Below, piece by piece: positions 1-53,765 of a DNA stretch of 53,765 bases. The notes under the pieces are model-generated. The model was given only the letters and a program-made list of their open reading frames with translations, did not search any database and was not told the origin of the DNA. Within the stretch, counting starts at the first letter, position 1. Every line of letters begins with the position of its first letter. The position numbers and the translations under genes were made by a program. Source of the DNA: a virus (taxonomy: Duplodnaviria > Caudoviricetes); the IMG/VR virus record IMGVR_UViG_3300032046_000032, positions 1 through 53,765 of that record; one strand, written 5' to 3'.

Positions 1-127
1 GCGAAGAGAATTCGCGAGATGGAGCAGGACCACCAGATTGAAATGGCCCGTGATTTGGAGGATCACGAAGATAGACAACGAGAGTTATTGGAGTCACGCG
101 ACGGGCTGGCGATGATACGTGAAGACG
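1..127. repeat. Terminal direct repeat, left copy (identical to 53639-53765); most likely an assembly overlap marking a circular contig
   Basis: Exact 127-bp identity of both ends. The repeat lies inside a continuous reading frame, and 127 is a common assembler k-mer size. Confidence 0.95.
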
Positions 128-846
128 AAGCGTATGAGAAAGAACGCCGGCGTAAAGAGGAAGATTATGCGTTAGAGATGGGTCGCATTAGCGAAGAGTA
201 TGCTGCACGGTTACGCGAGACTGAAGCGCAGTTTGCTCGAGAACGCGCTCAACGCCAAGACGACTTTGCCCAAAGGATGGCAGACAACGCGGCGGATCAC
301 GCCCTTGAGGTAGCACAGGCCGCTGCTGCCCAAAAAGCCGCCCTAGAAAAACTAAAGGTCGAACGTGACGAGCAGAAGAAGACGCTTGAAGAGTCGTACG
401 AGGAGCAACTCTCCACTTTGGAGACAGCTTTCAGAGACAGACTACGGCTCATAGACCAAGCCATTCTAGGCGACTATGCTGCGGTTCAGGCTACAGCAGC
501 CCAGATGACTGCGGACTTCAGAGCATGGCTAGCGGCTGTCGCTGCAAGCAATGCTACACCTATTCCTGGTCCCGAACACGCCGTGGGCGGTTACCTACAT
601 TTTCCAGGCGAAGAGTATGAGTTCCTTTTGAGTAATCGGTCTACCCAGATAGCAGAACGTGCTCTTGGCGGCAAATTGTCCCAAGAGCGAATCCTTGCGG
701 CTATGTTGGGTGGGGGTGGTGGCGGCAGGTATGTAGACCAGCGTACCATACAGTTTACTGGTATGACTGAAGCTGACCGCGCCGCCATTAGGCGCGATAT
801 CTACTATGTTACACAAGAAGTACTGACTGAGGCGATGAGATTATGA
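1..846 (+). CDS. Tape measure protein, C-terminal part (continues from 52040 across the circular join)
   Basis: Frame is continuous with 52040-53638 (codon GCG at 53639 = position 1). E/R/A-rich coiled coil, located between tail chaperone and distal tail genes. Confidence 0.85.
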   Translation, partial: AKRIREMEQDHQIEMARDLEDHEDRQRELLESRDGLAMIREDEAYEKERRRKEEDYALEMGRISEEYAARLRETEAQFARERAQRQDDFAQRMADNAADHALEVAQAAAAQKAALEKLKVERDEQKKTLEESYEEQLSTLETAFRDRLRLIDQAILGDYAAVQATAAQMTADFRAWLAAVAASNATPIPGPEHAVGGYLHFPGEEYEFLLSNRSTQIAERALGGKLSQERILAAMLGGGGGGRYVDQRTIQFTGMTEADRAAIRRDIYYVTQEVLTEAMRL

Positions 847-1349
847 CCACCCTATATAACTTTGTGATGGGTACTCTCTTGGACAGTATGACTAACTTGG
901 AGTTGCTTGCAGTCCCTGTCACTCCCCCCAAATCTACCTATTCGCCGTATTCGTCGGTGATAGAACTGGCTGACGGGAGTAAGCGTGGTATAGGTGCCCC
1001 TATTGCAACATGGCATTGGGGTTTCCTGCCTCGTAACATGCGTGACCAGCTACGGGTGTTCTGCCCAGGAGCGTCATCATTAATACATATCGGTACGTAT
1101 ACTAAAGACAACGCAGGTGAGCTGAGACTATTTCAATGCGAGATGATATGGCCGGTGACTGACGAGGAGACGGAGACTACCAGAACCGTTGATTTCACTA
1201 TAGAGTTTAGGCAGCTTATCGACAAGACAGGACTCGGAGGACTGCTTGGCGAGCTTGCCTTAGTCAGCACTGGAACAGTAGCAATATCCGGCGTACTGGC
1301 TCAAACTCTTGGTCCTCTTACGTTAGTTAGCACTGGAACGGTTGTGTAA
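843..1349 (+). CDS. Putative distal tail (Dit-like) protein
   Basis: 168 aa directly after the tape measure gene with an ATGA overlap; positional inference. Confidence 0.55.
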   Translation: MTTLYNFVMGTLLDSMTNLELLAVPVTPPKSTYSPYSSVIELADGSKRGIGAPIATWHWGFLPRNMRDQLRVFCPGASSLIHIGTYTKDNAGELRLFQCEMIWPVTDEETETTRTVDFTIEFRQLIDKTGLGGLLGELALVSTGTVAISGVLAQTLGPLTLVSTGTVV

Positions 1350-1372
1350 TAACGGCACAAGGAGCATGTATA

Positions 1373-1777
1373 ATGACTATTCAACTTTCTATAGCAGTAC
1401 GAAATGCTAGACTGAATACGATCGAAGCAACTGTCGGCACAGCTGCGAAGCTCGGTATACGTACTGGCGCGCAACCAATTGACTGTGCGTCCGCTAACTC
1501 CGGTACTTTGTTAGCTACGTTGACTTTACAGTCGGACTGGATGGCTGCTGCTGCGGACGGCTCTAAGGCGAAGTTAGGGACATGGGCGGTGGCAGCAGTA
1601 GGTGCAGGAGTTGCAGCTCACTGGCGATTGTACGAGTCCGACGGTGTCACCTGTCATGCACAGGGTACTATCACAGGCACCGGTGGAGGCGGTAACATGA
1701 CTCTTGATAATACTTCTATTGCAGAAGATCAGGTTGTTACCGTTACCGGATTCACTCTTACGGATGCTAACGCGTGA
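1373..1777 (+). CDS. Minor tail/virion protein
   Basis: 134 aa, G/A/T-rich beta-type protein with AAGGAG RBS, in the tail module. Confidence 0.6.
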   Translation: MTIQLSIAVRNARLNTIEATVGTAAKLGIRTGAQPIDCASANSGTLLATLTLQSDWMAAAADGSKAKLGTWAVAAVGAGVAAHWRLYESDGVTCHAQGTITGTGGGGNMTLDNTSIAEDQVVTVTGFTLTDANA

Positions 1778-4680
1778 CAGTTCGTCCTGCTAGCGCTGGA
1801 GAATTGCAGTACTTTAGAACTGACGGTCAACACAGTCAGTTGTATTTGGCGTTTCCCCAACCAGCAATAGTGTTCAGAGCTAAGGTTAACAGCCCTGTAG
1901 GTCCTACCAGTCCCGCTGCCCTCGTTAAGGACATGATTGTTAGCGTGCCGTATGACTCAGTTACGTTTGGCGCTCACGCGGATATAATCCCTAATATGAC
2001 TTTGTTAGTAGGCTCAGACTACGGCATGCATGATCTGGGGATAGCACGAATACGCAAAGCCGCTTCGAGCACTATGCTGCATATTGGCGAGACGTCTGAA
2101 GTGAGATTTGCAGACAACGTGTACCTGACCGTTATCGACGAATACGGGCTGTGGCCGCGTCATAAGTTTGTTCAGTCAGGGACAGAGCATATTGACTATA
2201 TGGACCGGGACATAGTGTACATTGATCAACACAAGTTCCTGGACCCTGTGCCTGTGTTGGGGCCTGATCGGGTACTATTCTATCAAGGGACCCTGGGGGG
2301 AGCTAATACCATAGCTGCCACCATGGATGGCTCTGGATCGTATTGCCTAGGCTCGTCTATTAGCGCTTATTCATGGGCGGCACCGGGAGCATCAGCTACT
2401 GGCGGGTTGAATACTGCAACACCTACGCTCACGTATAACGCCCCAGGCACATATCGCATAACCTGTCTGGTTACTGCAGCGAACGGCAAGAGTTTCACCG
2501 GCCGCCGCGTTATAGTAGTATACGACGATACTGCTCCGCCCGTCAGCGACTTCAAACTCCTGTCTTGCAGGGGAGACTACCAGGAGGGTGGTTGGAGCTT
2601 CAAAGTAGCTATGTACGACAACGCGACTCTGTCTCTAGTTCGGGATAGAGCTCAGGTGATCCTGTTTGCACGAGACTGGTATGGCAATACAGAGATTAGC
2701 ATCGGCCCAATCCCGCAATGCGAAAACATCATAGCCAACGGTTGGATAGACAAAGAAGACCTGGAGCTAGACATCGATGGCGGGACTGCATCGTTCACTG
2801 CTTACGGGCCTAACCACTGGCTCAACCAAATGGAAGGCTTTATCTCTGGTTTACGACACAGTGAAACCGCTCCAACTGAATGGAACTACATGCTAGACCT
2901 GACAATCGATAAAGGTTTGTGGGATTTACTTCACTGGAAGGCGACCGCTACTGTGATGATGGATATCATACTGACAGGCAATCCTCAGCTGGTGCCCACC
3001 ATGGAGTCGGCGTCAATAGGCTCGTTATGGGAACAACTGACAGGCATGGCAAATACTACGATACTGGCTACTGCGTGCTGCGATCGCTACGGGCGACTGT
3101 TCGTCGAAGTTAACGGTCAGTATGTCCCGATAGCCGAAAGAGCATTTGTCAACGTAATGACTGTCGAGTCATACGACCGTGCGGGTGAAATAGAACTTGA
3201 ACGCGTGACCGTCAGACCAGTTAGCACGATTGATCTCTCAGGCGTATGGTTCAACGGGGTAACTGGGTACGCGATAAGAGCACTGGCTAGCGGCCATGTT
3301 ATGGACAGGTACGGTAGAGTAGAAATAATAGACAAGCTAATCATAGAAGACCAGGCACATTGCTGCGAGCTAGCCGCACGCGTCCTAGCCCACCGCCGCA
3401 ATGAATATCCCCGTATGAGTATTGAGCTAGCTAGCAACATGCGGTTGATAGACGTATGCCCTCAGCAGCAGTTGTTCATAACAACTGCTACTGACATGAA
3501 CCCACGTGAGACTGCTGTCAGCAATGACGTGTTCGTAAGAAGCGTAGCGTTCGTGCTCGACGATAAAAACAAAAGTATATCGGTCGAAGTTGAAGGGGAA
3601 CCCGAGACCACCGAAATAGTCAACTCAGTCCCAGGTGATATACCTATCATCGTTCCATTCGTGTACCCATTCCCCGTCTGGCCAATTCCACCATTCCCAC
3701 CTATTCCACCTATTCCACCTCCTCCACCTCCTCCACCTCCTCCGCCGCCCATTCCATCAGAAGAATGCCTAGACGGAGCATATCCGACCGGCCCGTTTCC
3801 ATCTACTTGGGATAGACGATGGATTGATGGGAACCCACTAACTCCCGAAACTCACAAAACTCGTATGTGGCTGCCATGCTGGCTGCGGTCAGCGTACGCG
3901 GACTATGACTCGCGTGTTGAGTTCTCTATCGGAAATAAGGGACTCGCCTACCAACACCTGCATCTCTACGGCATTGACGCAAGCGGGGCACGAGTTGCTA
4001 CCGGAATTGTCAGTGTAGTCACATACACAGAAGACTTCAAGACATTTTTCATGCGGGCTATTTTCGCCCTCGCTAGTGCTGTCGCAGTAGCTGGATTCGA
4101 ACTAGAGATTGACGAAGGGTTCGACAGTGAAGGGGCGACAATAGAGGAACCTACCTATGGAATCTGGGAAGAAGAGTATGGCAATTCTTGGGTTACGATT
4201 ACAACACCCGCTGAATGCACCCTAATTGGTGAAAACGGAGCAATGTTTTATTGGGGCGGTGACACTTATGGCTGGGGCGTGCTCTGGGGAGACGCGTACT
4301 ACCAGGCGAGAATTCACCTGAACGTTCATTTCGCTGTAGTGGCAGGACAGCACTCTAAGATATGGATGTTTGTAAATCTTATGGTCACTGGAGGAGTAGA
4401 TGGAATAGGCGGCGACGGCATTCCACTCGGCCCCAACTACGGCCCAGGAGTTGGTAACTGGGCATACTATGGTCCCGAGCACGCTTTCTTAGAGTTTATA
4501 GGAGGTGATAGTATCGACGCTAGTTGGTATGCAGGTTCTTCGCAAACTATGTTCGACAATCCGTGTACTCGGGATGCCGTTGTACACGTCGAAGGTGCAT
4601 TGATACTAATGGCGTCAGACTTACAGCCGATCGTCCGCTCTGCAGGTCTCGGCTACGTTGCCGTCTTTAACATTTGTTGA
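1774..4680 (+). CDS. Large tail tip/baseplate hub protein with PKD-like domain, poly-Pro linker and C-terminal putative receptor-binding domain
   Basis: 968 aa; PKD/Ig-like motif (DGSGSY..ISAYSW...PTLTYNAPGTYRITCLVT); Pro-rich linker at about 3650-3755; position in tail module. Confidence 0.65.
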   Translation: MTVRPASAGELQYFRTDGQHSQLYLAFPQPAIVFRAKVNSPVGPTSPAALVKDMIVSVPYDSVTFGAHADIIPNMTLLVGSDYGMHDLGIARIRKAASSTMLHIGETSEVRFADNVYLTVIDEYGLWPRHKFVQSGTEHIDYMDRDIVYIDQHKFLDPVPVLGPDRVLFYQGTLGGANTIAATMDGSGSYCLGSSISAYSWAAPGASATGGLNTATPTLTYNAPGTYRITCLVTAANGKSFTGRRVIVVYDDTAPPVSDFKLLSCRGDYQEGGWSFKVAMYDNATLSLVRDRAQVILFARDWYGNTEISIGPIPQCENIIANGWIDKEDLELDIDGGTASFTAYGPNHWLNQMEGFISGLRHSETAPTEWNYMLDLTIDKGLWDLLHWKATATVMMDIILTGNPQLVPTMESASIGSLWEQLTGMANTTILATACCDRYGRLFVEVNGQYVPIAERAFVNVMTVESYDRAGEIELERVTVRPVSTIDLSGVWFNGVTGYAIRALASGHVMDRYGRVEIIDKLIIEDQAHCCELAARVLAHRRNEYPRMSIELASNMRLIDVCPQQQLFITTATDMNPRETAVSNDVFVRSVAFVLDDKNKSISVEVEGEPETTEIVNSVPGDIPIIVPFVYPFPVWPIPPFPPIPPIPPPPPPPPPPPPIPSEECLDGAYPTGPFPSTWDRRWIDGNPLTPETHKTRMWLPCWLRSAYADYDSRVEFSIGNKGLAYQHLHLYGIDASGARVATGIVSVVTYTEDFKTFFMRAIFALASAVAVAGFELEIDEGFDSEGATIEEPTYGIWEEEYGNSWVTITTPAECTLIGENGAMFYWGGDTYGWGVLWGDAYYQARIHLNVHFAVVAGQHSKIWMFVNLMVTGGVDGIGGDGIPLGPNYGPGVGNWAYYGPEHAFLEFIGGDSIDASWYAGSSQTMFDNPCTRDAVVHVEGALILMASDLQPIVRSAGLGYVAVFNIC

Positions 4681-4683
4681 CGA

Positions 4684-6627
4684 GTGACAGCCATGAAGAT
4701 AAAAAACGTTGTAGCTAAACGGTTAGAAAAGTACCAAGAGACGCCAAACGTTCTGTTTGGGGTTATTGGTGACATTTCAACTGGCAACATAGAAGTGCCA
4801 GGTAGGACGTCGATGATCTATGTAACGCTCTTCTCGGGAATAGTCATCGACAACGTTCTAAATGTGCGCGTGCCTAACCTACTAGGACAGCAAGTTAGAA
4901 TTGGTCATGACCCGCTTAACCTTCCTGGTACTCTTCAAGTTTTAGGGGTACGAGACACATACTATGGAGACGTCGACAACCCCGGAACTGGACCTGTCTG
5001 GCACCGCAAACAACACGAGTGGCCAGCCGGAGACACTGTCTACACTTGGGGCGAGCAATTCCTGCCGTCGTTATACTACCCCATCGCGGGCACCTTAACG
5101 GTCAGTATTTACCCCGGCGTATGCTATTTAAGCACGGGCTGGGCGGTCCGTACGCAAAAGACTACTGTCAGCCTAGCTGCAAGTGTGGCGTCTATTACTG
5201 TTGGGCATGCTAGGTTTGCCCTTATAGTCATTGATTCAAATGGGGACCTCGTAGTTCGTGACGGCGACCTTGTAGCGGAGCAGGCGGACCCATTCATCTC
5301 AGCATATATGATGTTAACACCAGCCGACATCCCCGCTCCCGCAGCTGGAGATAGCGCGATTTGTGCGGTTAAACTGTTCTACGGTCAGACTGAGTTACGT
5401 TGTAACGGTAATGTCAACGATTTTGTAGATTTACGTTTCTCTGGTGCAGGTATTAGCGGTGGAGGGGGCGGAGGCGCGCACATCATCCAGGAAGAAGGTA
5501 CTTCACTGACGCTACGCGCTAAGTTAAACTTCATCGGCTCAGGTGTCACAGCAGAGGACGACGTAGCTAACAATGCCACAAAGGTTACGGTGGCGGAGGT
5601 GCCGACATCCCCAATACCGATACGTGCAGCTGTTTTCACCTTTGAAGGTTTGTTGACTGTAGCTAGCGGTGTAGTCCGAATATACAACAAACTGGGTGTG
5701 GTAGCGATTATTTCCCAAGTATACCTTACGGTCACTACTCCACCTACTGGAGCGGCGATTATCGTGGATGTCCATAAAGACGGGACGACCATTTTCACGA
5801 ACCAGGCACACCGTCCGCAGATCGCCGCTAGCGCGAACACAGGTTACTCAACAGATATTGATGTTGGCTCTTGGGCTGATGGTAGCTACTTATCAGTGGA
5901 TATAGACCAAGGCGGAAGTACCTTCGCTGGTGCCGATCTAACTGTCCACGTGATTGCTACATTTAACTTCCCCGCGGGCGCAGGCGGGGGAGATATGACC
6001 CAAGCCATTTATGATACGGATGAAGACGGTATCGTAGACAAAGCAGAAATGCTTGACGACGGAGCAGGACATACGGCAACCGCCACAGCCACCGAAGACG
6101 CAGTCACGAAGAAACACACTCAGAACACTGACACCGCGTTAGGCACCGTGGGAACCAAGAACCCGCCCGTCGATGCAGACAAAGCTCTTTACAGGAATAG
6201 TGCAGCTTCCGATGTTTTGGTCACTTCCACATGGACACAGATAAAGGCGTTTCTCAAAACGTACTTCGACACGCTGTATCTTGCGAAAGATACACGCTCA
6301 CAGGTACAAATTGGAGAATCGCAGGTCATAGATGATGATACAGTATATTCATTTTCACCACCTGCAGCCAATGGCATAATAGTCGTTTTTGGAGCAATCT
6401 TAGCCTCGTCCGTGTATTTCCTTATGGCTAACTTTAGGGTTACGGGTACGGCAGTTATGACGGCAATGAACATTGGCGCAGACGTGGTGGTTGGGACGGG
6501 TGTACTGACTGATGGAACCGGTGATGGAACGGATACCAAACTAAACGTGCACGCTCACACGGACGGCAAAATATACATCAAGAACCGTACCGGTACAAGC
6601 AGAACGTATGTTATCAAAGTTATGTAG
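4684..6627 (+). CDS. Tail fibre / receptor-binding protein (mosaic; start may be ATG 4693)
   Basis: 647 aa; Gly-rich hinges (GISGGGGGG, GAGGGDM) separate modules typical of tail fibres. Confidence 0.65.
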   Translation: MTAMKIKNVVAKRLEKYQETPNVLFGVIGDISTGNIEVPGRTSMIYVTLFSGIVIDNVLNVRVPNLLGQQVRIGHDPLNLPGTLQVLGVRDTYYGDVDNPGTGPVWHRKQHEWPAGDTVYTWGEQFLPSLYYPIAGTLTVSIYPGVCYLSTGWAVRTQKTTVSLAASVASITVGHARFALIVIDSNGDLVVRDGDLVAEQADPFISAYMMLTPADIPAPAAGDSAICAVKLFYGQTELRCNGNVNDFVDLRFSGAGISGGGGGGAHIIQEEGTSLTLRAKLNFIGSGVTAEDDVANNATKVTVAEVPTSPIPIRAAVFTFEGLLTVASGVVRIYNKLGVVAIISQVYLTVTTPPTGAAIIVDVHKDGTTIFTNQAHRPQIAASANTGYSTDIDVGSWADGSYLSVDIDQGGSTFAGADLTVHVIATFNFPAGAGGGDMTQAIYDTDEDGIVDKAEMLDDGAGHTATATATEDAVTKKHTQNTDTALGTVGTKNPPVDADKALYRNSAASDVLVTSTWTQIKAFLKTYFDTLYLAKDTRSQVQIGESQVIDDDTVYSFSPPAANGIIVVFGAILASSVYFLMANFRVTGTAVMTAMNIGADVVVGTGVLTDGTGDGTDTKLNVHAHTDGKIYIKNRTGTSRTYVIKVM

Positions 6628-6636
6628 GAAGGTACA

Positions 6637-7662
6637 ATGACTCGACTATGGACCGATGGCGCTGAAGGTGGAGGTTTAGGTAGGTGGTCTGCCTATTCTG
6701 GCAGCAACCTTGCTGCAGTCACCACCTTGCCCAGAACCGGCACCTACTCATACCTAATGAAAACTGCAGCCAGCGACTCCCCTTACTACACCATCATTTT
6801 CGCGGCAGGCAAGACTGAATTTTATGCACGGTTTGCTATATACTTCCTCGCCGATGATAATAATCCCTTTTTATATTGGATGAATGGTGGATCTGCAGGC
6901 GGTAGTCTGCGCACGGTAACATTTGGTACTGTTGGTACTGTTTCGATGTACGATGGCGGAACTCTCCGAGCAACAAGTTCCCCTATCAACCTGAATATCA
7001 ACGAATGGCATGTCTTTGAAGTCCACGTGAAAATTGCTGCTAGTCCGAACGGTGTCTTCCAATTGAAATTCGACGGCACTCTTGTCATTGACTGGGCAGG
7101 GGCTACTAACGCACAGGCTAGTATGGACCGCCTCAAATTTGTGAATATCCTCTTCGGTGTTAATCTGAATAGTTATCGCTTAGATGACATAGCCGTTAAC
7201 GATATTGTTGGCGCGAACGACAATGCCTGGCCCGGCGATGGCGGTGTACTAGCAGCTTTAGTGCCGACCGGTGTAGGTAACTATACCGATTTGATTGCCA
7301 GCGCTGGCGACGCTTGGGCTTGCGTGGATGAAATTCCATCCAACAGTGATACCGACTACGCTTATGAATCTACGATAGATAAGAAGTCTACCTATGTTAT
7401 GTCTAACCTAGCCGGACTGCCAACAAATGCTTCTATTCCCCGGGTGTGGGTAGAACTGGCTGCTAAGCAGACAGCAGCTGAGGGAGACAAGATTGCTACA
7501 TTCTTACGCAGTGCTACAACAAACGCACAGGGAGCAGATCAGGCTCTGACAATAGCCTATGCCCGCTATTTGTCTGCTGAATACCTGACAGACCCGGCAG
7601 ACGCAGCTGCCTGGACGCAGGCTAAAGTAGACGCCCTCCAAGCAGGCGCAATAGTGAGATAA
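6637..7662 (+). CDS. Virion protein with LamG/concanavalin-like beta-sandwich
   Basis: 341 aa; NEWHVFEVHVK..GVFQLKFDG...YRLDDIAVND pattern is typical of LamG-like domains in tail modules. Confidence 0.55.
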   Translation: MTRLWTDGAEGGGLGRWSAYSGSNLAAVTTLPRTGTYSYLMKTAASDSPYYTIIFAAGKTEFYARFAIYFLADDNNPFLYWMNGGSAGGSLRTVTFGTVGTVSMYDGGTLRATSSPINLNINEWHVFEVHVKIAASPNGVFQLKFDGTLVIDWAGATNAQASMDRLKFVNILFGVNLNSYRLDDIAVNDIVGANDNAWPGDGGVLAALVPTGVGNYTDLIASAGDAWACVDEIPSNSDTDYAYESTIDKKSTYVMSNLAGLPTNASIPRVWVELAAKQTAAEGDKIATFLRSATTNAQGADQALTIAYARYLSAEYLTDPADAAAWTQAKVDALQAGAIVR

Positions 7663-7668
7663 AGAGCC

Positions 7669-7875
7669 ATGTCAGATCGTAGAATTACCCAAGTCCTGAC
7701 AGAAGCCGAATACGCAACAGCTATCAGACTCCGGCGAGTTACTCAGACGTTGGTGATGATAGAATACGCAACCGCTGTCAGGTTGCGTAGAGTTACTCAA
7801 GTACTAGTAATGGTCGAATACCGCAAGTCATGGCCGATACCTGGCCGAGAAGGCCCCCCCGTGCAAATAATCTAG
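7669..7875 (+). CDS. Small protein built of about three 18-aa tandem repeats
   Basis: RRITQVLTEAEYATA / RRVTQTLVMIEYATA / RRVTQVLVMVEY; 54-bp periodicity at 7678-7821. Confidence 0.6.
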   Translation: MSDRRITQVLTEAEYATAIRLRRVTQTLVMIEYATAVRLRRVTQVLVMVEYRKSWPIPGREGPPVQII

Positions 7876-7891
7876 CTAGCTAGCTAGCTAG
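7872..7891. repeat. (CTAG)5 palindromic microsatellite
   Basis: ctagctagctagctagctag, followed by tctaga, between the last tail gene and the endolysin. Confidence 0.9.
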
Positions 7892-7910
7892 TCTAGACAA
7901 AGGAGAAACT

Positions 7911-8723
7911 ATGTTACAAGGAATTGACGTATCACTCTATGAACCAGAAGTTGACTGGCCACGCGTTGTCGCCTCGGGAAAAGTCAACTTCGTCTTTGTC
8001 CGCGCTGGGCAAGGCATCGTCCCCGACTCGTCGTTCTGGACACACTGGATAGGTGCAAGGAATGCCAGCCTACCCCGCGGCGCTTACTGGGTTTACGACC
8101 CGCGTTACAGAACAGTCGAGCCTCAGCGACAAGCTGAGAAGTTCATTGAGACACTGAACGGTGACTACGGTGAGCTACCTCTAGTGGCTGACATTGAAGC
8201 CTACACTTCTGGCCCTCACCACGGCTGGAAGAAGTGGGCAGACTTCCTAGAGTATACAAAGAGACTCCTACCGGAGAACTTCAAGGCTAGGTGGAGTGAC
8301 TTTGAGCCAATGATAGTCTACACGGGATACTATTATTGGCGTGACCAGGGGGGACCTGCCTGGTGGGATGTCAACGCGCAGAAATATTTTGCGAAGCACC
8401 TTCTCTGGCTCGCTTACTACGGCACGGGGGATGGTGACCTGAACAACACACCGCAGAAGGCTAAGCTACTCCCACTACACAAATGGCTGGAGTGGACGTT
8501 CTGGCAGTACGCCGATCATCTAACGATGGACGGTATTACCAACGAACTCGGCAAGTCAACAAATGTTGACTTGAACGTCTTTGTTGGAGAGCGAGATGCG
8601 TTCAACGAGATGTTCAAGTTGTCCGCGCTGCCCCCACCACCACCGCCGCCCCCACCGAAAACACTAGCTGCGCGTGTAACTGTACTAGAGACACAGGCAC
8701 AAGCACACGGATGGAGTATATGA
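7911..8723 (+). CDS. Endolysin, glycoside hydrolase family 25 (muramidase)
   Basis: GIDVS, FVFVRA, GAYW, LVADIE (DxE), VYTG, LWLAYY, FWQY and VDLN motifs of GH25; poly-Pro linker and short C-terminal tail. Confidence 0.9.
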   Translation: MLQGIDVSLYEPEVDWPRVVASGKVNFVFVRAGQGIVPDSSFWTHWIGARNASLPRGAYWVYDPRYRTVEPQRQAEKFIETLNGDYGELPLVADIEAYTSGPHHGWKKWADFLEYTKRLLPENFKARWSDFEPMIVYTGYYYWRDQGGPAWWDVNAQKYFAKHLLWLAYYGTGDGDLNNTPQKAKLLPLHKWLEWTFWQYADHLTMDGITNELGKSTNVDLNVFVGERDAFNEMFKLSALPPPPPPPPPKTLAARVTVLETQAQAHGWSI

Positions 8724-8727
8724 TACT

Positions 8728-9042
8728 ATGCCACCGAAACCTAAAAACTCGCCTGACTACTTGGAAAAAAAGGTCGACGACCTTGCCACCGCGTTCAACA
8801 ACTTTTGCGTGACCTACGAGCTTGATATGCGGGGTAACAAGGACGTCGATGATGGGAATATCGGAATTGTCGGAGCAATTCGGGAGATACAAAAATACCC
8901 GTCTATACTGTCGCTGTTAGTAAAGCATCCTCTGCCCACAGTCACAGTCATACTTTCAATCCTGCTTTTGACAAACTGGCTTTCAGACACCATCCTAAAG
9001 TGGCTTGTAGTACTAGGAGTGTTTAGACTTCCCCTACCTTAA
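8728..9042 (+). CDS. Putative holin-like / lysis-associated membrane protein
   Basis: Follows the endolysin; C-terminal hydrophobic segment. Confidence 0.45.
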   Translation: MPPKPKNSPDYLEKKVDDLATAFNNFCVTYELDMRGNKDVDDGNIGIVGAIREIQKYPSILSLLVKHPLPTVTVILSILLLTNWLSDTILKWLVVLGVFRLPLP

Positions 9043-9103
9043 CCTGCGATGCAAGGCACACCTGTCATTAACCGGCGTAAGCCGGAATTAGAAAGGAGAT
9101 AGT

Positions 9104-9514
9104 ATGAAGAAGTTCACGTTCGTTGATCTGCTCGCCGTACTTGGAGCTCTACTGATCACAGGGCTCGGCTGGGCTGTCGGACACCCAGAGGCAGCGTTGT
9201 CGTTACTCGCTGTCGGACTAATCTGGGTGATCAACTTCCTGTTCACGTGGAAGGGAATCAAGCTGCACAAATCGTGGCTGACAACAGGGCTATTCGTAAT
9301 AGCTTTTGGCTTAACCGGTCTGTTTCAGCCAATGCTATTCCCCCCATGGCCAAGTGTTACAGGAGACCCCCAGGCCATTGCTATAGCTATATACTTGTGG
9401 ATCGGTACAATGATTATTTCCGCCGGCCCTATCGTAGCCTATGCAACTGGACTGTACAACATACTGCTGGCCAAGCTTCTTGAGAAACTGCTATATCAAC
9501 CCCAACTCAAGTAG
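9104..9514 (+). CDS. Putative holin (multi-pass membrane protein)
   Basis: 136 aa with about four hydrophobic segments; AAAGGAG RBS; in the lysis cassette. Confidence 0.55.
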   Translation: MKKFTFVDLLAVLGALLITGLGWAVGHPEAALSLLAVGLIWVINFLFTWKGIKLHKSWLTTGLFVIAFGLTGLFQPMLFPPWPSVTGDPQAIAIAIYLWIGTMIISAGPIVAYATGLYNILLAKLLEKLLYQPQLK

Positions 9515-9775
9515 CTTCGGTCTCAGGATGTTCTCCAGCCCGCATCGTGAAGGAAGATGCGGGCTTATTTTTTGCATGAATGCCGCCAATTCTACACGTT
9601 TGCTAAGTACCCAGACAAACCCGGATCCGTGTCTGTAGGAATGACCACCAAACGTACGTTTGAGGACGTCCAACTCGATCTCCTTGGTAGTAAACACTTG
9701 TAACTGAGGGTACTTGCCTCGGTAAAGATAGGCGTGTCCTCGTTCGAGTACAATGTCTCGCGCGGTCTCTATCAT
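9491..9775 (-). CDS. Degenerate single-domain LAGLIDADG-fold protein
   Basis: ARDIVLERGHAYL aligns with the LAGLIDADG helix but lacks the acidic residue before the Gly; LKRTFGG..FVWVL..FMQKISPHL matches the rest of the fold. Confidence 0.5.
   Translation of the reverse strand: MIETARDIVLERGHAYLYRGKYPQLQVFTTKEIELDVLKRTFGGHSYRHGSGFVWVLSKRVELAAFMQKISPHLPSRCGLENILRPKLLELGLI
9537..9573 (+). terminator. Rho-independent terminator ending the late operon
   Basis: AGCCCGCATC-loop-GATGCGGGCT followed by TATTTTTT. Confidence 0.8.
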
Positions 9776-9779
9776 ATTG

Positions 9780-12179
9780 TCACCATTCCGTCACGAAGTC
9801 TTCCGTCGCTTCATGGAATGTCCACTCAGTGCCTTGTCTAACCCAACACTCACCACCAAACCAGTATTTACGAATCTCGACATCCACCTTCCAGGGGACG
9901 CCCGGAAGGTGCTTCTCACCCATTTGAACCATCACCCGTTGCATGTCTTCAGCCTGCTTGAATAACTCAGGATGGCTTTCAGGTGTGTCTGTCATATTAC
10001 CGTCGACTTCGGCCATGTTACTGTCGTGGACTGTCAACACCATAGGAATATGGTAGTCACGCTGGAGCACTATAAGGGACTTCAAGGTCAGGTCTGACGC
10101 TGTACCCGCAATAACCGCGTGTACACAGGCCTTACGTGCATCGTCCAGGTTCTCACGTGTGAGGAGCTTGTAGTGCCTTCTGCGATGGAAAACGTTCTCA
10201 ACCCAACCCACCGTCTTCATTTGTACAAGCTGCGCACGCTTCCAAGCTAGCATCGTGGGCATACTTCTGTTATAGTCTACGACGAACTGATGTGCAACGT
10301 GTAGTGGCAAGCCAGCGTCCTGCGCAAAGGAATACTCAGTACCGCCGTACATGTAGGAGAAGTTAAACATCTTGCACAGGGCCCTCTGCGCCTTCGTATA
10401 GTCATCGCCGTACATTGCCTTGGCAACTTCGGAGTGTAAGTCGCGGTCATGCTGGTAGGCGTCGATCAGGAATGGTTCATTACTATAATACGCCATCGTA
10501 CGCAACTCCGCTTGCGAAAAGTCCGCGACTATGAGGACTTTGCCAGGCCCTGCTACATACATATGTCGAATGAGCGCGCCTGCCCAGTCATCAGGCCGTG
10601 GTATCGTTTGGAGCGCCGGGTTCCTAATTGACAAGCGGCCAACTTCAGTGCCATTAATCAGGACTGTTCCGTGAACTCTGCTATCGCTATCTCGCATAAC
10701 GCGCACATTGTCAACGTACGACGTCTTCAACTTATTCACGCGACGGTAATCACCGATGACCTCTATTATTGGGTGACGGCCTTTCAACTTATCCAAAGCC
10801 TCTGCACCCGTTGACCTCGGTTTCACATGCACGCTTTTAAGGAGCGGGAGGCCTATCTCGTCATACAATACACGGGCGAGCTGTACCGGTGATGCAGGAT
10901 TGAGGTCTGGGTGCCCGGAAAGCTCGATGAGCTTTCCGCGTGCCGCGTCGGCACGTTCTGTAAGTAACCTACCCGCCTCTTCCATCTGTGTCTCGTCGAC
11001 CGCTAACCCCAGGAGCTCCATATCTCTGAACGCTCTCGAAGCTTCCATGATGGGCTTCAGGAAGGGTTCTTCATACTGACCCTCAGCTCGTAGCCGAGCT
11101 TCGAATATCTCCCGTAGTTTCAAAGTAACTGCCACATCAAGTACGCCGTATTCTGCAAGCGCTTCAAAAGGTATCTTGGAGTACTTGTCGTTACGTGATG
11201 TCAAGTACTGCCCAATAAGCACCTCTTCATAATCGGGCAGACCGAACTCCAACTTTGCGATGGGCTTCAACCCTAGCGGGAAGGTCTCGTCGAGCACATA
11301 CTGTGCTAGCATCGTATCGAAGTCAAGTGCAACATCGACATCTAAGTGGGATTTCAGAAAGACGCAGTCAAACTTCCCGTTGTGAGCAGCTGTAAGTACA
11401 CGCCGAAAGAAAGCCTCCAGCACAGGGCCTGTGCCAGGTTCGTCGTACAACAGAGCATCGTCAACAACAACACCGAAGCTCTGATCCCAGCACATCTGCA
11501 GCATCAAAATGGGGTCGCGTGCCTTAGATACGGAGTCGCACCACTGGACCTGATCTGTTTCGAGATCGAATGCGGTCCAAGCATTGTCGGGGCACCCTGC
11601 AAGAATCTTCTTGAGATCCTTGAGGTCCCTCGCGACAACCACTTCGGGGTCAAACCCCAAGCGGAGTGAAGGACCTGCGATCGTCGAGGCCACCTCGGCT
11701 AGGAACACATTCGCTTCGGCCGCCTTCCTTAGAACATAAGCAGGATGCCAAGCAGGCTTCAGCCAATGCGTTTTGTCCCACTGAATCCATGCACTCTTGT
11801 GGGTAAAGGGTATGCCCAGCACTTCACAGGCTGTCTTGCCTAGGGTCATGATCGGCCCACTTGTCGCTCGAAGCTCAGCGACAAGTCGATCGCGACAGCA
11901 TACAAGCTCATTGTCATGCGGTGTGCGGTTATCCGGGGGCCTGCACAATACAGCGTTCGTCCGGTAAGTGTCCAGAGGATCACTACCTGCTTCCGCGATA
12001 GCAATGTCTAGAAGTTGCCCAGCCATCCCGACAAAGGGTTTACCCAGTTCAACTTCAGTAGCACCTGGCGCTTCACCCACACAAACTAACGCCGCGTCGT
12101 ACCTTCCTGAGGGAGGTACGAAAGGCTCGTCCTTCAGCGTACATAAGTTGCACTTAGCGTGCAAGGCCTTAGGTTTCAT
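9780..12179 (-). CDS. polA: DNA polymerase family A with N-terminal family-4 uracil-DNA glycosylase domain and 3'-5' exonuclease
   Basis: UDG motifs CNLC, GEAPG, PFVG, NAVLCRPP, HPAYVLR; exonuclease motifs FDLET, HNGKFD, YGVLD; polymerase motifs A (ADFSQAELR), B (RALCKMFNFSYMYG), C (TVHDS). Confidence 0.95.
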   Translation of the reverse strand: MKPKALHAKCNLCTLKDEPFVPPSGRYDAALVCVGEAPGATEVELGKPFVGMAGQLLDIAIAEAGSDPLDTYRTNAVLCRPPDNRTPHDNELVCCRDRLVAELRATSGPIMTLGKTACEVLGIPFTHKSAWIQWDKTHWLKPAWHPAYVLRKAAEANVFLAEVASTIAGPSLRLGFDPEVVVARDLKDLKKILAGCPDNAWTAFDLETDQVQWCDSVSKARDPILMLQMCWDQSFGVVVDDALLYDEPGTGPVLEAFFRRVLTAAHNGKFDCVFLKSHLDVDVALDFDTMLAQYVLDETFPLGLKPIAKLEFGLPDYEEVLIGQYLTSRNDKYSKIPFEALAEYGVLDVAVTLKLREIFEARLRAEGQYEEPFLKPIMEASRAFRDMELLGLAVDETQMEEAGRLLTERADAARGKLIELSGHPDLNPASPVQLARVLYDEIGLPLLKSVHVKPRSTGAEALDKLKGRHPIIEVIGDYRRVNKLKTSYVDNVRVMRDSDSRVHGTVLINGTEVGRLSIRNPALQTIPRPDDWAGALIRHMYVAGPGKVLIVADFSQAELRTMAYYSNEPFLIDAYQHDRDLHSEVAKAMYGDDYTKAQRALCKMFNFSYMYGGTEYSFAQDAGLPLHVAHQFVVDYNRSMPTMLAWKRAQLVQMKTVGWVENVFHRRRHYKLLTRENLDDARKACVHAVIAGTASDLTLKSLIVLQRDYHIPMVLTVHDSNMAEVDGNMTDTPESHPELFKQAEDMQRVMVQMGEKHLPGVPWKVDVEIRKYWFGGECWVRQGTEWTFHEATEDFVTEW

Positions 12180-12424
12180 GGTTTGACCTTTGAGAGTACG
12201 ACTAGCCCAGGTGTTCTTACCCAGCCGAATGCTTCCAGTTGCTCGACGGCCGCAGTGGGCACGACCAGCCGGACAGCAGGAACTTTCATCGCGAACGCGA
12301 TAGCGATAAGCTCATCTAGCCGCTCGATATCTCCCTCAAGAATAATTGCAGAGCCCGACTCACGCTCGATGCATAGAATGCCCTCGACTTCTTTCGTGAG
12401 CTGGTTCTTCAGTATCACATGCAT
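12176..12424 (-). CDS. Hypothetical protein
   Basis: 82-aa ORF overlapping both neighbours in the operon. Confidence 0.6.
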   Translation of the reverse strand: MHVILKNQLTKEVEGILCIERESGSAIILEGDIERLDELIAIAFAMKVPAVRLVVPTAAVEQLEAFGWVRTPGLVVLSKVKP

Positions 12425-13122
12425 GCTAGGATCGCCTCGAGGTTCAGCTCTATACGCTCCAGGGGGATAGGAGCATCCCAGTCCAAAGAAGCGTGCCCGC
12501 TATGCAACGCCATACTGTGCTGAGCGTAGGCAATGGGGGCTCCAGAATCAACGCCCCTAACAGGCATTTGCATTGCCTTGATATGACTGAGCTCTCGAAG
12601 AGGATCTTCATAGAAGCCTAGCAAGTGAATGTCATACTTTCGAGTGAGCCCTAAGTCGTGGATAAGTCTCAAGGCGTGTGCTCTGCCGCCAGCAAGCGCT
12701 TCGTAGCGCTTAGCTATACCAATGGAGCGCCCACCTATCTCTTCAAGCTGTTGCAAGCATGCGGACCACTCACCCCAGGTCTTGCCTTGGGGGATTAGCA
12801 TACGCTTGCAAGGCGGAACGAAATGGGCAGCATCCCAAGTAGCTCTGGCGGTTGCAGGTCCGTCATCCAACACGTCGGGCATACAGATCTCATCCGCATC
12901 GACCCTCTCAGCGGCTGCAAGAACTTGGCCAAACGGAAGACCTGCATGCTCTGCCGCCCCGTTGTCGACAATGATAAAGTCGCCGCGTTCGTGTGCACGC
13001 GCATAGAACCTTACGTAGTCAGAGTCGTCGCCGGCATACTGACTCAGGACCATGTGGTACGAGAGTCTATACTGAAGCACAAGGGTGGACGCCCACAGGG
13101 GCGCGATTAGTGCGAACTTCAT
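12415..13122 (-). CDS. dpdA: Compact TGT-fold transglycosylase, DpdA-like (inserts 7-deazaguanine into DNA)
   Basis: Ordered TGT motifs IIVDNGA, MPDV, IPQG, SIGI, IHLLG, GVDSG; translationally coupled to folE in a que cluster. Confidence 0.75.
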   Translation of the reverse strand: MKFALIAPLWASTLVLQYRLSYHMVLSQYAGDDSDYVRFYARAHERGDFIIVDNGAAEHAGLPFGQVLAAAERVDADEICMPDVLDDGPATARATWDAAHFVPPCKRMLIPQGKTWGEWSACLQQLEEIGGRSIGIAKRYEALAGGRAHALRLIHDLGLTRKYDIHLLGFYEDPLRELSHIKAMQMPVRGVDSGAPIAYAQHSMALHSGHASLDWDAPIPLERIELNLEAILACM

Positions 13123-13718
13123 TTTGTCAATCCTGACAGGACGAGGAACTCCTGACGGGCTTCTGACGCCGTTAAGTAGACACCACGCATCTCGGAAGTA
13201 CGCATGACAGCGTTATGTTCGTTCACTCCACGACATGACATACAGGTGTGTACGGCTTCAACAACTACCGCGACGCCCATTGCTTTGAGGTTATGCTTCA
13301 AGAAAGAAGCAATGTCTCTCGTTAACTGTTCCTGCACTGAAGGACGCTTAGCGTACCAATGTACTAGACGGGGTATTTTACTCACGCCGACCTGCAACTC
13401 GTTTGGAATATAGCCGACGTGACACTTACCATAGTACGAAAACAGGTGATGCCGGCATATCGAGCTAAACTCGATGCCTGCAACAACAATCATCTGGTTC
13501 GCGACAGCAGGGAATGTCGTGAACTTGAACGGCATCTCCGTCTCCGGCCTGAACTCAAGCATCGCTGCCAGCCAGCGTTCCGCCGTTCGGTATGCAGAGT
13601 CATCCCAGCACTCGTTGCCGAAGATATCCTGTAGCATGATCTCTAAAGCTTGGACGCTGTCAATATCAATTGGAGTATACTCTCTCTCTATGTCATGATT
13701 GTTCGAAGGACCGGTCAT
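13119..13718 (-). CDS. folE: GTP cyclohydrolase I
   Basis: SICRHHLF, GVSKIPRLV, QEQLT, AVHTCMSCRGV motifs; start set at ATG 13718 after AAAGGAG. Confidence 0.95.
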   Translation of the reverse strand: MTGPSNNHDIEREYTPIDIDSVQALEIMLQDIFGNECWDDSAYRTAERWLAAMLEFRPETEMPFKFTTFPAVANQMIVVAGIEFSSICRHHLFSYYGKCHVGYIPNELQVGVSKIPRLVHWYAKRPSVQEQLTRDIASFLKHNLKAMGVAVVVEAVHTCMSCRGVNEHNAVMRTSEMRGVYLTASEARQEFLVLSGLTK

Positions 13719-13930
13719 TGGTGCTCCTTTCTCCATATTATGATTGTTCGAATGTTAAAGCATATCAAAACGACTTGTAGGCTAACTACAGCCCAGGACG
13801 TGGGTGTGATGGTCAAAGCCCAAGTCATAAAGACAACGCTGGACACCATGTACACATACATCGCGGCCATGCGATGGCGCGCCAGCAACCATGTACCTAC
13901 TAAGCTTAATCCCGCGCCGAGCCAGTCCAT
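13715..13930 (-). CDS. Small 3-TM membrane protein, PnuC/SemiSWEET-like
   Basis: 71 aa: MDWLGAGLSLVGTWLLA...; three hydrophobic helices; coupled to queE and folE. Confidence 0.55.
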   Translation of the reverse strand: MDWLGAGLSLVGTWLLARHRMAAMYVYMVSSVVFMTWALTITPTSWAVVSLQVVLICFNIRTIIIWRKEHQ

Positions 13931-14571
13931 TACTTCACACCGATCCTAAACTGTAATCTGTCGCCGTAGCGCCAGTCGGGATGTTTGTTAAGCCAGGATA
14001 GCGCCTTTACAATATGCTCCTGCGAAGGCGGCGTGCCCTCAGGCATCAAGGTACATATAGGGGCTCTTCGTGACACCACGGCAACCTCCTGCATAACCTT
14101 CTCAACGAGGTGCACGTCAAGGATGTCGTCCACAACCCACTTGACCTCAAAAGCCTGTACTTGGATGTCCTTCGGAGCGGCATACTTAAGGCGCTCCTTC
14201 GGGGACCAAGTTATAAAGTCCGGAGTGCGAACGCCTTTCAGCGAGTTCTGTCCCGATGTCTCGAGCTGAATGCGAAAGTCGTGGCTCCACAAAGATTGAC
14301 CTGCGTCACGAAGTTCGACGAACAACTTGTCGAGGTCGTATAGCGTAGGTTCGCCGCCTGTCACGACCACCAAAGGTCTAATAGGCTTGCAGGTGGCAAG
14401 TATCTCGTCGACTGTCATTTGCTTGCCACCTTTAGTCCAGGTGTACTTGGTGTCACACCATGTACAGCCTACGGAACATCCTTGGAGACGGATAAAGGTT
14501 GCAGGTGTGCCTGCTAGTACACCTTCTCCTTGGATTGACTGGAATATTTCGTTCACGGAATACGTAGTCAT
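13930..14571 (-). CDS. queE: 7-carboxy-7-deazaguanine synthase (radical SAM)
   Basis: EIFQSIQGEG, FIRLQGCSVGCTWCDT (CxxxCxxC), VTGGEP, ETSG, SPK motifs. Confidence 0.95.
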   Translation of the reverse strand: MTTYSVNEIFQSIQGEGVLAGTPATFIRLQGCSVGCTWCDTKYTWTKGGKQMTVDEILATCKPIRPLVVVTGGEPTLYDLDKLFVELRDAGQSLWSHDFRIQLETSGQNSLKGVRTPDFITWSPKERLKYAAPKDIQVQAFEVKWVVDDILDVHLVEKVMQEVAVVSRRAPICTLMPEGTPPSQEHIVKALSWLNKHPDWRYGDRLQFRIGVK

Positions 14572-14624
14572 AAGGCCTCCTGGGGGCAAGCAGGTACTGC
14601 CTCGCCCCTGTGTAAGTGCACCTG

Positions 14625-14993
14625 CTACTTCTTCAGTGGCACAGTCTCGAACTTGATTTGCGGAACCTTCGGCGCGTCAGGATTGACGTGCGTCTCCAAC
14701 AGCTCGTCTTTCCAGTTCGCAATAGCATTACCGTCCTTGTCGACATCGCGGCGTTGGAGATACAGCTTCGGATTGCGAAGAATCGGTCGGATAGGCAAGA
14801 TGTGGTTCTTCGAATAAGCGGCAATGCTTGCGCTCACTGAAGCGGGTTTCCGACCGATCTCGCTACTGTCAACTTCGGCCATGAAGAAGCCAGTGTTCAG
14901 GAAGGCCGTAACGATCGGTCCGATCACGCCACCGCGTGAAGACAGGACGCCTTGCGCTTCAACGGCGTCTGGATCAACCTGCAGGAATTTCAT
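14625..14993 (-). CDS. Hypothetical protein
   Basis: 122 aa with GAAGGAA RBS, co-oriented in the operon. Confidence 0.65.
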   Translation of the reverse strand: MKFLQVDPDAVEAQGVLSSRGGVIGPIVTAFLNTGFFMAEVDSSEIGRKPASVSASIAAYSKNHILPIRPILRNPKLYLQRRDVDKDGNAIANWKDELLETHVNPDAPKVPQIKFETVPLKK

Positions 14994-15036
14994 TTTGTTC
15001 CTTCTCTTTCTCTAGATAATCGATAGCCAGTTTGCA

Positions 15037-15426
15037 CTAGCTAGGGTGGTTCGCCGCTTGTATCATGCCGGCGAGTTCATAACGACGAGCAACCCAATCG
15101 GCTGGAATGGGATGTCCCGAAGTACCCATAAGATTGGTCATTTCGAGCGCCCAGAGGGCACGTTGCTTCTTAACGACTAAGAAAGGCAGAATAGAGCTCA
15201 GGATCTCAGCGGCCTTCTTACCGCCCCACTTGAGATTAGTAACCCTACTACCGCCAGGATGCATCGTGCCGCCATGCATCTGTTGGATAGCCTTGAGGAT
15301 GGTTTGATCGTTCTGCGAGATGACTACTGAAGGCATCGGCACCGAACTCGTTCTATCTACCGTCACGCACCCTTCGCCCTCGAAGAATCCTGCAATCCAT
15401 TCATCAGTAATATGGTACTCAGGCAT
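15037..15426 (-). CDS. LAGLIDADG homing endonuclease (single motif, free-standing)
   Basis: WIAGFFEGEG motif, ISQND, ILPFLVVKK. Confidence 0.85.
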   Translation of the reverse strand: MPEYHITDEWIAGFFEGEGCVTVDRTSSVPMPSVVISQNDQTILKAIQQMHGGTMHPGGSRVTNLKWGGKKAAEILSSILPFLVVKKQRALWALEMTNLMGTSGHPIPADWVARRYELAGMIQAANHPS

Positions 15427-15679
15427 GCTCCTCCTTTTTAAGGTAATCAATGGCTAACTGTGCGTAACCCTGTATGTCACGCCAGCCGTCAACCTTAGCT
15501 GGGTTGCCTAACAACCGGATGGCTTTGTTAAAGACCATCACTAGTGGGAACCATAGCGCAGGGAAGGCCTTGTGCAAGTTCAGTAACGGTTCCCAGAACT
15601 GCTGTAAGAACTCACCCGTGGTACGCCAGGCGTCTGCGTATTCGGCGTTACGCTCTTCAACGAGCTTCTTAACGTCCAT
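15419..15679 (-). CDS. Nucleotide-modification-associated all-alpha protein (DUF1599/DUF6378-like)
   Basis: ERNAEYADAW...KAIR...DGWRDIQGYA pattern; start at ATG 15679 after AAGGAGG. Confidence 0.6.
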   Translation of the reverse strand: MDVKKLVEERNAEYADAWRTTGEFLQQFWEPLLNLHKAFPALWFPLVMVFNKAIRLLGNPAKVDGWRDIQGYAQLAIDYLKKEEHA

Positions 15680-15689
15680 CAGCACCTCC

Positions 15690-15992
15690 TTATCCTTGCC
15701 GCAGGTACGCGGCAGCTTTCTCAAGTAAGATAGGGTCATCCTGAAAGAGGCCGATAGCCGTATTACAGGCAGGACAGAGAAGACTACGTATAGCTCCTGT
15801 ACCATGATCGTGATCGACTACGAACTGCTTCCTAAAGTACGACTGGTCGCGACCGCAGATCGCGCACTTGCCATTCTGCTTAATAAACAGTGCAGTATAC
15901 TCGTCGGGTGTAATCCCATACAATCGTTTGAGATTCGACCGCCGGTGAGCAGCTCGCCCTTGAGGTGTCTTGTAATACGGCTTCTTGGTCAT
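15690..15992 (-). CDS. Endonuclease VII-like (His-Me finger) nuclease
   Basis: YGIT...QNGKCAIC...VDHDH.TGAIRSLLCPACN motif. Confidence 0.9.
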   Translation of the reverse strand: MTKKPYYKTPQGRAAHRRSNLKRLYGITPDEYTALFIKQNGKCAICGRDQSYFRKQFVVDHDHGTGAIRSLLCPACNTAIGLFQDDPILLEKAAAYLRQG

Positions 15993-16432
15993 TCAGCCTC
16001 GTATACGTACGTAGCAGTACTCTTTGGTGTTTCATTTACAGTGATGACAAGTTCGTTGCGGGCACATCCATATATTGTAGCCCGTAAATCCGTGAAGACT
16101 TCGTGCCACAGAAACCTAGCGAGAAACTCGGCTGTTGATGCAGGCGCGTCTAGCAGGAACGCGTCGCCGCGTGCCTGCGCCACCACCGCGTAAGGGTCGA
16201 GGGCATTATGGTTACTTCGTGACACGATGTACCGATGGTCGATCGAGTCAACAATTGGCTTCACAATTTTGTCCAGTTCACCGTAATCGATGAGCATCCC
16301 ATCTCCCGGAAGGATCTTGCCAGCGTACGCGACGACGACTTCGTAATTATGGCCGTGGAGCCGGCCACATTTGGGGTGACCCTCAATTCGGTGAGCTGCA
16401 CAGAATGAATACTTACGTGTTATCGTGTACAT
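15989..16432 (-). CDS. queD: 6-carboxy-5,6,7,8-tetrahydropterin synthase
   Basis: FCAAH, KCGRLHGHNY, IDH, STAEFLA, VNET motifs. Confidence 0.95.
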   Translation of the reverse strand: MYTITRKYSFCAAHRIEGHPKCGRLHGHNYEVVVAYAGKILPGDGMLIDYGELDKIVKPIVDSIDHRYIVSRSNHNALDPYAVVAQARGDAFLLDAPASTAEFLARFLWHEVFTDLRATIYGCARNELVITVNETPKSTATYVYEAE

Positions 16433-17166
16433 TAGAGCCTCCACATTTTCCTAACGCAGCCATCCCAGTCAACAGGAACGCGGTACGGAACAGGGTCGAC
16501 GACACCATTATGCTTGAACGCTTCGATACGCTCGATGCAAGTTGGACACTCGCCGCACTGTAAGTAACCTCCGTTGCTAATGCCTACAGGTGAGTAGCAA
16601 GACCACGTTAGATGAAGAGGCGCCCACAGCTCCAACGCGCGCTTACAAACGTCAGCCTTCGACATCCAGATAAACGGGAACAGCAGGCGAACTTCATGAT
16701 ACGAGCCGACATAGACTGCGTTCGCCATGGCCCCGAGGAATTCCGGCGTGCAGTCCGGGTAAGCAAAATTATGGGCATCTTCCCCGTGCATACCGGCGTA
16801 GACGTACTGCGCCTTATGCGTGATGGCAATCGTTGTCGCGATGCTCAGCAGGTTCGCGTTACGGAAAGGGGCAACTGTGGGTGACGGTCCCACCGCTTGA
16901 CCCATCTCTTGATAGGTCAAGTGGGGCATCGTACCTTCGCCCATCAGAGCGGAGTTAGCACCCGTGAAGATACGTGGCAGTTCGACAACGACGTGTTCAG
17001 CATGGAACCATTCTGCAAGTTCCTTCGCAGCGTTCATCTCAGCCTGTTGATGTAAGCTACCGTAGCCTGCTGTTACGGCAACAAGTTCGTTGCAACCGTC
17101 TGCTCGTGCTTGTTCTGCGACGGTGCAAGAATCCATGCCGCCAGAAAGTAATACAATTGCCTTCAT
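16432..17166 (-). CDS. queC: 7-cyano-7-deazaguanine (preQ0) synthase
   Basis: LLSGGMDS, PFRN, YPDC, TWSCY, CGECPTC motifs; start at ATG 17166 after AAAGGAG (the frame stays open further upstream). Confidence 0.95.
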   Translation of the reverse strand: MKAIVLLSGGMDSCTVAEQARADGCNELVAVTAGYGSLHQQAEMNAAKELAEWFHAEHVVVELPRIFTGANSALMGEGTMPHLTYQEMGQAVGPSPTVAPFRNANLLSIATTIAITHKAQYVYAGMHGEDAHNFAYPDCTPEFLGAMANAVYVGSYHEVRLLFPFIWMSKADVCKRALELWAPLHLTWSCYSPVGISNGGYLQCGECPTCIERIEAFKHNGVVDPVPYRVPVDWDGCVRKMWRL

Positions 17167-17311
17167 AGAGCTCCTTTCTTTGGTAGTTAGTGAAAGTGTT
17201 ACTTGTACACTCGGTGTCATAGCTGCGGACACAAACGTCGGAGTTTCGAACATCAGAACCTCACTAGTTGAGCGTCGCAGAGACATGGGATATGCGGTTG
17301 TCAGACAGATG

Positions 17312-17668
17312 TCATTCATCGCTTGCCCGGCCTCTACGGCGCTCAAGTTGTTGCACCAACTTCTTTTCATGTTCGACGATGCGATGACAGTTAGCGCATA
17401 AGACATCGCACTTCGGGAGTTCTTCTTTTAGCATGTCAAAGCCTATCCGCCACCAGTCCGATATCGGTACGATCTTCTCAGTCGGGTCAGTATGATGCAT
17501 CTCAAGGACAATTGGATTCCGTTCACCACATCGGCGACATCCTCGTTCAGCTTTGTAATCAAGTAGCCACTGCCGACGCTTCTCAACCGATTTGGCGTGC
17601 GACGCCTTACGGGCACGTCGGTGCTCCACCTGATCTTCCGCATAATACACCTGGTCACTATAAGTCAT
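17312..17668 (-). CDS. HNH endonuclease
   Basis: CRRCG...EMHH.DP...KCDVLCANCH. Confidence 0.85.
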   Translation of the reverse strand: MTYSDQVYYAEDQVEHRRARKASHAKSVEKRRQWLLDYKAERGCRRCGERNPIVLEMHHTDPTEKIVPISDWWRIGFDMLKEELPKCDVLCANCHRIVEHEKKLVQQLERRRGRASDE

Positions 17669-20067
17669 TAGAACCTCACAATGAAGACTCTATCAGGAAC
17701 CTTCGTTGGGATATCTAATCCAGCGTCAACGGCCTTTTGTAGGTCTATGCCGTACATCCAACTGTCGTTCATTACCATCGGCACCACTGAATACGGCGCT
17801 TCCTTCAGCTGTGCTCTTATAGCGTCCCTCTCAAGTGCTCCCCGGCCTTGACGTCGACGTGAACTAACCCAATAGGAATGTGCTGGTGCAAGCTGGAACC
17901 AAAACGTATTATCTTCTGCTCGCAGGACGCAATTGAAGTTACCTGAGCCCTGCGCTATTGCATTAACTATATCTTCAACCATCGAGTCTGCTAACGTAGC
18001 TGCACGTCCGGACTTAATATTGAACACTGAGCTGATGCTCTCTTCTAACGCCGTCGGTGCTGGCAACGGCGTGTCGGTCACTTGACACCAAAGCATCATA
18101 CCGAAATATGCGACGATGTGATTAGCTCTCACACGGTCGGGAAGCTTCGTTGGGTATGTCGCGAAGACCGCTGCGCGGGCTTCGGCAAGTATTGCTTGCC
18201 ACTCAGGCTCTAGCCCTAACACCTGTTGGATGTAGTAGCCACCGAAGTTAGGCGGCATCTTATCACGTAGCTCTTGAAAAGCGTTGTACGCACTCGAGTC
18301 TTCTGCAATGGCATTTGGATGCAGCTGTGCGACAACTAGCCGCTCACGTGCCGCGGGGTCGGCGATAAGGTCTTCCCCATCGACACTAAAAGGTGCAGAC
18401 AGCGGGTAATCAACTGTCGTCTGATCGCCTCTACCGCGGGCATCATGCCCTGTGTCGTACGCTAGTAGGATCGTCCTAAGCAACCGCTCCACTAGCTCAT
18501 AGCGAAATTCGCTGAACGCGATAGGCACGGCGTTGGATGAACCTAACAAAGCAAGCGTGACAAACCTTGTTGTCCCGGCGTCGTACGTCTTCGGATCCAC
18601 CTGGCCTAGGAGTGGCAGGAATACCCGCTGGATTAGCGTCGTCTTGCCTGAACCTTTTGTCCCTGCGACGTTTAGTATAGGGAACCGGTAGTGGTGTTCC
18701 TCTAACCATGGCTTTAAGGTACTCGCAGCGTACCATCCAATCATCGGCCATATTGTAGTCTCCTCGTTTAACTTTGGTACAAGTTCTTTGATGAGCTTGA
18801 GCTCCGTCTTGCTTAGCTCTGGAACCAAAGCTAAGTCGGGATGTTCCTTCTGTACAGGAAGCCAGCAAACCGGACCGTCATGCCCTTGCCAAATCTCCTT
18901 CGCGCTGACAACTTGCTTGTTACCGAGGAACAGCCACGTGTCATGTATCTTGTGTAAACCAAGCACCGATGTAGCGCCGACTTTAGGGAGCCCCGCCCCC
19001 CTAAGTATATCAAGAAGGTACGGGAGGAGAGCTCGTATGTCATCGTCATGGCCCAACCACTGCCATGCGGCAACAGGCGCTTCTCTATCAAACCTACGGA
19101 CGGACGTAAATGCGGAGCGAGAAAACGTAATACCTGGCCAAGTGTACCCGGCAGCATGTACATCTCCAACAATCGCATCTTCGGCTCCAAACTTAGATCC
19201 GTCCAGTAAGACGGTCGGCGCAATTGTAAAGGTGCTGAGGCGCTTAGTCCCTCGTTTTGTGTTGACGATGTATCCATCTTCGGACTCCTCGATCTCACTA
19301 GCCGAAGCAACAGCTAACGTACTTGGGGCTTTCGCCCTAACTTGTCCTATTGTCTGCTGCAGATATACGCTGTTCTCACTTGACTTATCACCGCAAGGTT
19401 GCCCAGCAAAAATAACTCGAATGAGGTCGTCACTGGAGCCACACCGTACAAGCTGTCCAACGACCGCCCAGTCACGCTCACTACGAGACCTGTAACCTCG
19501 ACTATCTCCGGTTCGAATCTTATGCCGTGTCTTATTGTCCAGTCCTGCAACAACCTCAATATCGGCAGAGCTGTAGCGTCTCTCGGGCTGATAGAGCTCC
19601 AAACGAACGCGAACATGCGGTTCCTCCTTCTTGTTCAGAGTGCCTGAGACTCTAAGCACTCTGTTTGCGTTCCAACAGGCCTTGTCTGCAGTCGCTACAT
19701 CCTCTATCATAATCTTGTTCAGGGTCTCTAAAGGCTCAACACCGAGTACCGGAGTATCTAGAAACCAGTATACATGCCAACCGTGACCCGAGAATACTGT
19801 AGCAGAAGGCGGAAGCGTGCACAAAGGCTTTTGTGCGTCATCAACGTCTACCCACAAAGTTGCTGACCCAAGGACATCTGTCTTCTCCGTACCAGCAGTC
19901 GATCGCATCGCAGGGCCGAAGTAAACATCCTTATCGCCTGGTATCTCAAGAGTGATAAGCTCTTCAGGTGTGTAGTACTTAGTAAAAGCAGGCAACGGCT
20001 TATCTATTGCAATAGCCATTAGCCCACCGAACGCGAGCTGTTTTAGGAACTCAAGAGATGCATCCAT
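17668..20067 (-). CDS. Primase-helicase (RepB'-type AEP primase fused to P-loop NTPase)
   Basis: WVDVD, SGHGWHVYW and RVLRVSGT primase motifs; Walker A GTKGSGKT in the C-terminal half. Confidence 0.85.
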   Translation of the reverse strand: MDASLEFLKQLAFGGLMAIAIDKPLPAFTKYYTPEELITLEIPGDKDVYFGPAMRSTAGTEKTDVLGSATLWVDVDDAQKPLCTLPPSATVFSGHGWHVYWFLDTPVLGVEPLETLNKIMIEDVATADKACWNANRVLRVSGTLNKKEEPHVRVRLELYQPERRYSSADIEVVAGLDNKTRHKIRTGDSRGYRSRSERDWAVVGQLVRCGSSDDLIRVIFAGQPCGDKSSENSVYLQQTIGQVRAKAPSTLAVASASEIEESEDGYIVNTKRGTKRLSTFTIAPTVLLDGSKFGAEDAIVGDVHAAGYTWPGITFSRSAFTSVRRFDREAPVAAWQWLGHDDDIRALLPYLLDILRGAGLPKVGATSVLGLHKIHDTWLFLGNKQVVSAKEIWQGHDGPVCWLPVQKEHPDLALVPELSKTELKLIKELVPKLNEETTIWPMIGWYAASTLKPWLEEHHYRFPILNVAGTKGSGKTTLIQRVFLPLLGQVDPKTYDAGTTRFVTLALLGSSNAVPIAFSEFRYELVERLLRTILLAYDTGHDARGRGDQTTVDYPLSAPFSVDGEDLIADPAARERLVVAQLHPNAIAEDSSAYNAFQELRDKMPPNFGGYYIQQVLGLEPEWQAILAEARAAVFATYPTKLPDRVRANHIVAYFGMMLWCQVTDTPLPAPTALEESISSVFNIKSGRAATLADSMVEDIVNAIAQGSGNFNCVLRAEDNTFWFQLAPAHSYWVSSRRRQGRGALERDAIRAQLKEAPYSVVPMVMNDSWMYGIDLQKAVDAGLDIPTKVPDRVFIVRF

Positions 20068-20104
20068 GGATTTAATTGAGCGGAGCAGCAGTTCGCTAGC
20101 TCTG

Positions 20105-20497
20105 CTAGCGAATTAGGGTGATCTTCTTGATGCGGTTGCGTGGTGGGTAGGGCTCGCCAGTCTCCGGGTCGACCCCGCTGCCGGGTTGAATGTCGACGGT
20201 GATCTTGGCGGTCTTGCCGACGAGCTGCTCGGGCCTAACCTCACCCTTGAACTTCTTGTCGAAGCCCAACGCAATCAGGGTTGCTTTGACGCGGAACTCA
20301 GCCTTCGCGGTGAAGGTCAAGGTGTCAAATACGATGCGGCCGTCGAGAGGGCCGCCGTCGACCTTCCATTGAAGGTCGATCTTTTCATTGCCAGCCTTGG
20401 ACTCGCCTGTTTCCGCCTTAACGATGGAAGCTGTATAGGTACCAACAGGTAGAGGCTCAAGGCCCTGAACTTTACTGAAGTCAATCGCAGGTGCCAT
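20105..20497 (-). CDS. Putative ssDNA-binding protein (DUF669-like)
   Basis: PLPVGTY.ASI...SKAGNEKI...RNRIKK pattern, next to the AAA ATPase. Confidence 0.75.
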   Translation of the reverse strand: MAPAIDFSKVQGLEPLPVGTYTASIVKAETGESKAGNEKIDLQWKVDGGPLDGRIVFDTLTFTAKAEFRVKATLIALGFDKKFKGEVRPEQLVGKTAKITVDIQPGSGVDPETGEPYPPRNRIKKITLIR

Positions 20498-20530
20498 GTG
20501 TCAGTCTCCTTGTGTCTTGTGTCTGGGTGA

Positions 20531-21328
20531 TTAGCTGCTCCGCTCAATCAAATCCAGGATACTCGACATTGTGGGGTTGATTATGTGGCCAACGCCACAC
20601 ATATACTGGTCCTTAGCATAAGATGATTTCGTTGGTAGTACCTGCCCGACGTTGAAGACGTCTTCGCCGAAGACGGCAGTGTCGGTAGCCTTGATATCAC
20701 CATCTACGCGGGCCTGTACGGTGAGACGCATTACGAGTAACGCGTAACCGCATAACTCCAGACCCGATTGACCCCAGATAAGAGGCTCGTAGTGGAAGAT
20801 TTGCTTCTCGTCCTGTTTCCAGGACTCATGACAGTTAAAGATGACGTTGAGACTGTGGGGCGGCTGCGTGAGATCAAGCATCTTCCTTGACCAATGCATC
20901 ATAGTGCCTAGTAACTTACCGAAGCCTTGTCGACCCAGATCGCCCACTAGCGTCCCGGGCTCCGAGTTGAGTGAGCCGTTGATAATGGACGCGATGAACC
21001 GTTGTACTTCGGTCGTACTGTCAATAAAGACAGTCTTGTATGGAGGACTGAGCCGCATCTCTTTAGCATAGCGGTCTTTAGGTTCCTGCCCGTCCATCAG
21101 CCAACGGTAAGGCTCGTTAAAGTCTTCCATAACCTCTAAGGTTATGATGTCCGGCTTGACAGCGCGTTTGCGTAGGGCCTGTGGATTGCCGTATGCGTTC
21201 AAGTCAAGCACTCGGCCGAAACGTGCATCATCGCACGCGGTGGCCAGAAGTGTAGTCTTGCCGCAACCAGGCTGACCGTAGATAAGGATCTTCAGACCCT
21301 CGTCTTCCTCACTGAAACGTTTAGCCAT
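20531..21328 (-). CDS. AAA_24 / Sak4-like ATPase (recombination)
   Basis: LIYGQPGCGKTT, VFIDSTTE, NCHE, AKDQ; exonuclease-ATPase-SSB synteny. Confidence 0.8.
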   Translation of the reverse strand: MAKRFSEEDEGLKILIYGQPGCGKTTLLATACDDARFGRVLDLNAYGNPQALRKRAVKPDIITLEVMEDFNEPYRWLMDGQEPKDRYAKEMRLSPPYKTVFIDSTTEVQRFIASIINGSLNSEPGTLVGDLGRQGFGKLLGTMMHWSRKMLDLTQPPHSLNVIFNCHESWKQDEKQIFHYEPLIWGQSGLELCGYALLVMRLTVQARVDGDIKATDTAVFGEDVFNVGQVLPTKSSYAKDQYMCGVGHIINPTMSSILDLIERSS

Positions 21329-21339
21329 TATGACCTCCG

Positions 21340-22431
21340 TTAAGTTCGTTCATCTGTGTTACTCCCGTTACTACGAATTGAATGCGTTGATACCCGCTGC
21401 TGATATTCAGCATTGAGTAGCACTTCGTAATCGCTGCCGGCGTTCATTGCCAGACAGGGACTACGAAAATGGCACATTGTACAGTTTAACCACCCTGGTG
21501 CAGGGTACCTTTTCACCGTTGTCGGCCTTACCATCTCACACCCTGTGTAGTATATGTTCTTCATCAGCTCTCGAACTTCGTATAGACTACGGTAGACCGG
21601 GAACCTTAGGAAGAACGCTTGCTCCTTCTCCTTTAAGACTTCTAGGAAGGGCCCGTAGAAACCTTGAATCGTATCAGCCGACCAATCAGGGTACAGCTGA
21701 TGGATACACCACACATAGAAGAACGAGGTACAGTCAGCTCTCGTTGACTGTGATAACATCCCGTTTTGCAACAAGTCAGGGCTTGCAGGAACCTTCTTAC
21801 GTATGATATTGTAAAGCACGCCTTTGATAGGCACCTTTAGCATCTTAGAAGCTGCGTGTACGTAAACACCGCACTGTTCATCGTTAGCTAAGGAGTTCAC
21901 AAGTTCCTGTATAGAGCGAGTGGTCTTGCACTCCCAGATCCAGTACTCGCCTGTTGGAATGTGCTTGACAACGCCGTCAAACCTGCCACCGAGGCGCATC
22001 TTCTGGGATGCTCGTCCACTCGGCGTCAGCATCGGAATATCGAACTCTGTTTCCAAACTAATGAACTCCAGGTTCTCGTCACTATACATCTTGTGGTCGT
22101 GTTCGACCCAAAGTTTATAATGGCCCAACAGACCTCGCATCATTTCAATCTGCTCCGCGAAGGTAATCTCCTCCTGCGGCCACAGAGCTCCGATTTTGTC
22201 GATTTCAGTCTTCTCGTCAGCAAGAAACTTATCGAGTGACTTGTCTAGCGGAATGTGCTGGGGTCCGTAATACATCTCTAAGCAGTGATGAATCGCTCTT
22301 CCAGTGAAAAACGGTATGTAAGGCACAGTCGGCTCTAGGTTACGCCCCATCGCTGACGACCAATGCCAGCGCCTTCTACAAGTGCGGAATGTTCTTACGT
22401 CGCTAATGTGAATTGAAGTGCTAGTACTCAT
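21340..22431 (-). CDS. PD-(D/E)XK exonuclease (Cas4/AddB-like)
   Basis: TCRRRW, GRAIH, GRFDGV, WECKT, QCGVY, CTMCHFRSPC. Confidence 0.85.
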   Translation of the reverse strand: MSTSTSIHISDVRTFRTCRRRWHWSSAMGRNLEPTVPYIPFFTGRAIHHCLEMYYGPQHIPLDKSLDKFLADEKTEIDKIGALWPQEEITFAEQIEMMRGLLGHYKLWVEHDHKMYSDENLEFISLETEFDIPMLTPSGRASQKMRLGGRFDGVVKHIPTGEYWIWECKTTRSIQELVNSLANDEQCGVYVHAASKMLKVPIKGVLYNIIRKKVPASPDLLQNGMLSQSTRADCTSFFYVWCIHQLYPDWSADTIQGFYGPFLEVLKEKEQAFFLRFPVYRSLYEVRELMKNIYYTGCEMVRPTTVKRYPAPGWLNCTMCHFRSPCLAMNAGSDYEVLLNAEYQQRVSTHSIRSNGSNTDERT

Positions 22432-22459
22432 GTTTGCCGCCTCCAGGTCGGCTAATGAA

Positions 22460-22495
22460 GGTAGGGAGAAGTGCCTGGAGCACTTCCGCCCTACC
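22460..22495 (-). other. Stem-loop at the 5' end of the replication-operon transcript
   Basis: ggtaggg.gaagtgc/gcacttc.ccctacc inverted repeat just downstream of the promoter. Confidence 0.55.
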
Positions 22496-22512
22496 TATAT
22501 CTGAAGTATCTT

Positions 22513-22548
22513 ATTATAAAGGCAAGTCTAAAAAAGCACAAGGGGTCA
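22513..22548 (-). promoter_or_regulatory. Sigma70-type promoter for the replication operon
   Basis: TTGTGC-17 bp-TATAAT, preceded by TGACCCC, which resembles the early-promoter box. Confidence 0.7.
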
Positions 22549-23868
22549 GCTAGGGACTCTGTCAGCCTGCTCGAGATCCTTGAGAAAGTAGAACACGAGT
22601 TCGGCTTCCGACCACTTTTTGTCAAGTGCGTCGAGGACAAGCCGGTCCGCACGACACGACCATAACAGGTAAATGTTCTTCGATTCCTTAATGTCGATAC
22701 GGTGAATGCGGTCGATCGCTTGCGTCATTTTGATCGTGCTCCAGTGACTATCTAGGAAGACAGCATGCTTAGCCCATTGAAGGTTCAGGCCTTCGCCCAT
22801 CGCATCGATGGTGCCTACCAGCAGCCCTGTGCTGCCTACTGGTCGGCGTTCGCCGCCCATGATAAGGCCGCACTTGAGCTTGTCGGCTAAGTGGAGTGCC
22901 AAGGCTCTGAAGCGGGTGAAGATAACCGTAGGCTCACCTTCATGATCTTCTAGGAAGTCATCTAACCATAGCATCTTGCCTGACGGGCCGGTAAGGCCTA
23001 ACAACGGTGGCCACGCGGCTATTTGCTGCAGCCGTGTAATTAGCGCGAGCACGTTTGGTATAAGTAAGTGCTTGTCTTCGACGGTCACTTCAATATCCTT
23101 CTGCTTCTTAACCGACGCGTAGGCTGCTTGTTGCCTTTCATCCATCGCCACGTGCTCCTCGACAACAATCTTTTCAGGAAGCTCGGGCATTACCTCTTCC
23201 TTTGTTCGCCTAATCATGTAAGGCTTGAGCATCTTGCCGAAAGCAACAGGGTTCTTAGGGCCATCCACCTTGTACTTATCGAAGTATCCTGACGTGATGT
23301 TCAAGTGCCGCGTTACCCAACCCCAGTATGCGGGAAACACTTCAGAGTCAAGGAAGTTAAGCATCGACCACAAGTCTGCGGGGTTCTTCTCCATAGGCGT
23401 ACCTGTCAAGGCAACCTTACGAGCGGCTGTAACCTGCTTGATTGCCACTGTCGTCTTTGCTTTACGGTTTTTGATTCGGTGTGCTTCATCGATGATCATA
23501 CAGTCCCAGACCAAGTCACAGATACCCCTTAGGGTATCTGCATGCAAGAAATCATAGTAAGACATTATCACGTAACCGTCCACGCTGAGAAAGTCATACG
23601 GAATCCTCCTAGGCACGACAATAGGCCAACCCGGGTCCTGGTCGTAGATGGCGTCAATCCATTGCTGTGTTAGGCTTGGCGGGCACGTCACCAAGGTTCT
23701 CCAAGGGAACATCACGTCGCCGTCAGCGTACTTCTCCCTGGCAGCTTTTGCAATCTCGATCGAGGTGACGGTCTTGCCTAGACCGCATTCGTCTGCGATC
23801 AAGCAGTAGGGTAGCCCTTCAAGCGCCCAATCAACTGCTGCTTGCTGAAATGGATAGGGTACTTTCAT
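22546..23868 (-). CDS. SNF2-family (SF2) helicase
   Basis: ADECGLGKT, DEAHRIKN, LTGTP, GEGLNL, QAIDRIHRI; start MKVPYPFQ at 23868. Confidence 0.9.
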   Translation of the reverse strand: MKVPYPFQQAAVDWALEGLPYCLIADECGLGKTVTSIEIAKAAREKYADGDVMFPWRTLVTCPPSLTQQWIDAIYDQDPGWPIVVPRRIPYDFLSVDGYVIMSYYDFLHADTLRGICDLVWDCMIIDEAHRIKNRKAKTTVAIKQVTAARKVALTGTPMEKNPADLWSMLNFLDSEVFPAYWGWVTRHLNITSGYFDKYKVDGPKNPVAFGKMLKPYMIRRTKEEVMPELPEKIVVEEHVAMDERQQAAYASVKKQKDIEVTVEDKHLLIPNVLALITRLQQIAAWPPLLGLTGPSGKMLWLDDFLEDHEGEPTVIFTRFRALALHLADKLKCGLIMGGERRPVGSTGLLVGTIDAMGEGLNLQWAKHAVFLDSHWSTIKMTQAIDRIHRIDIKESKNIYLLWSCRADRLVLDALDKKWSEAELVFYFLKDLEQADRVPS

Positions 23869-24032
23869 TAACCGCTCCGACGGTGAACTACAACAAATGG
23901 CCAAGTTTTCCACACTGACACATGCCATAACAAGAGTCGAAACTCAAAGAGCATGTCAGCCAGGAGCCATCTCTTAATTTCCTTAGCTTGGTCACTATTC
24001 ATCAATAGACGAATTTGATCTGCGTCATTCAT
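23868..24032 (-). CDS. Hypothetical protein
   Basis: MNDADQIR...; GGAGG RBS; coupled to neighbours. Confidence 0.55.
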   Translation of the reverse strand: MNDADQIRLLMNSDQAKEIKRWLLADMLFEFRLLLWHVSVWKTWPFVVVHRRSG

Positions 24033-24184
24033 TTCGCCTCCTTCACTGTCTTGATAATCGCCGCTACGAGTTTGTCTAGTTCGGTTAGCGGGAACAGCAC
24101 CTGGCAACCGCCGTTAGGGCGACGTACAAACCAGGGCTTGAACAGTGCAGCGATCTGAGAGGACACTGTCTTCTTCTTCTTCAT
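24029..24184 (-). CDS. Hypothetical 51-aa protein (not in ORF track)
   Basis: MKKKKTVSSQIAALFKPWFVRR...KEAK*; ATGA overlaps at both ends. Confidence 0.6.
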   Translation of the reverse strand: MKKKKTVSSQIAALFKPWFVRRPNGGCQVLFPLTELDKLVAAIIKTVKEAK

Positions 24185-24855
24185 TTCGTGATCCTTGCGT
24201 ACGTGATCTTCGAGACAGCGTCGTCGAACCTGTCAGTCCATGCGCAATACCCGTATATGATGTCGATGGCTGCTTCCCAGGTAGTCTTCTGGTCCGCAAT
24301 GTAGCGTAGAAGGGCTAATGTGGCGTGGGCGTCTGTCAGCGCGTTGTGCGCGACACCGTCAAATATCAGATTGCATTGCATCAGGGCTTCTCCAAGTTTG
24401 TGCCACTTGAAGGTGCCATACGCTGGACTTATGTCCCCCCTGAATGCCGCGTAGCATAACATAACGTCGAAGATGTTGTCCTTCGGGGGTATGAAGGCGA
24501 TATTCTTCAGACGTAGAGAATGCGACAGCGCCTTGATGTCATAAGACAAGTTGTAGCCAATTAGCTTCTGAGAGGTCCGTAGACTACCTACCTGCGTCCA
24601 GTAGGTGTCGATGGACTTAGCTTCGCTGACCATTTCGTTGGTAATACCGTGGACAGCTGTAGCGCCCCGTTCGATAAGTGCTACAGGCTTTACAAGCGTG
24701 CAGAAGTTGTACCCCGTAGCATCAATGCACGCAAACTGACACACTTCAGGATTAGTCAGTCCCGTCGTCTCACAGTCGAGAACGACGAATGACCCTAACA
24801 GGGTTATTCGTGCTTCCAAGACAGCTTGGTCGTGGGCATATGCTTTGTCTAGCAT
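24181..24855 (-). CDS. DEDDh 3'-5' exonuclease (DnaQ-like)
   Basis: VLDCETTG, VHGIT, YNLSYD, HNALTDA. Confidence 0.9.
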   Translation of the reverse strand: MLDKAYAHDQAVLEARITLLGSFVVLDCETTGLTNPEVCQFACIDATGYNFCTLVKPVALIERGATAVHGITNEMVSEAKSIDTYWTQVGSLRTSQKLIGYNLSYDIKALSHSLRLKNIAFIPPKDNIFDVMLCYAAFRGDISPAYGTFKWHKLGEALMQCNLIFDGVAHNALTDAHATLALLRYIADQKTTWEAAIDIIYGYCAWTDRFDDAVSKITYARITK

Positions 24856-24874
24856 GGCACTCCTTTCATCTAGG

Positions 24875-24947
24875 TAGCGGGGGGTGGACTCGAACCACCG
24901 ACCTCCTGGTTATGAGCCAGGCGAGCTGACCGCTGCTCTACCCCGCA
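24875..24947 (-). tRNA. tRNA-Met(CAT), initiator-like
   Basis: Full cloverleaf; anticodon loop CTCATAA; T-loop GTTCGAGT; 1:72 mismatch and A11:U24; CCA not encoded (CCT). Confidence 0.9.
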
Positions 24948-25138
24948 TCGTTTTCTTTCTGAATACGTTCAACCTGCTTTGGATCCAGGTCGAGATGTGG
25001 TAGCTGACACTTGCCTTTCTGCCGAATTTTCGTGTCTGTTCTCTGGGCAGCCTGGAGTAGTTCGTGAAAGGTGTCTGCCGTCACGACTAACCAATGTTTC
25101 GTACCGCTTTGCTTTGGGGTGACATGAATTGGAGCCAT
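24938..25138 (-). CDS. Hypothetical protein
   Basis: 66-aa ORF whose stop codon lies within the 5' end of the tRNA. Confidence 0.5.
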   Translation of the reverse strand: MAPIHVTPKQSGTKHWLVVTADTFHELLQAAQRTDTKIRQKGKCQLPHLDLDPKQVERIQKENDAG

Positions 25139-25140
25139 CG

Positions 25141-25593
25141 CTATCGTTTACTAGTGGTGAGACAATAATAGCGCGCATGACGGTAAGCGTCCTGCGCATG
25201 AATAAGGGTCGATAGCATGGCAGAGTGTTGCTGCAAAATTTCAACACGACCAATGACCGAGGGATCTTGAAGTACGAGCAGCGGCTCCGGGGTGCACAAA
25301 CTGGCGAAGGCTTCCACGATTCCGATTATACGTACCGACGGAAACACCGAGCCAACTTGCTCCATTGCACGTCCAGGGCGAAGGTGGAAGGATTCGATTA
25401 CTACGACCTCAGGCAGTTGCGGCTTACCTTGATTGGTAAACGTGCCGTGGAGCAGGGCCGGGAAGAACGATAGTCTGTCCTCCCAAGGTATCTGCCACAC
25501 GCCTACTACCTGAAAGTCGTTACTCCTGTCGTCTGCTACGATAAGGCAGACGCCTGTGGTGGTGCCTGGATCTACGCCAACGATAGACGCCAT
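25141..25593 (-). CDS. RuvC-like Holliday junction resolvase
   Basis: IVGVDPGTTTG, VVIES, HAQDA (RNase H-fold acidic residues). Confidence 0.75.
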   Translation of the reverse strand: MASIVGVDPGTTTGVCLIVADDRSNDFQVVGVWQIPWEDRLSFFPALLHGTFTNQGKPQLPEVVVIESFHLRPGRAMEQVGSVFPSVRIIGIVEAFASLCTPEPLLVLQDPSVIGRVEILQQHSAMLSTLIHAQDAYRHARYYCLTTSKR

Positions 25594-25769
25594 ATGCCCT
25601 CCTAAGGGGAGTGCAGGCAGATCTCCTTCGATGCGTGAGACCTGCCTGCAGATGCCGCCCCACCGTCAAACGAAGGCCGTTAGGCCTCCGACACAAGTGG
25701 GACAGCTCAGCGAGTGGGAGGGTCGTTCACCACCTCCCACTCACAGTGAAACAACGCGGAGGTTAGGCG

Positions 25770-26213
25770 TTATTTCTGAAAGGGCGACGGCGCGACCACC
25801 TTGCGGATGGGCTTGCCGTGGCTGTCAAGGCCTTTGGCCTTCAAATCCGCGGCGCGCTTGATCCGGTACTGCTTCTGGCCAGCGTAATCGTACCGCTGCT
25901 CGAGAACGATGCCGAGCGGCTTCAGGGCTACGATCACCTTCTCGTAGTCGGACGGTTTGACGTGGATGACCCACGCTTTGCCGGCCGCGGAAGCCTTGCC
26001 ACCGGCTCTACGAACCCGTGGGGTGACCTTGTATTCGTCCAAGTGGGCTTTCGTGAACGTCCACTGGCCGGCGTCGTTCTTGGCACCTTTTAGGGTGCCC
26101 TCACGAGCCAGCGTGCGGATGCGCATCTCGCCGAGGCCCAAATAGAGCGCGGCGGTCCGCAGATCCATAGGATCTGGGAACTTGACACTGCTGAGGTCGA
26201 TCTGAGTAGACAT
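25770..26213 (-). CDS. MerR/Xis-like HTH DNA-binding protein (paralog 1)
   Basis: MDLRTAALYLGLGEMRIRTLAREGTLKG...WTFTKAHLDEY. Confidence 0.75.
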   Translation of the reverse strand: MSTQIDLSSVKFPDPMDLRTAALYLGLGEMRIRTLAREGTLKGAKNDAGQWTFTKAHLDEYKVTPRVRRAGGKASAAGKAWVIHVKPSDYEKVIVALKPLGIVLEQRYDYAGQKQYRIKRAADLKAKGLDSHGKPIRKVVAPSPFQK

Positions 26214-26258
26214 GACTTGCTCCTTTTCTGAACTGAGAATGTTTTGGACTACACGCTC

Positions 26259-26287
26259 ATTGTAAGCTAAGCGCGCATAAAAAGCAA
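26259..26287 (-). promoter_or_regulatory. Sigma70-type promoter
   Basis: TTGCTT-17 bp-TACAAT upstream of HTH paralog 1. Confidence 0.65.
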
Positions 26288-26303
26288 GAGAGGAACTTAG
26301 GTC

Positions 26304-26519
26304 TCATTTACCATGGTTTTTGTGCTCCTTTCCACTAACTAAGTCCCAAAGTTCTTTGGGAGCATCACCTGGCATAGATTTAGGATCCAGGTGGACATGT
26401 TCGGCGAACCACTCTAGGGCTCGTTGGTGCCGGAATAAGGTACGGTTAGTGAAGAAGGCTTCAGCAGCATTAGCTAGCACTACCGCAGCGAGTATAATGA
26501 CTACCGTATCGTTGCTCAT
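26304..26519 (-). CDS. Small protein with N-terminal hydrophobic helix
   Basis: 71 aa; ATGA overlap with upstream ORF. Confidence 0.55.
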   Translation of the reverse strand: MSNDTVVIILAAVVLANAAEAFFTNRTLFRHQRALEWFAEHVHLDPKSMPGDAPKELWDLVSGKEHKNHGK

Positions 26520-26647
26520 TTACGCCTCTTTGAGCCCTTCTTAGCACGCTGGCGGTTCACTTTCACGCTCGCCTTTGCTCTCTTGAGACGCTTCTTCTCT
26601 TTGGCTTCAGCAACCTTGTCGTGCCAGTAACAGGGTGTGTCAGTCAT
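26516..26647 (-). CDS. Small highly basic 43-aa protein (not in ORF track)
   Basis: MTDTPCYWHDKVAEAKEKKRLKRAKASVKVNRQRAKKGSKRRK; GAAGGAG RBS right after a repeated promoter. Confidence 0.65.
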   Translation of the reverse strand: MTDTPCYWHDKVAEAKEKKRLKRAKASVKVNRQRAKKGSKRRK

Positions 26648-26703
26648 TGTGGCTCCTTCTATATAGGAAATAGGCAGCCGTACGCCTTGTTTAGTTATGA
26701 TTC

Positions 26704-26742
26704 ATTATAATAGCATTCTCGGTTTTTCACAAGGGTCATTGA
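26704..26742 (-). promoter_or_regulatory. Repeated early promoter, copy 1
   Basis: TCAATGACCC-TTGTGA-17 bp-TATAAT. Confidence 0.8.
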
Positions 26743-26752
26743 TGTAATCAAC

Positions 26753-27304
26753 TTAGGTCGTAGGCTCGGAAGCCTGCGACATCACTTCCGCGCAAAGCAT
26801 TAGATAGTGAAACAACTCAGGCTTCACCCTGTTACGCATGCGGCCGTCCTTCAATGCATGGTATAGGTATGACGCCCAGCTAGGGTTCCGTTGCCACAGG
26901 ACGACAAACGCGCGACGTGAAATTGCCCAGTCCCATTCCCTTGGAGGCTCTACAGCTTGGTACGCTCGGCGGACAGTATCCGTGTATGCTAGGATGAAAT
27001 CAGCGGCACTGTACTCGATCGCGTGGATGCCAACGCTCGTCGTTTGGTTATAAGGTATCGCCCTAAGCAGGTTGAGCACACGCCAGATGCGAACGGGTTT
27101 GTCAGTTCCCCGGTGCATGTACACCTCAAGTCTTGCGCAGCAGAGTCTTGCTGTGATGAGTTGGCCCCACATCCCTCTGCAGCTTACCCGAAGCGACTGC
27201 CAAATAGGCTCGTATGCCATCGCAGGCCATGACTGCTCGGGGTATTCTTCAAGCAGTTCGCTGTCATACACGTGGAACTTAGGCCTCGTGTACATTGTGT
27301 ACAC
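26753..27304 (-). CDS. Hypothetical protein
   Basis: 183-aa ORF, co-oriented and overlapping the upstream gene. Confidence 0.6.
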   Translation of the reverse strand: MYTMYTRPKFHVYDSELLEEYPEQSWPAMAYEPIWQSLRVSCRGMWGQLITARLCCARLEVYMHRGTDKPVRIWRVLNLLRAIPYNQTTSVGIHAIEYSAADFILAYTDTVRRAYQAVEPPREWDWAISRRAFVVLWQRNPSWASYLYHALKDGRMRNRVKPELFHYLMLCAEVMSQASEPTT

Positions 27305-27671
27305 GCTTTTTCGGCTTAGCTACCTTAACCGGGGCTGTGCCGATGACGCCCTTAACAGGGTTCCATGTTCGCATGGTCTCTACCACTCCAGCAAGGCCGT
27401 TCTCTGTAAGCACGATCTTGACGGCCTCGTACTCGGTACGTGTCATGTAAACGACGTACTTGTTACGTCCGTCAGCTCTGTGTGTTTGCCGCTTGGACTG
27501 GCTGAGGAAGAGTTTGATGTCTTCGTCAGTGATTACGTGTCGCTTCACAAGCGACTCAGGGACTATAGGCTCCAGCCCTGATACTAGTTGTCCCTTACGG
27601 ATCAGCGAGCGGACGTAGGCGGGCGTAAAGCCCATCACCTTCGCCGCTTCAGCAATGTTATGTTTTGCCAT
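27279..27671 (-). CDS. MerR/Xis-like HTH DNA-binding protein (paralog 2)
   Basis: NIAEAAKVMGFTPAYVRSLIRKGQL...RADGRNKYVVYMT. Confidence 0.75.
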   Translation of the reverse strand: MAKHNIAEAAKVMGFTPAYVRSLIRKGQLVSGLEPIVPESLVKRHVITDEDIKLFLSQSKRQTHRADGRNKYVVYMTRTEYEAVKIVLTENGLAGVVETMRTWNPVKGVIGTAPVKVAKPKKRVHNVHEA

Positions 27672-27879
27672 CTTGTATCTCCTTTAGGGCGTGTAGGACG
27701 CTACGCATCCCTGCACGCTCAACTAACACAACTAGGACGTCGAACGCGGTTTTATCCGAGCCTGTGATTGGTATCGTACGCAGGTCAATTATGTCCGGAG
27801 ACATAATTGCAGGCTTCGTAGAGTCCAGTGCTCGATCGATACGTACTGCATCTCCTAGCAATAGTCTGCGGGCAGGCAT
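27658..27879 (-). CDS. Hypothetical protein
   Basis: 73 aa, coupled to neighbours. Confidence 0.5.
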   Translation of the reverse strand: MPARRLLLGDAVRIDRALDSTKPAIMSPDIIDLRTIPITGSDKTAFDVLVVLVERAGMRSVLHALKEIQDGKT

Positions 27880-28020
27880 TTATGACCCACCGTTCAGGTA
27901 ATGGACACGAGCAGCCGCAGACTCGCGGTCGGCATGATCGCTGTCTATGTGCCATTTGCCAGACGGGTCGTAGAATCCAACTGTCCACAGGCCTGGTTCG
28001 GACTGAATGTAGACGTACAT
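27880..28020 (-). CDS. Small 46-aa phage protein (not in ORF track)
   Basis: MYVYIQSEPGLWTVGFYDPSGKWHIDSDHADRESAAARVHYLNGGS; GAAGGAG RBS; first gene after promoter copy 2. Confidence 0.8.
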   Translation of the reverse strand: MYVYIQSEPGLWTVGFYDPSGKWHIDSDHADRESAAARVHYLNGGS

Positions 28021-28057
28021 AGCTCTCTCCTTCTATATAGTTACTTGATGATGCCTA

Positions 28058-28097
28058 ATTATAACATGAACCAAAGGTTTTTCATAAGGGGCATTGA
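28058..28097 (-). promoter_or_regulatory. Repeated early promoter, copy 2
   Basis: TCAATGCCCC-TTATGA-18 bp-TATAAT with extended -10 TGn. Confidence 0.8.
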
Positions 28098-28112
28098 TAC
28101 AATCGACTTTGG

Positions 28113-28373
28113 TTAATCTGGTAGGGGCTGTCTACTATAGCGGACTTGGCCGCCATCGCGAATTACCTGACGGACTAAGGCGTCGAACTCCGCTTGAGCC
28201 CTATCCAGCTTTTCGTAATACATGTCCGAGTGTCGCATCAGAAAACTGTTGCCGGGGTCAAGACTCACGACGACACACTTGACGCGGTACCCGTTACCGT
28301 ATTCGAAAACGTCTACGGTAGCTTCGTAGGGCCTGTGGGCGTCTTCAAACGTAGCGATTACACGGTTATTCAT
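28113..28373 (-). CDS. Hypothetical protein
   Basis: 86 aa with AAAGGAG RBS. Confidence 0.7.
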   Translation of the reverse strand: MNNRVIATFEDAHRPYEATVDVFEYGNGYRVKCVVVSLDPGNSFLMRHSDMYYEKLDRAQAEFDALVRQVIRDGGQVRYSRQPLPD

Positions 28374-28402
28374 CTTCTACTCTCCTTTCGTAGGTTGAAG
28401 CG

Positions 28403-28735
28403 TTATGGGCGGTATTGCATACTTGCCCAATTGGGGAACAAGGTTCTTGCAGTGTCTGCATCTAGCTTATCTCCTGCGCCCAAGACATCTTCAGGCCTAT
28501 GCAGCTGTGTGCAGTACCAAATGTAATCAGGGTTAGCCTGTTCTTCGACCTTGAGTTGCGCTAGCCCAGGCCAACCAATGTAGGCAGCCCAGTCCCCGAT
28601 TGCACCTTCTTTGGCAACAATGTGAACGATAGCAACGTTAGGGTCTCTTACCAATTTGGTAAAGAACTCCTTTGCTTCACACTCTGGTAACTCTGCAACT
28701 GTACACGATTTCACTTCCGTATGGTGGATTCCCAT
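28403..28735 (-). CDS. Hypothetical protein
   Basis: 110 aa with AAAGGAG RBS; GAIGDWAAY...GDKL motif. Confidence 0.7.
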   Translation of the reverse strand: MGIHHTEVKSCTVAELPECEAKEFFTKLVRDPNVAIVHIVAKEGAIGDWAAYIGWPGLAQLKVEEQANPDYIWYCTQLHRPEDVLGAGDKLDADTARTLFPNWASMQYRP

Positions 28736-28764
28736 TCTCAGTCTCCTTTCTTCGAGCGAACATA

Positions 28765-28879
28765 GGTGGTGCAGGACTCCCGATAACCAGTCGGTAGGAG
28801 GGGGGCAATGAACAGTCCCTGTCCTGCACCACCAGGTGTGAGGGCAGGAATCGAACCTGCCTGTAACACCAGGCTCACC
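28765..28879 (-). ncRNA. Structured intergenic RNA: tRNA-like T-arm minihelix plus 13-bp stem
   Basis: GGCAGG-TTCGATT-CCTGCC flanked by GTGAG/CTCAC (28835-28879); GGTGGTGCAGGAC/GTCCTGCACCACC stem (28765-28833). Confidence 0.5.
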
Positions 28880-28881
28880 GA

Positions 28882-29121
28882 TTACTCCTTGTAGATGGAG
28901 AAAAACCGCACGCCCTTATATTCAAAGAAGGACTTGAAAGGGTATTCACTGTCTCCGCGTGACGTGGTAACCAACTCACATCCTGAGTAGGCAGGCATAA
29001 GTTCACGCAGGTTAGCTAACCCGCGGATGTACACGCCGTCAGCAGTGATGCTTACAAGTGGCGTCGAGTGGTAGACTTTGGTGAACTTCTTCTGCATCCT
29101 AACGAGCTCTTCAATGTTCAT
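28882..29121 (-). CDS. Hypothetical protein
   Basis: 79 aa with AAAGGAG RBS. Confidence 0.7.
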   Translation of the reverse strand: MNIEELVRMQKKFTKVYHSTPLVSITADGVYIRGLANLRELMPAYSGCELVTTSRGDSEYPFKSFFEYKGVRFFSIYKE

Positions 29122-29135
29122 CTGTTTCTCCTTTC

Positions 29136-29195
29136 AGGGCTGAACCGCCCCTGGCTGGCCATCAGTTCACTGGTGGCCAGGTGTGAAGGTTCAGC
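29136..29195 (-). ncRNA. Repeated pseudoknot-like leader motif, copy 1
   Basis: TGAAC, long hairpin, then GGGC-GGTTCA-GCCC, then AAAGGAG. Confidence 0.6.
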
Positions 29196-29199
29196 TAGG

Positions 29200-29442
29200 C
29201 TACTCGCCTGGGGCCATCTTGCGGCCCACGTACATGTTGATCCTCAGGTCGGTGCCGGGGACTTTGGTGAAGCCGCCGGTGTTGGCGACGCCCATCATCT
29301 TGCCACTGTTCGACAGCCCAGTTTCTTCGTGCAAGTCGACGACCAAGATGAGTAGATGTTTGTCCTCGATAATAATGGAAGAGACGTTATTGCCGACATA
29401 CTTCATCTCTCCGAGGTCAACGGTTACGGTATCAGGGGGCAT
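29200..29442 (-). CDS. Hypothetical protein
   Basis: 80 aa with AAAGGAG RBS; SNSGK..VANTGG motif. Confidence 0.7.
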   Translation of the reverse strand: MPPDTVTVDLGEMKYVGNNVSSIIIEDKHLLILVVDLHEETGLSNSGKMMGVANTGGFTKVPGTDLRINMYVGRKMAPGE

Positions 29443-29461
29443 AGTATTCTCCTTTCAGTTA

Positions 29462-29534
29462 CTGAGGCTGAACCGCCTCGGCTTGCAGACAAACAGCGGC
29501 GTTGCCACTTGTCTGCATGCGGTGGACGTTCAGT
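29462..29534 (-). ncRNA. Repeated pseudoknot-like leader motif, copy 2
   Basis: TGAAC, long hairpin, then GAGGC-GGTTCA-GCCTC, then AAAGGAG. Confidence 0.6.
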
Positions 29535-29751
29535 GACTGTTAATGCACTGTTGTAGGAAGACACTGCCGGTGCCGTCTACAAAGTTACCGTTGAGCTGGT
29601 TGCAGAAGAATTCAACTTGGGCAGCTGTGCTTGCACGACGAAACTCTTCGATGAACTCGAGACGCTGTTGCGGTGGTACGAGTCGCTGCCACTTAGATAG
29701 GAACTGGAACTGGACTCCTGTTGCTTGATGTAGGGACATCGATAGTGTCAT
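29530..29751 (-). CDS. Hypothetical protein
   Basis: MTLSMSLHQATG...; GGAGG RBS; ATGA overlap. Confidence 0.6.
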   Translation of the reverse strand: MTLSMSLHQATGVQFQFLSKWQRLVPPQQRLEFIEEFRRASTAAQVEFFCNQLNGNFVDGTGSVFLQQCINSH

Positions 29752-29909
29752 GTTACCTCCACAGGCGTCGGCAGCTCGATCGGGATTGGCTTTGGAACGG
29801 GCCAATTTGGTACTGCGATTGGCTCTTCCTTGGGCTTCGGCACCCTCTTTGGAATGGGCTGGGGAATCGGGCGCTCAGTGATTCTTACATGTTTACCAAT
29901 CTGGGACAT
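29748..29909 (-). CDS. Proline-rich 53-aa peptide (not in ORF track)
   Basis: MSQIGKHVRITERPIPQPIPKRVPKPKEEPIAVPNWPVPKPIPIELPTPVEVT; GAGG RBS; fills the gap exactly. Confidence 0.7.
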   Translation of the reverse strand: MSQIGKHVRITERPIPQPIPKRVPKPKEEPIAVPNWPVPKPIPIELPTPVEVT

Positions 29910-30168
29910 CTTGGTACCTCATTTCTTTGAGCAATACGCGGACTGCGTCTTCTTCTTCTGCAGTGAGACGCAGCTTTACAGTACGGCGTACTCTGCGGGA
30001 TTCCATGTACGCCTTAACGCTTTCTTTGGTAAGGTACACTTTGTTTACGCCAGCATTGATTGGCTCAGTATGATCGACCACCAAGCGTCCCCGTTTCACG
30101 AGTGCGCGTACGAAGTGGTGATCGCAACCGATCCTTAAACTGGCTTCTTTGATACTTATGTAGTCCAT
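29893..30168 (-). CDS. MerR/Xis-like HTH DNA-binding protein (paralog 3)
   Basis: YISIKEASLRIGCDHHFVRALVKRGRL...LRLTAEEE. Confidence 0.7.
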   Translation of the reverse strand: MDYISIKEASLRIGCDHHFVRALVKRGRLVVDHTEPINAGVNKVYLTKESVKAYMESRRVRRTVKLRLTAEEEDAVRVLLKEMRYQDVPDW

Positions 30169-30887
30169 AGGGTCTCTCCAGCAGGTAGCACGTCGTTAGG
30201 ACTGAGTACGGGGACCCCGTACAGCCTCGATACTACCTTGGCGAAGTGCTTGTTAGGGTAGTTTAGCACCCCCGTGATAACCGCGTACTCCGCTCTGCAG
30301 CCGACGGCACACTCGATAATCGTACCGCCAATCTGCGCTCGGACTACGACAGCCCTTGATGAAACGTAGGCCGCTGCATCCTTTACCCCCCAAAAAAAGT
30401 ACAGACCGCAGGAGCAAGTCTCCCCCATGCATGCTCCAGCGTAACCGGGCCGCGGACGCTTGGCACAATACGCGCGGGTTACTTTGTGCGGGTGCCAACA
30501 GAAGTCACCGTCTCTTGATCCTAGGATTCGCTCTCCTCGGCTATCGACTGTTAGGCATATGGCCTTCCAGGCTACGTCTACTGAAGGTAAGTTAGATTCA
30601 GGCTCTGGCTCTGGCTCTAGTACAGCCCCAAGTGTAGCAATGGTACACGGCGGAAAGTGTGTTATAACAAGTACGCCTAGGTCGCGTAAGTTAGCGCCAT
30701 GCTTGAGGGCTATATGCCTAAGGGAGCGTAGGTGCGATCCAGAGTTACTTGTCCATTGGGCGCCCGCGCACTCGGCACATGTGTCGTCGATCGGTGGGTG
30801 CCAGTAGCCCCGTGCGTCAAGATGCAGGTTTGGCGGCTGTAGCCGCTTGGCGACATACTCTGCAAACGCGCTGTCTAATGCCTTCAT
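30156..30887 (-). CDS. Cys-rich conserved-looking protein with CxCGLY motif
   Basis: N-terminal CxxC..H..H; C-terminal W....RAYC...CSCGLYFF...GGTIIE...GCRAEYA. Confidence 0.65.
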   Translation of the reverse strand: MKALDSAFAEYVAKRLQPPNLHLDARGYWHPPIDDTCAECAGAQWTSNSGSHLRSLRHIALKHGANLRDLGVLVITHFPPCTIATLGAVLEPEPEPESNLPSVDVAWKAICLTVDSRGERILGSRDGDFCWHPHKVTRAYCAKRPRPGYAGACMGETCSCGLYFFWGVKDAAAYVSSRAVVVRAQIGGTIIECAVGCRAEYAVITGVLNYPNKHFAKVVSRLYGVPVLSPNDVLPAGETLWTT

Positions 30888-31021
30888 TGATTCCTCCTTT
30901 CGTATCGAGGTTGGTGGGCAGGGGCTAGGGGGAGATAACCCAGCCCCTACCGACCAGTGAGTAAATGCTCACCAGCGCAGCCACTAGCCCCCCCCGCTAA
31001 TGGCTGCTAGGTGCGCACCAG

Positions 31022-31366
31022 TTACTGTGGAACAGCAACTGCAACGAGCTTCGCAGCTTTAGCTTTGGGGACGTACGCACGCTTCAGGTTGACGCGCAGC
31101 CCTGTGGGCAGCGTGGCAATCTCTTCGGCGGTAGCGTACAGGAAGTACTTCGTGCGCCCGTCCGCGCGGCCGAACCGCTTGCCGACGCCTTTGCGCCAGG
31201 CTTCGAGGTCCGTACCTAGGATCTCGTGGCGCACACCTTCCTTGCGTCCTTCGATCGGCGCTAGTACGCTAATCAGCGCACCAGTCTTGATCGCGTGGCG
31301 AACGTACTGGGCGGTCAGGCCCACTTTCTTCGCCGCGGTTGTGATGGTGTACACGTTCGATTTCAT
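31022..31366 (-). CDS. MerR/Xis-like HTH DNA-binding protein (paralog 4)
   Basis: YTITTAAKKVGLTAQYVRHAIKTGAL...RADGRTKYFLYATAEE; start at 31366 after AAAGGAG. Confidence 0.75.
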   Translation of the reverse strand: MKSNVYTITTAAKKVGLTAQYVRHAIKTGALISVLAPIEGRKEGVRHEILGTDLEAWRKGVGKRFGRADGRTKYFLYATAEEIATLPTGLRVNLKRAYVPKAKAAKLVAVAVPQ

Positions 31367-31418
31367 GATGTTCTCCTTTCTATATAGGTTTCGAGCAGTC
31401 TTGTAGCTCGATAAACAA

Positions 31419-31458
31419 ATTATAACCTGTCTCCTATGAACTTCATAAGGGGCATTGC
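31419..31458 (-). promoter_or_regulatory. Repeated early promoter, copy 3
   Basis: GCAATGCCCC-TTATGA-18 bp-TATAAT, followed by a hairpin and AACCTATATAGAAAGGAG. Confidence 0.8.
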
Positions 31459-31460
31459 GG

Positions 31461-31868
31461 CTAGCTCTTTTCTGGATTGTGGAAGCCGTATTTCTCTGCA
31501 ACAGCCCGGTAAAGTGGAAGGCCGTACGGCGCGTACTCTGAAAAGTTGACGAGGTCGTCTTCGAGGATCCATAGCCACATCTTGACGACGCCATACATTA
31601 GCGATGATGAGATCCCTCGCCCGTTGATGGCCTTCTCAAATGCAAACGCCAGATCTTCTGAGAGCTGACGGCGTACGGCTTCTTCTGTCCACGGTAGCGC
31701 CGTCCAACTGTTAGGATCTGCTTTGTAGCCAAACTTCTCTACTTCGGTGACTGGGAAGAAGCTTACGAGGCGTGAGTAGTCGCGGCTGTCGATTATTGCA
31801 CATGTTCGACGGTCATAGCCAACAGTACCGTCTTCCACAGCTTTCAAGACTGCGTCTTGAGTTAGCAT
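31461..31868 (-). CDS. Hypothetical phage protein
   Basis: 135 aa with AAAGGAG RBS. Confidence 0.75.
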   Translation of the reverse strand: MLTQDAVLKAVEDGTVGYDRRTCAIIDSRDYSRLVSFFPVTEVEKFGYKADPNSWTALPWTEEAVRRQLSEDLAFAFEKAINGRGISSSLMYGVVKMWLWILEDDLVNFSEYAPYGLPLYRAVAEKYGFHNPEKS

Positions 31869-31883
31869 GTGACTCTCCTTTCG

Positions 31884-32060
31884 TTAGTCGACTGGGTCGA
31901 GCTCGTCGCGTTCGTTTTCGCGGCGAGCCAATTCTCGGGCGAATTCCGCCCAGCGAGGGTTGCTCTCGTCGATCATCTGAGCGAGCTGTTCGTCGGTGTA
32001 GGACTCTACGGGGTCCATTCGGTTCCTGAATAGGAAGTCCGCGATTGGTTCTGTTATCAT
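31884..32060 (-). CDS. Hypothetical protein
   Basis: MITEPIADF...; AAAGGAG RBS. Confidence 0.6.
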   Translation of the reverse strand: MITEPIADFLFRNRMDPVESYTDEQLAQMIDESNPRWAEFARELARRENERDELDPVD

Positions 32061-32207
32061 ACGTCTCCTTTCTGTGGCTTGGTTACTTAGGTAAAGCGCA
32101 CATTGAGGGGCCCTATCGTCACACATGCCCGACGTTGATAAGGCCCCGTGATGTACGCTCAGCACAGGGCTGAGTGTTATATCGATTCTGGTGTCAGCTG
32201 TTAGCTG

Positions 32208-32399
32208 TCAGGCGTCGATGCCGGCTTCGCGTTTGTCTGCGCATGTGTCGCAGTAGTACCCACTAGGCCGGCCTTCAGTGTGCTTCCTGTAGCGCCACTT
32301 CCATGTAGGCCCTGTGCGTGGCAGCTTCTTTCCACAACTGCATCGCCACGTACTACGTGTTGACGCGCGGGTATGGTTTCCGTTCTTAGTCCTAGTCAT
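32208..32399 (-). CDS. Small zinc-ribbon-like protein
   Basis: CSCG...YCDTC; AAAGGAG RBS. Confidence 0.6.
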   Translation of the reverse strand: MTRTKNGNHTRASTRSTWRCSCGKKLPRTGPTWKWRYRKHTEGRPSGYYCDTCADKREAGIDA

Positions 32400-32505
32400 T
32401 GTTTCTCTCCTTTTGGTCGATCGGGTCGATCGTAAGTCTGTGGCATGTGCCACATTCGCAAGCGCGCTACCGTCTAGGTGGTACGCTAGCGGTTGGGGTC
32501 ATGCG

Positions 32506-32772
32506 TTATGCAAAGATACCGCTTTCCAGCATACGCGCCAACATATGTTTGCATACTATGCCTCGGTACGCATGGTCAGGGCACTCGCACCGCCAAATGG
32601 TGGTGTGGTACTTGGTGATGCTTGCCTGGTACGTGTCGCTGGTGAGTGCCAAGACGAGTGCGCTAGCCAGCCTACTAGGATCGTAACGCTCAGGCCGCTT
32701 TTCTATCAGCGTGAGAGCGAACTCGTGGTTGGATGCTATGCGCTCTTCTGATGTGAAGGGTTCAGGGTGCAT
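32506..32772 (-). CDS. SWIM zinc-finger protein
   Basis: CECPD....VCKH (CxC...CxH). Confidence 0.75.
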   Translation of the reverse strand: MHPEPFTSEERIASNHEFALTLIEKRPERYDPSRLASALVLALTSDTYQASITKYHTTIWRCECPDHAYRGIVCKHMLARMLESGIFA

Positions 32773-33037
32773 CTGCACTGAACTCCGTATGCAGGTGCGA
32801 TATCCTGTCGATGAACACCTTGCCGGTGTTGTCAACGGTGATCTCGGCTACGTACTCTTCGAGGATGTCGACACCGAAGCCCTGGTCGAAGGTGGCCATC
32901 ACCGGGTCGGAGTCTTGCTCGAGATCATTGTGCTCGCAGGTCTTGATGACGACGTTGAACGCGTCGCAGTCATCTGGGAGCTTGGCAAGCATCGCATCCA
33001 GTGCGTCGTGTGCTGCTTTCTTCTGATTCGTGTTCAT
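32762..33037 (-). CDS. Acidic hypothetical protein
   Basis: MNTNQKK...; GAAGGAG RBS. Confidence 0.6.
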   Translation of the reverse strand: MNTNQKKAAHDALDAMLAKLPDDCDAFNVVIKTCEHNDLEQDSDPVMATFDQGFGVDILEEYVAEITVDNTGKVFIDRISHLHTEFSADAP

Positions 33038-33297
33038 AGTACTCCTTCGTTGACGTGGTCGATCGCGAAACAGGTTTTCATCACGAGGTCGTAACAGCTC
33101 ACGTGCATCTCGTCTTGCGCATTCCAATCCATGTCCGCAAGGATTTGATCCTGCGGGAGCTCGAGCTCGGCACGCGTCTCTGCATCAGGCTCGAAGGCGT
33201 CGGTCATCAATGCGACCGCAATCTTGTCGCCATCTTCGATCTTGCCACCGCATACCTTACACTTGCGGCTGATACTGGTAAGTGGGGATACGCTCAT
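33034..33297 (-). CDS. Hypothetical protein, possible Zn-binding (CxxC...HxxC)
   Basis: KCKVCGGKI...HVSCY; AAAGGAG RBS. Confidence 0.6.
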   Translation of the reverse strand: MSVSPLTSISRKCKVCGGKIEDGDKIAVALMTDAFEPDAETRAELELPQDQILADMDWNAQDEMHVSCYDLVMKTCFAIDHVNEGVL

Positions 33298-33322
33298 TGT
33301 TTCTCTCCTTTCGATTCGATTC

Positions 33323-33799
33323 CTAGTTATATCGAATCCAGAGCTCCTGTTCATCGCGCCAATCGAACAAGACGCTCTCAAAGTCGCAGTGAACCGGTAG
33401 TAGTGCTCGTGCGGCTTGCTCGTAGATCTCTTTGGCGGTCTCATATTCATCTGGGTATGTCTCAGATGTTTTAGGTGGGGCAGGTCTAAGTTCTCCTGTA
33501 GCCTCGCTTATGCGATACGCGAATGGAGGCGCGAAGTAGACGCGCTCACAATACTTGTATCCTTCGATCTCTTGATGTATCGCGCTGATATCATCATGAG
33601 ATACGATCTCAGGATCTTTATTGAATGTTACCTTGTTACTTATGGGGGCGATCACGTCGACGTTTGCTATGTCAAAATCAACAGCGCACGCGTCGCCGAT
33701 GCTCTCAACAGCTTCGACCGCAGCTTTGAGCAGGGCTTCTAGAGCAGAATCTTGCTCTTGCTCTGTCTCTACGTATATGGTGATACGTTTCTGGGACAT
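33323..33799 (-). CDS. Two-module hypothetical protein (C-terminus paralogous to 36902-37252)
   Basis: Shares KDP.IVSHDD..AIHQE and FDWRDEQELWIRYN with 36902-37252. Confidence 0.75.
   Translation of the reverse strand: MSQKRITIYVETEQEQDSALEALLKAAVEAVESIGDACAVDFDIANVDVIAPISNKVTFNKDPEIVSHDDISAIHQEIEGYKYCERVYFAPPFAYRISEATGELRPAPPKTSETYPDEYETAKEIYEQAARALLPVHCDFESVLFDWRDEQELWIRYN
33326..33367. repeat. 42-bp perfect inverted repeat, left arm (partner 37205-37246)
   Basis: gttatatcgaatccagagctcctgttcatcgcgccaatcgaa is the exact reverse complement of 37205-37246. Confidence 0.9.
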
Positions 33800-33851
33800 T
33801 GCTTCTCTCCTTTCTATATAGGTTCCAAGCAGTATGGTAGCTTGATAAATA

Positions 33852-33891
33852 ATTATAACATGGCTCCTATGATTTACATAAGGGTCATTGA
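33852..33891 (-). promoter_or_regulatory. Repeated early promoter, copy 4
   Basis: TCAATGACCC-TTATGT-18 bp-TATAAT. Confidence 0.8.
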
Positions 33892-33912
33892 ACGGATCAC
33901 TTTATTGATCCG

Positions 33913-34101
33913 TTATATGCCTACCATCTTGCCGAAGCCTGTATGCTGGCGCTCGGTCTCAATGCGCCATTCGTCTAGGATTTCGTCAACTTGAACCCAG
34001 TCGCCGTCGATATCGTACTGATCGCGCATCCAAAGTGCAATCAGCTTGTTGCCGAGCTTAGCGAGGGCCCAGGCAATCTTGCTCTTTAGCCGTGCCTTCA
34101 T
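33913..34101 (-). CDS. Hypothetical protein
   Basis: 62 aa with AAAGGAG RBS. Confidence 0.6.
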   Translation of the reverse strand: MKARLKSKIAWALAKLGNKLIALWMRDQYDIDGDWVQVDEILDEWRIETERQHTGFGKMVGI

Positions 34102-34120
34102 TGCGTCTCTCCTTTGCTAC

Positions 34121-34180
34121 TGCAGCTGAACGGCTGCATGATGAGATGCACTAGCGGTGGTGCTAGTGCATCTGGTTCAC
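34121..34180 (-). ncRNA. Repeated pseudoknot-like leader motif, copy 3
   Basis: TGAAC, 12-bp hairpin, then TGCAGC-CGTTCA-GCTGCA, then AAAGGAG. Confidence 0.6.
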
Positions 34181-34187
34181 GCATCTG

Positions 34188-34595
34188 TTACATGCAAGTG
34201 TACTCCGCATCATCGTGATATTCGCAATCGATGTCGCCGAAGCTCACGAGCAGGGCGCTGATCTTATGTTCCCATTTATCAACGAGCTCTGCAGTGAACT
34301 TATCAGGGTCCTTCGCAACGATCTTGATACCGCGGATATCTTCGCCATCGATCTCTGCATCGCGGTAGTGTCCTGCGATCATGTCGTGGAGCTCGTATTC
34401 ATCGATCTGAACAATGTTCTTCATATCATCGAGCCACTTATACGGCTCGGCTCCTTCGACGACGGCTTCGATATCGACTGCCTGTATCTGTGCGTCGGAG
34501 ACCTTCGCAACGGCTTCGATGCATGCGCGCTGCAGCTTCGTTACATCATCTGCTGAGCACGTTTCCATGGCTAACGTTACCTTGATCTGAATCAT
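34188..34595 (-). CDS. Acidic hypothetical protein (N-terminus resembles that of 33323-33799)
   Basis: MIQIKVTLAMET...ACIEAVAKVSDA versus RITIYVET...AAVEAVESIGDA; AAAGGAGG RBS. Confidence 0.7.
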   Translation of the reverse strand: MIQIKVTLAMETCSADDVTKLQRACIEAVAKVSDAQIQAVDIEAVVEGAEPYKWLDDMKNIVQIDEYELHDMIAGHYRDAEIDGEDIRGIKIVAKDPDKFTAELVDKWEHKISALLVSFGDIDCEYHDDAEYTCM

Positions 34596-34652
34596 GTTAT
34601 GCCTCCTTTCATATAATATCGATTTCAAGCAGCATGATAGCTTGATAAAATA

Positions 34653-34692
34653 ATTATAACATGGCTCATATGATCTACATAAGGGTCATTGA
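34653..34692 (-). promoter_or_regulatory. Repeated early promoter, copy 5
   Basis: TCAATGACCC-TTATGT-18 bp (TCATATGA dyad)-TATAAT. Confidence 0.8.
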
Positions 34693-34702
34693 TATGAGCA
34701 AC

Positions 34703-35296
34703 TTATTGGTCGCTCTCCAGGCTAATCTCGAATGCGTTACGATCAGCTTCAGGGCCTAGCGGTACCTCTACGGTTGCGGGTACGGCTCTCGGCGCTAAAG
34801 CGTCGAGAGGCTTACGCCAGATCCATGGATTGTCGTATCCAATGCTGACTTCAGGGTATCCTGCTGCGTTGACGCTGGTACCTTCGACATACAGCCCTGC
34901 GATTGCGACTAGCTCGAAGCCTGCGGCGAATGCATGGCGTACATGGTTTACATGCAACGTACCGCAGCCCTTTACCGTGAGCAGGGCACCAGGCTTCAGG
35001 ACCCTGTATACTTCAGCGTACGCGGCTCTGAAGTCGTTATCCCCTGCATCTGATTCTAGGAAACAGCTGCCGAGCGCTTCGCTGAAATGGTCGCTCGGCA
35101 TCTCAGGCATACGCGCGTAGTCGCCAACGTAATTATACGTTACGCCGTCGCCGGATACGCTGCCATCATCGGATATAGAAATAGCGTCTTCGGCTTCGTA
35201 GCATGCCGTGCCGCCGAGATCCAGTTTATGGTACTGGGCCATGTTACGCGGTAACTTATGCGTCGCGTAACGTTCGCCATCCTTTCTACGTCTCAT
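34703..35296 (-). CDS. Class I SAM-dependent methyltransferase-like protein
   Basis: KLDLGG (motif I-like), VGD..RMP, EVYRVLKPGA. Confidence 0.65.
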   Translation of the reverse strand: MRRRKDGERYATHKLPRNMAQYHKLDLGGTACYEAEDAISISDDGSVSGDGVTYNYVGDYARMPEMPSDHFSEALGSCFLESDAGDNDFRAAYAEVYRVLKPGALLTVKGCGTLHVNHVRHAFAAGFELVAIAGLYVEGTSVNAAGYPEVSIGYDNPWIWRKPLDALAPRAVPATVEVPLGPEADRNAFEISLESDQ

Positions 35297-35355
35297 CGCT
35301 TCTCTCCTTATATATAGGTTCCAGGCAGATGGATGCCTGGTTTTATTATATAATA

Positions 35356-35395
35356 ATTATAATACGGATCCTATGTTTTACGTAAGGGTCATTGA
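35356..35395 (-). promoter_or_regulatory. Repeated early promoter, copy 6
   Basis: TCAATGACCC-TTACGT-18 bp-TATAAT. Confidence 0.8.
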
Positions 35396-35426
35396 TGCGA
35401 TCGGTTAATTGATAACATATCATTGG

Positions 35427-35708
35427 TTACCGCCGCTTGGCTTCCTTCTCTAGATCCAATCCTTTGATGCAATCGATGCAATGGAACTCGTATTCATGGG
35501 GCCACTGCAGCCGGCTCATGCGACCGTAATCAAGCGGCAGCAACTGTTGACAGCATGGGCATCTGAAGCAAGGACACGCTGTATCCTTGGCTCTCTGCAA
35601 CGCGAGCCGTCGCAAGACGACCGGGTTCTTTATCTGTCTGCCTTTGCTCGTATCCCAATCGTCCGGCATTGATGGCCATATCTTATACCGTAGCTGGTTC
35701 CTATTCAT
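35427..35708 (-). CDS. Cys-rich hypothetical protein
   Basis: CPCFRCPCC...HCIDC; AGGAG RBS after promoter copy 7. Confidence 0.6.
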   Translation of the reverse strand: MNRNQLRYKIWPSMPDDWDTSKGRQIKNPVVLRRLALQRAKDTACPCFRCPCCQQLLPLDYGRMSRLQWPHEYEFHCIDCIKGLDLEKEAKRR

Positions 35709-35751
35709 ATGATAAGCTCCTGGTTACGTTAGATATGTGGTTCATAATATA

Positions 35752-35791
35752 ATTATAATCTGGATCCTATGTTTTCTACAAGGGTCATTGA
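35752..35791 (-). promoter_or_regulatory. Repeated early promoter, copy 7
   Basis: TCAATGACCC-TTGTAG-18 bp-TATAAT. Confidence 0.8.
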
Positions 35792-35829
35792 AGGGGGCAG
35801 TTTCAGGCAGACTGCTTGGGGACTTAGCC

Positions 35830-36027
35830 GAGTTGTTGATCAAATGATCAACAACTCTTCTCATATGCGGATTCTTACCAGGACATATATGTATAATACT
35901 TAATAATGAATATTATCTTCGATAATTATACCATTGATATGCATTACAGAATCATCAAGAGAAAAACATAGATTATTATAATTGATTATCATTATATTGT
36001 ATACTTAAGTACCCTGTTAGGGTACTT
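35830..36027. other. AT-rich non-coding segment bounded by palindromes (candidate origin or terminus)
   Basis: 13-bp-arm palindrome at 35830-35857, 9-bp-arm palindrome at 36007-36027, AT-rich DNA in between. Confidence 0.4.
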
Positions 36028-36467
36028 GAGCATCCTGCTTAGGACTTACGCTAGGGGTGTTGCCACGGTGGACGGGGGTAGGGAGAGGGGACGGTGAAAG
36101 AGCTCCCGTGTCACAAGCAAGCACCCCGCATTTTACCCCAGCCCCAGCCGCAGTTCGTACGTCTGCAGCCACGCCCGGCGGCATGCAACAGAGCGCAATG
36201 CGACTGGAAGAAGATATAATGGCCCAGTACAGTCACATGGCGGGGAGCCTGAGGGTCGATCGGGATCCAAGATCAGGGCGCATACTTTCCGCTAGACGGC
36301 CACCTAGCGGGCAGCCGCGGTCGTAGGTCATACATAGCTCTGAAACTGGTCACAGATTTTTACCATCTGCCGGGTGCCATGCGGTTCGCCTGACGCCCAA
36401 CGCTGCGCGGCGCCAAGGCCCTGTGCTGTGGTAGCGTGGCTTCGGATGCGGTCGCGGAGACTGGATC

Positions 36468-36674
36468 TTATGATTTGTTCCTGTTACTTATCGCGGCGTC
36501 TGACGAATATGTAAGGAACAGATGATAATCATCCATGATCTGTGCATCGGTCATCGTATCGTAGGCGACGTCCTCTCCTGTATCGATGACTCCCGAGATG
36601 TACTCCTCGACCATATCCGCGGCGATATCGTTGGCTACGAGGATCTTTCTGATCCGTGCTAAGCGCTTATCCAT
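36468..36674 (-). CDS. Hypothetical protein
   Basis: MDKRLARIRK...; AGGAG RBS after promoter copy 8. Confidence 0.65.
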   Translation of the reverse strand: MDKRLARIRKILVANDIAADMVEEYISGVIDTGEDVAYDTMTDAQIMDDYHLFLTYSSDAAISNRNKS

Positions 36675-36722
36675 TGATTCTCTCCTAGGATCCACATACG
36701 ATGGATCCAGATTATATATATA

Positions 36723-36762
36723 ATTATAACAGGGATCCTAGGATTTTTACAAGGGTCCTTGC
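36723..36762 (-). promoter_or_regulatory. Repeated early promoter, copy 8
   Basis: GCAAGGACCC-TTGTAA-18 bp (ATCCTAGGAT dyad)-TATAAT. Confidence 0.75.
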
Positions 36763-36816
36763 GGGCATCACCTTCGTGCGGGGCGCCGTGGGGTACGGAT
36801 CAACAAAGAGATCCGA

Positions 36817-36856
36817 TCGATGACCCTTATGAAGATCATATGATCTGTATTATAAT
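36817..36856 (+). promoter_or_regulatory. Repeated early promoter, copy 9 (divergent from copy 8)
   Basis: TCGATGACCC-TTATGA-18 bp (AGATCATATGATCT dyad)-TATAAT. Confidence 0.8.
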
Positions 36857-36901
36857 TATATATAATCAGGTTACATCGATATGTAACCAAGGAGCGAATC
36901 A

Positions 36902-37252
36902 ATGAACGTAGCATATCGTAAGGATCCAAGGATCGTATCGCATGACGATGCAGCCGCGATACATCAAGAGGTAGGGTACATAGATCCCGCAACCGGTATC
37001 GAAGTACCCTATGATCACTGTATCCGCGTATCGTTCGCGGAGCCGTTCGCCGCGTATAAGGTTCCAGGCGATGATCCAGCAGCTGCGGAGGGCTTGGCTC
37101 TCGAGATGTATGAACAGAGAGCCGATGAATACGAAGCCGCGAAGGTAGCTTACGAAGCGTTCGCGGTAACGGAGCTCGGCATCGAGCTCAAGGAGCCGTA
37201 CACCTTCGATTGGCGCGATGAACAGGAGCTCTGGATTCGATATAACGATTAG
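36902..37252 (+). CDS. Hypothetical protein, paralog of the C-terminus of 33323-33799
   Basis: Shared motifs as above; AAGGAG RBS. Confidence 0.75.
   Translation: MNVAYRKDPRIVSHDDAAAIHQEVGYIDPATGIEVPYDHCIRVSFAEPFAAYKVPGDDPAAAEGLALEMYEQRADEYEAAKVAYEAFAVTELGIELKEPYTFDWRDEQELWIRYND
37205..37246. repeat. 42-bp perfect inverted repeat, right arm
   Basis: Reverse complement of 33326-33367. Confidence 0.9.
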
Positions 37253-37324
37253 GTAGCCGAAGATCCGATCTCCCCGAGCGGATCTCTGTTTGCTGCCTTG
37301 GCACCTCGCATTAAGTTGATTCGA

Positions 37325-37364
37325 TCAATGACCCTTATGTTGATCATATGATCCATATTATAAT
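37325..37364 (+). promoter_or_regulatory. Repeated early promoter, copy 10
   Basis: TCAATGACCC-TTATGT-18 bp (GATCATATGATC dyad)-TATAAT. Confidence 0.8.
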
Positions 37365-37410
37365 TATATATAATAACGGATACATCGATATGTATCCAAG
37401 GAGAGAATCC

Positions 37411-37611
37411 ATGAGAGCGACAAAGGTACCAGGTACAAGGGCTCGGGAGCGAAGCCGCGTTACCATAGCGAGGGACCTCGGAAGCCGGATCAAGGCGTAC
37501 ATCGCGTTGTGTAGCTGCGGAGACCCCGCATGTGATACGTGCAAGGTCGGGGTCGCGATCGGGCTCAAGGCTCTGGATCGCGCGTTTACCGCCGGCGCTA
37601 AGAGCAAGTAA
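37411..37611 (+). CDS. Small Cys-containing protein
   Basis: CSCGDPACDTC; AAGGAG RBS after promoter copy 10. Confidence 0.6.
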   Translation: MRATKVPGTRARERSRVTIARDLGSRIKAYIALCSCGDPACDTCKVGVAIGLKALDRAFTAGAKSK

Positions 37612-37977
37612 CCGGATCATAGGACGGTAGCTGCTGCAGGTGTCTACGTATCCACGGAGAGGAGGCCGCCTGGGTCATAGGGGATCCAAGATCCGGCGAC
37701 ACATTTTGAAACATAGCGGGGGTCTTGGGAGTCGATCGTTGGCGGGGCGCCTCCGGCGTTTTTTCGCACCATGCGGGTCGCTTGGAGGTCGATGGGGATC
37801 CCGGATCCTGGAAGAGGTTTTGGAGATGGGGTGAGGAAAGAATACGAAGAAGACCAAAATCATCTTATTAGAAAGTGCAAGCATGCAAGCACATAAACAC
37901 ATATGCACATATGCTTATATGCACATATACAACTTTCCACACCTTACAGATTTGTAAGGTTTATAATGCTTATACGC

Positions 37978-38006
37978 TTGCATTGTGCATATATATACTG
38001 TATAGT
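37978..38006 (+). promoter_or_regulatory. Sigma70-type promoter
   Basis: TTGCAT-17 bp-TATAGT upstream of 38049. Confidence 0.6.
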
Positions 38007-38048
38007 TGTTGTATAGGCTCTTGCGTTCACAAGAGCCGAGAGGATAAC

Positions 38049-38372
38049 ATGTCAGAGCAAGCGCAAGAAAAGTACTTTACAATCGCAATGATTGTAAGGC
38101 AAGGCTTTTCTAGGGTGTACGTGCATAGGGCTTTCGTCAAGGGATGGTTACACGGCAAGAAGGTAACAATGCCTAATAACCCCCATGTCATGCAATGGGT
38201 TTGTTTGGAAAGCGAATACCGTGCGTGGCGTAAGCGATGCCTTGCTCATAGCAATGCCGGTATATTCACAGGTACGGCAAGGCAAATTGAAGGCTTGCAA
38301 GAGTACCTAAAAGATGCCAAACCTGATGATATCGCAGCATTGCGCAAATCATTATTACCTGACGACAAGTAG
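38049..38372 (+). CDS. Divergent MerR/Xis-like HTH protein (paralog 5)
   Basis: YFTIAMIVRQGFSRVYVHRAFVKGWL...ESEYRAWRK resembles paralogs 2 and 4. Confidence 0.6.
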   Translation: MSEQAQEKYFTIAMIVRQGFSRVYVHRAFVKGWLHGKKVTMPNNPHVMQWVCLESEYRAWRKRCLAHSNAGIFTGTARQIEGLQEYLKDAKPDDIAALRKSLLPDDK

Positions 38373-38394
38373 CATGTCAGGCAACATTTCAAAG

Positions 38395-38422
38395 ATACCC
38401 TTGCATACGCAAGGGTATTTTT
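38395..38422 (+). terminator. Rho-independent terminator
   Basis: ATACCCTTGC-ATAC-GCAAGGGTAT-TTTT. Confidence 0.8.
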
Positions 38423-38517
38423 ACGTCTGTTTTTACGCTATGAAAAACTTTCAGCTTTTCTTTTACGCACGCACACATTTACACCCTCTCCCTCATCCTC
38501 CAGATCGTCCATGTCAG

Positions 38518-38787
38518 CTACTTCCGACGGAGCGTGTCTACGCTAAAGCCGCCTAGAGTAGTATGGGCGGCTTTCTTCGCGACAATTAGCTTGTCGATGA
38601 CAGCAACCCGACGGTCAATCTCACTCCGTACAATCCGCGCAGCCAAGCCACTGACACGGATGCCAAGGAGTTCGTCGTGCAGCGCTGCCAGCTCAGCTAA
38701 CGTCGGAACGTAGTTACGGCGGGCTCTGCGAACAGCCACACGAAGCACGATGAAGGAGAGCAGACTTAGTTCAAATAGGGGGTCCAT
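38518..38787 (-). CDS. Hypothetical protein with N-terminal hydrophobic segment
   Basis: 89 aa with AAGGAGG RBS. Confidence 0.6.
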   Translation of the reverse strand: MDPLFELSLLSFIVLRVAVRRARRNYVPTLAELAALHDELLGIRVSGLAARIVRSEIDRRVAVIDKLIVAKKAAHTTLGGFSVDTLRRK

Positions 38788-38852
38788 ATTTACCTCCTTA
38801 GGTAGAACGAAATTTTGTATGCGGCCTGGTTTTACCCCGGACCCGCTAGCGG

Positions 38853-39302
38853 CTACAGCATCCTTGGCCGCCGCAGGGGTACACCTCGCCTGTGCAGCTC
38901 ACTGTGCAGAGTTGGCTGCATAATCCCAGTCTCTTGGCTGATGTTCCACAGTGGCAAGCCAGCGATGTATAACTCGACAGCTTTGTCCAATCGAGCGTTG
39001 GTAGTCACCAACGTCGCGACCTTACGCGTGGGTACATCGTTCTTGGCGAGTATGGAGTACAGTAGGGTGTAGGAAATGCCGTGTTGCTTCAGTATAGCGG
39101 GTACTGGGGTACTTTCCAAGTACTCCCGTACCACGGCTTCTTCGTCTACTGTCTTCAGACGCCGGCGGGCTGTCTCCTTCCCGTGGTCTTTGAGGACGCG
39201 TCTCGCAGTTTGCGGCGATACATTCAACTCACTCGCGATGCCGGCAAGATTAACGCCCGCGTCGTGCATCATCAGTATCTCTTGAACCTTTTCTTCTTCC
39301 AT
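38853..39302 (-). CDS. Protein with three tandem helix-turn-helix repeats
   Basis: Three repeats of about 50 aa (NLAGIASELNVSPQTARRVL / PVPAILKQHGISYTLLYSIL / PLWNISQETGIMQPTLHSEL). Confidence 0.75.
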   Translation of the reverse strand: MEEEKVQEILMMHDAGVNLAGIASELNVSPQTARRVLKDHGKETARRRLKTVDEEAVVREYLESTPVPAILKQHGISYTLLYSILAKNDVPTRKVATLVTTNARLDKAVELYIAGLPLWNISQETGIMQPTLHSELHRRGVPLRRPRML

Positions 39303-39343
39303 GTTTGGCTCCTTATCCTAGGCTGGGTATAATCCTTATAAAG

Positions 39344-39372
39344 ATTATAAGTTCATTCTTTGTTTTTGACAA
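39344..39372 (-). promoter_or_regulatory. Sigma70-type promoter, divergent from the late operon
   Basis: TTGTCA-17 bp-TATAAT. Confidence 0.7.
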
Positions 39373-39480
39373 TAGCGCAATTGGAGGCTTAAGCGTACCG
39401 TTAGACAGGGTCTTCACCGAACGTGGTCGGCCTGTTTTTGGTACTGGGTTTTTTAGACTCAGATAGGGTATAATTGGAGC

Positions 39481-40065
39481 ATGATGGACTCGATTGTTGT
39501 CAGCCCCGCACAAGTGCCAGCGGAAGTGCAAGTACAAGTGGAGGAGCCTACTACATATGCTTGGACGCAACGAGACGGCGAGCCATGGTTTTGGTTTAAC
39601 CGTTTCATTACGTACTTCTTGCCGCTAGGCCCGGGACGAAGCATCATCAAAGCCTACGAGACGATGGTCGCGGCCGAGCATCCTGAAGTGGCCGAAGCTC
39701 GTCGTCGTAGTAAGAAAAAGATGAATGCTACGGGTGCATGGTCAAAGAAAGCGCGCGATTGGGACTGGCGTGACAGAGCCAAGGCGTATGACCGATTTGC
39801 CTACGCAGAAGCTTTAGCGGAGGTCGATAAAGCACGTGTAACTCTCCTTGAGAGTGCGAACACAGCGGCTTTGACGCTTGCAGGTGCTCTTTCCGACGGC
39901 CGCTTGAAAGTGGCTGCCGCAAAAGAAATCCTTGATCGCGTAGGTCTCCCTGGTACAGTCAACGTCGGCGTTGGGCCTATTGAGAAGTTTACAGCCGACG
40001 AGCTCAGACAGGCGGAGAGAGAAGTCGACGAATGGGAACCGCTACCGAGTCCGAAATCCGAATAG
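39481..40065 (+). CDS. terS: Terminase small subunit
   Basis: Directly upstream of terL; GPGRSI..AY...WS....DW.DRAKAYD and AAAKEILDR patterns. Confidence 0.7.
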   Translation: MMDSIVVSPAQVPAEVQVQVEEPTTYAWTQRDGEPWFWFNRFITYFLPLGPGRSIIKAYETMVAAEHPEVAEARRRSKKKMNATGAWSKKARDWDWRDRAKAYDRFAYAEALAEVDKARVTLLESANTAALTLAGALSDGRLKVAAAKEILDRVGLPGTVNVGVGPIEKFTADELRQAEREVDEWEPLPSPKSE

Positions 40066-41507
40066 AGTGGCTAAAGTGCTCAAAGTCCTGCGCCTACTTC
40101 ATTTACAACTACTGCATGATTTACGATGCAGCGATAGGTGACTGGATCCCGTTTCATCTTTGGCCCAAGCAAGTAGAAGTGCTCGACCTGCTCGTTAACA
40201 ACCTATTAAATGTCATCCTGAAGGCTAGACAACTTGGCCAAACATGGCTCGTACTGTGTTATATCCTATGGCGTATGATTTTCAAGCCGGTATTCACAGC
40301 ACTCGCCTTCTCGCGCCGCGAAAACGAAGCGATCTACCTCTTATGCGAACAGCGTCTACGGGGCATATACCGACGATTGCCTAAGTGGATGCGCGTTAGA
40401 CAGGTCGTTGCGAACGCGTCGCATGAGTGGGCGCTATCAAACGGGTCAATTGCTTATGCATTCCCAACAACGGCAGGCGACTCTTATACAGCAAGCTTCG
40501 CCTTTGTTGATGAAGCAGACCTAGTACCGGATCTCGCTGCTCTGATGAACGCGGTGAAACCGACCATCGACGGTGGTGGTGGCATGGTTTTGTTAAGCCG
40601 GTCAGACAAAACCAATCCGAACAGTCTGTTTAAGAACACCTACCGGGCCGCGAAAGAAGGTAGAGGGCCATGGAAGGCTATTTTCCTACCGTGGTACGCC
40701 CGGCCAGACCGCGATGCTGCGTGGTATCAGCTGCAAAAGGATGATATTCTAGCTCGCACTACTAGCCTCGATGACTTGTTCCAGCAGTACCCCGCAACAG
40801 ACGACGAAGCTTTGGCGCCCTCGCAGCTAGATCGCCGCATACCCTTCTTATGGATCACGAAATGCTACCACGAACTGCCTGTCCTAATCGACCACAAGTA
40901 CAGTTTACCGTTTTTACAGCTGTACGTGGCGCCGAACATAACACACCACTACATGATCGGCGCCGACCCTGCGGAAGGTGGTCCTGCAAGTAACGATAGT
41001 GTTGCGATTGTGGTCGACCAGACCACACTCGAAGAGGTCTGCGTCCTCGCAGGTAAGATAGAACCGAAGGTGTTTGCAGGATACCTGCATACCCTTTCGA
41101 AGATCTTTCACAACGCGAAGCTGATGGTCGAGCGTAACAATCACGGTCACGCAGTTTTGTTAGCACTCGAAGAAGTCCACAACTACAGAAGCCACCTACT
41201 CTGCGGTGAAGACCGCAACATTGGGTGGCAGACTACAAGTAAGAGTAAGGACCTGATGTATTCAGAAGGAGCCGATGTACTACGCGATAGTAGAGCAATC
41301 ATTCATTGTGCAGAGACCAAGACGCAATTATCCCTTATTGAAGGATCGACCCTCAAGGCTCCCGAGGGTAAAAGCGACGACTACGCGATCGCCTTTATGT
41401 TAGCCTTGATGAGCGCCGCTGCGAGACCTGTTGGCGCGTTCGCTGTTAACTACGTGGAGAAGCAACAATATGGCACTAGGCAGCCCCGTACCAGTAGTCA
41501 CCGTTGA
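40032..41507 (+). CDS. terL: Terminase large subunit
   Basis: LKARQLGQT (Walker A-like), FVDEAD (Walker B), nuclease motifs GADPAEG, VERNNHG, SDDYAIA. Confidence 0.92.
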   Translation: MGTATESEIRIEWLKCSKSCAYFIYNYCMIYDAAIGDWIPFHLWPKQVEVLDLLVNNLLNVILKARQLGQTWLVLCYILWRMIFKPVFTALAFSRRENEAIYLLCEQRLRGIYRRLPKWMRVRQVVANASHEWALSNGSIAYAFPTTAGDSYTASFAFVDEADLVPDLAALMNAVKPTIDGGGGMVLLSRSDKTNPNSLFKNTYRAAKEGRGPWKAIFLPWYARPDRDAAWYQLQKDDILARTTSLDDLFQQYPATDDEALAPSQLDRRIPFLWITKCYHELPVLIDHKYSLPFLQLYVAPNITHHYMIGADPAEGGPASNDSVAIVVDQTTLEEVCVLAGKIEPKVFAGYLHTLSKIFHNAKLMVERNNHGHAVLLALEEVHNYRSHLLCGEDRNIGWQTTSKSKDLMYSEGADVLRDSRAIIHCAETKTQLSLIEGSTLKAPEGKSDDYAIAFMLALMSAAARPVGAFAVNYVEKQQYGTRQPRTSSHR

Positions 41508-42990
41508 CATGTCCTACATTGACGCGCTGATTAAAGCGGTCGCAGCCGACGACGCTATTGTAGTCCTTGCCCGAAAGTACCATAACGGCGACCAGGACAC
41601 GTACATGTCGGAGCGGGTGAAGGAGTTTCTTAACCTGCACTCGGAGGTTAGGAAGTTCAACCTCAATGTTTGCCGCACAGTGACGCTTGCTGTTAAAGAT
41701 GAACTGTCGGTAAGCGGCTTTAACACGAATGAAGTTGCCGACCTTGCAGGCCTTAAAGCTCAAGCTAAGTGGGCTTGGGATCTCTGGACCACGAATCATA
41801 TGGATGCGGTACAGGCTGAGGTCCACGAATCTGCACTATCCGACCGCGAGACTTTTATTATAGTCGACTACGACTACGAGAAGTTGCGTCCGCGGTTCAT
41901 TCATAACTACAAGTACACACCTCTAGACGGAGGTGGCGACGGCCAAGGCTGTTGGATGCTTTACGAGAACGACGATGTAAATCAGCCTGCGAAATGTGCA
42001 GTTAAGCAATGGACTCAAACGGTCTACGACAAAACAGGTCAACCGACAGTAAGTCAGAGACGTACGATCTATTATCCTGACCACATTGAGAAGTGGGTTT
42101 ACGTGTCCGCGTGGGAACGTTATAGTGAGCCCCAGACGGACCCTAACACCCCTGTAGAACCGTGGCCGATCCCGTGGGTCTCGAGCGACGGCTCGCCACT
42201 CGGGATCCCTGTAATCCACTTCCGGAACGTGAATCTTACTCCTGAAGCATGGGATGCGATTCCGTTGCAAGATGCAATTAACAAGACACTAATAGATATA
42301 CTCGCAGCAAACGACCTCACTGCGTTTCAAATGCTTGCCGCGTTGGGTTGGTACCCCACCACCGACGGTGAGCCTCCTAAGGAAGATAAGTCGAACTTGC
42401 TCGCTGTAGGCCCTGGTCAGTTTATTGGCACAAAGGACCCAGAAGGTAAGTTACAGATCGTTACCGGAGGTGATTCGACAGCATTAATAAACACGCTTAA
42501 GGACCTCATACTGATGGCCGCGCAGATAACTAGTACGCCTACTTCGCGGTTCACTACCACGAAGTTGATCGCATCTCAAGAGACCCTTAAGGAACAGAAC
42601 ATTCAGCTAAAGAAGAAAGCGCAAGACCGCCGTGTCTTGTTCGGTGACGCTTGGGAAGCTTGTCTAGAGATGGCCCGCAAGGTTGCGAACATCTTTGGGG
42701 CTGCTAACCTTGATGAGCTCGTTGCATTTTCGACGATTTGGTCTAACAACGAGACGTTGGATGACCTCCAAGCGAAGTTGGCTCTCGGCGTCCCCCAAGA
42801 AACTGTCTGGAGTGAAGCTGGTTACACTCAAGAACAGGTTGTTAATATGAAGCACACAAATGAGTACCGCTTTGACATCCTAGCTAAGTTGTGGCCTCTG
42901 ATATCTGAGCAACCAGAAGCAGCAACGTATCTAGCCGCCCTAACAAAGGAATTTAGCTGGTTGCTTGTACCAGCCAGCAACAGTCCATGA
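41470..42990 (+). CDS. Portal protein (SPP1-like)
   Basis: Follows terL; KYHNGDQ, PLGIPVIHFRN, LQDAIN, LGVPQETVW..GY patterns. Confidence 0.85.
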   Translation: MALGSPVPVVTVDMSYIDALIKAVAADDAIVVLARKYHNGDQDTYMSERVKEFLNLHSEVRKFNLNVCRTVTLAVKDELSVSGFNTNEVADLAGLKAQAKWAWDLWTTNHMDAVQAEVHESALSDRETFIIVDYDYEKLRPRFIHNYKYTPLDGGGDGQGCWMLYENDDVNQPAKCAVKQWTQTVYDKTGQPTVSQRRTIYYPDHIEKWVYVSAWERYSEPQTDPNTPVEPWPIPWVSSDGSPLGIPVIHFRNVNLTPEAWDAIPLQDAINKTLIDILAANDLTAFQMLAALGWYPTTDGEPPKEDKSNLLAVGPGQFIGTKDPEGKLQIVTGGDSTALINTLKDLILMAAQITSTPTSRFTTTKLIASQETLKEQNIQLKKKAQDRRVLFGDAWEACLEMARKVANIFGAANLDELVAFSTIWSNNETLDDLQAKLALGVPQETVWSEAGYTQEQVVNMKHTNEYRFDILAKLWPLISEQPEAATYLAALTKEFSWLLVPASNSP

Positions 42991-43005
42991 AGACGGAGGT
43001 ATCGT

Positions 43006-43743
43006 ATGACTAACCAAGTTGCACTTGTGAGGGGCGACGGCAGAGAATTTGCTATCGAACTTGTAGATACTGGCAGTGTCGACCCCGAAACGGGAAGGGA
43101 GATATACCGCATTGGGGCAGTATTGGGAGCGACACCCACGATAGATATTGGAGATGTCACCCTGCTTGCTGGAACAGCACTTGTTGGTAAAGTTGGAATA
43201 GATCAGGCGACTGCCAATGCAAATGAAGTGGTTGTTAAAACTATGGCTGCTCTGGTTGCAAGCGAGGTACATGTTGGCGCAATTGGTGGACATACTATCG
43301 CAGTTGCTTTTACACCAGTTCTTACCGTTGCCGGAGCATATATAGCCGGTGATTATGTTGGCACGTCAGGTACTACCACGGCAATTACAGCTGCACGGGT
43401 TAATGCTGGTTCAGGTTGGGTGATTTCTGCCCGCTTGATAGACTATGCTCTCCAATCTGCATCGCTGGAGTGTTGGTTGTTCAATGCGGCAATAACCCCA
43501 CCTGCGGACAACGCCGCTTGGACACTATCCGATGCAGATATGCTTAAGTTGGTTTGCGTTATTCCATTCAGTACCTATTATGCCAGCGTTCTCAACAGCA
43601 CAGCGGGAGGCGCGCCAGTGGCTCCGGCTGCTTTCGTCTGTCCCGCGAGCGTGAAAACCTTGTTCCCGTACCTTGTGACACGCGGTACACCGACATACGC
43701 ATCATTAGACCTGACCGTAATATTCAGCATTTCACAGGATTAA
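43006..43743 (+). CDS. Putative virion protein (block between portal and scaffold)
   Basis: 245 aa, A/G/T/V-rich; GGAGG RBS. Confidence 0.55.
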   Translation: MTNQVALVRGDGREFAIELVDTGSVDPETGREIYRIGAVLGATPTIDIGDVTLLAGTALVGKVGIDQATANANEVVVKTMAALVASEVHVGAIGGHTIAVAFTPVLTVAGAYIAGDYVGTSGTTTAITAARVNAGSGWVISARLIDYALQSASLECWLFNAAITPPADNAAWTLSDADMLKLVCVIPFSTYYASVLNSTAGGAPVAPAAFVCPASVKTLFPYLVTRGTPTYASLDLTVIFSISQD

Positions 43744-43744
43744 T

Positions 43745-45409
43745 ATGGTGAACGCTTCAAAGAAGCTGATACTGTTTGCTGCCAGCAAGATTCCTTGGCG
43801 CATCAAGGAGGATTTTTTTACACCTACCGCAGCCGGTGCGCTGAACGGGCGTAAAGCCACGCCTGGGCCTGGCATATGGGTTGGCACGGACACATACAGC
43901 AAAATATCCGTGATAGTGGAGACGGGGCTGGACTTTGCCACGGGCGAGGCACAATATGACGGCGGCTGGCTGGACCCGCAGGCGAGAAAAGCGGGGCGGA
44001 TGCTGCTTGCAAAAATCACACCATCTGAGACCACAAACGGACGACCCGCAGTTGGATGGGATACAAATGCTGCTGGGGCGATACGCGATAGACTTCGATT
44101 TCAAGATACTGGCATTTTGGATATAAGTGCAGACGGAGGAACGGTGTTCAATGTTGGCGTCTACACAGCCACACCATACTGGATACTGGCTATCATGCGG
44201 GCGACCGGCTTCGTCTGGTTCGTCAAAGGCGGCGTGTTCACCTACTGGACACGCCTGATGTCCACCGCGTTGGGGACGGCGGCAGGACTGCCAGCGATTA
44301 ATGCAGGAGGTACAGTAAGCGTTTTCGTTGCCCCCAAAATCCGTGTCCCCGACATCCTGTGGCTGCCCAGACCAATCATCAGTGACGGCTTCTCGCTCGC
44401 GGGCATAACGGACGGGCTAGGTCATGCCGAAGGCATAGCGACAGGTATCGGCGCAGGCGGGGGCAGGCGAGCGTGGTCTGGGGCGACATGGTCGGTTGCA
44501 GGCGGATATGCGCTGAACACGCCTACGCTGGGGGCGGACATGTTTGACGCGGGCGCGGGGACTTTCGAGAGCGGGACGTACGCGTGGACGGTTTATGGAA
44601 CGAACACCATCGCTAATGTATCTAATACTTTAGAGGTGACGTATGTGGATAATGCGGCTGGGGCGCATTTAGAATTTAGCAATGCAGAAGATTTAAACGC
44701 CAACCTGACTATTGGACGATGGTATGTCGTCCAATTTGATGCAAGCGTAAACGCGGGTTCTTCCGTTATATTCAGGTCAGAATCAACAGAACTCGGTTAT
44801 AACACAACAATCACTTCAACCACTCCTGTTACCGTAAAGCATACATGGTGCTGCACAAATACCACTCTCGCAGTTCTCAGAAATAACTCTATGGGCGCGG
44901 GCGAGAAAGCCTATTGGGACAACATCAGCATCAAGCAGATTGATCCCACCACCCTGCACCAGAACATCACGGCGGGCACAGCCAACGTTGCAGTGAGAGG
45001 GCAGTCGGTCGGCATGGCCAACCCAGCCACGCAGGTTGGGGTATCCGTCAGGCTGGCAACAGACAGAAGCAGCGGGCTGAACCTGTACTGGGACGGTGCG
45101 GGCAACATCAAGTTGGACGAGTTCACCGCCACTGTCACCTACTCCAACCTGATGAGCGTGGTAAAGGCGTGGGCAACTAATGACAGCGTGGAGTTGCAGG
45201 TACGCGGCACGGCTTATCGCTGCTACCACATCACGGCAGCGGGCGTGATTACGCTGCTTGGGTCGGGGACGTGTACGGTGAACGGCAGCCTGGGGACGGA
45301 CGTGGGGACGTTCAGCACGGATAGCGGCAATACGATAGATAATTTTACGTGCTATCCCACGGGCGATGAGAACCAGTACGGAAATGATCTGGACAGGTTT
45401 ATACAATGA
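43745..45409 (+). CDS. Putative virion protein with carbohydrate-binding-like beta domains
   Basis: 554 aa, G/T-rich; GTFESG...YWDNISIKQ pattern resembles CBM-like sandwiches. Confidence 0.55.
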   Translation: MVNASKKLILFAASKIPWRIKEDFFTPTAAGALNGRKATPGPGIWVGTDTYSKISVIVETGLDFATGEAQYDGGWLDPQARKAGRMLLAKITPSETTNGRPAVGWDTNAAGAIRDRLRFQDTGILDISADGGTVFNVGVYTATPYWILAIMRATGFVWFVKGGVFTYWTRLMSTALGTAAGLPAINAGGTVSVFVAPKIRVPDILWLPRPIISDGFSLAGITDGLGHAEGIATGIGAGGGRRAWSGATWSVAGGYALNTPTLGADMFDAGAGTFESGTYAWTVYGTNTIANVSNTLEVTYVDNAAGAHLEFSNAEDLNANLTIGRWYVVQFDASVNAGSSVIFRSESTELGYNTTITSTTPVTVKHTWCCTNTTLAVLRNNSMGAGEKAYWDNISIKQIDPTTLHQNITAGTANVAVRGQSVGMANPATQVGVSVRLATDRSSGLNLYWDGAGNIKLDEFTATVTYSNLMSVVKAWATNDSVELQVRGTAYRCYHITAAGVITLLGSGTCTVNGSLGTDVGTFSTDSGNTIDNFTCYPTGDENQYGNDLDRFIQ

Positions 45410-45822
45410 AAGGAAACTTCTTAACTACTTGGGCGAATGGCACTCCTGATTTACCCCAGATGGTTTCTGAAACCGGCGGGTTGCAACTATGCTACGTGGA
45501 GCAGGGTGAGCGCAAGGGCGGGTTCACGTGCGTGTCTGCGGCTTGCGCCAAGACGGTGATTGTGCAGGTGGACGCATCTGAGGCGACCATCGCGGCGATG
45601 AAGGCGGATGCCAGGTATCTGCTGGTGGATGACCTGACTGATGTGTCAAAGGCGATCAGCCTGGCCGGTCAAACAGCAATCAAGAATTGGTTGACTGCTA
45701 AAGGGATTTCCTCAACAGTTGCAAGCAAACTGAATTTATCTACAACCAAAGATGCAATCATATCCGTCTACAAGCTGCATAAATTGACCGAGGAACAGTA
45801 TCGGAGCGGAGGATTGGGATGA
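45406..45822 (+). CDS. Hypothetical protein
   Basis: 138 aa; ATGA overlap with the previous gene. Confidence 0.6.
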   Translation: MKGNFLTTWANGTPDLPQMVSETGGLQLCYVEQGERKGGFTCVSAACAKTVIVQVDASEATIAAMKADARYLLVDDLTDVSKAISLAGQTAIKNWLTAKGISSTVASKLNLSTTKDAIISVYKLHKLTEEQYRSGGLG

Positions 45823-45933
45823 AATTTGACTTGAATAACCACTTCATAGACACAACACGTGTTGAAGAAGCAATACCAAAACCACCCGCCACGAAGGTGG
45901 GGACTCCCAGCGAGAAGCTGAAAGGACAATAAC

Positions 45934-46632
45934 ATGGCTACACCTGCACTAACACCTGAAGAAATTGCAGCAGCTCAAGCTACAGCTGTAGCAGCTGCCG
46001 CTGCGGCTAAGAAAGCCACAGATGACGCTGCTGCCGCCGATGCTGCTTTAGCAGCAGCGGAAGAAGAGATTCCCGAAGACGAGATCCCGGAGTTTTTGGC
46101 ATCAGCTTCAGCTGACGTCAAGAAGGCGTATCTCGCGCATAACAAGGGACTGCTGTCAGCTCTTCACAAGGAACGCGATTTCCACAAGACGCATAAGGAT
46201 TCCGCGAAGAAAGTCGCTGTGTTCGAAGCTGCTGAAGCTGCTCGCAAGACAGCGGAGATGAGCGACGCGGAAAAGCTCAAAGTAGCTAAGGAAACTGCCG
46301 AGAGCAAGGCCTTGAAGCTCGAAGACGAGCTGCAAGCCGAACGTATCAAAAACGCCGTACTGGCCGTGGCTGCGAAGATGCCCTTCGCTGACCCGCAAGA
46401 TGCCTACACTTTTGTTGACCCTGACGAGTTGGAGATCGACGACAAAGGGGTGGTAGTAGTATCAAGTGTAGAAGAGGCACTCAAGGCGTTGCTGAAAGCA
46501 AAACCCTACTTGGCTGGGGAGCCCGAACCTGGGCGCTTCAACCTCAACGCGGGCGACAAAGGGAAGCTCCCTAAAGGAGCAACCCAGGAAGAAATAATCA
46601 AGAAGAAACGCGTCCGCTACCATCCACTCTAA
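45934..46632 (+). CDS. Capsid scaffolding protein
   Basis: A/E/K-rich coiled coil; ALHKER and LLKAKPYL motifs; upstream of capsid genes. Confidence 0.8.
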   Translation: MATPALTPEEIAAAQATAVAAAAAAKKATDDAAAADAALAAAEEEIPEDEIPEFLASASADVKKAYLAHNKGLLSALHKERDFHKTHKDSAKKVAVFEAAEAARKTAEMSDAEKLKVAKETAESKALKLEDELQAERIKNAVLAVAAKMPFADPQDAYTFVDPDELEIDDKGVVVVSSVEEALKALLKAKPYLAGEPEPGRFNLNAGDKGKLPKGATQEEIIKKKRVRYHPL

Positions 46633-46644
46633 AAGGAGTATAGT

Positions 46645-47547
46645 ATGACTCTAATTGCTCGTAGTCTCCTCGCCAGTCTCGATATCAACCAGCAGCACCA
46701 AGCTGTGGCTGGTCTCATCGCTGGCGCCGCCTTGGACGTCTGCGCTCCGTGCTACATCAAGAGCTCCGACGGCAAGGTATACATGTCTGACGCTACCGCC
46801 GCGAACGAAGCTGCAGAAGTTGTCGGCTTCACGCCACGTGCTGTACCCATCGGACAACCTGTCACGTTATTCGGGCCTGGTTCCAGGTTCAAGTACAGTG
46901 ACAGCTTACTCACCCCAGGTGATAAGTACTACCTGGGTGCAACCGCAGGTAGGCTGGACGCTGCTCCAACAACTGGCGATGCGTTCGGTTACGCCCAAGC
47001 ATTAACCCCGGAAGACATCGTGATCTTCCGCGTCTTCCACGGCTTGACTAGTGCAACCGTCGGCGATGGCACGATCACTGCAGCCAAGCTGGCCGCTGAT
47101 GCAGTAGAGACTGCAAAGATCCTAAACGTCAACGTCACACAGGCCAAGATCGAAGTAGGCGCTGCAGGTGCAGGGCTTACAGGCCTCGTCGCGAAATTCG
47201 TTGCTAGCGGCAACGTCATCGGCGGCATCCCGGTCATTCACCACATCCTCATGGTTGCGGGCGCTAATGGCAACACCGACATCACACTGACCCACAAGAC
47301 GCGCATCATCGGCGTTTGGGTGCATCCTCGTACGAGTGTTGCATCTGCTGTGGTGACTGTGAAGAACGTCGCCGACGCCCTCACTGATGCGATTGTCGCT
47401 GCCGTTGCAGGCGTCATAAACCCCGCTGCATCACTTGCTGTAGCTTACGATACCATCGCCGCAGGTACAGTCCTTCGTGCTACCGGTTCTGGTGGCATTA
47501 CTCAGCCTGACTGTGATGTTTACGTTCTAGGAATGAGGGTAGCATAA
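46645..47547 (+). CDS. Head decoration / head fibre protein
   Basis: N-terminal decoration-like domain, GTITAAKLAADAVETAKI shaft-like repeat and C-terminal beta domain; between scaffold and major capsid genes. Confidence 0.6.
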   Translation: MTLIARSLLASLDINQQHQAVAGLIAGAALDVCAPCYIKSSDGKVYMSDATAANEAAEVVGFTPRAVPIGQPVTLFGPGSRFKYSDSLLTPGDKYYLGATAGRLDAAPTTGDAFGYAQALTPEDIVIFRVFHGLTSATVGDGTITAAKLAADAVETAKILNVNVTQAKIEVGAAGAGLTGLVAKFVASGNVIGGIPVIHHILMVAGANGNTDITLTHKTRIIGVWVHPRTSVASAVVTVKNVADALTDAIVAAVAGVINPAASLAVAYDTIAAGTVLRATGSGGITQPDCDVYVLGMRVA

Positions 47548-48605
47548 TGCCACTACAAACTGGTACCCACGATATCAATGATCTGTTAGCCGCTCGTTTT
47601 GCGAGCGCCGTTGAGTTCGGCCTGGATACGATCGAGAAGGTTCTCCTGGCTGACATTGCCGCACACAACACCATCGTCGCCGAGATGGCTGGCGAAATGT
47701 GCGAGTTTACTACCGACCGCCAACGCCTCTATGGCACGTCCGTCGGTGGCGACATGGTTGAAGTGGATGAGTATGGCTTGGCGCCAACTCAACGCGCACA
47801 GCCAGGTGCTACCGTTGGCTTCCCGCTACGGTTGTTCCAGTACAACGTTGGTTGGACGTACAAATGGCTACAGAACCACACACCTGCTGATATGGCAACG
47901 ATGGTTCTCGGCGCCCAATCGGCCCACTTCCGCAAGATTCAGGTCGAAATCAAGAAGTCCGTTTACGGGTCAGCGGCCTACACGTTCAACGATCACCTGG
48001 TGGATGGCGTTGCGCTAACCATCCGGCGCTTCCTGAACGCGGACTCCGTTCCAATCCCGAACGGCCCGAATGGTGAGGTCTTCGACCCCACAACCCACAC
48101 GCACTTTGATGCCAATGCGTCTCTGACTGCAGCGGTTGCCTTAGCTTGCATCAACGACGTCATCGAGCACGGCCACGGCGGCGCGGTTAAGCTGGCAATC
48201 AGCAAGACTGACGAAGCGGCGTTCCGTCTATTGACAGGCTTCCAAGCCTATATCGACCCACGCATGATCTATCGCGTGACGGACACTCCTGGCGTATCTG
48301 TTGATATCTCACGGCTTGACAACCGTGCTATCGGTATCTTCGGCGGCGCCGAAGTGTGGGTAAAGTCCTGGGCAATCGCGAACTACCTGTTCGCATGGGA
48401 CGCCGAGTCGCCTATGAAGCCTCTGGCCTTCCGCCAGCGAGCTGCTACGGCTCTCCAAGGTCTGCAGATCATGGCTGAGAATAACGACTATCCGTTGTTC
48501 GCCAGGGTCATGGAAGCTGAGTTCGGCCTTGGTGTTTGGACCCGTACCAACGGTGCTCTGCTCTACTTCGCCGGTGGTACTTGGGCTGATCCTACTATCA
48601 CGTAA
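47547..48605 (+). CDS. Major capsid protein (HK97 fold inferred)
   Basis: 352 aa in canonical position; VDEYG..P, HTHF, AEFGLGVW patterns. Confidence 0.8.
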   Translation: MPLQTGTHDINDLLAARFASAVEFGLDTIEKVLLADIAAHNTIVAEMAGEMCEFTTDRQRLYGTSVGGDMVEVDEYGLAPTQRAQPGATVGFPLRLFQYNVGWTYKWLQNHTPADMATMVLGAQSAHFRKIQVEIKKSVYGSAAYTFNDHLVDGVALTIRRFLNADSVPIPNGPNGEVFDPTTHTHFDANASLTAAVALACINDVIEHGHGGAVKLAISKTDEAAFRLLTGFQAYIDPRMIYRVTDTPGVSVDISRLDNRAIGIFGGAEVWVKSWAIANYLFAWDAESPMKPLAFRQRAATALQGLQIMAENNDYPLFARVMEAEFGLGVWTRTNGALLYFAGGTWADPTIT

Positions 48606-48668
48606 GTTTCTTCTCCTCAGTAAGGGGAGCCTGGTCGGCAGGGCTAGGCTCCCCAAGGAGCAAGTAAA

Positions 48669-48794
48669 ATGCCGGCTGCACTCGAACGCAAACTCAAGAA
48701 AGCCGCAAGACGCAAGCATCTCAAAGGTAAAGCACGTAATCGCTATATTTACGGGACCCTCCGAAAGACCGGATGGCGTCCCAGAAGGAGATAA
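48669..48794 (+). CDS. Small highly basic 41-aa protein (not in ORF track)
   Basis: MPAALERKLKKAARRKHLKGKARNRYIYGTLRKTGWRPRRR; AAGGAG RBS. Confidence 0.7.
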   Translation: MPAALERKLKKAARRKHLKGKARNRYIYGTLRKTGWRPRRR

Positions 48795-48798
48795 TACT

Positions 48799-49005
48799 AT
48801 GGCAACTGCAAAGATCGCTGGTGGCCTATACATTGGTGTAGATGGCCAGTACCATGACGCTAACGGTAAGCCTATTCCGGACGAAGTCGTCCAGGCTGTC
48901 TTAGGCACAGTAGTACCTGCGTCGCCGACGGAAGAATCGACTGAAACCCCAGCCCCTGTGCTCCCTGAGGCTTCTACGCTGAAGGGCAAGGGCAAGGGCG
49001 GCTAA
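48799..49005 (+). CDS. Small head-associated hypothetical protein
   Basis: MATAKIAGGLYIGVDGQYHDANGKPI...; GAAGGAG RBS. Confidence 0.65.
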   Translation: MATAKIAGGLYIGVDGQYHDANGKPIPDEVVQAVLGTVVPASPTEESTETPAPVLPEASTLKGKGKGG

Positions 49006-49006
49006 C

Positions 49007-49465
49007 ATGGCTTACGGTACGTCTACAGGCGTTGCAGCCTTTGCACAGATGTGGACAGTTAGTGGTGTGTGGGTCGATCCTGCTGCAGGCCCCCCTGTTG
49101 TCACAGGTACGAATCCTACCTTGACCCAAGTAACATCATGGCTTGCTGAGATTTCGGCGATGATGGACTTGGCCTTGTCAAATGCAGGGTTCGTCGTACC
49201 TGTAACCGTATCAGCAGCCGTTGCAGCAATTACGCCTTACATCCAAGCTCTCGTCGCCGATCTATGCCACGCTGCAAACTCTTCAGGTAGATTCTTTACC
49301 GAGAGAATCATCGAGCGTGGCATGTCGCCAATGATAATTGTACAGCAGAACATCAACGGTTGGGTAGCTGATAACATGCAAGGCTTGATGAATTTAGGCG
49401 TACCATATGTAGGCACGGATCGACCCATAACTGCATTCTCGGTACCACCCAAAAGGCAGCTATAG
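49007..49465 (+). CDS. Head-tail adaptor protein
   Basis: MAYGT..GV...PTLTQV..W..EIS..MD..L pattern; position after the capsid genes. Confidence 0.65.
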   Translation: MAYGTSTGVAAFAQMWTVSGVWVDPAAGPPVVTGTNPTLTQVTSWLAEISAMMDLALSNAGFVVPVTVSAAVAAITPYIQALVADLCHAANSSGRFFTERIIERGMSPMIIVQQNINGWVADNMQGLMNLGVPYVGTDRPITAFSVPPKRQL

Positions 49466-49469
49466 TCCT

Positions 49470-49979
49470 ATGCCGCAAGTAACGCTTCGTATTAGAAGTA
49501 ACATACCAATAGTGCGCCAAGGGTTTGAGCGCTTACGTAAAGCTGTACCAGAGATTGGTAGGATGCGTTTGTTCAGCGCCGCAAAGGAGCTTGTACGTAG
49601 GATGAGTATACCTGGCAGAGCCCCGACATATCCGATCCGTTGGGATACCGCCAAGCAGCGTAGGTCCTTCTTCGCGTCAAAAGGTTTTGGCCATGGGGTA
49701 CCTGCGGTACGGACAGACAGGTACATAAGTGGTTGGTCCGTTGAGCGCCACACTGCCCACAGTTATACCGTTGTCAATAAGGTGCTACATGCTAGATTTG
49801 TTGGTGGTCTACTGACTCGAGACACGCAATCCCAGATCCATAAAGGCAGGTGGCCACTACTGCGCGACATGTTTGAGAGGGTTGTTGCTACACTGCCCGA
49901 GACAGTTTCAAGGCACTTGATAAAGTACATAGCCCGAGGCATGAAGAGCGTGCCCACGGAAAGCGAAAGTGGCGAATGA
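49470..49979 (+). CDS. Neck protein (HK97 gp10-like)
   Basis: Basic protein; VRTDRYISGW...NKVLHARFV...QSQIHKGRW. Confidence 0.6.
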   Translation: MPQVTLRIRSNIPIVRQGFERLRKAVPEIGRMRLFSAAKELVRRMSIPGRAPTYPIRWDTAKQRRSFFASKGFGHGVPAVRTDRYISGWSVERHTAHSYTVVNKVLHARFVGGLLTRDTQSQIHKGRWPLLRDMFERVVATLPETVSRHLIKYIARGMKSVPTESESGE

Positions 49980-50440
49980 CCGACTTTTATAGTGAATGCG
50001 AAACCGGACTAGTGACCTTACTAAGGTCACTAACAACGTACTTCGTGCATGACTGGCAGGTGTCCGATGATGATTCGGTTATCATGCGCGGTGGCGAGTA
50101 CTTTGCTATTGTCCGGCCGGGAGCCTTTCCGTATACTAGGCAAACAGAGCGGCTGTCGATTGTTAACTGGACAGTTGTGATGGATATTTGCGTAAGGTAC
50201 GTGGAGTACAAAGCGTCTTGGAACAAATTCAAAGCGTTCCGTTCAGCCATATTCAACCTGTTGATGGAGTACCCCACGCTTAATGGGACAGCAGGTGTTA
50301 TCAGTGCCGACTTGACTGGTAGCGAGCAGGCTCAATACCTAAAGTTCTCTGACGCACCTGACGCGAAGCCTAACTTTATCATTCAAACAGTTAGGGCAGT
50401 GATAGCGCAGTACATCCAATATTCAGCAGGTGAGTTCTAG
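49976..50440 (+). CDS. Tail terminator / completion protein
   Basis: 154 aa upstream of the major tail gene; YPTLNGT motif. Confidence 0.6.
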   Translation: MTDFYSECETGLVTLLRSLTTYFVHDWQVSDDDSVIMRGGEYFAIVRPGAFPYTRQTERLSIVNWTVVMDICVRYVEYKASWNKFKAFRSAIFNLLMEYPTLNGTAGVISADLTGSEQAQYLKFSDAPDAKPNFIIQTVRAVIAQYIQYSAGEF

Positions 50441-50455
50441 TAGGAAGGAGTTGTT

Positions 50456-50635
50456 ATGACAGACAAAGTGAAGTGCCCGATTTGCGGCGAAATGATTGAG
50501 TTCGTACCGCACCCTGACAAGCCTGGTAGACAAGTTGCGTACTGCACTTGCCGAGGAGAAGAGGTGGCTGTGGTTGAAACCGAAACCACCTCGTCCGCCA
50601 GGGCCTCGTTCAAAGAGAAGGAGAGTGTGAAATGA
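50456..50635 (+). CDS. Small zinc-ribbon protein, 59 aa (not in ORF track)
   Basis: MTDKVKCPICGE...YCTC; GAAGGAG RBS; ATGA overlap with the major tail gene. Confidence 0.65.
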   Translation: MTDKVKCPICGEMIEFVPHPDKPGRQVAYCTCRGEEVAVVETETTSSARASFKEKESVK

Positions 50636-51441
50636 CTGTTGTATCTGGTGAGCTGTATGCTGTTGGCGCCCGTCGTGCCATCTTGTTCGCGCTGAACGCT
50701 GCTGGGCTTCCATTGCCCACTGCGGCTGGCGCGACTGCGTACGAGGGCATCGAAGTCCTTGGTGTCAAGAACTTCGAGCTCGCTATCCCGGCTGTCCGCA
50801 AGATCACCCATAGTGGCAATGATCGTGTGATGGCCTACGACTTCCTACCCGCAATCGAAGGTGCTAGTGGGACGTTAACTGTTGCCGGACGTAGCTTATC
50901 CTTAGATGCTATGGTTGCCGGTGTCAAAGTAGTAACCTTGGCAGAGACAAAGCTCCTCGCGCAGATTACTGACCAGCAAGGCGCGGAACCTGACATAGCA
51001 CTGTTTATCGCCCAGCAGGCTAAAGATGCCTCGAGCCGCAGTCGTCGGTACCGCTACCAAATCGTTCCCAAGGGTGTCATCTCAGCAGTCCCACCTGGCA
51101 TGAACGAAAACCCAGCTGAGACGAAGTACGAGATCGTCATTAGTCCGACGACTAAGCACTTGTGGGGCTTGGCTTTCACAGTTGCTGCAGATGGTTGTCT
51201 AGAAGCTGGTGTGGTCGAAGGCATGGCAGAGGCGCGGCCTAACATTGTAGCTTGGTTGGGTAATAGCACCGTAACCGTGTTTAACTTCCCAACCGCCAAA
51301 CCTGCAGTGTCCGTTGGTAAGATTCACGCTACGTACAAGGATGGTGTGTTGGTTGTCCCAGACACCATTACTGTTACATCGCTTACGTTCACTACGCCTC
51401 CCGCTACTGGCTCCATCATCGTTACTATCTACGAGTATTAA
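50632..51441 (+). CDS. Major tail tube protein with C-terminal Ig-like extension
   Basis: 269 aa upstream of the chaperone and tape measure genes; LTFTTPPATGSIIVTIYEY terminus. Confidence 0.75.
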   Translation: MTVVSGELYAVGARRAILFALNAAGLPLPTAAGATAYEGIEVLGVKNFELAIPAVRKITHSGNDRVMAYDFLPAIEGASGTLTVAGRSLSLDAMVAGVKVVTLAETKLLAQITDQQGAEPDIALFIAQQAKDASSRSRRYRYQIVPKGVISAVPPGMNENPAETKYEIVISPTTKHLWGLAFTVAADGCLEAGVVEGMAEARPNIVAWLGNSTVTVFNFPTAKPAVSVGKIHATYKDGVLVVPDTITVTSLTFTTPPATGSIIVTIYEY

Positions 51442-51442
51442 C

Positions 51443-51802
51443 ATGGAGCTCAAACGTGAAGTTGTCGAGTTCCGAGATGGTACAGAGCTGACCGTAATAG
51501 AAGCTAACTGGGCTATCTCCATGCGGCTTCAGGAACTGGAAGCGCTGGCTGTGAAGAGCCCGCTTGAAGATGATGCACAGCAGACATTCAACTTGGTTAT
51601 ATATCCCAAGCTCGCAGCCTGCACCTCTGGTAAAGTTCCCAGTCTCCAAGAAGCACTTGAGATGCCTTCTACGGAGCTAGACAAGTGGTATTTCGCGGTC
51701 AAGCGTTTGAACCCTGACTGGTTCGTCGTACTGGAGCGAGCTTCGAAAGAAGCAGTCACGAAAAAAAAAGGGAAGAAGCCGATAGAATCTACGAAAGACT
51801 AA
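51443..51802 (+). CDS. Tail assembly chaperone (lambda gpG-like)
   Basis: Between major tail and tape measure genes; contains an A9 slippery run near its 3' end. Confidence 0.75.
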   Translation: MELKREVVEFRDGTELTVIEANWAISMRLQELEALAVKSPLEDDAQQTFNLVIYPKLAACTSGKVPSLQEALEMPSTELDKWYFAVKRLNPDWFVVLERASKEAVTKKKGKKPIESTKD

Positions 51803-52053
51803 TATCGGCATTTGGGAGCGACGGCACTGGTGACTTGCCTGATTACCTCGACCTGTCGGAAGAGGAAATTAACAAGTACTGGGGACAGTGGCTTTTGTGG
51901 CGAGCAACTGGTAGACGTCTCGATTTCGACGCCGCGCAGAAGGTGCCTGCTAGAATGCTACACGTGATTATGCTGCTCGACGACTTGTATGCACGACTTG
52001 AGATTCAACATGACAAAAATAAGGCCACAGGTGACATAAATGGCATGGGCTGA
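51760..52053 (+). CDS. -1 frame extension of the tail chaperone (gpGT-like)
   Basis: The -1 frame is open from the A9 run (51761-51769) to TGA 52053: REEADRIYERLISAFG... Confidence 0.7.
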   Translation, partial: EKKREEADRIYERLISAFGSDGTGDLPDYLDLSEEEINKYWGQWLLWRATGRRLDFDAAQKVPARMLHVIMLLDDLYARLEIQHDKNKATGDINGMG

Positions 52054-53765
52054 AAAACAGGGCGAAGTTGACGTCATACTGCGCTTCGAAATGGATGAGG
52101 CTGCTCAAAAGAGGGTTCAGCAGGGTATATCTACCATTGGCGAAGAGCTCGATAAGCTAAGAGTGATTGTAGCAGACGAAACTGCTTCTAAGTTAGCTCA
52201 CGCAAATGAGATGAAGCGTCTGAAGGATCTCGCGACTGAAGCCCTAAGAGTTCAGTCAGGCTGGAGACGCATGCAGTTTGCTGCACGGAGTATGGGGGAA
52301 GTGTTTATGATCACAACGGCTGCTAGTACAGCCATGTTTGTCGGAGCCGTTGCCTTAGCTAGCAAGTATGTTACAGACGCAAAAGCCGCAACTGCGGTCG
52401 TTCAGGGCTGGCGTGTAAGCGTCGACGAGCTAAAAACATCCCAAAGCCGTGTTGGAGCAGTGTTAGCGGCACAGATACTGCCTCTACTGGAGAAAGCGGC
52501 CGCTCTAGCTGATAAGGCAGCCGCATTTGCGGAAGCACATCCAGGCGCACTTAAGGCTGCTGTGAGCGTAGCGGGTGTGGTTATGGGTCTTTCCGCTATA
52601 GGCATGGCTGTCTCTAAGGGCATCAAAATCTATGCTGACATCGGCTACATGGCAGCGACGTACCGTCAGGCTGCAGCCGCAGCAGTATACGAAACAGCAT
52701 CAGTAGTAGACCTTGAAGCGGCTAACATACACATGGCAGCTGCTACTATGCAGGTTACTGGCGCTGTCGCAGCTCCTGTTGCCGGTGCTGTAACAGGCCC
52801 TGCAGCAGCCGCTGCCGCGGCATGGGCAGCAGCTAAATCGGCAGGTGCAGCAGCACAAAAAGCCTCTGAAACGGCAGCAAAGGCAGTAGCAGGCACGCTC
52901 GGGGCGAAATTGGCGGCGGAAAATGCAGTCATAGCTTGGGCAAAGGCACACGAAGCTGAAAACGCATACTGGAAAGCAGCGACAGCAGCTAGGGCAGCAG
53001 AAGCAGCTCCGCTAGGGGCCGCACCAGCTGCGGCTAAGGGTGCAGGCCTCCTGGCAACTCTCCCAGCTATCATTACGGTAGTGTTAGGGATTATGCTAGG
53101 CATGGGCATCTACGACAAGATCGCAGAAGCAACAGGTCGATCGAGTGCTAAGACCATCCTGGGCCAATGGACTTCAGTGGGTGCAGGAGCCGGGCTGGGT
53201 GCGCTTGGTGCAGGAGTTGCAGGGGTGAAAGCGCTGCTCTCAGGGAAGGATATCATTGAAGCCATACGTACGGGTGCCACGATTGGTTTCCGAGAAGGTT
53301 TTCTAGGAATGAGCAAGATGACCGGCGTTGCTCCTACCCCTGCCGTCGGTTCTACTGAGTACATGAGCATGTTTGTCAAGCAGAATCTCCAACTGTGGAT
53401 AGACTATAACAAGCAGATGACCACGGTGACTGAGACCTACAACAAGCAGCGGTTAGCTTTGGACGTTACCTACGAGAAACAACGTACTGACACGGTAGCT
53501 AGTTACAACCAGCAACGTGCGGCAGCTGAGGAGAGTTACAATCTTGGTGTTTCTAGGTCTTGGCGTGACTTCGAGGAGGGCGAAAGTGCTTCCATACAAC
53601 AGTACTACGAAGACAGAGTAAAAGCTGCCCAAGACTACGCGAAGAGAATTCGCGAGATGGAGCAGGACCACCAGATTGAAATGGCCCGTGATTTGGAGGA
53701 TCACGAAGATAGACAACGAGAGTTATTGGAGTCACGCGACGGGCTGGCGATGATACGTGAAGACG
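52040..53765 (+). CDS. Tape measure protein, N-terminal part (about 814 aa in total across the join)
   Basis: Open frame from ATG 52040 (MAWAEKQGEVDVILRFEMD...) to the window end; Ala-rich; missed by the ORF track because there is no stop in the window. Confidence 0.85.
   Translation, partial: MAWAEKQGEVDVILRFEMDEAAQKRVQQGISTIGEELDKLRVIVADETASKLAHANEMKRLKDLATEALRVQSGWRRMQFAARSMGEVFMITTAASTAMFVGAVALASKYVTDAKAATAVVQGWRVSVDELKTSQSRVGAVLAAQILPLLEKAAALADKAAAFAEAHPGALKAAVSVAGVVMGLSAIGMAVSKGIKIYADIGYMAATYRQAAAAAVYETASVVDLEAANIHMAAATMQVTGAVAAPVAGAVTGPAAAAAAAWAAAKSAGAAAQKASETAAKAVAGTLGAKLAAENAVIAWAKAHEAENAYWKAATAARAAEAAPLGAAPAAAKGAGLLATLPAIITVVLGIMLGMGIYDKIAEATGRSSAKTILGQWTSVGAGAGLGALGAGVAGVKALLSGKDIIEAIRTGATIGFREGFLGMSKMTGVAPTPAVGSTEYMSMFVKQNLQLWIDYNKQMTTVTETYNKQRLALDVTYEKQRTDTVASYNQQRAAAEESYNLGVSRSWRDFEEGESASIQQYYEDRVKAAQDYAKRIREMEQDHQIEMARDLEDHEDRQRELLESRDGLAMIRED
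53639..53765. repeat. Terminal direct repeat, right copy
   Basis: Identical to 1-127. Confidence 0.95.

Follow-up and report, generated by a model that had tools for sequence, protein, structure and literature searches.

An intercistronic phage RNA element with two predicted, mutually exclusive folds, repeated between stop codons and Shine-Dalgarno sites

Results

The locus and its genes

The window considered here, that is, the whole stretch of DNA that was analysed, is a complete 53.8-kb phage record. Exactly three copies of a composite element are present in it, all on the minus strand, and each spans the whole gap between two genes of that strand. A sequence-only reading had placed three motifs here, and all were found at the positions it gave. 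Every copy consists of a TGAAC box, a long hairpin (HP1) and a small hairpin (HP2) that precedes the Shine-Dalgarno (SD) site; the box can also pair with the loop of HP2 to form a third helix (P1). The parts are as follows.

34109-34181 (34181-34109 as read), minus strand: copy 3, whole element, covariance model score 37.1 bits
34190-34188, minus strand: stop codon TAA of the upstream ORF (34188-34628)
34179-34175, minus strand: TGAAC box of copy 3
34173-34144, minus strand: HP1 of copy 3
34138-34121, minus strand: HP2 of copy 3, stem TGCAGC/GCTGCA, loop CGTTCA at 34132-34127
34115-34109, minus strand: SD site AAAGGAG of copy 3
34101, minus strand: ATG of the downstream ORF (33913-34101)
29449-29534, minus strand: copy 2, whole element, 43.2 bits
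29532-29528, minus strand: TGAAC box of copy 2
29517-29484, minus strand: HP1 of copy 2
29479-29464, minus strand: HP2 of copy 2, stem GAGGC/GCCTC, loop GGTTCA
29455-29449, minus strand: SD site AAAGGAG of copy 2
29442, minus strand: ATG of the downstream ORF (29200-29442)
29128-29195, minus strand: copy 1, whole element, 62.7 bits
29202-29200, minus strand: upstream stop codon TAG
29195-29188, minus strand: extended box of copy 1, GCTGAACC, which pairs with GGTTCAGC over 8 bp
29193-29189, minus strand: TGAAC within that box
29180-29155, minus strand: HP1 of copy 1
29150-29137, minus strand: HP2 of copy 1, stem GGGC/GCCC, loop GGTTCA
29134-29128, minus strand: SD site AAAGGAG of copy 1
29121, minus strand: ATG of the downstream ORF (28882-29121)

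Copy 1 is the canonical copy and copy 3 the most divergent, with a P1 of only 5 bp; the window copies are the weakest members of the family described below. The earlier claim that copy 2 uses the TGA of TGAAC as the upstream stop codon holds, since this TGA ends ORF 29530-29805. The linker of 3-5 nt reported between the hairpins needs amending for copy 3, where it measures 5-6 nt.

These occurrences are not readily attributed to chance. The pattern TGAAC-N20-50-GTTCA-N4-20-AAGGAG matches twice in the window against 0.02 matches expected, and none of 100 shuffles contained two or more. With wider gaps the pattern matches all three copies on the reverse strand, nothing on the forward strand, and nothing when a reversed pattern is used as a control. 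A covariance model run over the whole window with filters off returned exactly the three copies, and the stability of their folds relative to their own shuffles corresponds to z = -3.1, -3.3 and -4.7. A fourth GTTCA...AAAGGAG, at 49571 on the plus strand, lies inside ORF 49470-49979, has no hairpin and was set aside as a chance match.

The window copies belong to operons that begin with conserved promoter units, 11 of which are found in the window. Those around the copies are listed here together with a solitary hairpin elsewhere in the window.

34653-34685, minus strand: conserved promoter unit CCCTT-N-TGTTATAAT, heading the two-gene operon with copy 3
31419-31451, minus strand: conserved promoter unit heading the operon with copies 2 and 1
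28058-28090: next promoter unit downstream of the one at 31419-31451
38016-38037, plus strand: solitary HP2-like hairpin GGCTCTTG-CGTTCA-CAAGAGCC, 11 nt before the ATG at 38049

No sigma-70-like hexamer pair was found within the elements, and the array of a G002-type relative contains 4 promoter-like sites against 8.9 expected, which is not above background. Primary transcripts from the window's own promoters would begin with a hairpin followed by an SD site, and the same holds for G003, a relative without the element. The solitary hairpin lies just 3' of a sigma-70-like promoter and has neither a TGAAC box nor an HP1. Its membership of the family is uncertain, and it shows that a 5'-proximal hairpin with a CGTTCA loop can stand alone.

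A family of elements in sediment phages

The motif also occurs outside the window phage: we recovered 28 distinct copies and one variant from four IMG/VR contigs and 14 metagenome contigs. The carriers are a few uncultured sediment phages, and no copy was confirmed in bacterial genomes. The element is 59-71 nt long (roughly 65 bases), intercistronic, on the coding strand, and reaches from the stop of one gene to the SD site of the next. All 17 copies in three genomes lie between genes on the gene strand, and a single operon may hold up to 10 copies.

When the whole window was compared with Rfam 15 at gathering scores, the sole match was a tRNA-Met at 24875-24947. At E<=10, positions 28900-34400 gave only two noise matches (E 4.6 and 5.8), one of which, mir-3126, reaches 20 bits against a gathering score of 80 and lies on the strand opposite copy 3. 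No family matches the element at either threshold, and the earlier suggestion of an undescribed cis-acting RNA is supported both by this lack of an Rfam family and by covarying helices. Structural support for this new RNA family is strong; what its job may be, we infer below.

Two folds maintained by covariation

In a structural alignment of 29 copies, covariation backs all three helices, with changes on both sides of the pair in 11 of 12 pairs of HP1, 5 of 5 of HP2 and 4 of 6 of core P1. Overall, 92.5% of alignment cells are paired, compared with 24-51% in slid controls, and none of 500 shuffles reaches the observed values. HP2 is perfectly complementary in 28/28 copies with stems that take at least 12 different sequences, and its loop sequence is invariant in 28/29.

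The covariation pattern shows two mutually exclusive folds, both of them kept. In the modelled closed state (State A), which RNAalifold also returns when given no prior structure, P1 arises from pairing of the stop-codon box with the HP2 loop and the bases flanking it, and is stacked under HP1. In the modelled open state (State B) nothing pairs with the box, HP1 stays as it was and HP2 is made by refolding of the 3' arm of P1. The lower stem of State A, comprising 10 pairs, is 93.1% paired and shows double changes in 8 of them; P1 reaches 8+2 bp (about 10 bp) and uses nucleotides of both HP2 strands. Columns 72 and 73 of the alignment covary with columns 7 and 6 (P1) and also with columns 65 and 64 (HP2).

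Covariation behind the TGAAC/GTTCA pairing falls at flanking positions, and P1 has undergone three compensatory double substitutions between the orthologous elements carried by L141 and L163: box and loop read TAGAGC and GCTCTA in one, TGAACC and GGTTCA in the other. The complementarity that had been noticed by eye is therefore backed as a genuine pairing. It had been proposed to form either a pseudoknot or a switchable alternative helix. Because P1 overlaps both strands of HP2 and two columns have double partners, the switch is favoured and a full pseudoknot is not, with a partial loop-strand pseudoknot of 5-6 bp being possible. State A is predicted to be the more stable fold in 28/28 copies, by 2.3-9.9 kcal/mol (median 5.6 kcal/mol), so that HP2 should need the box to be gone or engaged elsewhere before it can form. 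Among the window copies, the minimum-free-energy fold of copy 2 is the closed state and copy 3 is predicted to fold into State B. The sense strand is more stable than its complement in 22/29 copies, and G-U pairs number 48 on the sense against 20 on the antisense strand, which points to RNA rather than DNA.

Stop codons, ribosome-binding sites and translational coupling

In 14 of the 28 copies the upstream gene ends on the TGA of the box; the stop lies 1-3 nt upstream of the box in 10 more and 6-8 nt upstream in another three, which places it in the box or at most 8 nt away in 27/28. Even the variant copy has a box (TAGAGC) whose TAG ends a 32-codon ORF. At the other end, HP2 is separated from AGGAG by 2-10 nt in 27/28 copies, and the SD site from the start codon by 5-8 nt.

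This layout suits the main rival to the reading we prefer, namely coupling of translation through termination. A terminating ribosome covers about 12-15 nt downstream. On reaching the stop it would melt P1 and HP2 would form, favouring downstream initiation with no nuclease involved, and HP1 and HP2 would bring the stop near the next SD site or otherwise aid initiation, so that translation of the downstream gene would depend on that of the upstream gene. The position of the stop, its persistence in the variant, the close spacing of HP2, SD site and start, and the prediction that HP2 forms only with the box unavailable all speak for such coupling. However, masking the box hardly shifts the predicted probability that the SD site is unpaired (mean 0.52 versus 0.59 across 27 copies, with shifts in both directions), and no anti-SD sequence is evident. 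Moreover, the downstream genes all possess a strong, ideally spaced AAGGAG-type site, as for independent initiation, and two orthologous copies retain P1, HP1 and HP2 though no SD site follows for about 150 nt, which speaks against a role confined to the neighbouring ribosome-binding site. We consider nuclease-free coupling a serious contender that is nonetheless unlikely.

Is the loop or the whole element recognised?

The near-invariance of the HP2 loop, set against the diversity of its stems, might alternatively suggest that the element is an operator at which a phage or host RNA-binding protein reads the (C/G)GUUCA hexaloop, with the box serving to hide it. The CGTTCA loop of the promoter-proximal hairpin at 38016-38037 fits this idea. 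The variant, by contrast, has a different loop (UGCUCUA) that still complements its changed box, so that it is the pairing and not the identity of the loop that has been preserved. Nor does any protein track the motif by being common to G000, G001 and G002 and missing from G003, except for two small ORFs that only G001 shares, and no RNA-binding domain was found among 30 window ORFs scanned with Pfam. An operator role is, in our estimation, improbable.

More improbable by far is a ligand riboswitch, for example for preQ0 or preQ1, or a self-cleaving ribozyme. Two alternative folds beside a ribosome-binding site, in a phage that encodes FolE, QueD, QueE and QueC-like proteins (7-deazaguanine genes), bring such a device to mind. 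Yet there is no Rfam match even at E<=10, and outside box and loop little is conserved, most of it in paired positions, leaving no apparent pocket or core; this bears out the initial impression that no known riboswitch or ribozyme is present. The genes that follow the copies are unrelated, without family match and with no shared pathway, and the presence of as many as 10 copies in one operon also counts against either device.

Recombination between copies

Being near-identical direct repeats, the copies probably serve as recombination points. A one-unit indel of 333 nt, made up of one element and an 86-codon gene, separates G002 from L143 and L165: G002, L141, L157 and L158 carry the unit, whereas L143 and L165 lack it, and the breakpoints are within the repeat. 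Recombination of this kind would add or remove whole genes.

Could this be the primary role, the element acting in DNA as a cassette-boundary recombination site through single-stranded hairpins, in the manner of integron attC sites or of PeSLs? Besides the indel breakpoints, gene content between copies varies among relatives, and the arrays consist of small, same-orientation genes without family match. Integron attC sites lie at the 3' end of small one-orientation cassettes, often overlapping the stop codon, just as the stop here often falls within the 5' repeat, and their consensus cores are RYYYAAC (R'') and GTTRRRY (R'). The box (xYTGAAC) and loop (GTTCARY) agree with these at 6/7 positions each; position 4 is wrong in all copies. 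More importantly, HP2 bridges the would-be crossover point (G/TT, recombined by IntI in integrons) and is nevertheless complementary in every copy, even in arrays that mix stem types, which argues against cassette shuffling, as this would break the pairing. G-U pairs are commoner on the sense strand, no integrase was found among 40 window ORFs scanned with Pfam or PHROGs, and the element has no promoter, unlike PeSLs. Finally, recombination between direct repeats of 60-70 nt requires no dedicated function. We regard a primary role in DNA as quite improbable.

A candidate processing and stability module

The best reading, which we hold tentatively and at somewhat less than even confidence, is that the element would be a module for RNase III-type processing between cistrons and for message stability, one able to refold into a 5' hairpin. 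In 26/28 copies State A is predicted to form a helix of 20-26 bp, with about 10-11 bp in the stem below and 11-14 bp in the stem above an internal loop, which measures roughly 4x4 to 4x5 nt or is replaced by a partly paired counterpart. This amounts to the roughly two turns (about 22 bp), with an internal loop or bulge near the helix centre, of an RNase III signal, and gene and promoter layout would put it between cistrons of a polycistronic transcript. According to PMC3867540, the idealised RNase III substrate is 22 bp, loops or bulges at the target site lead to single-strand cleavage, such cleavage can leave stabilising 3' hairpins, and T7 has five RNase III signals in one polycistronic early precursor.

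Imagine the rod as such a signal within polycistronic early transcripts. A cut at the 3' side of the central internal loop would leave HP1 upstream as a protective 3' hairpin and would free the downstream message, whose new 5' end would refold to HP2, followed by a strong ribosome-binding site. HP2 would then copy the layout of the primary transcripts, with a 5' hairpin before the SD site. As a ribosome terminating in or next to the box would have to melt P1, translation and processing would likely interact. Two features count against RNase III processing as a full account, which leaves them unexplained: the box nearly always contains or abuts a stop, and TGAAC/GTTCA is near-invariant though complementarity alone would suffice. 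The weakness of the window copies, of which copy 3 has a 5-bp P1 and is predicted to adopt State B, counts against it as well. With the same loop and without a box, the solitary hairpin gives a hint of possible recognition of the loop sequence as such.

Going one step further, with the upstream stop codon forming part of one arm of the closed helix, each termination event might convert the linker from a rod open to nuclease attack into the open form, whose hairpin lies next to the ribosome-binding site, in effect a ribosome-actuated switch by which upstream translation sets the fate of the next cistron; this has, we think, a modest chance of being right. If it were, cutting, stability or translation of one cistron would be set by translation of the previous one, and stop codon, 3' hairpin, 5' hairpin and ribosome-binding site would come in one portable piece, a natural plug-and-play insulator for swapping early genes by recombination.

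Discussion

How does the element relate to known systems? The SAS and ESAS repeats of Cluster K mycobacteriophages lie directly upstream of start codons and are of unknown function, with a role in translation suspected; an ESAS consists of imperfect inverted repeats of 17 bp, set 4-13 bp apart, and is found together with the 13-bp SAS (PMC3203893). The resemblance is in the asymmetric, one-orientation repeats before many genes, a subset preceded by inverted repeats, but the description, as far as the available part of the source goes, includes no stop-codon pairing, long variable hairpin or alternative folds (PMC3203893). The element, with a 5-8-nt box, an 11-14-bp variable hairpin and a 4-6-bp hairpin, does not fit that description, and the sequences are unrelated.

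PeSLs of T4-like phages, at which indels and gene swaps arise by homologous recombination, are likewise short, conserved, composite intergenic motifs around small variable genes (PMC4122927), and the element shows a comparable one-unit indel between close relatives. Unlike the element, PeSLs are composites of an early promoter and a stem-loop terminator; the element has no hexamer pair, no U-tract after HP1, and instead a stop-codon box, a second hairpin and an SD site. Separate promoter-plus-hairpin units in the window look more PeSL-like.

Integron attC sites share the inverted cores (AAC...GTT) around a variable imperfect palindrome. They differ in that the cores of the element fit imperfectly, HP2 spans the crossover point and the sense-strand G-U bias indicates RNA.

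Bistable leaders such as that of lambda cIII mRNA adopt two alternative folds near the start, and RNase III is implicated in the choice between them. Alternative folds near a start site are common to both systems; in cIII, however, one fold hides the ribosome-binding site, which the folds of the element are predicted not to do, and the element recurs between cistrons, with the upstream stop codon as its anchor.

The T7 processing signals include R1.1, a model substrate with an asymmetric 4x5 internal loop. They have no sequence similarity to the element and no Rfam model. It is the lower stem of the element that contains or abuts a stop codon, and its 3' arm that is selected to re-form as a second hairpin directly ahead of the SD site; we know of no two-state feature of that kind in T7 signals. 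In other respects the T7 signals R0.3-R1.3 are alike, being repeated hairpins between the cistrons of one long early transcript, each with a helix of about two turns and a central internal loop (for the element, in predicted folds), where a single-strand cut would furnish the upstream message with a 3' hairpin (PMC3867540).

A new RNA family with two alternative folds

The element occurs three times in the window, always on the minus strand and each time filling the gap between two genes on that strand:

34181-34109, minus strand, copy 3
29534-29449, minus strand, copy 2
29195-29128, minus strand, copy 1

The copies lie exactly where the sequence-only reading placed them, and the order of parts is the same in each: first a TGAAC box, then HP1, a long hairpin unrelated in sequence, and, past a short linker, the small hairpin HP2, whose loop reads (C/G)GTTCA; AAAGGAG and ATG come last. 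Pattern searches return 2-3 matches in the window where 0.02 would be expected, and an unfiltered covariance-model run over the window recovers the three copies and no others. A fourth partial match, at 49571, falls in coding sequence, lacks the hairpin and was rejected. The element had been proposed to be an undescribed cis-acting RNA, a general idea that is supported both by the absence of an Rfam match, at gathering scores as well as at E<=10, and by folds that are backed by covariation. We conclude that it is a new RNA family that is anchored on the upstream stop codon and has two mutually exclusive folds, each with covariation behind it.

The covariation analysis uses a MAFFT alignment (A4) of 29 copies, from which we left out four loci with chance-like cores (L144, L164, L168 and L169), the box-less variants L161 near 2660 and L163 near 8240, a copy truncated where its contig stops (L152), the hairpin at 38016, and a coding-region TGGG/CCCA hairpin in G001, a related virus record. 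In copy 3 and in a further copy, G2_32479, MAFFT put the box in the wrong place; the affected cells were scored as unpaired, which is conservative. Changes on both sides of a pair are found at 11 of 12 HP1 pairs, at all five HP2 pairs and at four of the six pairs of P1, the helix between the box and the HP2 loop. Overall, 92.5% of cells are paired, a value matched by none of 500 shuffles, and slid partners reach 24-51%. RNAalifold, given no structure, lengthens P1 to 8 bp plus 2 more, stacked beneath HP1; this 10-pair lower stem is 93% paired and shows double changes in eight of its ten pairs. The base 3' of TGAAC and the base 5' of GTTCA form G-C in 12 copies, C-G in 8, U-A in 1 and U-G in 2 (mismatch in 5), the base 5' of TGAAC and the base 3' of GTTCA form U-A in 13, C-G in 11 and U-G in 1 (mismatch in 3), and all four combinations of the major pair types at these flanking positions are present.

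What we regard, on comparative grounds, as the strongest single evidence for the structure comes from an orthologous pair of copies. The variant in L141 (6693-6633) has the box GGTAGAGC and the HP2 GGGG-uGCUCUA-CCCC, whose loop is complementary to that box; a 32-codon ORF terminates at the TAG of this altered box. Alignment of the flanking sequence shows the variant to be the orthologue of a canonical copy in L163, from which three compensatory double substitutions, all within six pairs of P1, set it apart. Together with the covariation at the flanks, this bears out the TGAAC/GTTCA pairing that had been proposed from three copies.

Extended P1 takes two nucleotides from each HP2 strand, and alignment columns 72/73 covary both with columns 7/6 (P1) and with columns 65/64 (HP2). 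It follows that a molecule can adopt one fold or the other but not both, and the covariation indicates that each is under selection. Of the two structures originally envisaged, a pseudoknot or a switchable helix, the overlap of P1 with both HP2 strands rules out a full H-type pseudoknot and favours the switchable helix, with a partial loop-strand contact of 5-6 bp alongside HP2 possible. To have covariation behind both folds is unusual for a motif first noticed in three copies.

Stop codon, strand and rival explanations

The element is tied to the end of the upstream gene. Among the 28 copies with a GTTCA loop, the TGA of the box is itself the upstream stop codon in 14, and the stop lies 1-3 nt 5' of the box in 10, 6-8 nt in three and 20 nt in one. 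At the other end, HP2 finishes 2-10 nt from AGGAG in 27 of 28 copies, and the Shine-Dalgarno site lies 5-8 nt from the start codon. Judging from known ribosome footprints, a ribosome terminating in or near the box would be expected to occupy it and so open P1. One explanation of this tie is termination-driven translational coupling. Yet we find no consistent change in predicted Shine-Dalgarno accessibility that would indicate occlusion (0.52 versus 0.59 with the box masked), strong ribosome-binding sites are present, and both folds are kept in two orthologous copies that lack a Shine-Dalgarno site within about 150 nt. We rate coupling as possible but rather unlikely.

Several observations suggest that the element acts as RNA rather than DNA. 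The 17 copies in the window phage and the related records G001 and G002 are all on the coding strand, and in 22 of 29 copies the sense strand is the one with the better fold. G-U pairs number 48 in sense against 20 in antisense, and at one P1 position the pairing is U-A in 16 copies and U-G in 9. The sense-strand G-U bias counts against an attC-like site operating at the DNA level, as does the fact that HP2 straddles the would-be crossover; moreover, no integrase (nor any RNA polymerase or RNase) was found among the 40 distinct window ORFs scanned with Pfam and PHROGs. We consider such a site quite improbable, and a riboswitch or ribozyme, for which we found no support, very improbable indeed. 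We also rejected a sigma-70 promoter within the element, an intrinsic terminator (there is no U-tract 3' of HP1) and a tRNA T-arm reading of HP2 (its loop has 6 rather than 7 nt, and the A58 equivalent is absent in the window copies).

Might a protein instead recognise the HP2 loop? The loop is invariant, and a solitary 8-bp hairpin with a CGTTCA loop (38016-38037, plus strand) directly follows a sigma-70-like promoter, both as expected of a protein operator. However, the variant copy keeps the pairing and not the loop sequence, and no protein co-occurs convincingly with the motif, so that we judge an operator unlikely. The solitary hairpin precedes a 107-codon ORF (38049-38372), which ends at a strong intrinsic terminator (38391-38422) and has neither a Pfam match nor a homologue in the related records G001, G002 and G003. 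A 46-codon ORF (27880-28020, minus strand) shares 84% identity with an ORF in G001 and 71% with one in L163; the latter stops just 5' of an element, and the ORF is absent from motif-less G003. On present genomes it is the one small protein whose distribution follows the motif to any extent, although the data are few.

Predicted rods, proposed processing and promoter context

With the box free, the closed state, in which P1 stacks under HP1, is predicted to be preferred in all 28 copies by 2.3-9.9 kcal/mol (median 5.6); with the box masked, HP2 is predicted to form. In 26 of 28 copies the predicted closed state comprises 20-26 bp; its usual form is a lower stem of 10-11 bp, an internal loop of about 4x4 to 4x5 nt and an upper stem of 11-14 bp. 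The RNase III review PMC3867540 gives the idealised RNase III substrate as 22 bp, describes loops or bulges at target sites as steering the enzyme to single-strand cleavage that leaves stabilising 3' hairpins, and places five such signals within one early precursor of T7. Were the central loop cut in its 3' side, HP1 would end the upstream message and HP2 would lie at, or within a few nt of, the new 5' end of the downstream message. Hairpins at the 5' terminus shield bacterial mRNAs from 5'-end-dependent decay. RNase III-type processing followed by refolding into a 5' hairpin is our leading, if tentative, model. It leaves two things unexplained, namely the stop-codon tie and the near-invariance of TGAAC/GTTCA.

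The surrounding operons fit RNase III-type processing. A conserved promoter unit, CCCTT-N20-25-TTATAAT (in fuller form (CAATGA)CCCTT-N20-25-(TG)TTATAAT), is present in 11 copies in the window against 0.01 expected, nine of them on the minus strand:

Promoter units located by pattern
22513-22544, minus strand
26704-26735, minus strand
28058-28090, minus strand
31419-31451, minus strand
33852-33884, minus strand
34653-34685, minus strand
35356-35388, minus strand
35752-35784, minus strand
36723-36755, minus strand
36824-36856, plus strand
37332-37364, plus strand

Frequently a unit has a stem-loop in front of it and, behind it, a hairpin at the 5' end, then a conserved AACCTATATAGAAAGGAG leader and the start codon; transcripts predicted from the units begin with a hairpin, the conserved leader and a Shine-Dalgarno site, and similar promoter-hairpin-Shine-Dalgarno units are present in G003. 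The three elements fill intergenic gaps in operons that open with the promoter units 34653-34685 and 31419-31451, where they would give downstream cistrons the same hairpin-then-Shine-Dalgarno 5' end. In phages of the G002 type, copies part nearly every early gene, and promoter signal in the array does not rise above background (4 versus 8.9 expected).

Distribution and genomic setting

A first pattern scan of IMG/VR gave 113 stretches, with HP2 stem lengths of 0 (61 stretches), 1 (31), 2 (18), 3 (1) and 5 (2); the stem is thus at least 4 bp in two of 113. These two belong to the records G001 (53,650 bp), with five copies, and G002 (35,676 bp), with nine, on one strand throughout and all 5' of AGGAG, and both genomes are akin to the window phage at the protein level. 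The nearest whole-genome relative, G003 (56-83% amino-acid identity in replication and structural genes), has none. A narrower pattern added two more IMG/VR contigs and 24 metagenome stretches. A covariance model confirmed 14 of these 24 and left the other ten unconfirmed (L144, L145, L146, L150, L153, L155, L159, L162, L164 and L166). None of eight bacterial-genome matches was confirmed, nor any of 46 new loci from a second, looser IMG/VR scan. After de-duplication there are 28 distinct GTTCA-loop copies and one variant. Within the collections searched, the family is therefore restricted to a small set of related phages, all uncultured. A search of sequencing runs listed a single DNA run, perhaps the source sample, and no RNA run. 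Window 28800-30300 has no nucleotide match among cultured phages, a PolA protein search gave only matches below 30% identity, and a single-protein search of IMG/VR with the helicase gave none.

Two loci, L163 near 8240 (minus) and L161 near 2660 (plus), carry an HP2 with a CGTTCA loop and no TGAAC box. In the former, GGAACG is locked within its own 7-bp hairpin and HP1 has 21 bp; the latter has two long hairpins. Both may represent the element in a diverged or compound form. In G001 the replication module is inverted relative to the early region when compared with the window. Both ends of its contig lie within one gene (a homologue of window 1774-4680), so that the record, labelled linear and 59% complete, may represent an almost complete genome that is circularly permuted.

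The window is 53,765 bp long, constitutes a complete virus record in IMG/VR and has direct terminal repeats. Its genes include those for a family-A DNA polymerase, primase, helicase, exonuclease, large terminase, portal and QueC-like protein, along with FolE, QueE and QueD homologues and a LAGLIDADG endonuclease. Genes flanking the motif lack Pfam or PHROG matches, with the sole exception of an HTH_17 protein (29893-30168). A 7-deazaguanine (preQ0-type) synthesis gene set occupies 13119-17406 on the minus strand:

Genes of the 7-deazaguanine region
13119-13736, minus strand, FolE gene
13930-14589, minus strand, radical-SAM QueE-like gene
15037-15450, minus strand, LAGLIDADG endonuclease gene inserted among the set
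15989-16444, minus strand, QueD/PTPS gene
16432-17406, minus strand, QueC-like gene

Other intergenic regions are also structured. A strongly structured stretch at 28836-28913 (minus strand, about -63 kcal/mol), placed in the 146-nt gap 28736-28881, has a short acceptor-like helix as well as GCAGG-TTCGATT-CCTGC, a perfect T-arm of tRNA type; it gives a weak Rfam tRNA-Sec match only (17.7 bits, E 5.9) and no ARAGORN call, and may be a tRNA remnant or tRNA-like element. GC-rich regions at 30888-31021 and 25594-25769 (minus strand) contain long perfect hairpins, with very stable predicted folds near -74 and -105 kcal/mol for the stretches that were folded, and have no Rfam match within the searched part.

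Gene gain and loss, and known systems

A 333-nt unit of one element and an 86-codon gene is present in G002, L141, L157 and L158 and missing from L143 and L165. Between the near-identical phages G002 (L135, 14910-15313) and L143/L165 the difference is an exact one-unit indel; the alignment breaks within the repeat, and the copy left in the shorter form combines sequence from both flanking copies. G001 and G002, too, carry different genes between their copies. Irrespective of what it does as RNA, the element behaves as a place where genes are gained and lost. If the switch indeed links termination, processing and downstream expression, it would be a compact natural answer to a problem that synthetic biology has tackled with ribozyme or Csy4 insulators, and would help to explain how early-gene regions composed of genes without known relatives stay expressible during shuffling.

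Structured intercistronic RNAs are known, among them T7 RNase III sites and REP-type hairpins. To our knowledge, there is no described family in which the upstream stop codon makes up one side of a helix whose opposite side is under selection to refold into a hairpin next to the following ribosome-binding site, and neither Rfam nor a motif-directed literature search yielded one. The layout of G002-type phages, with elements between early genes and no internal promoter signal, resembles the early operon of T7. As for the PeSLs of T4, the promoter units of the window resemble them more than the element does; what the element has in common with the PeSL motifs of T4-like phages, as PMC4122927 describes them, is that it is likewise a site of gene gain and loss.
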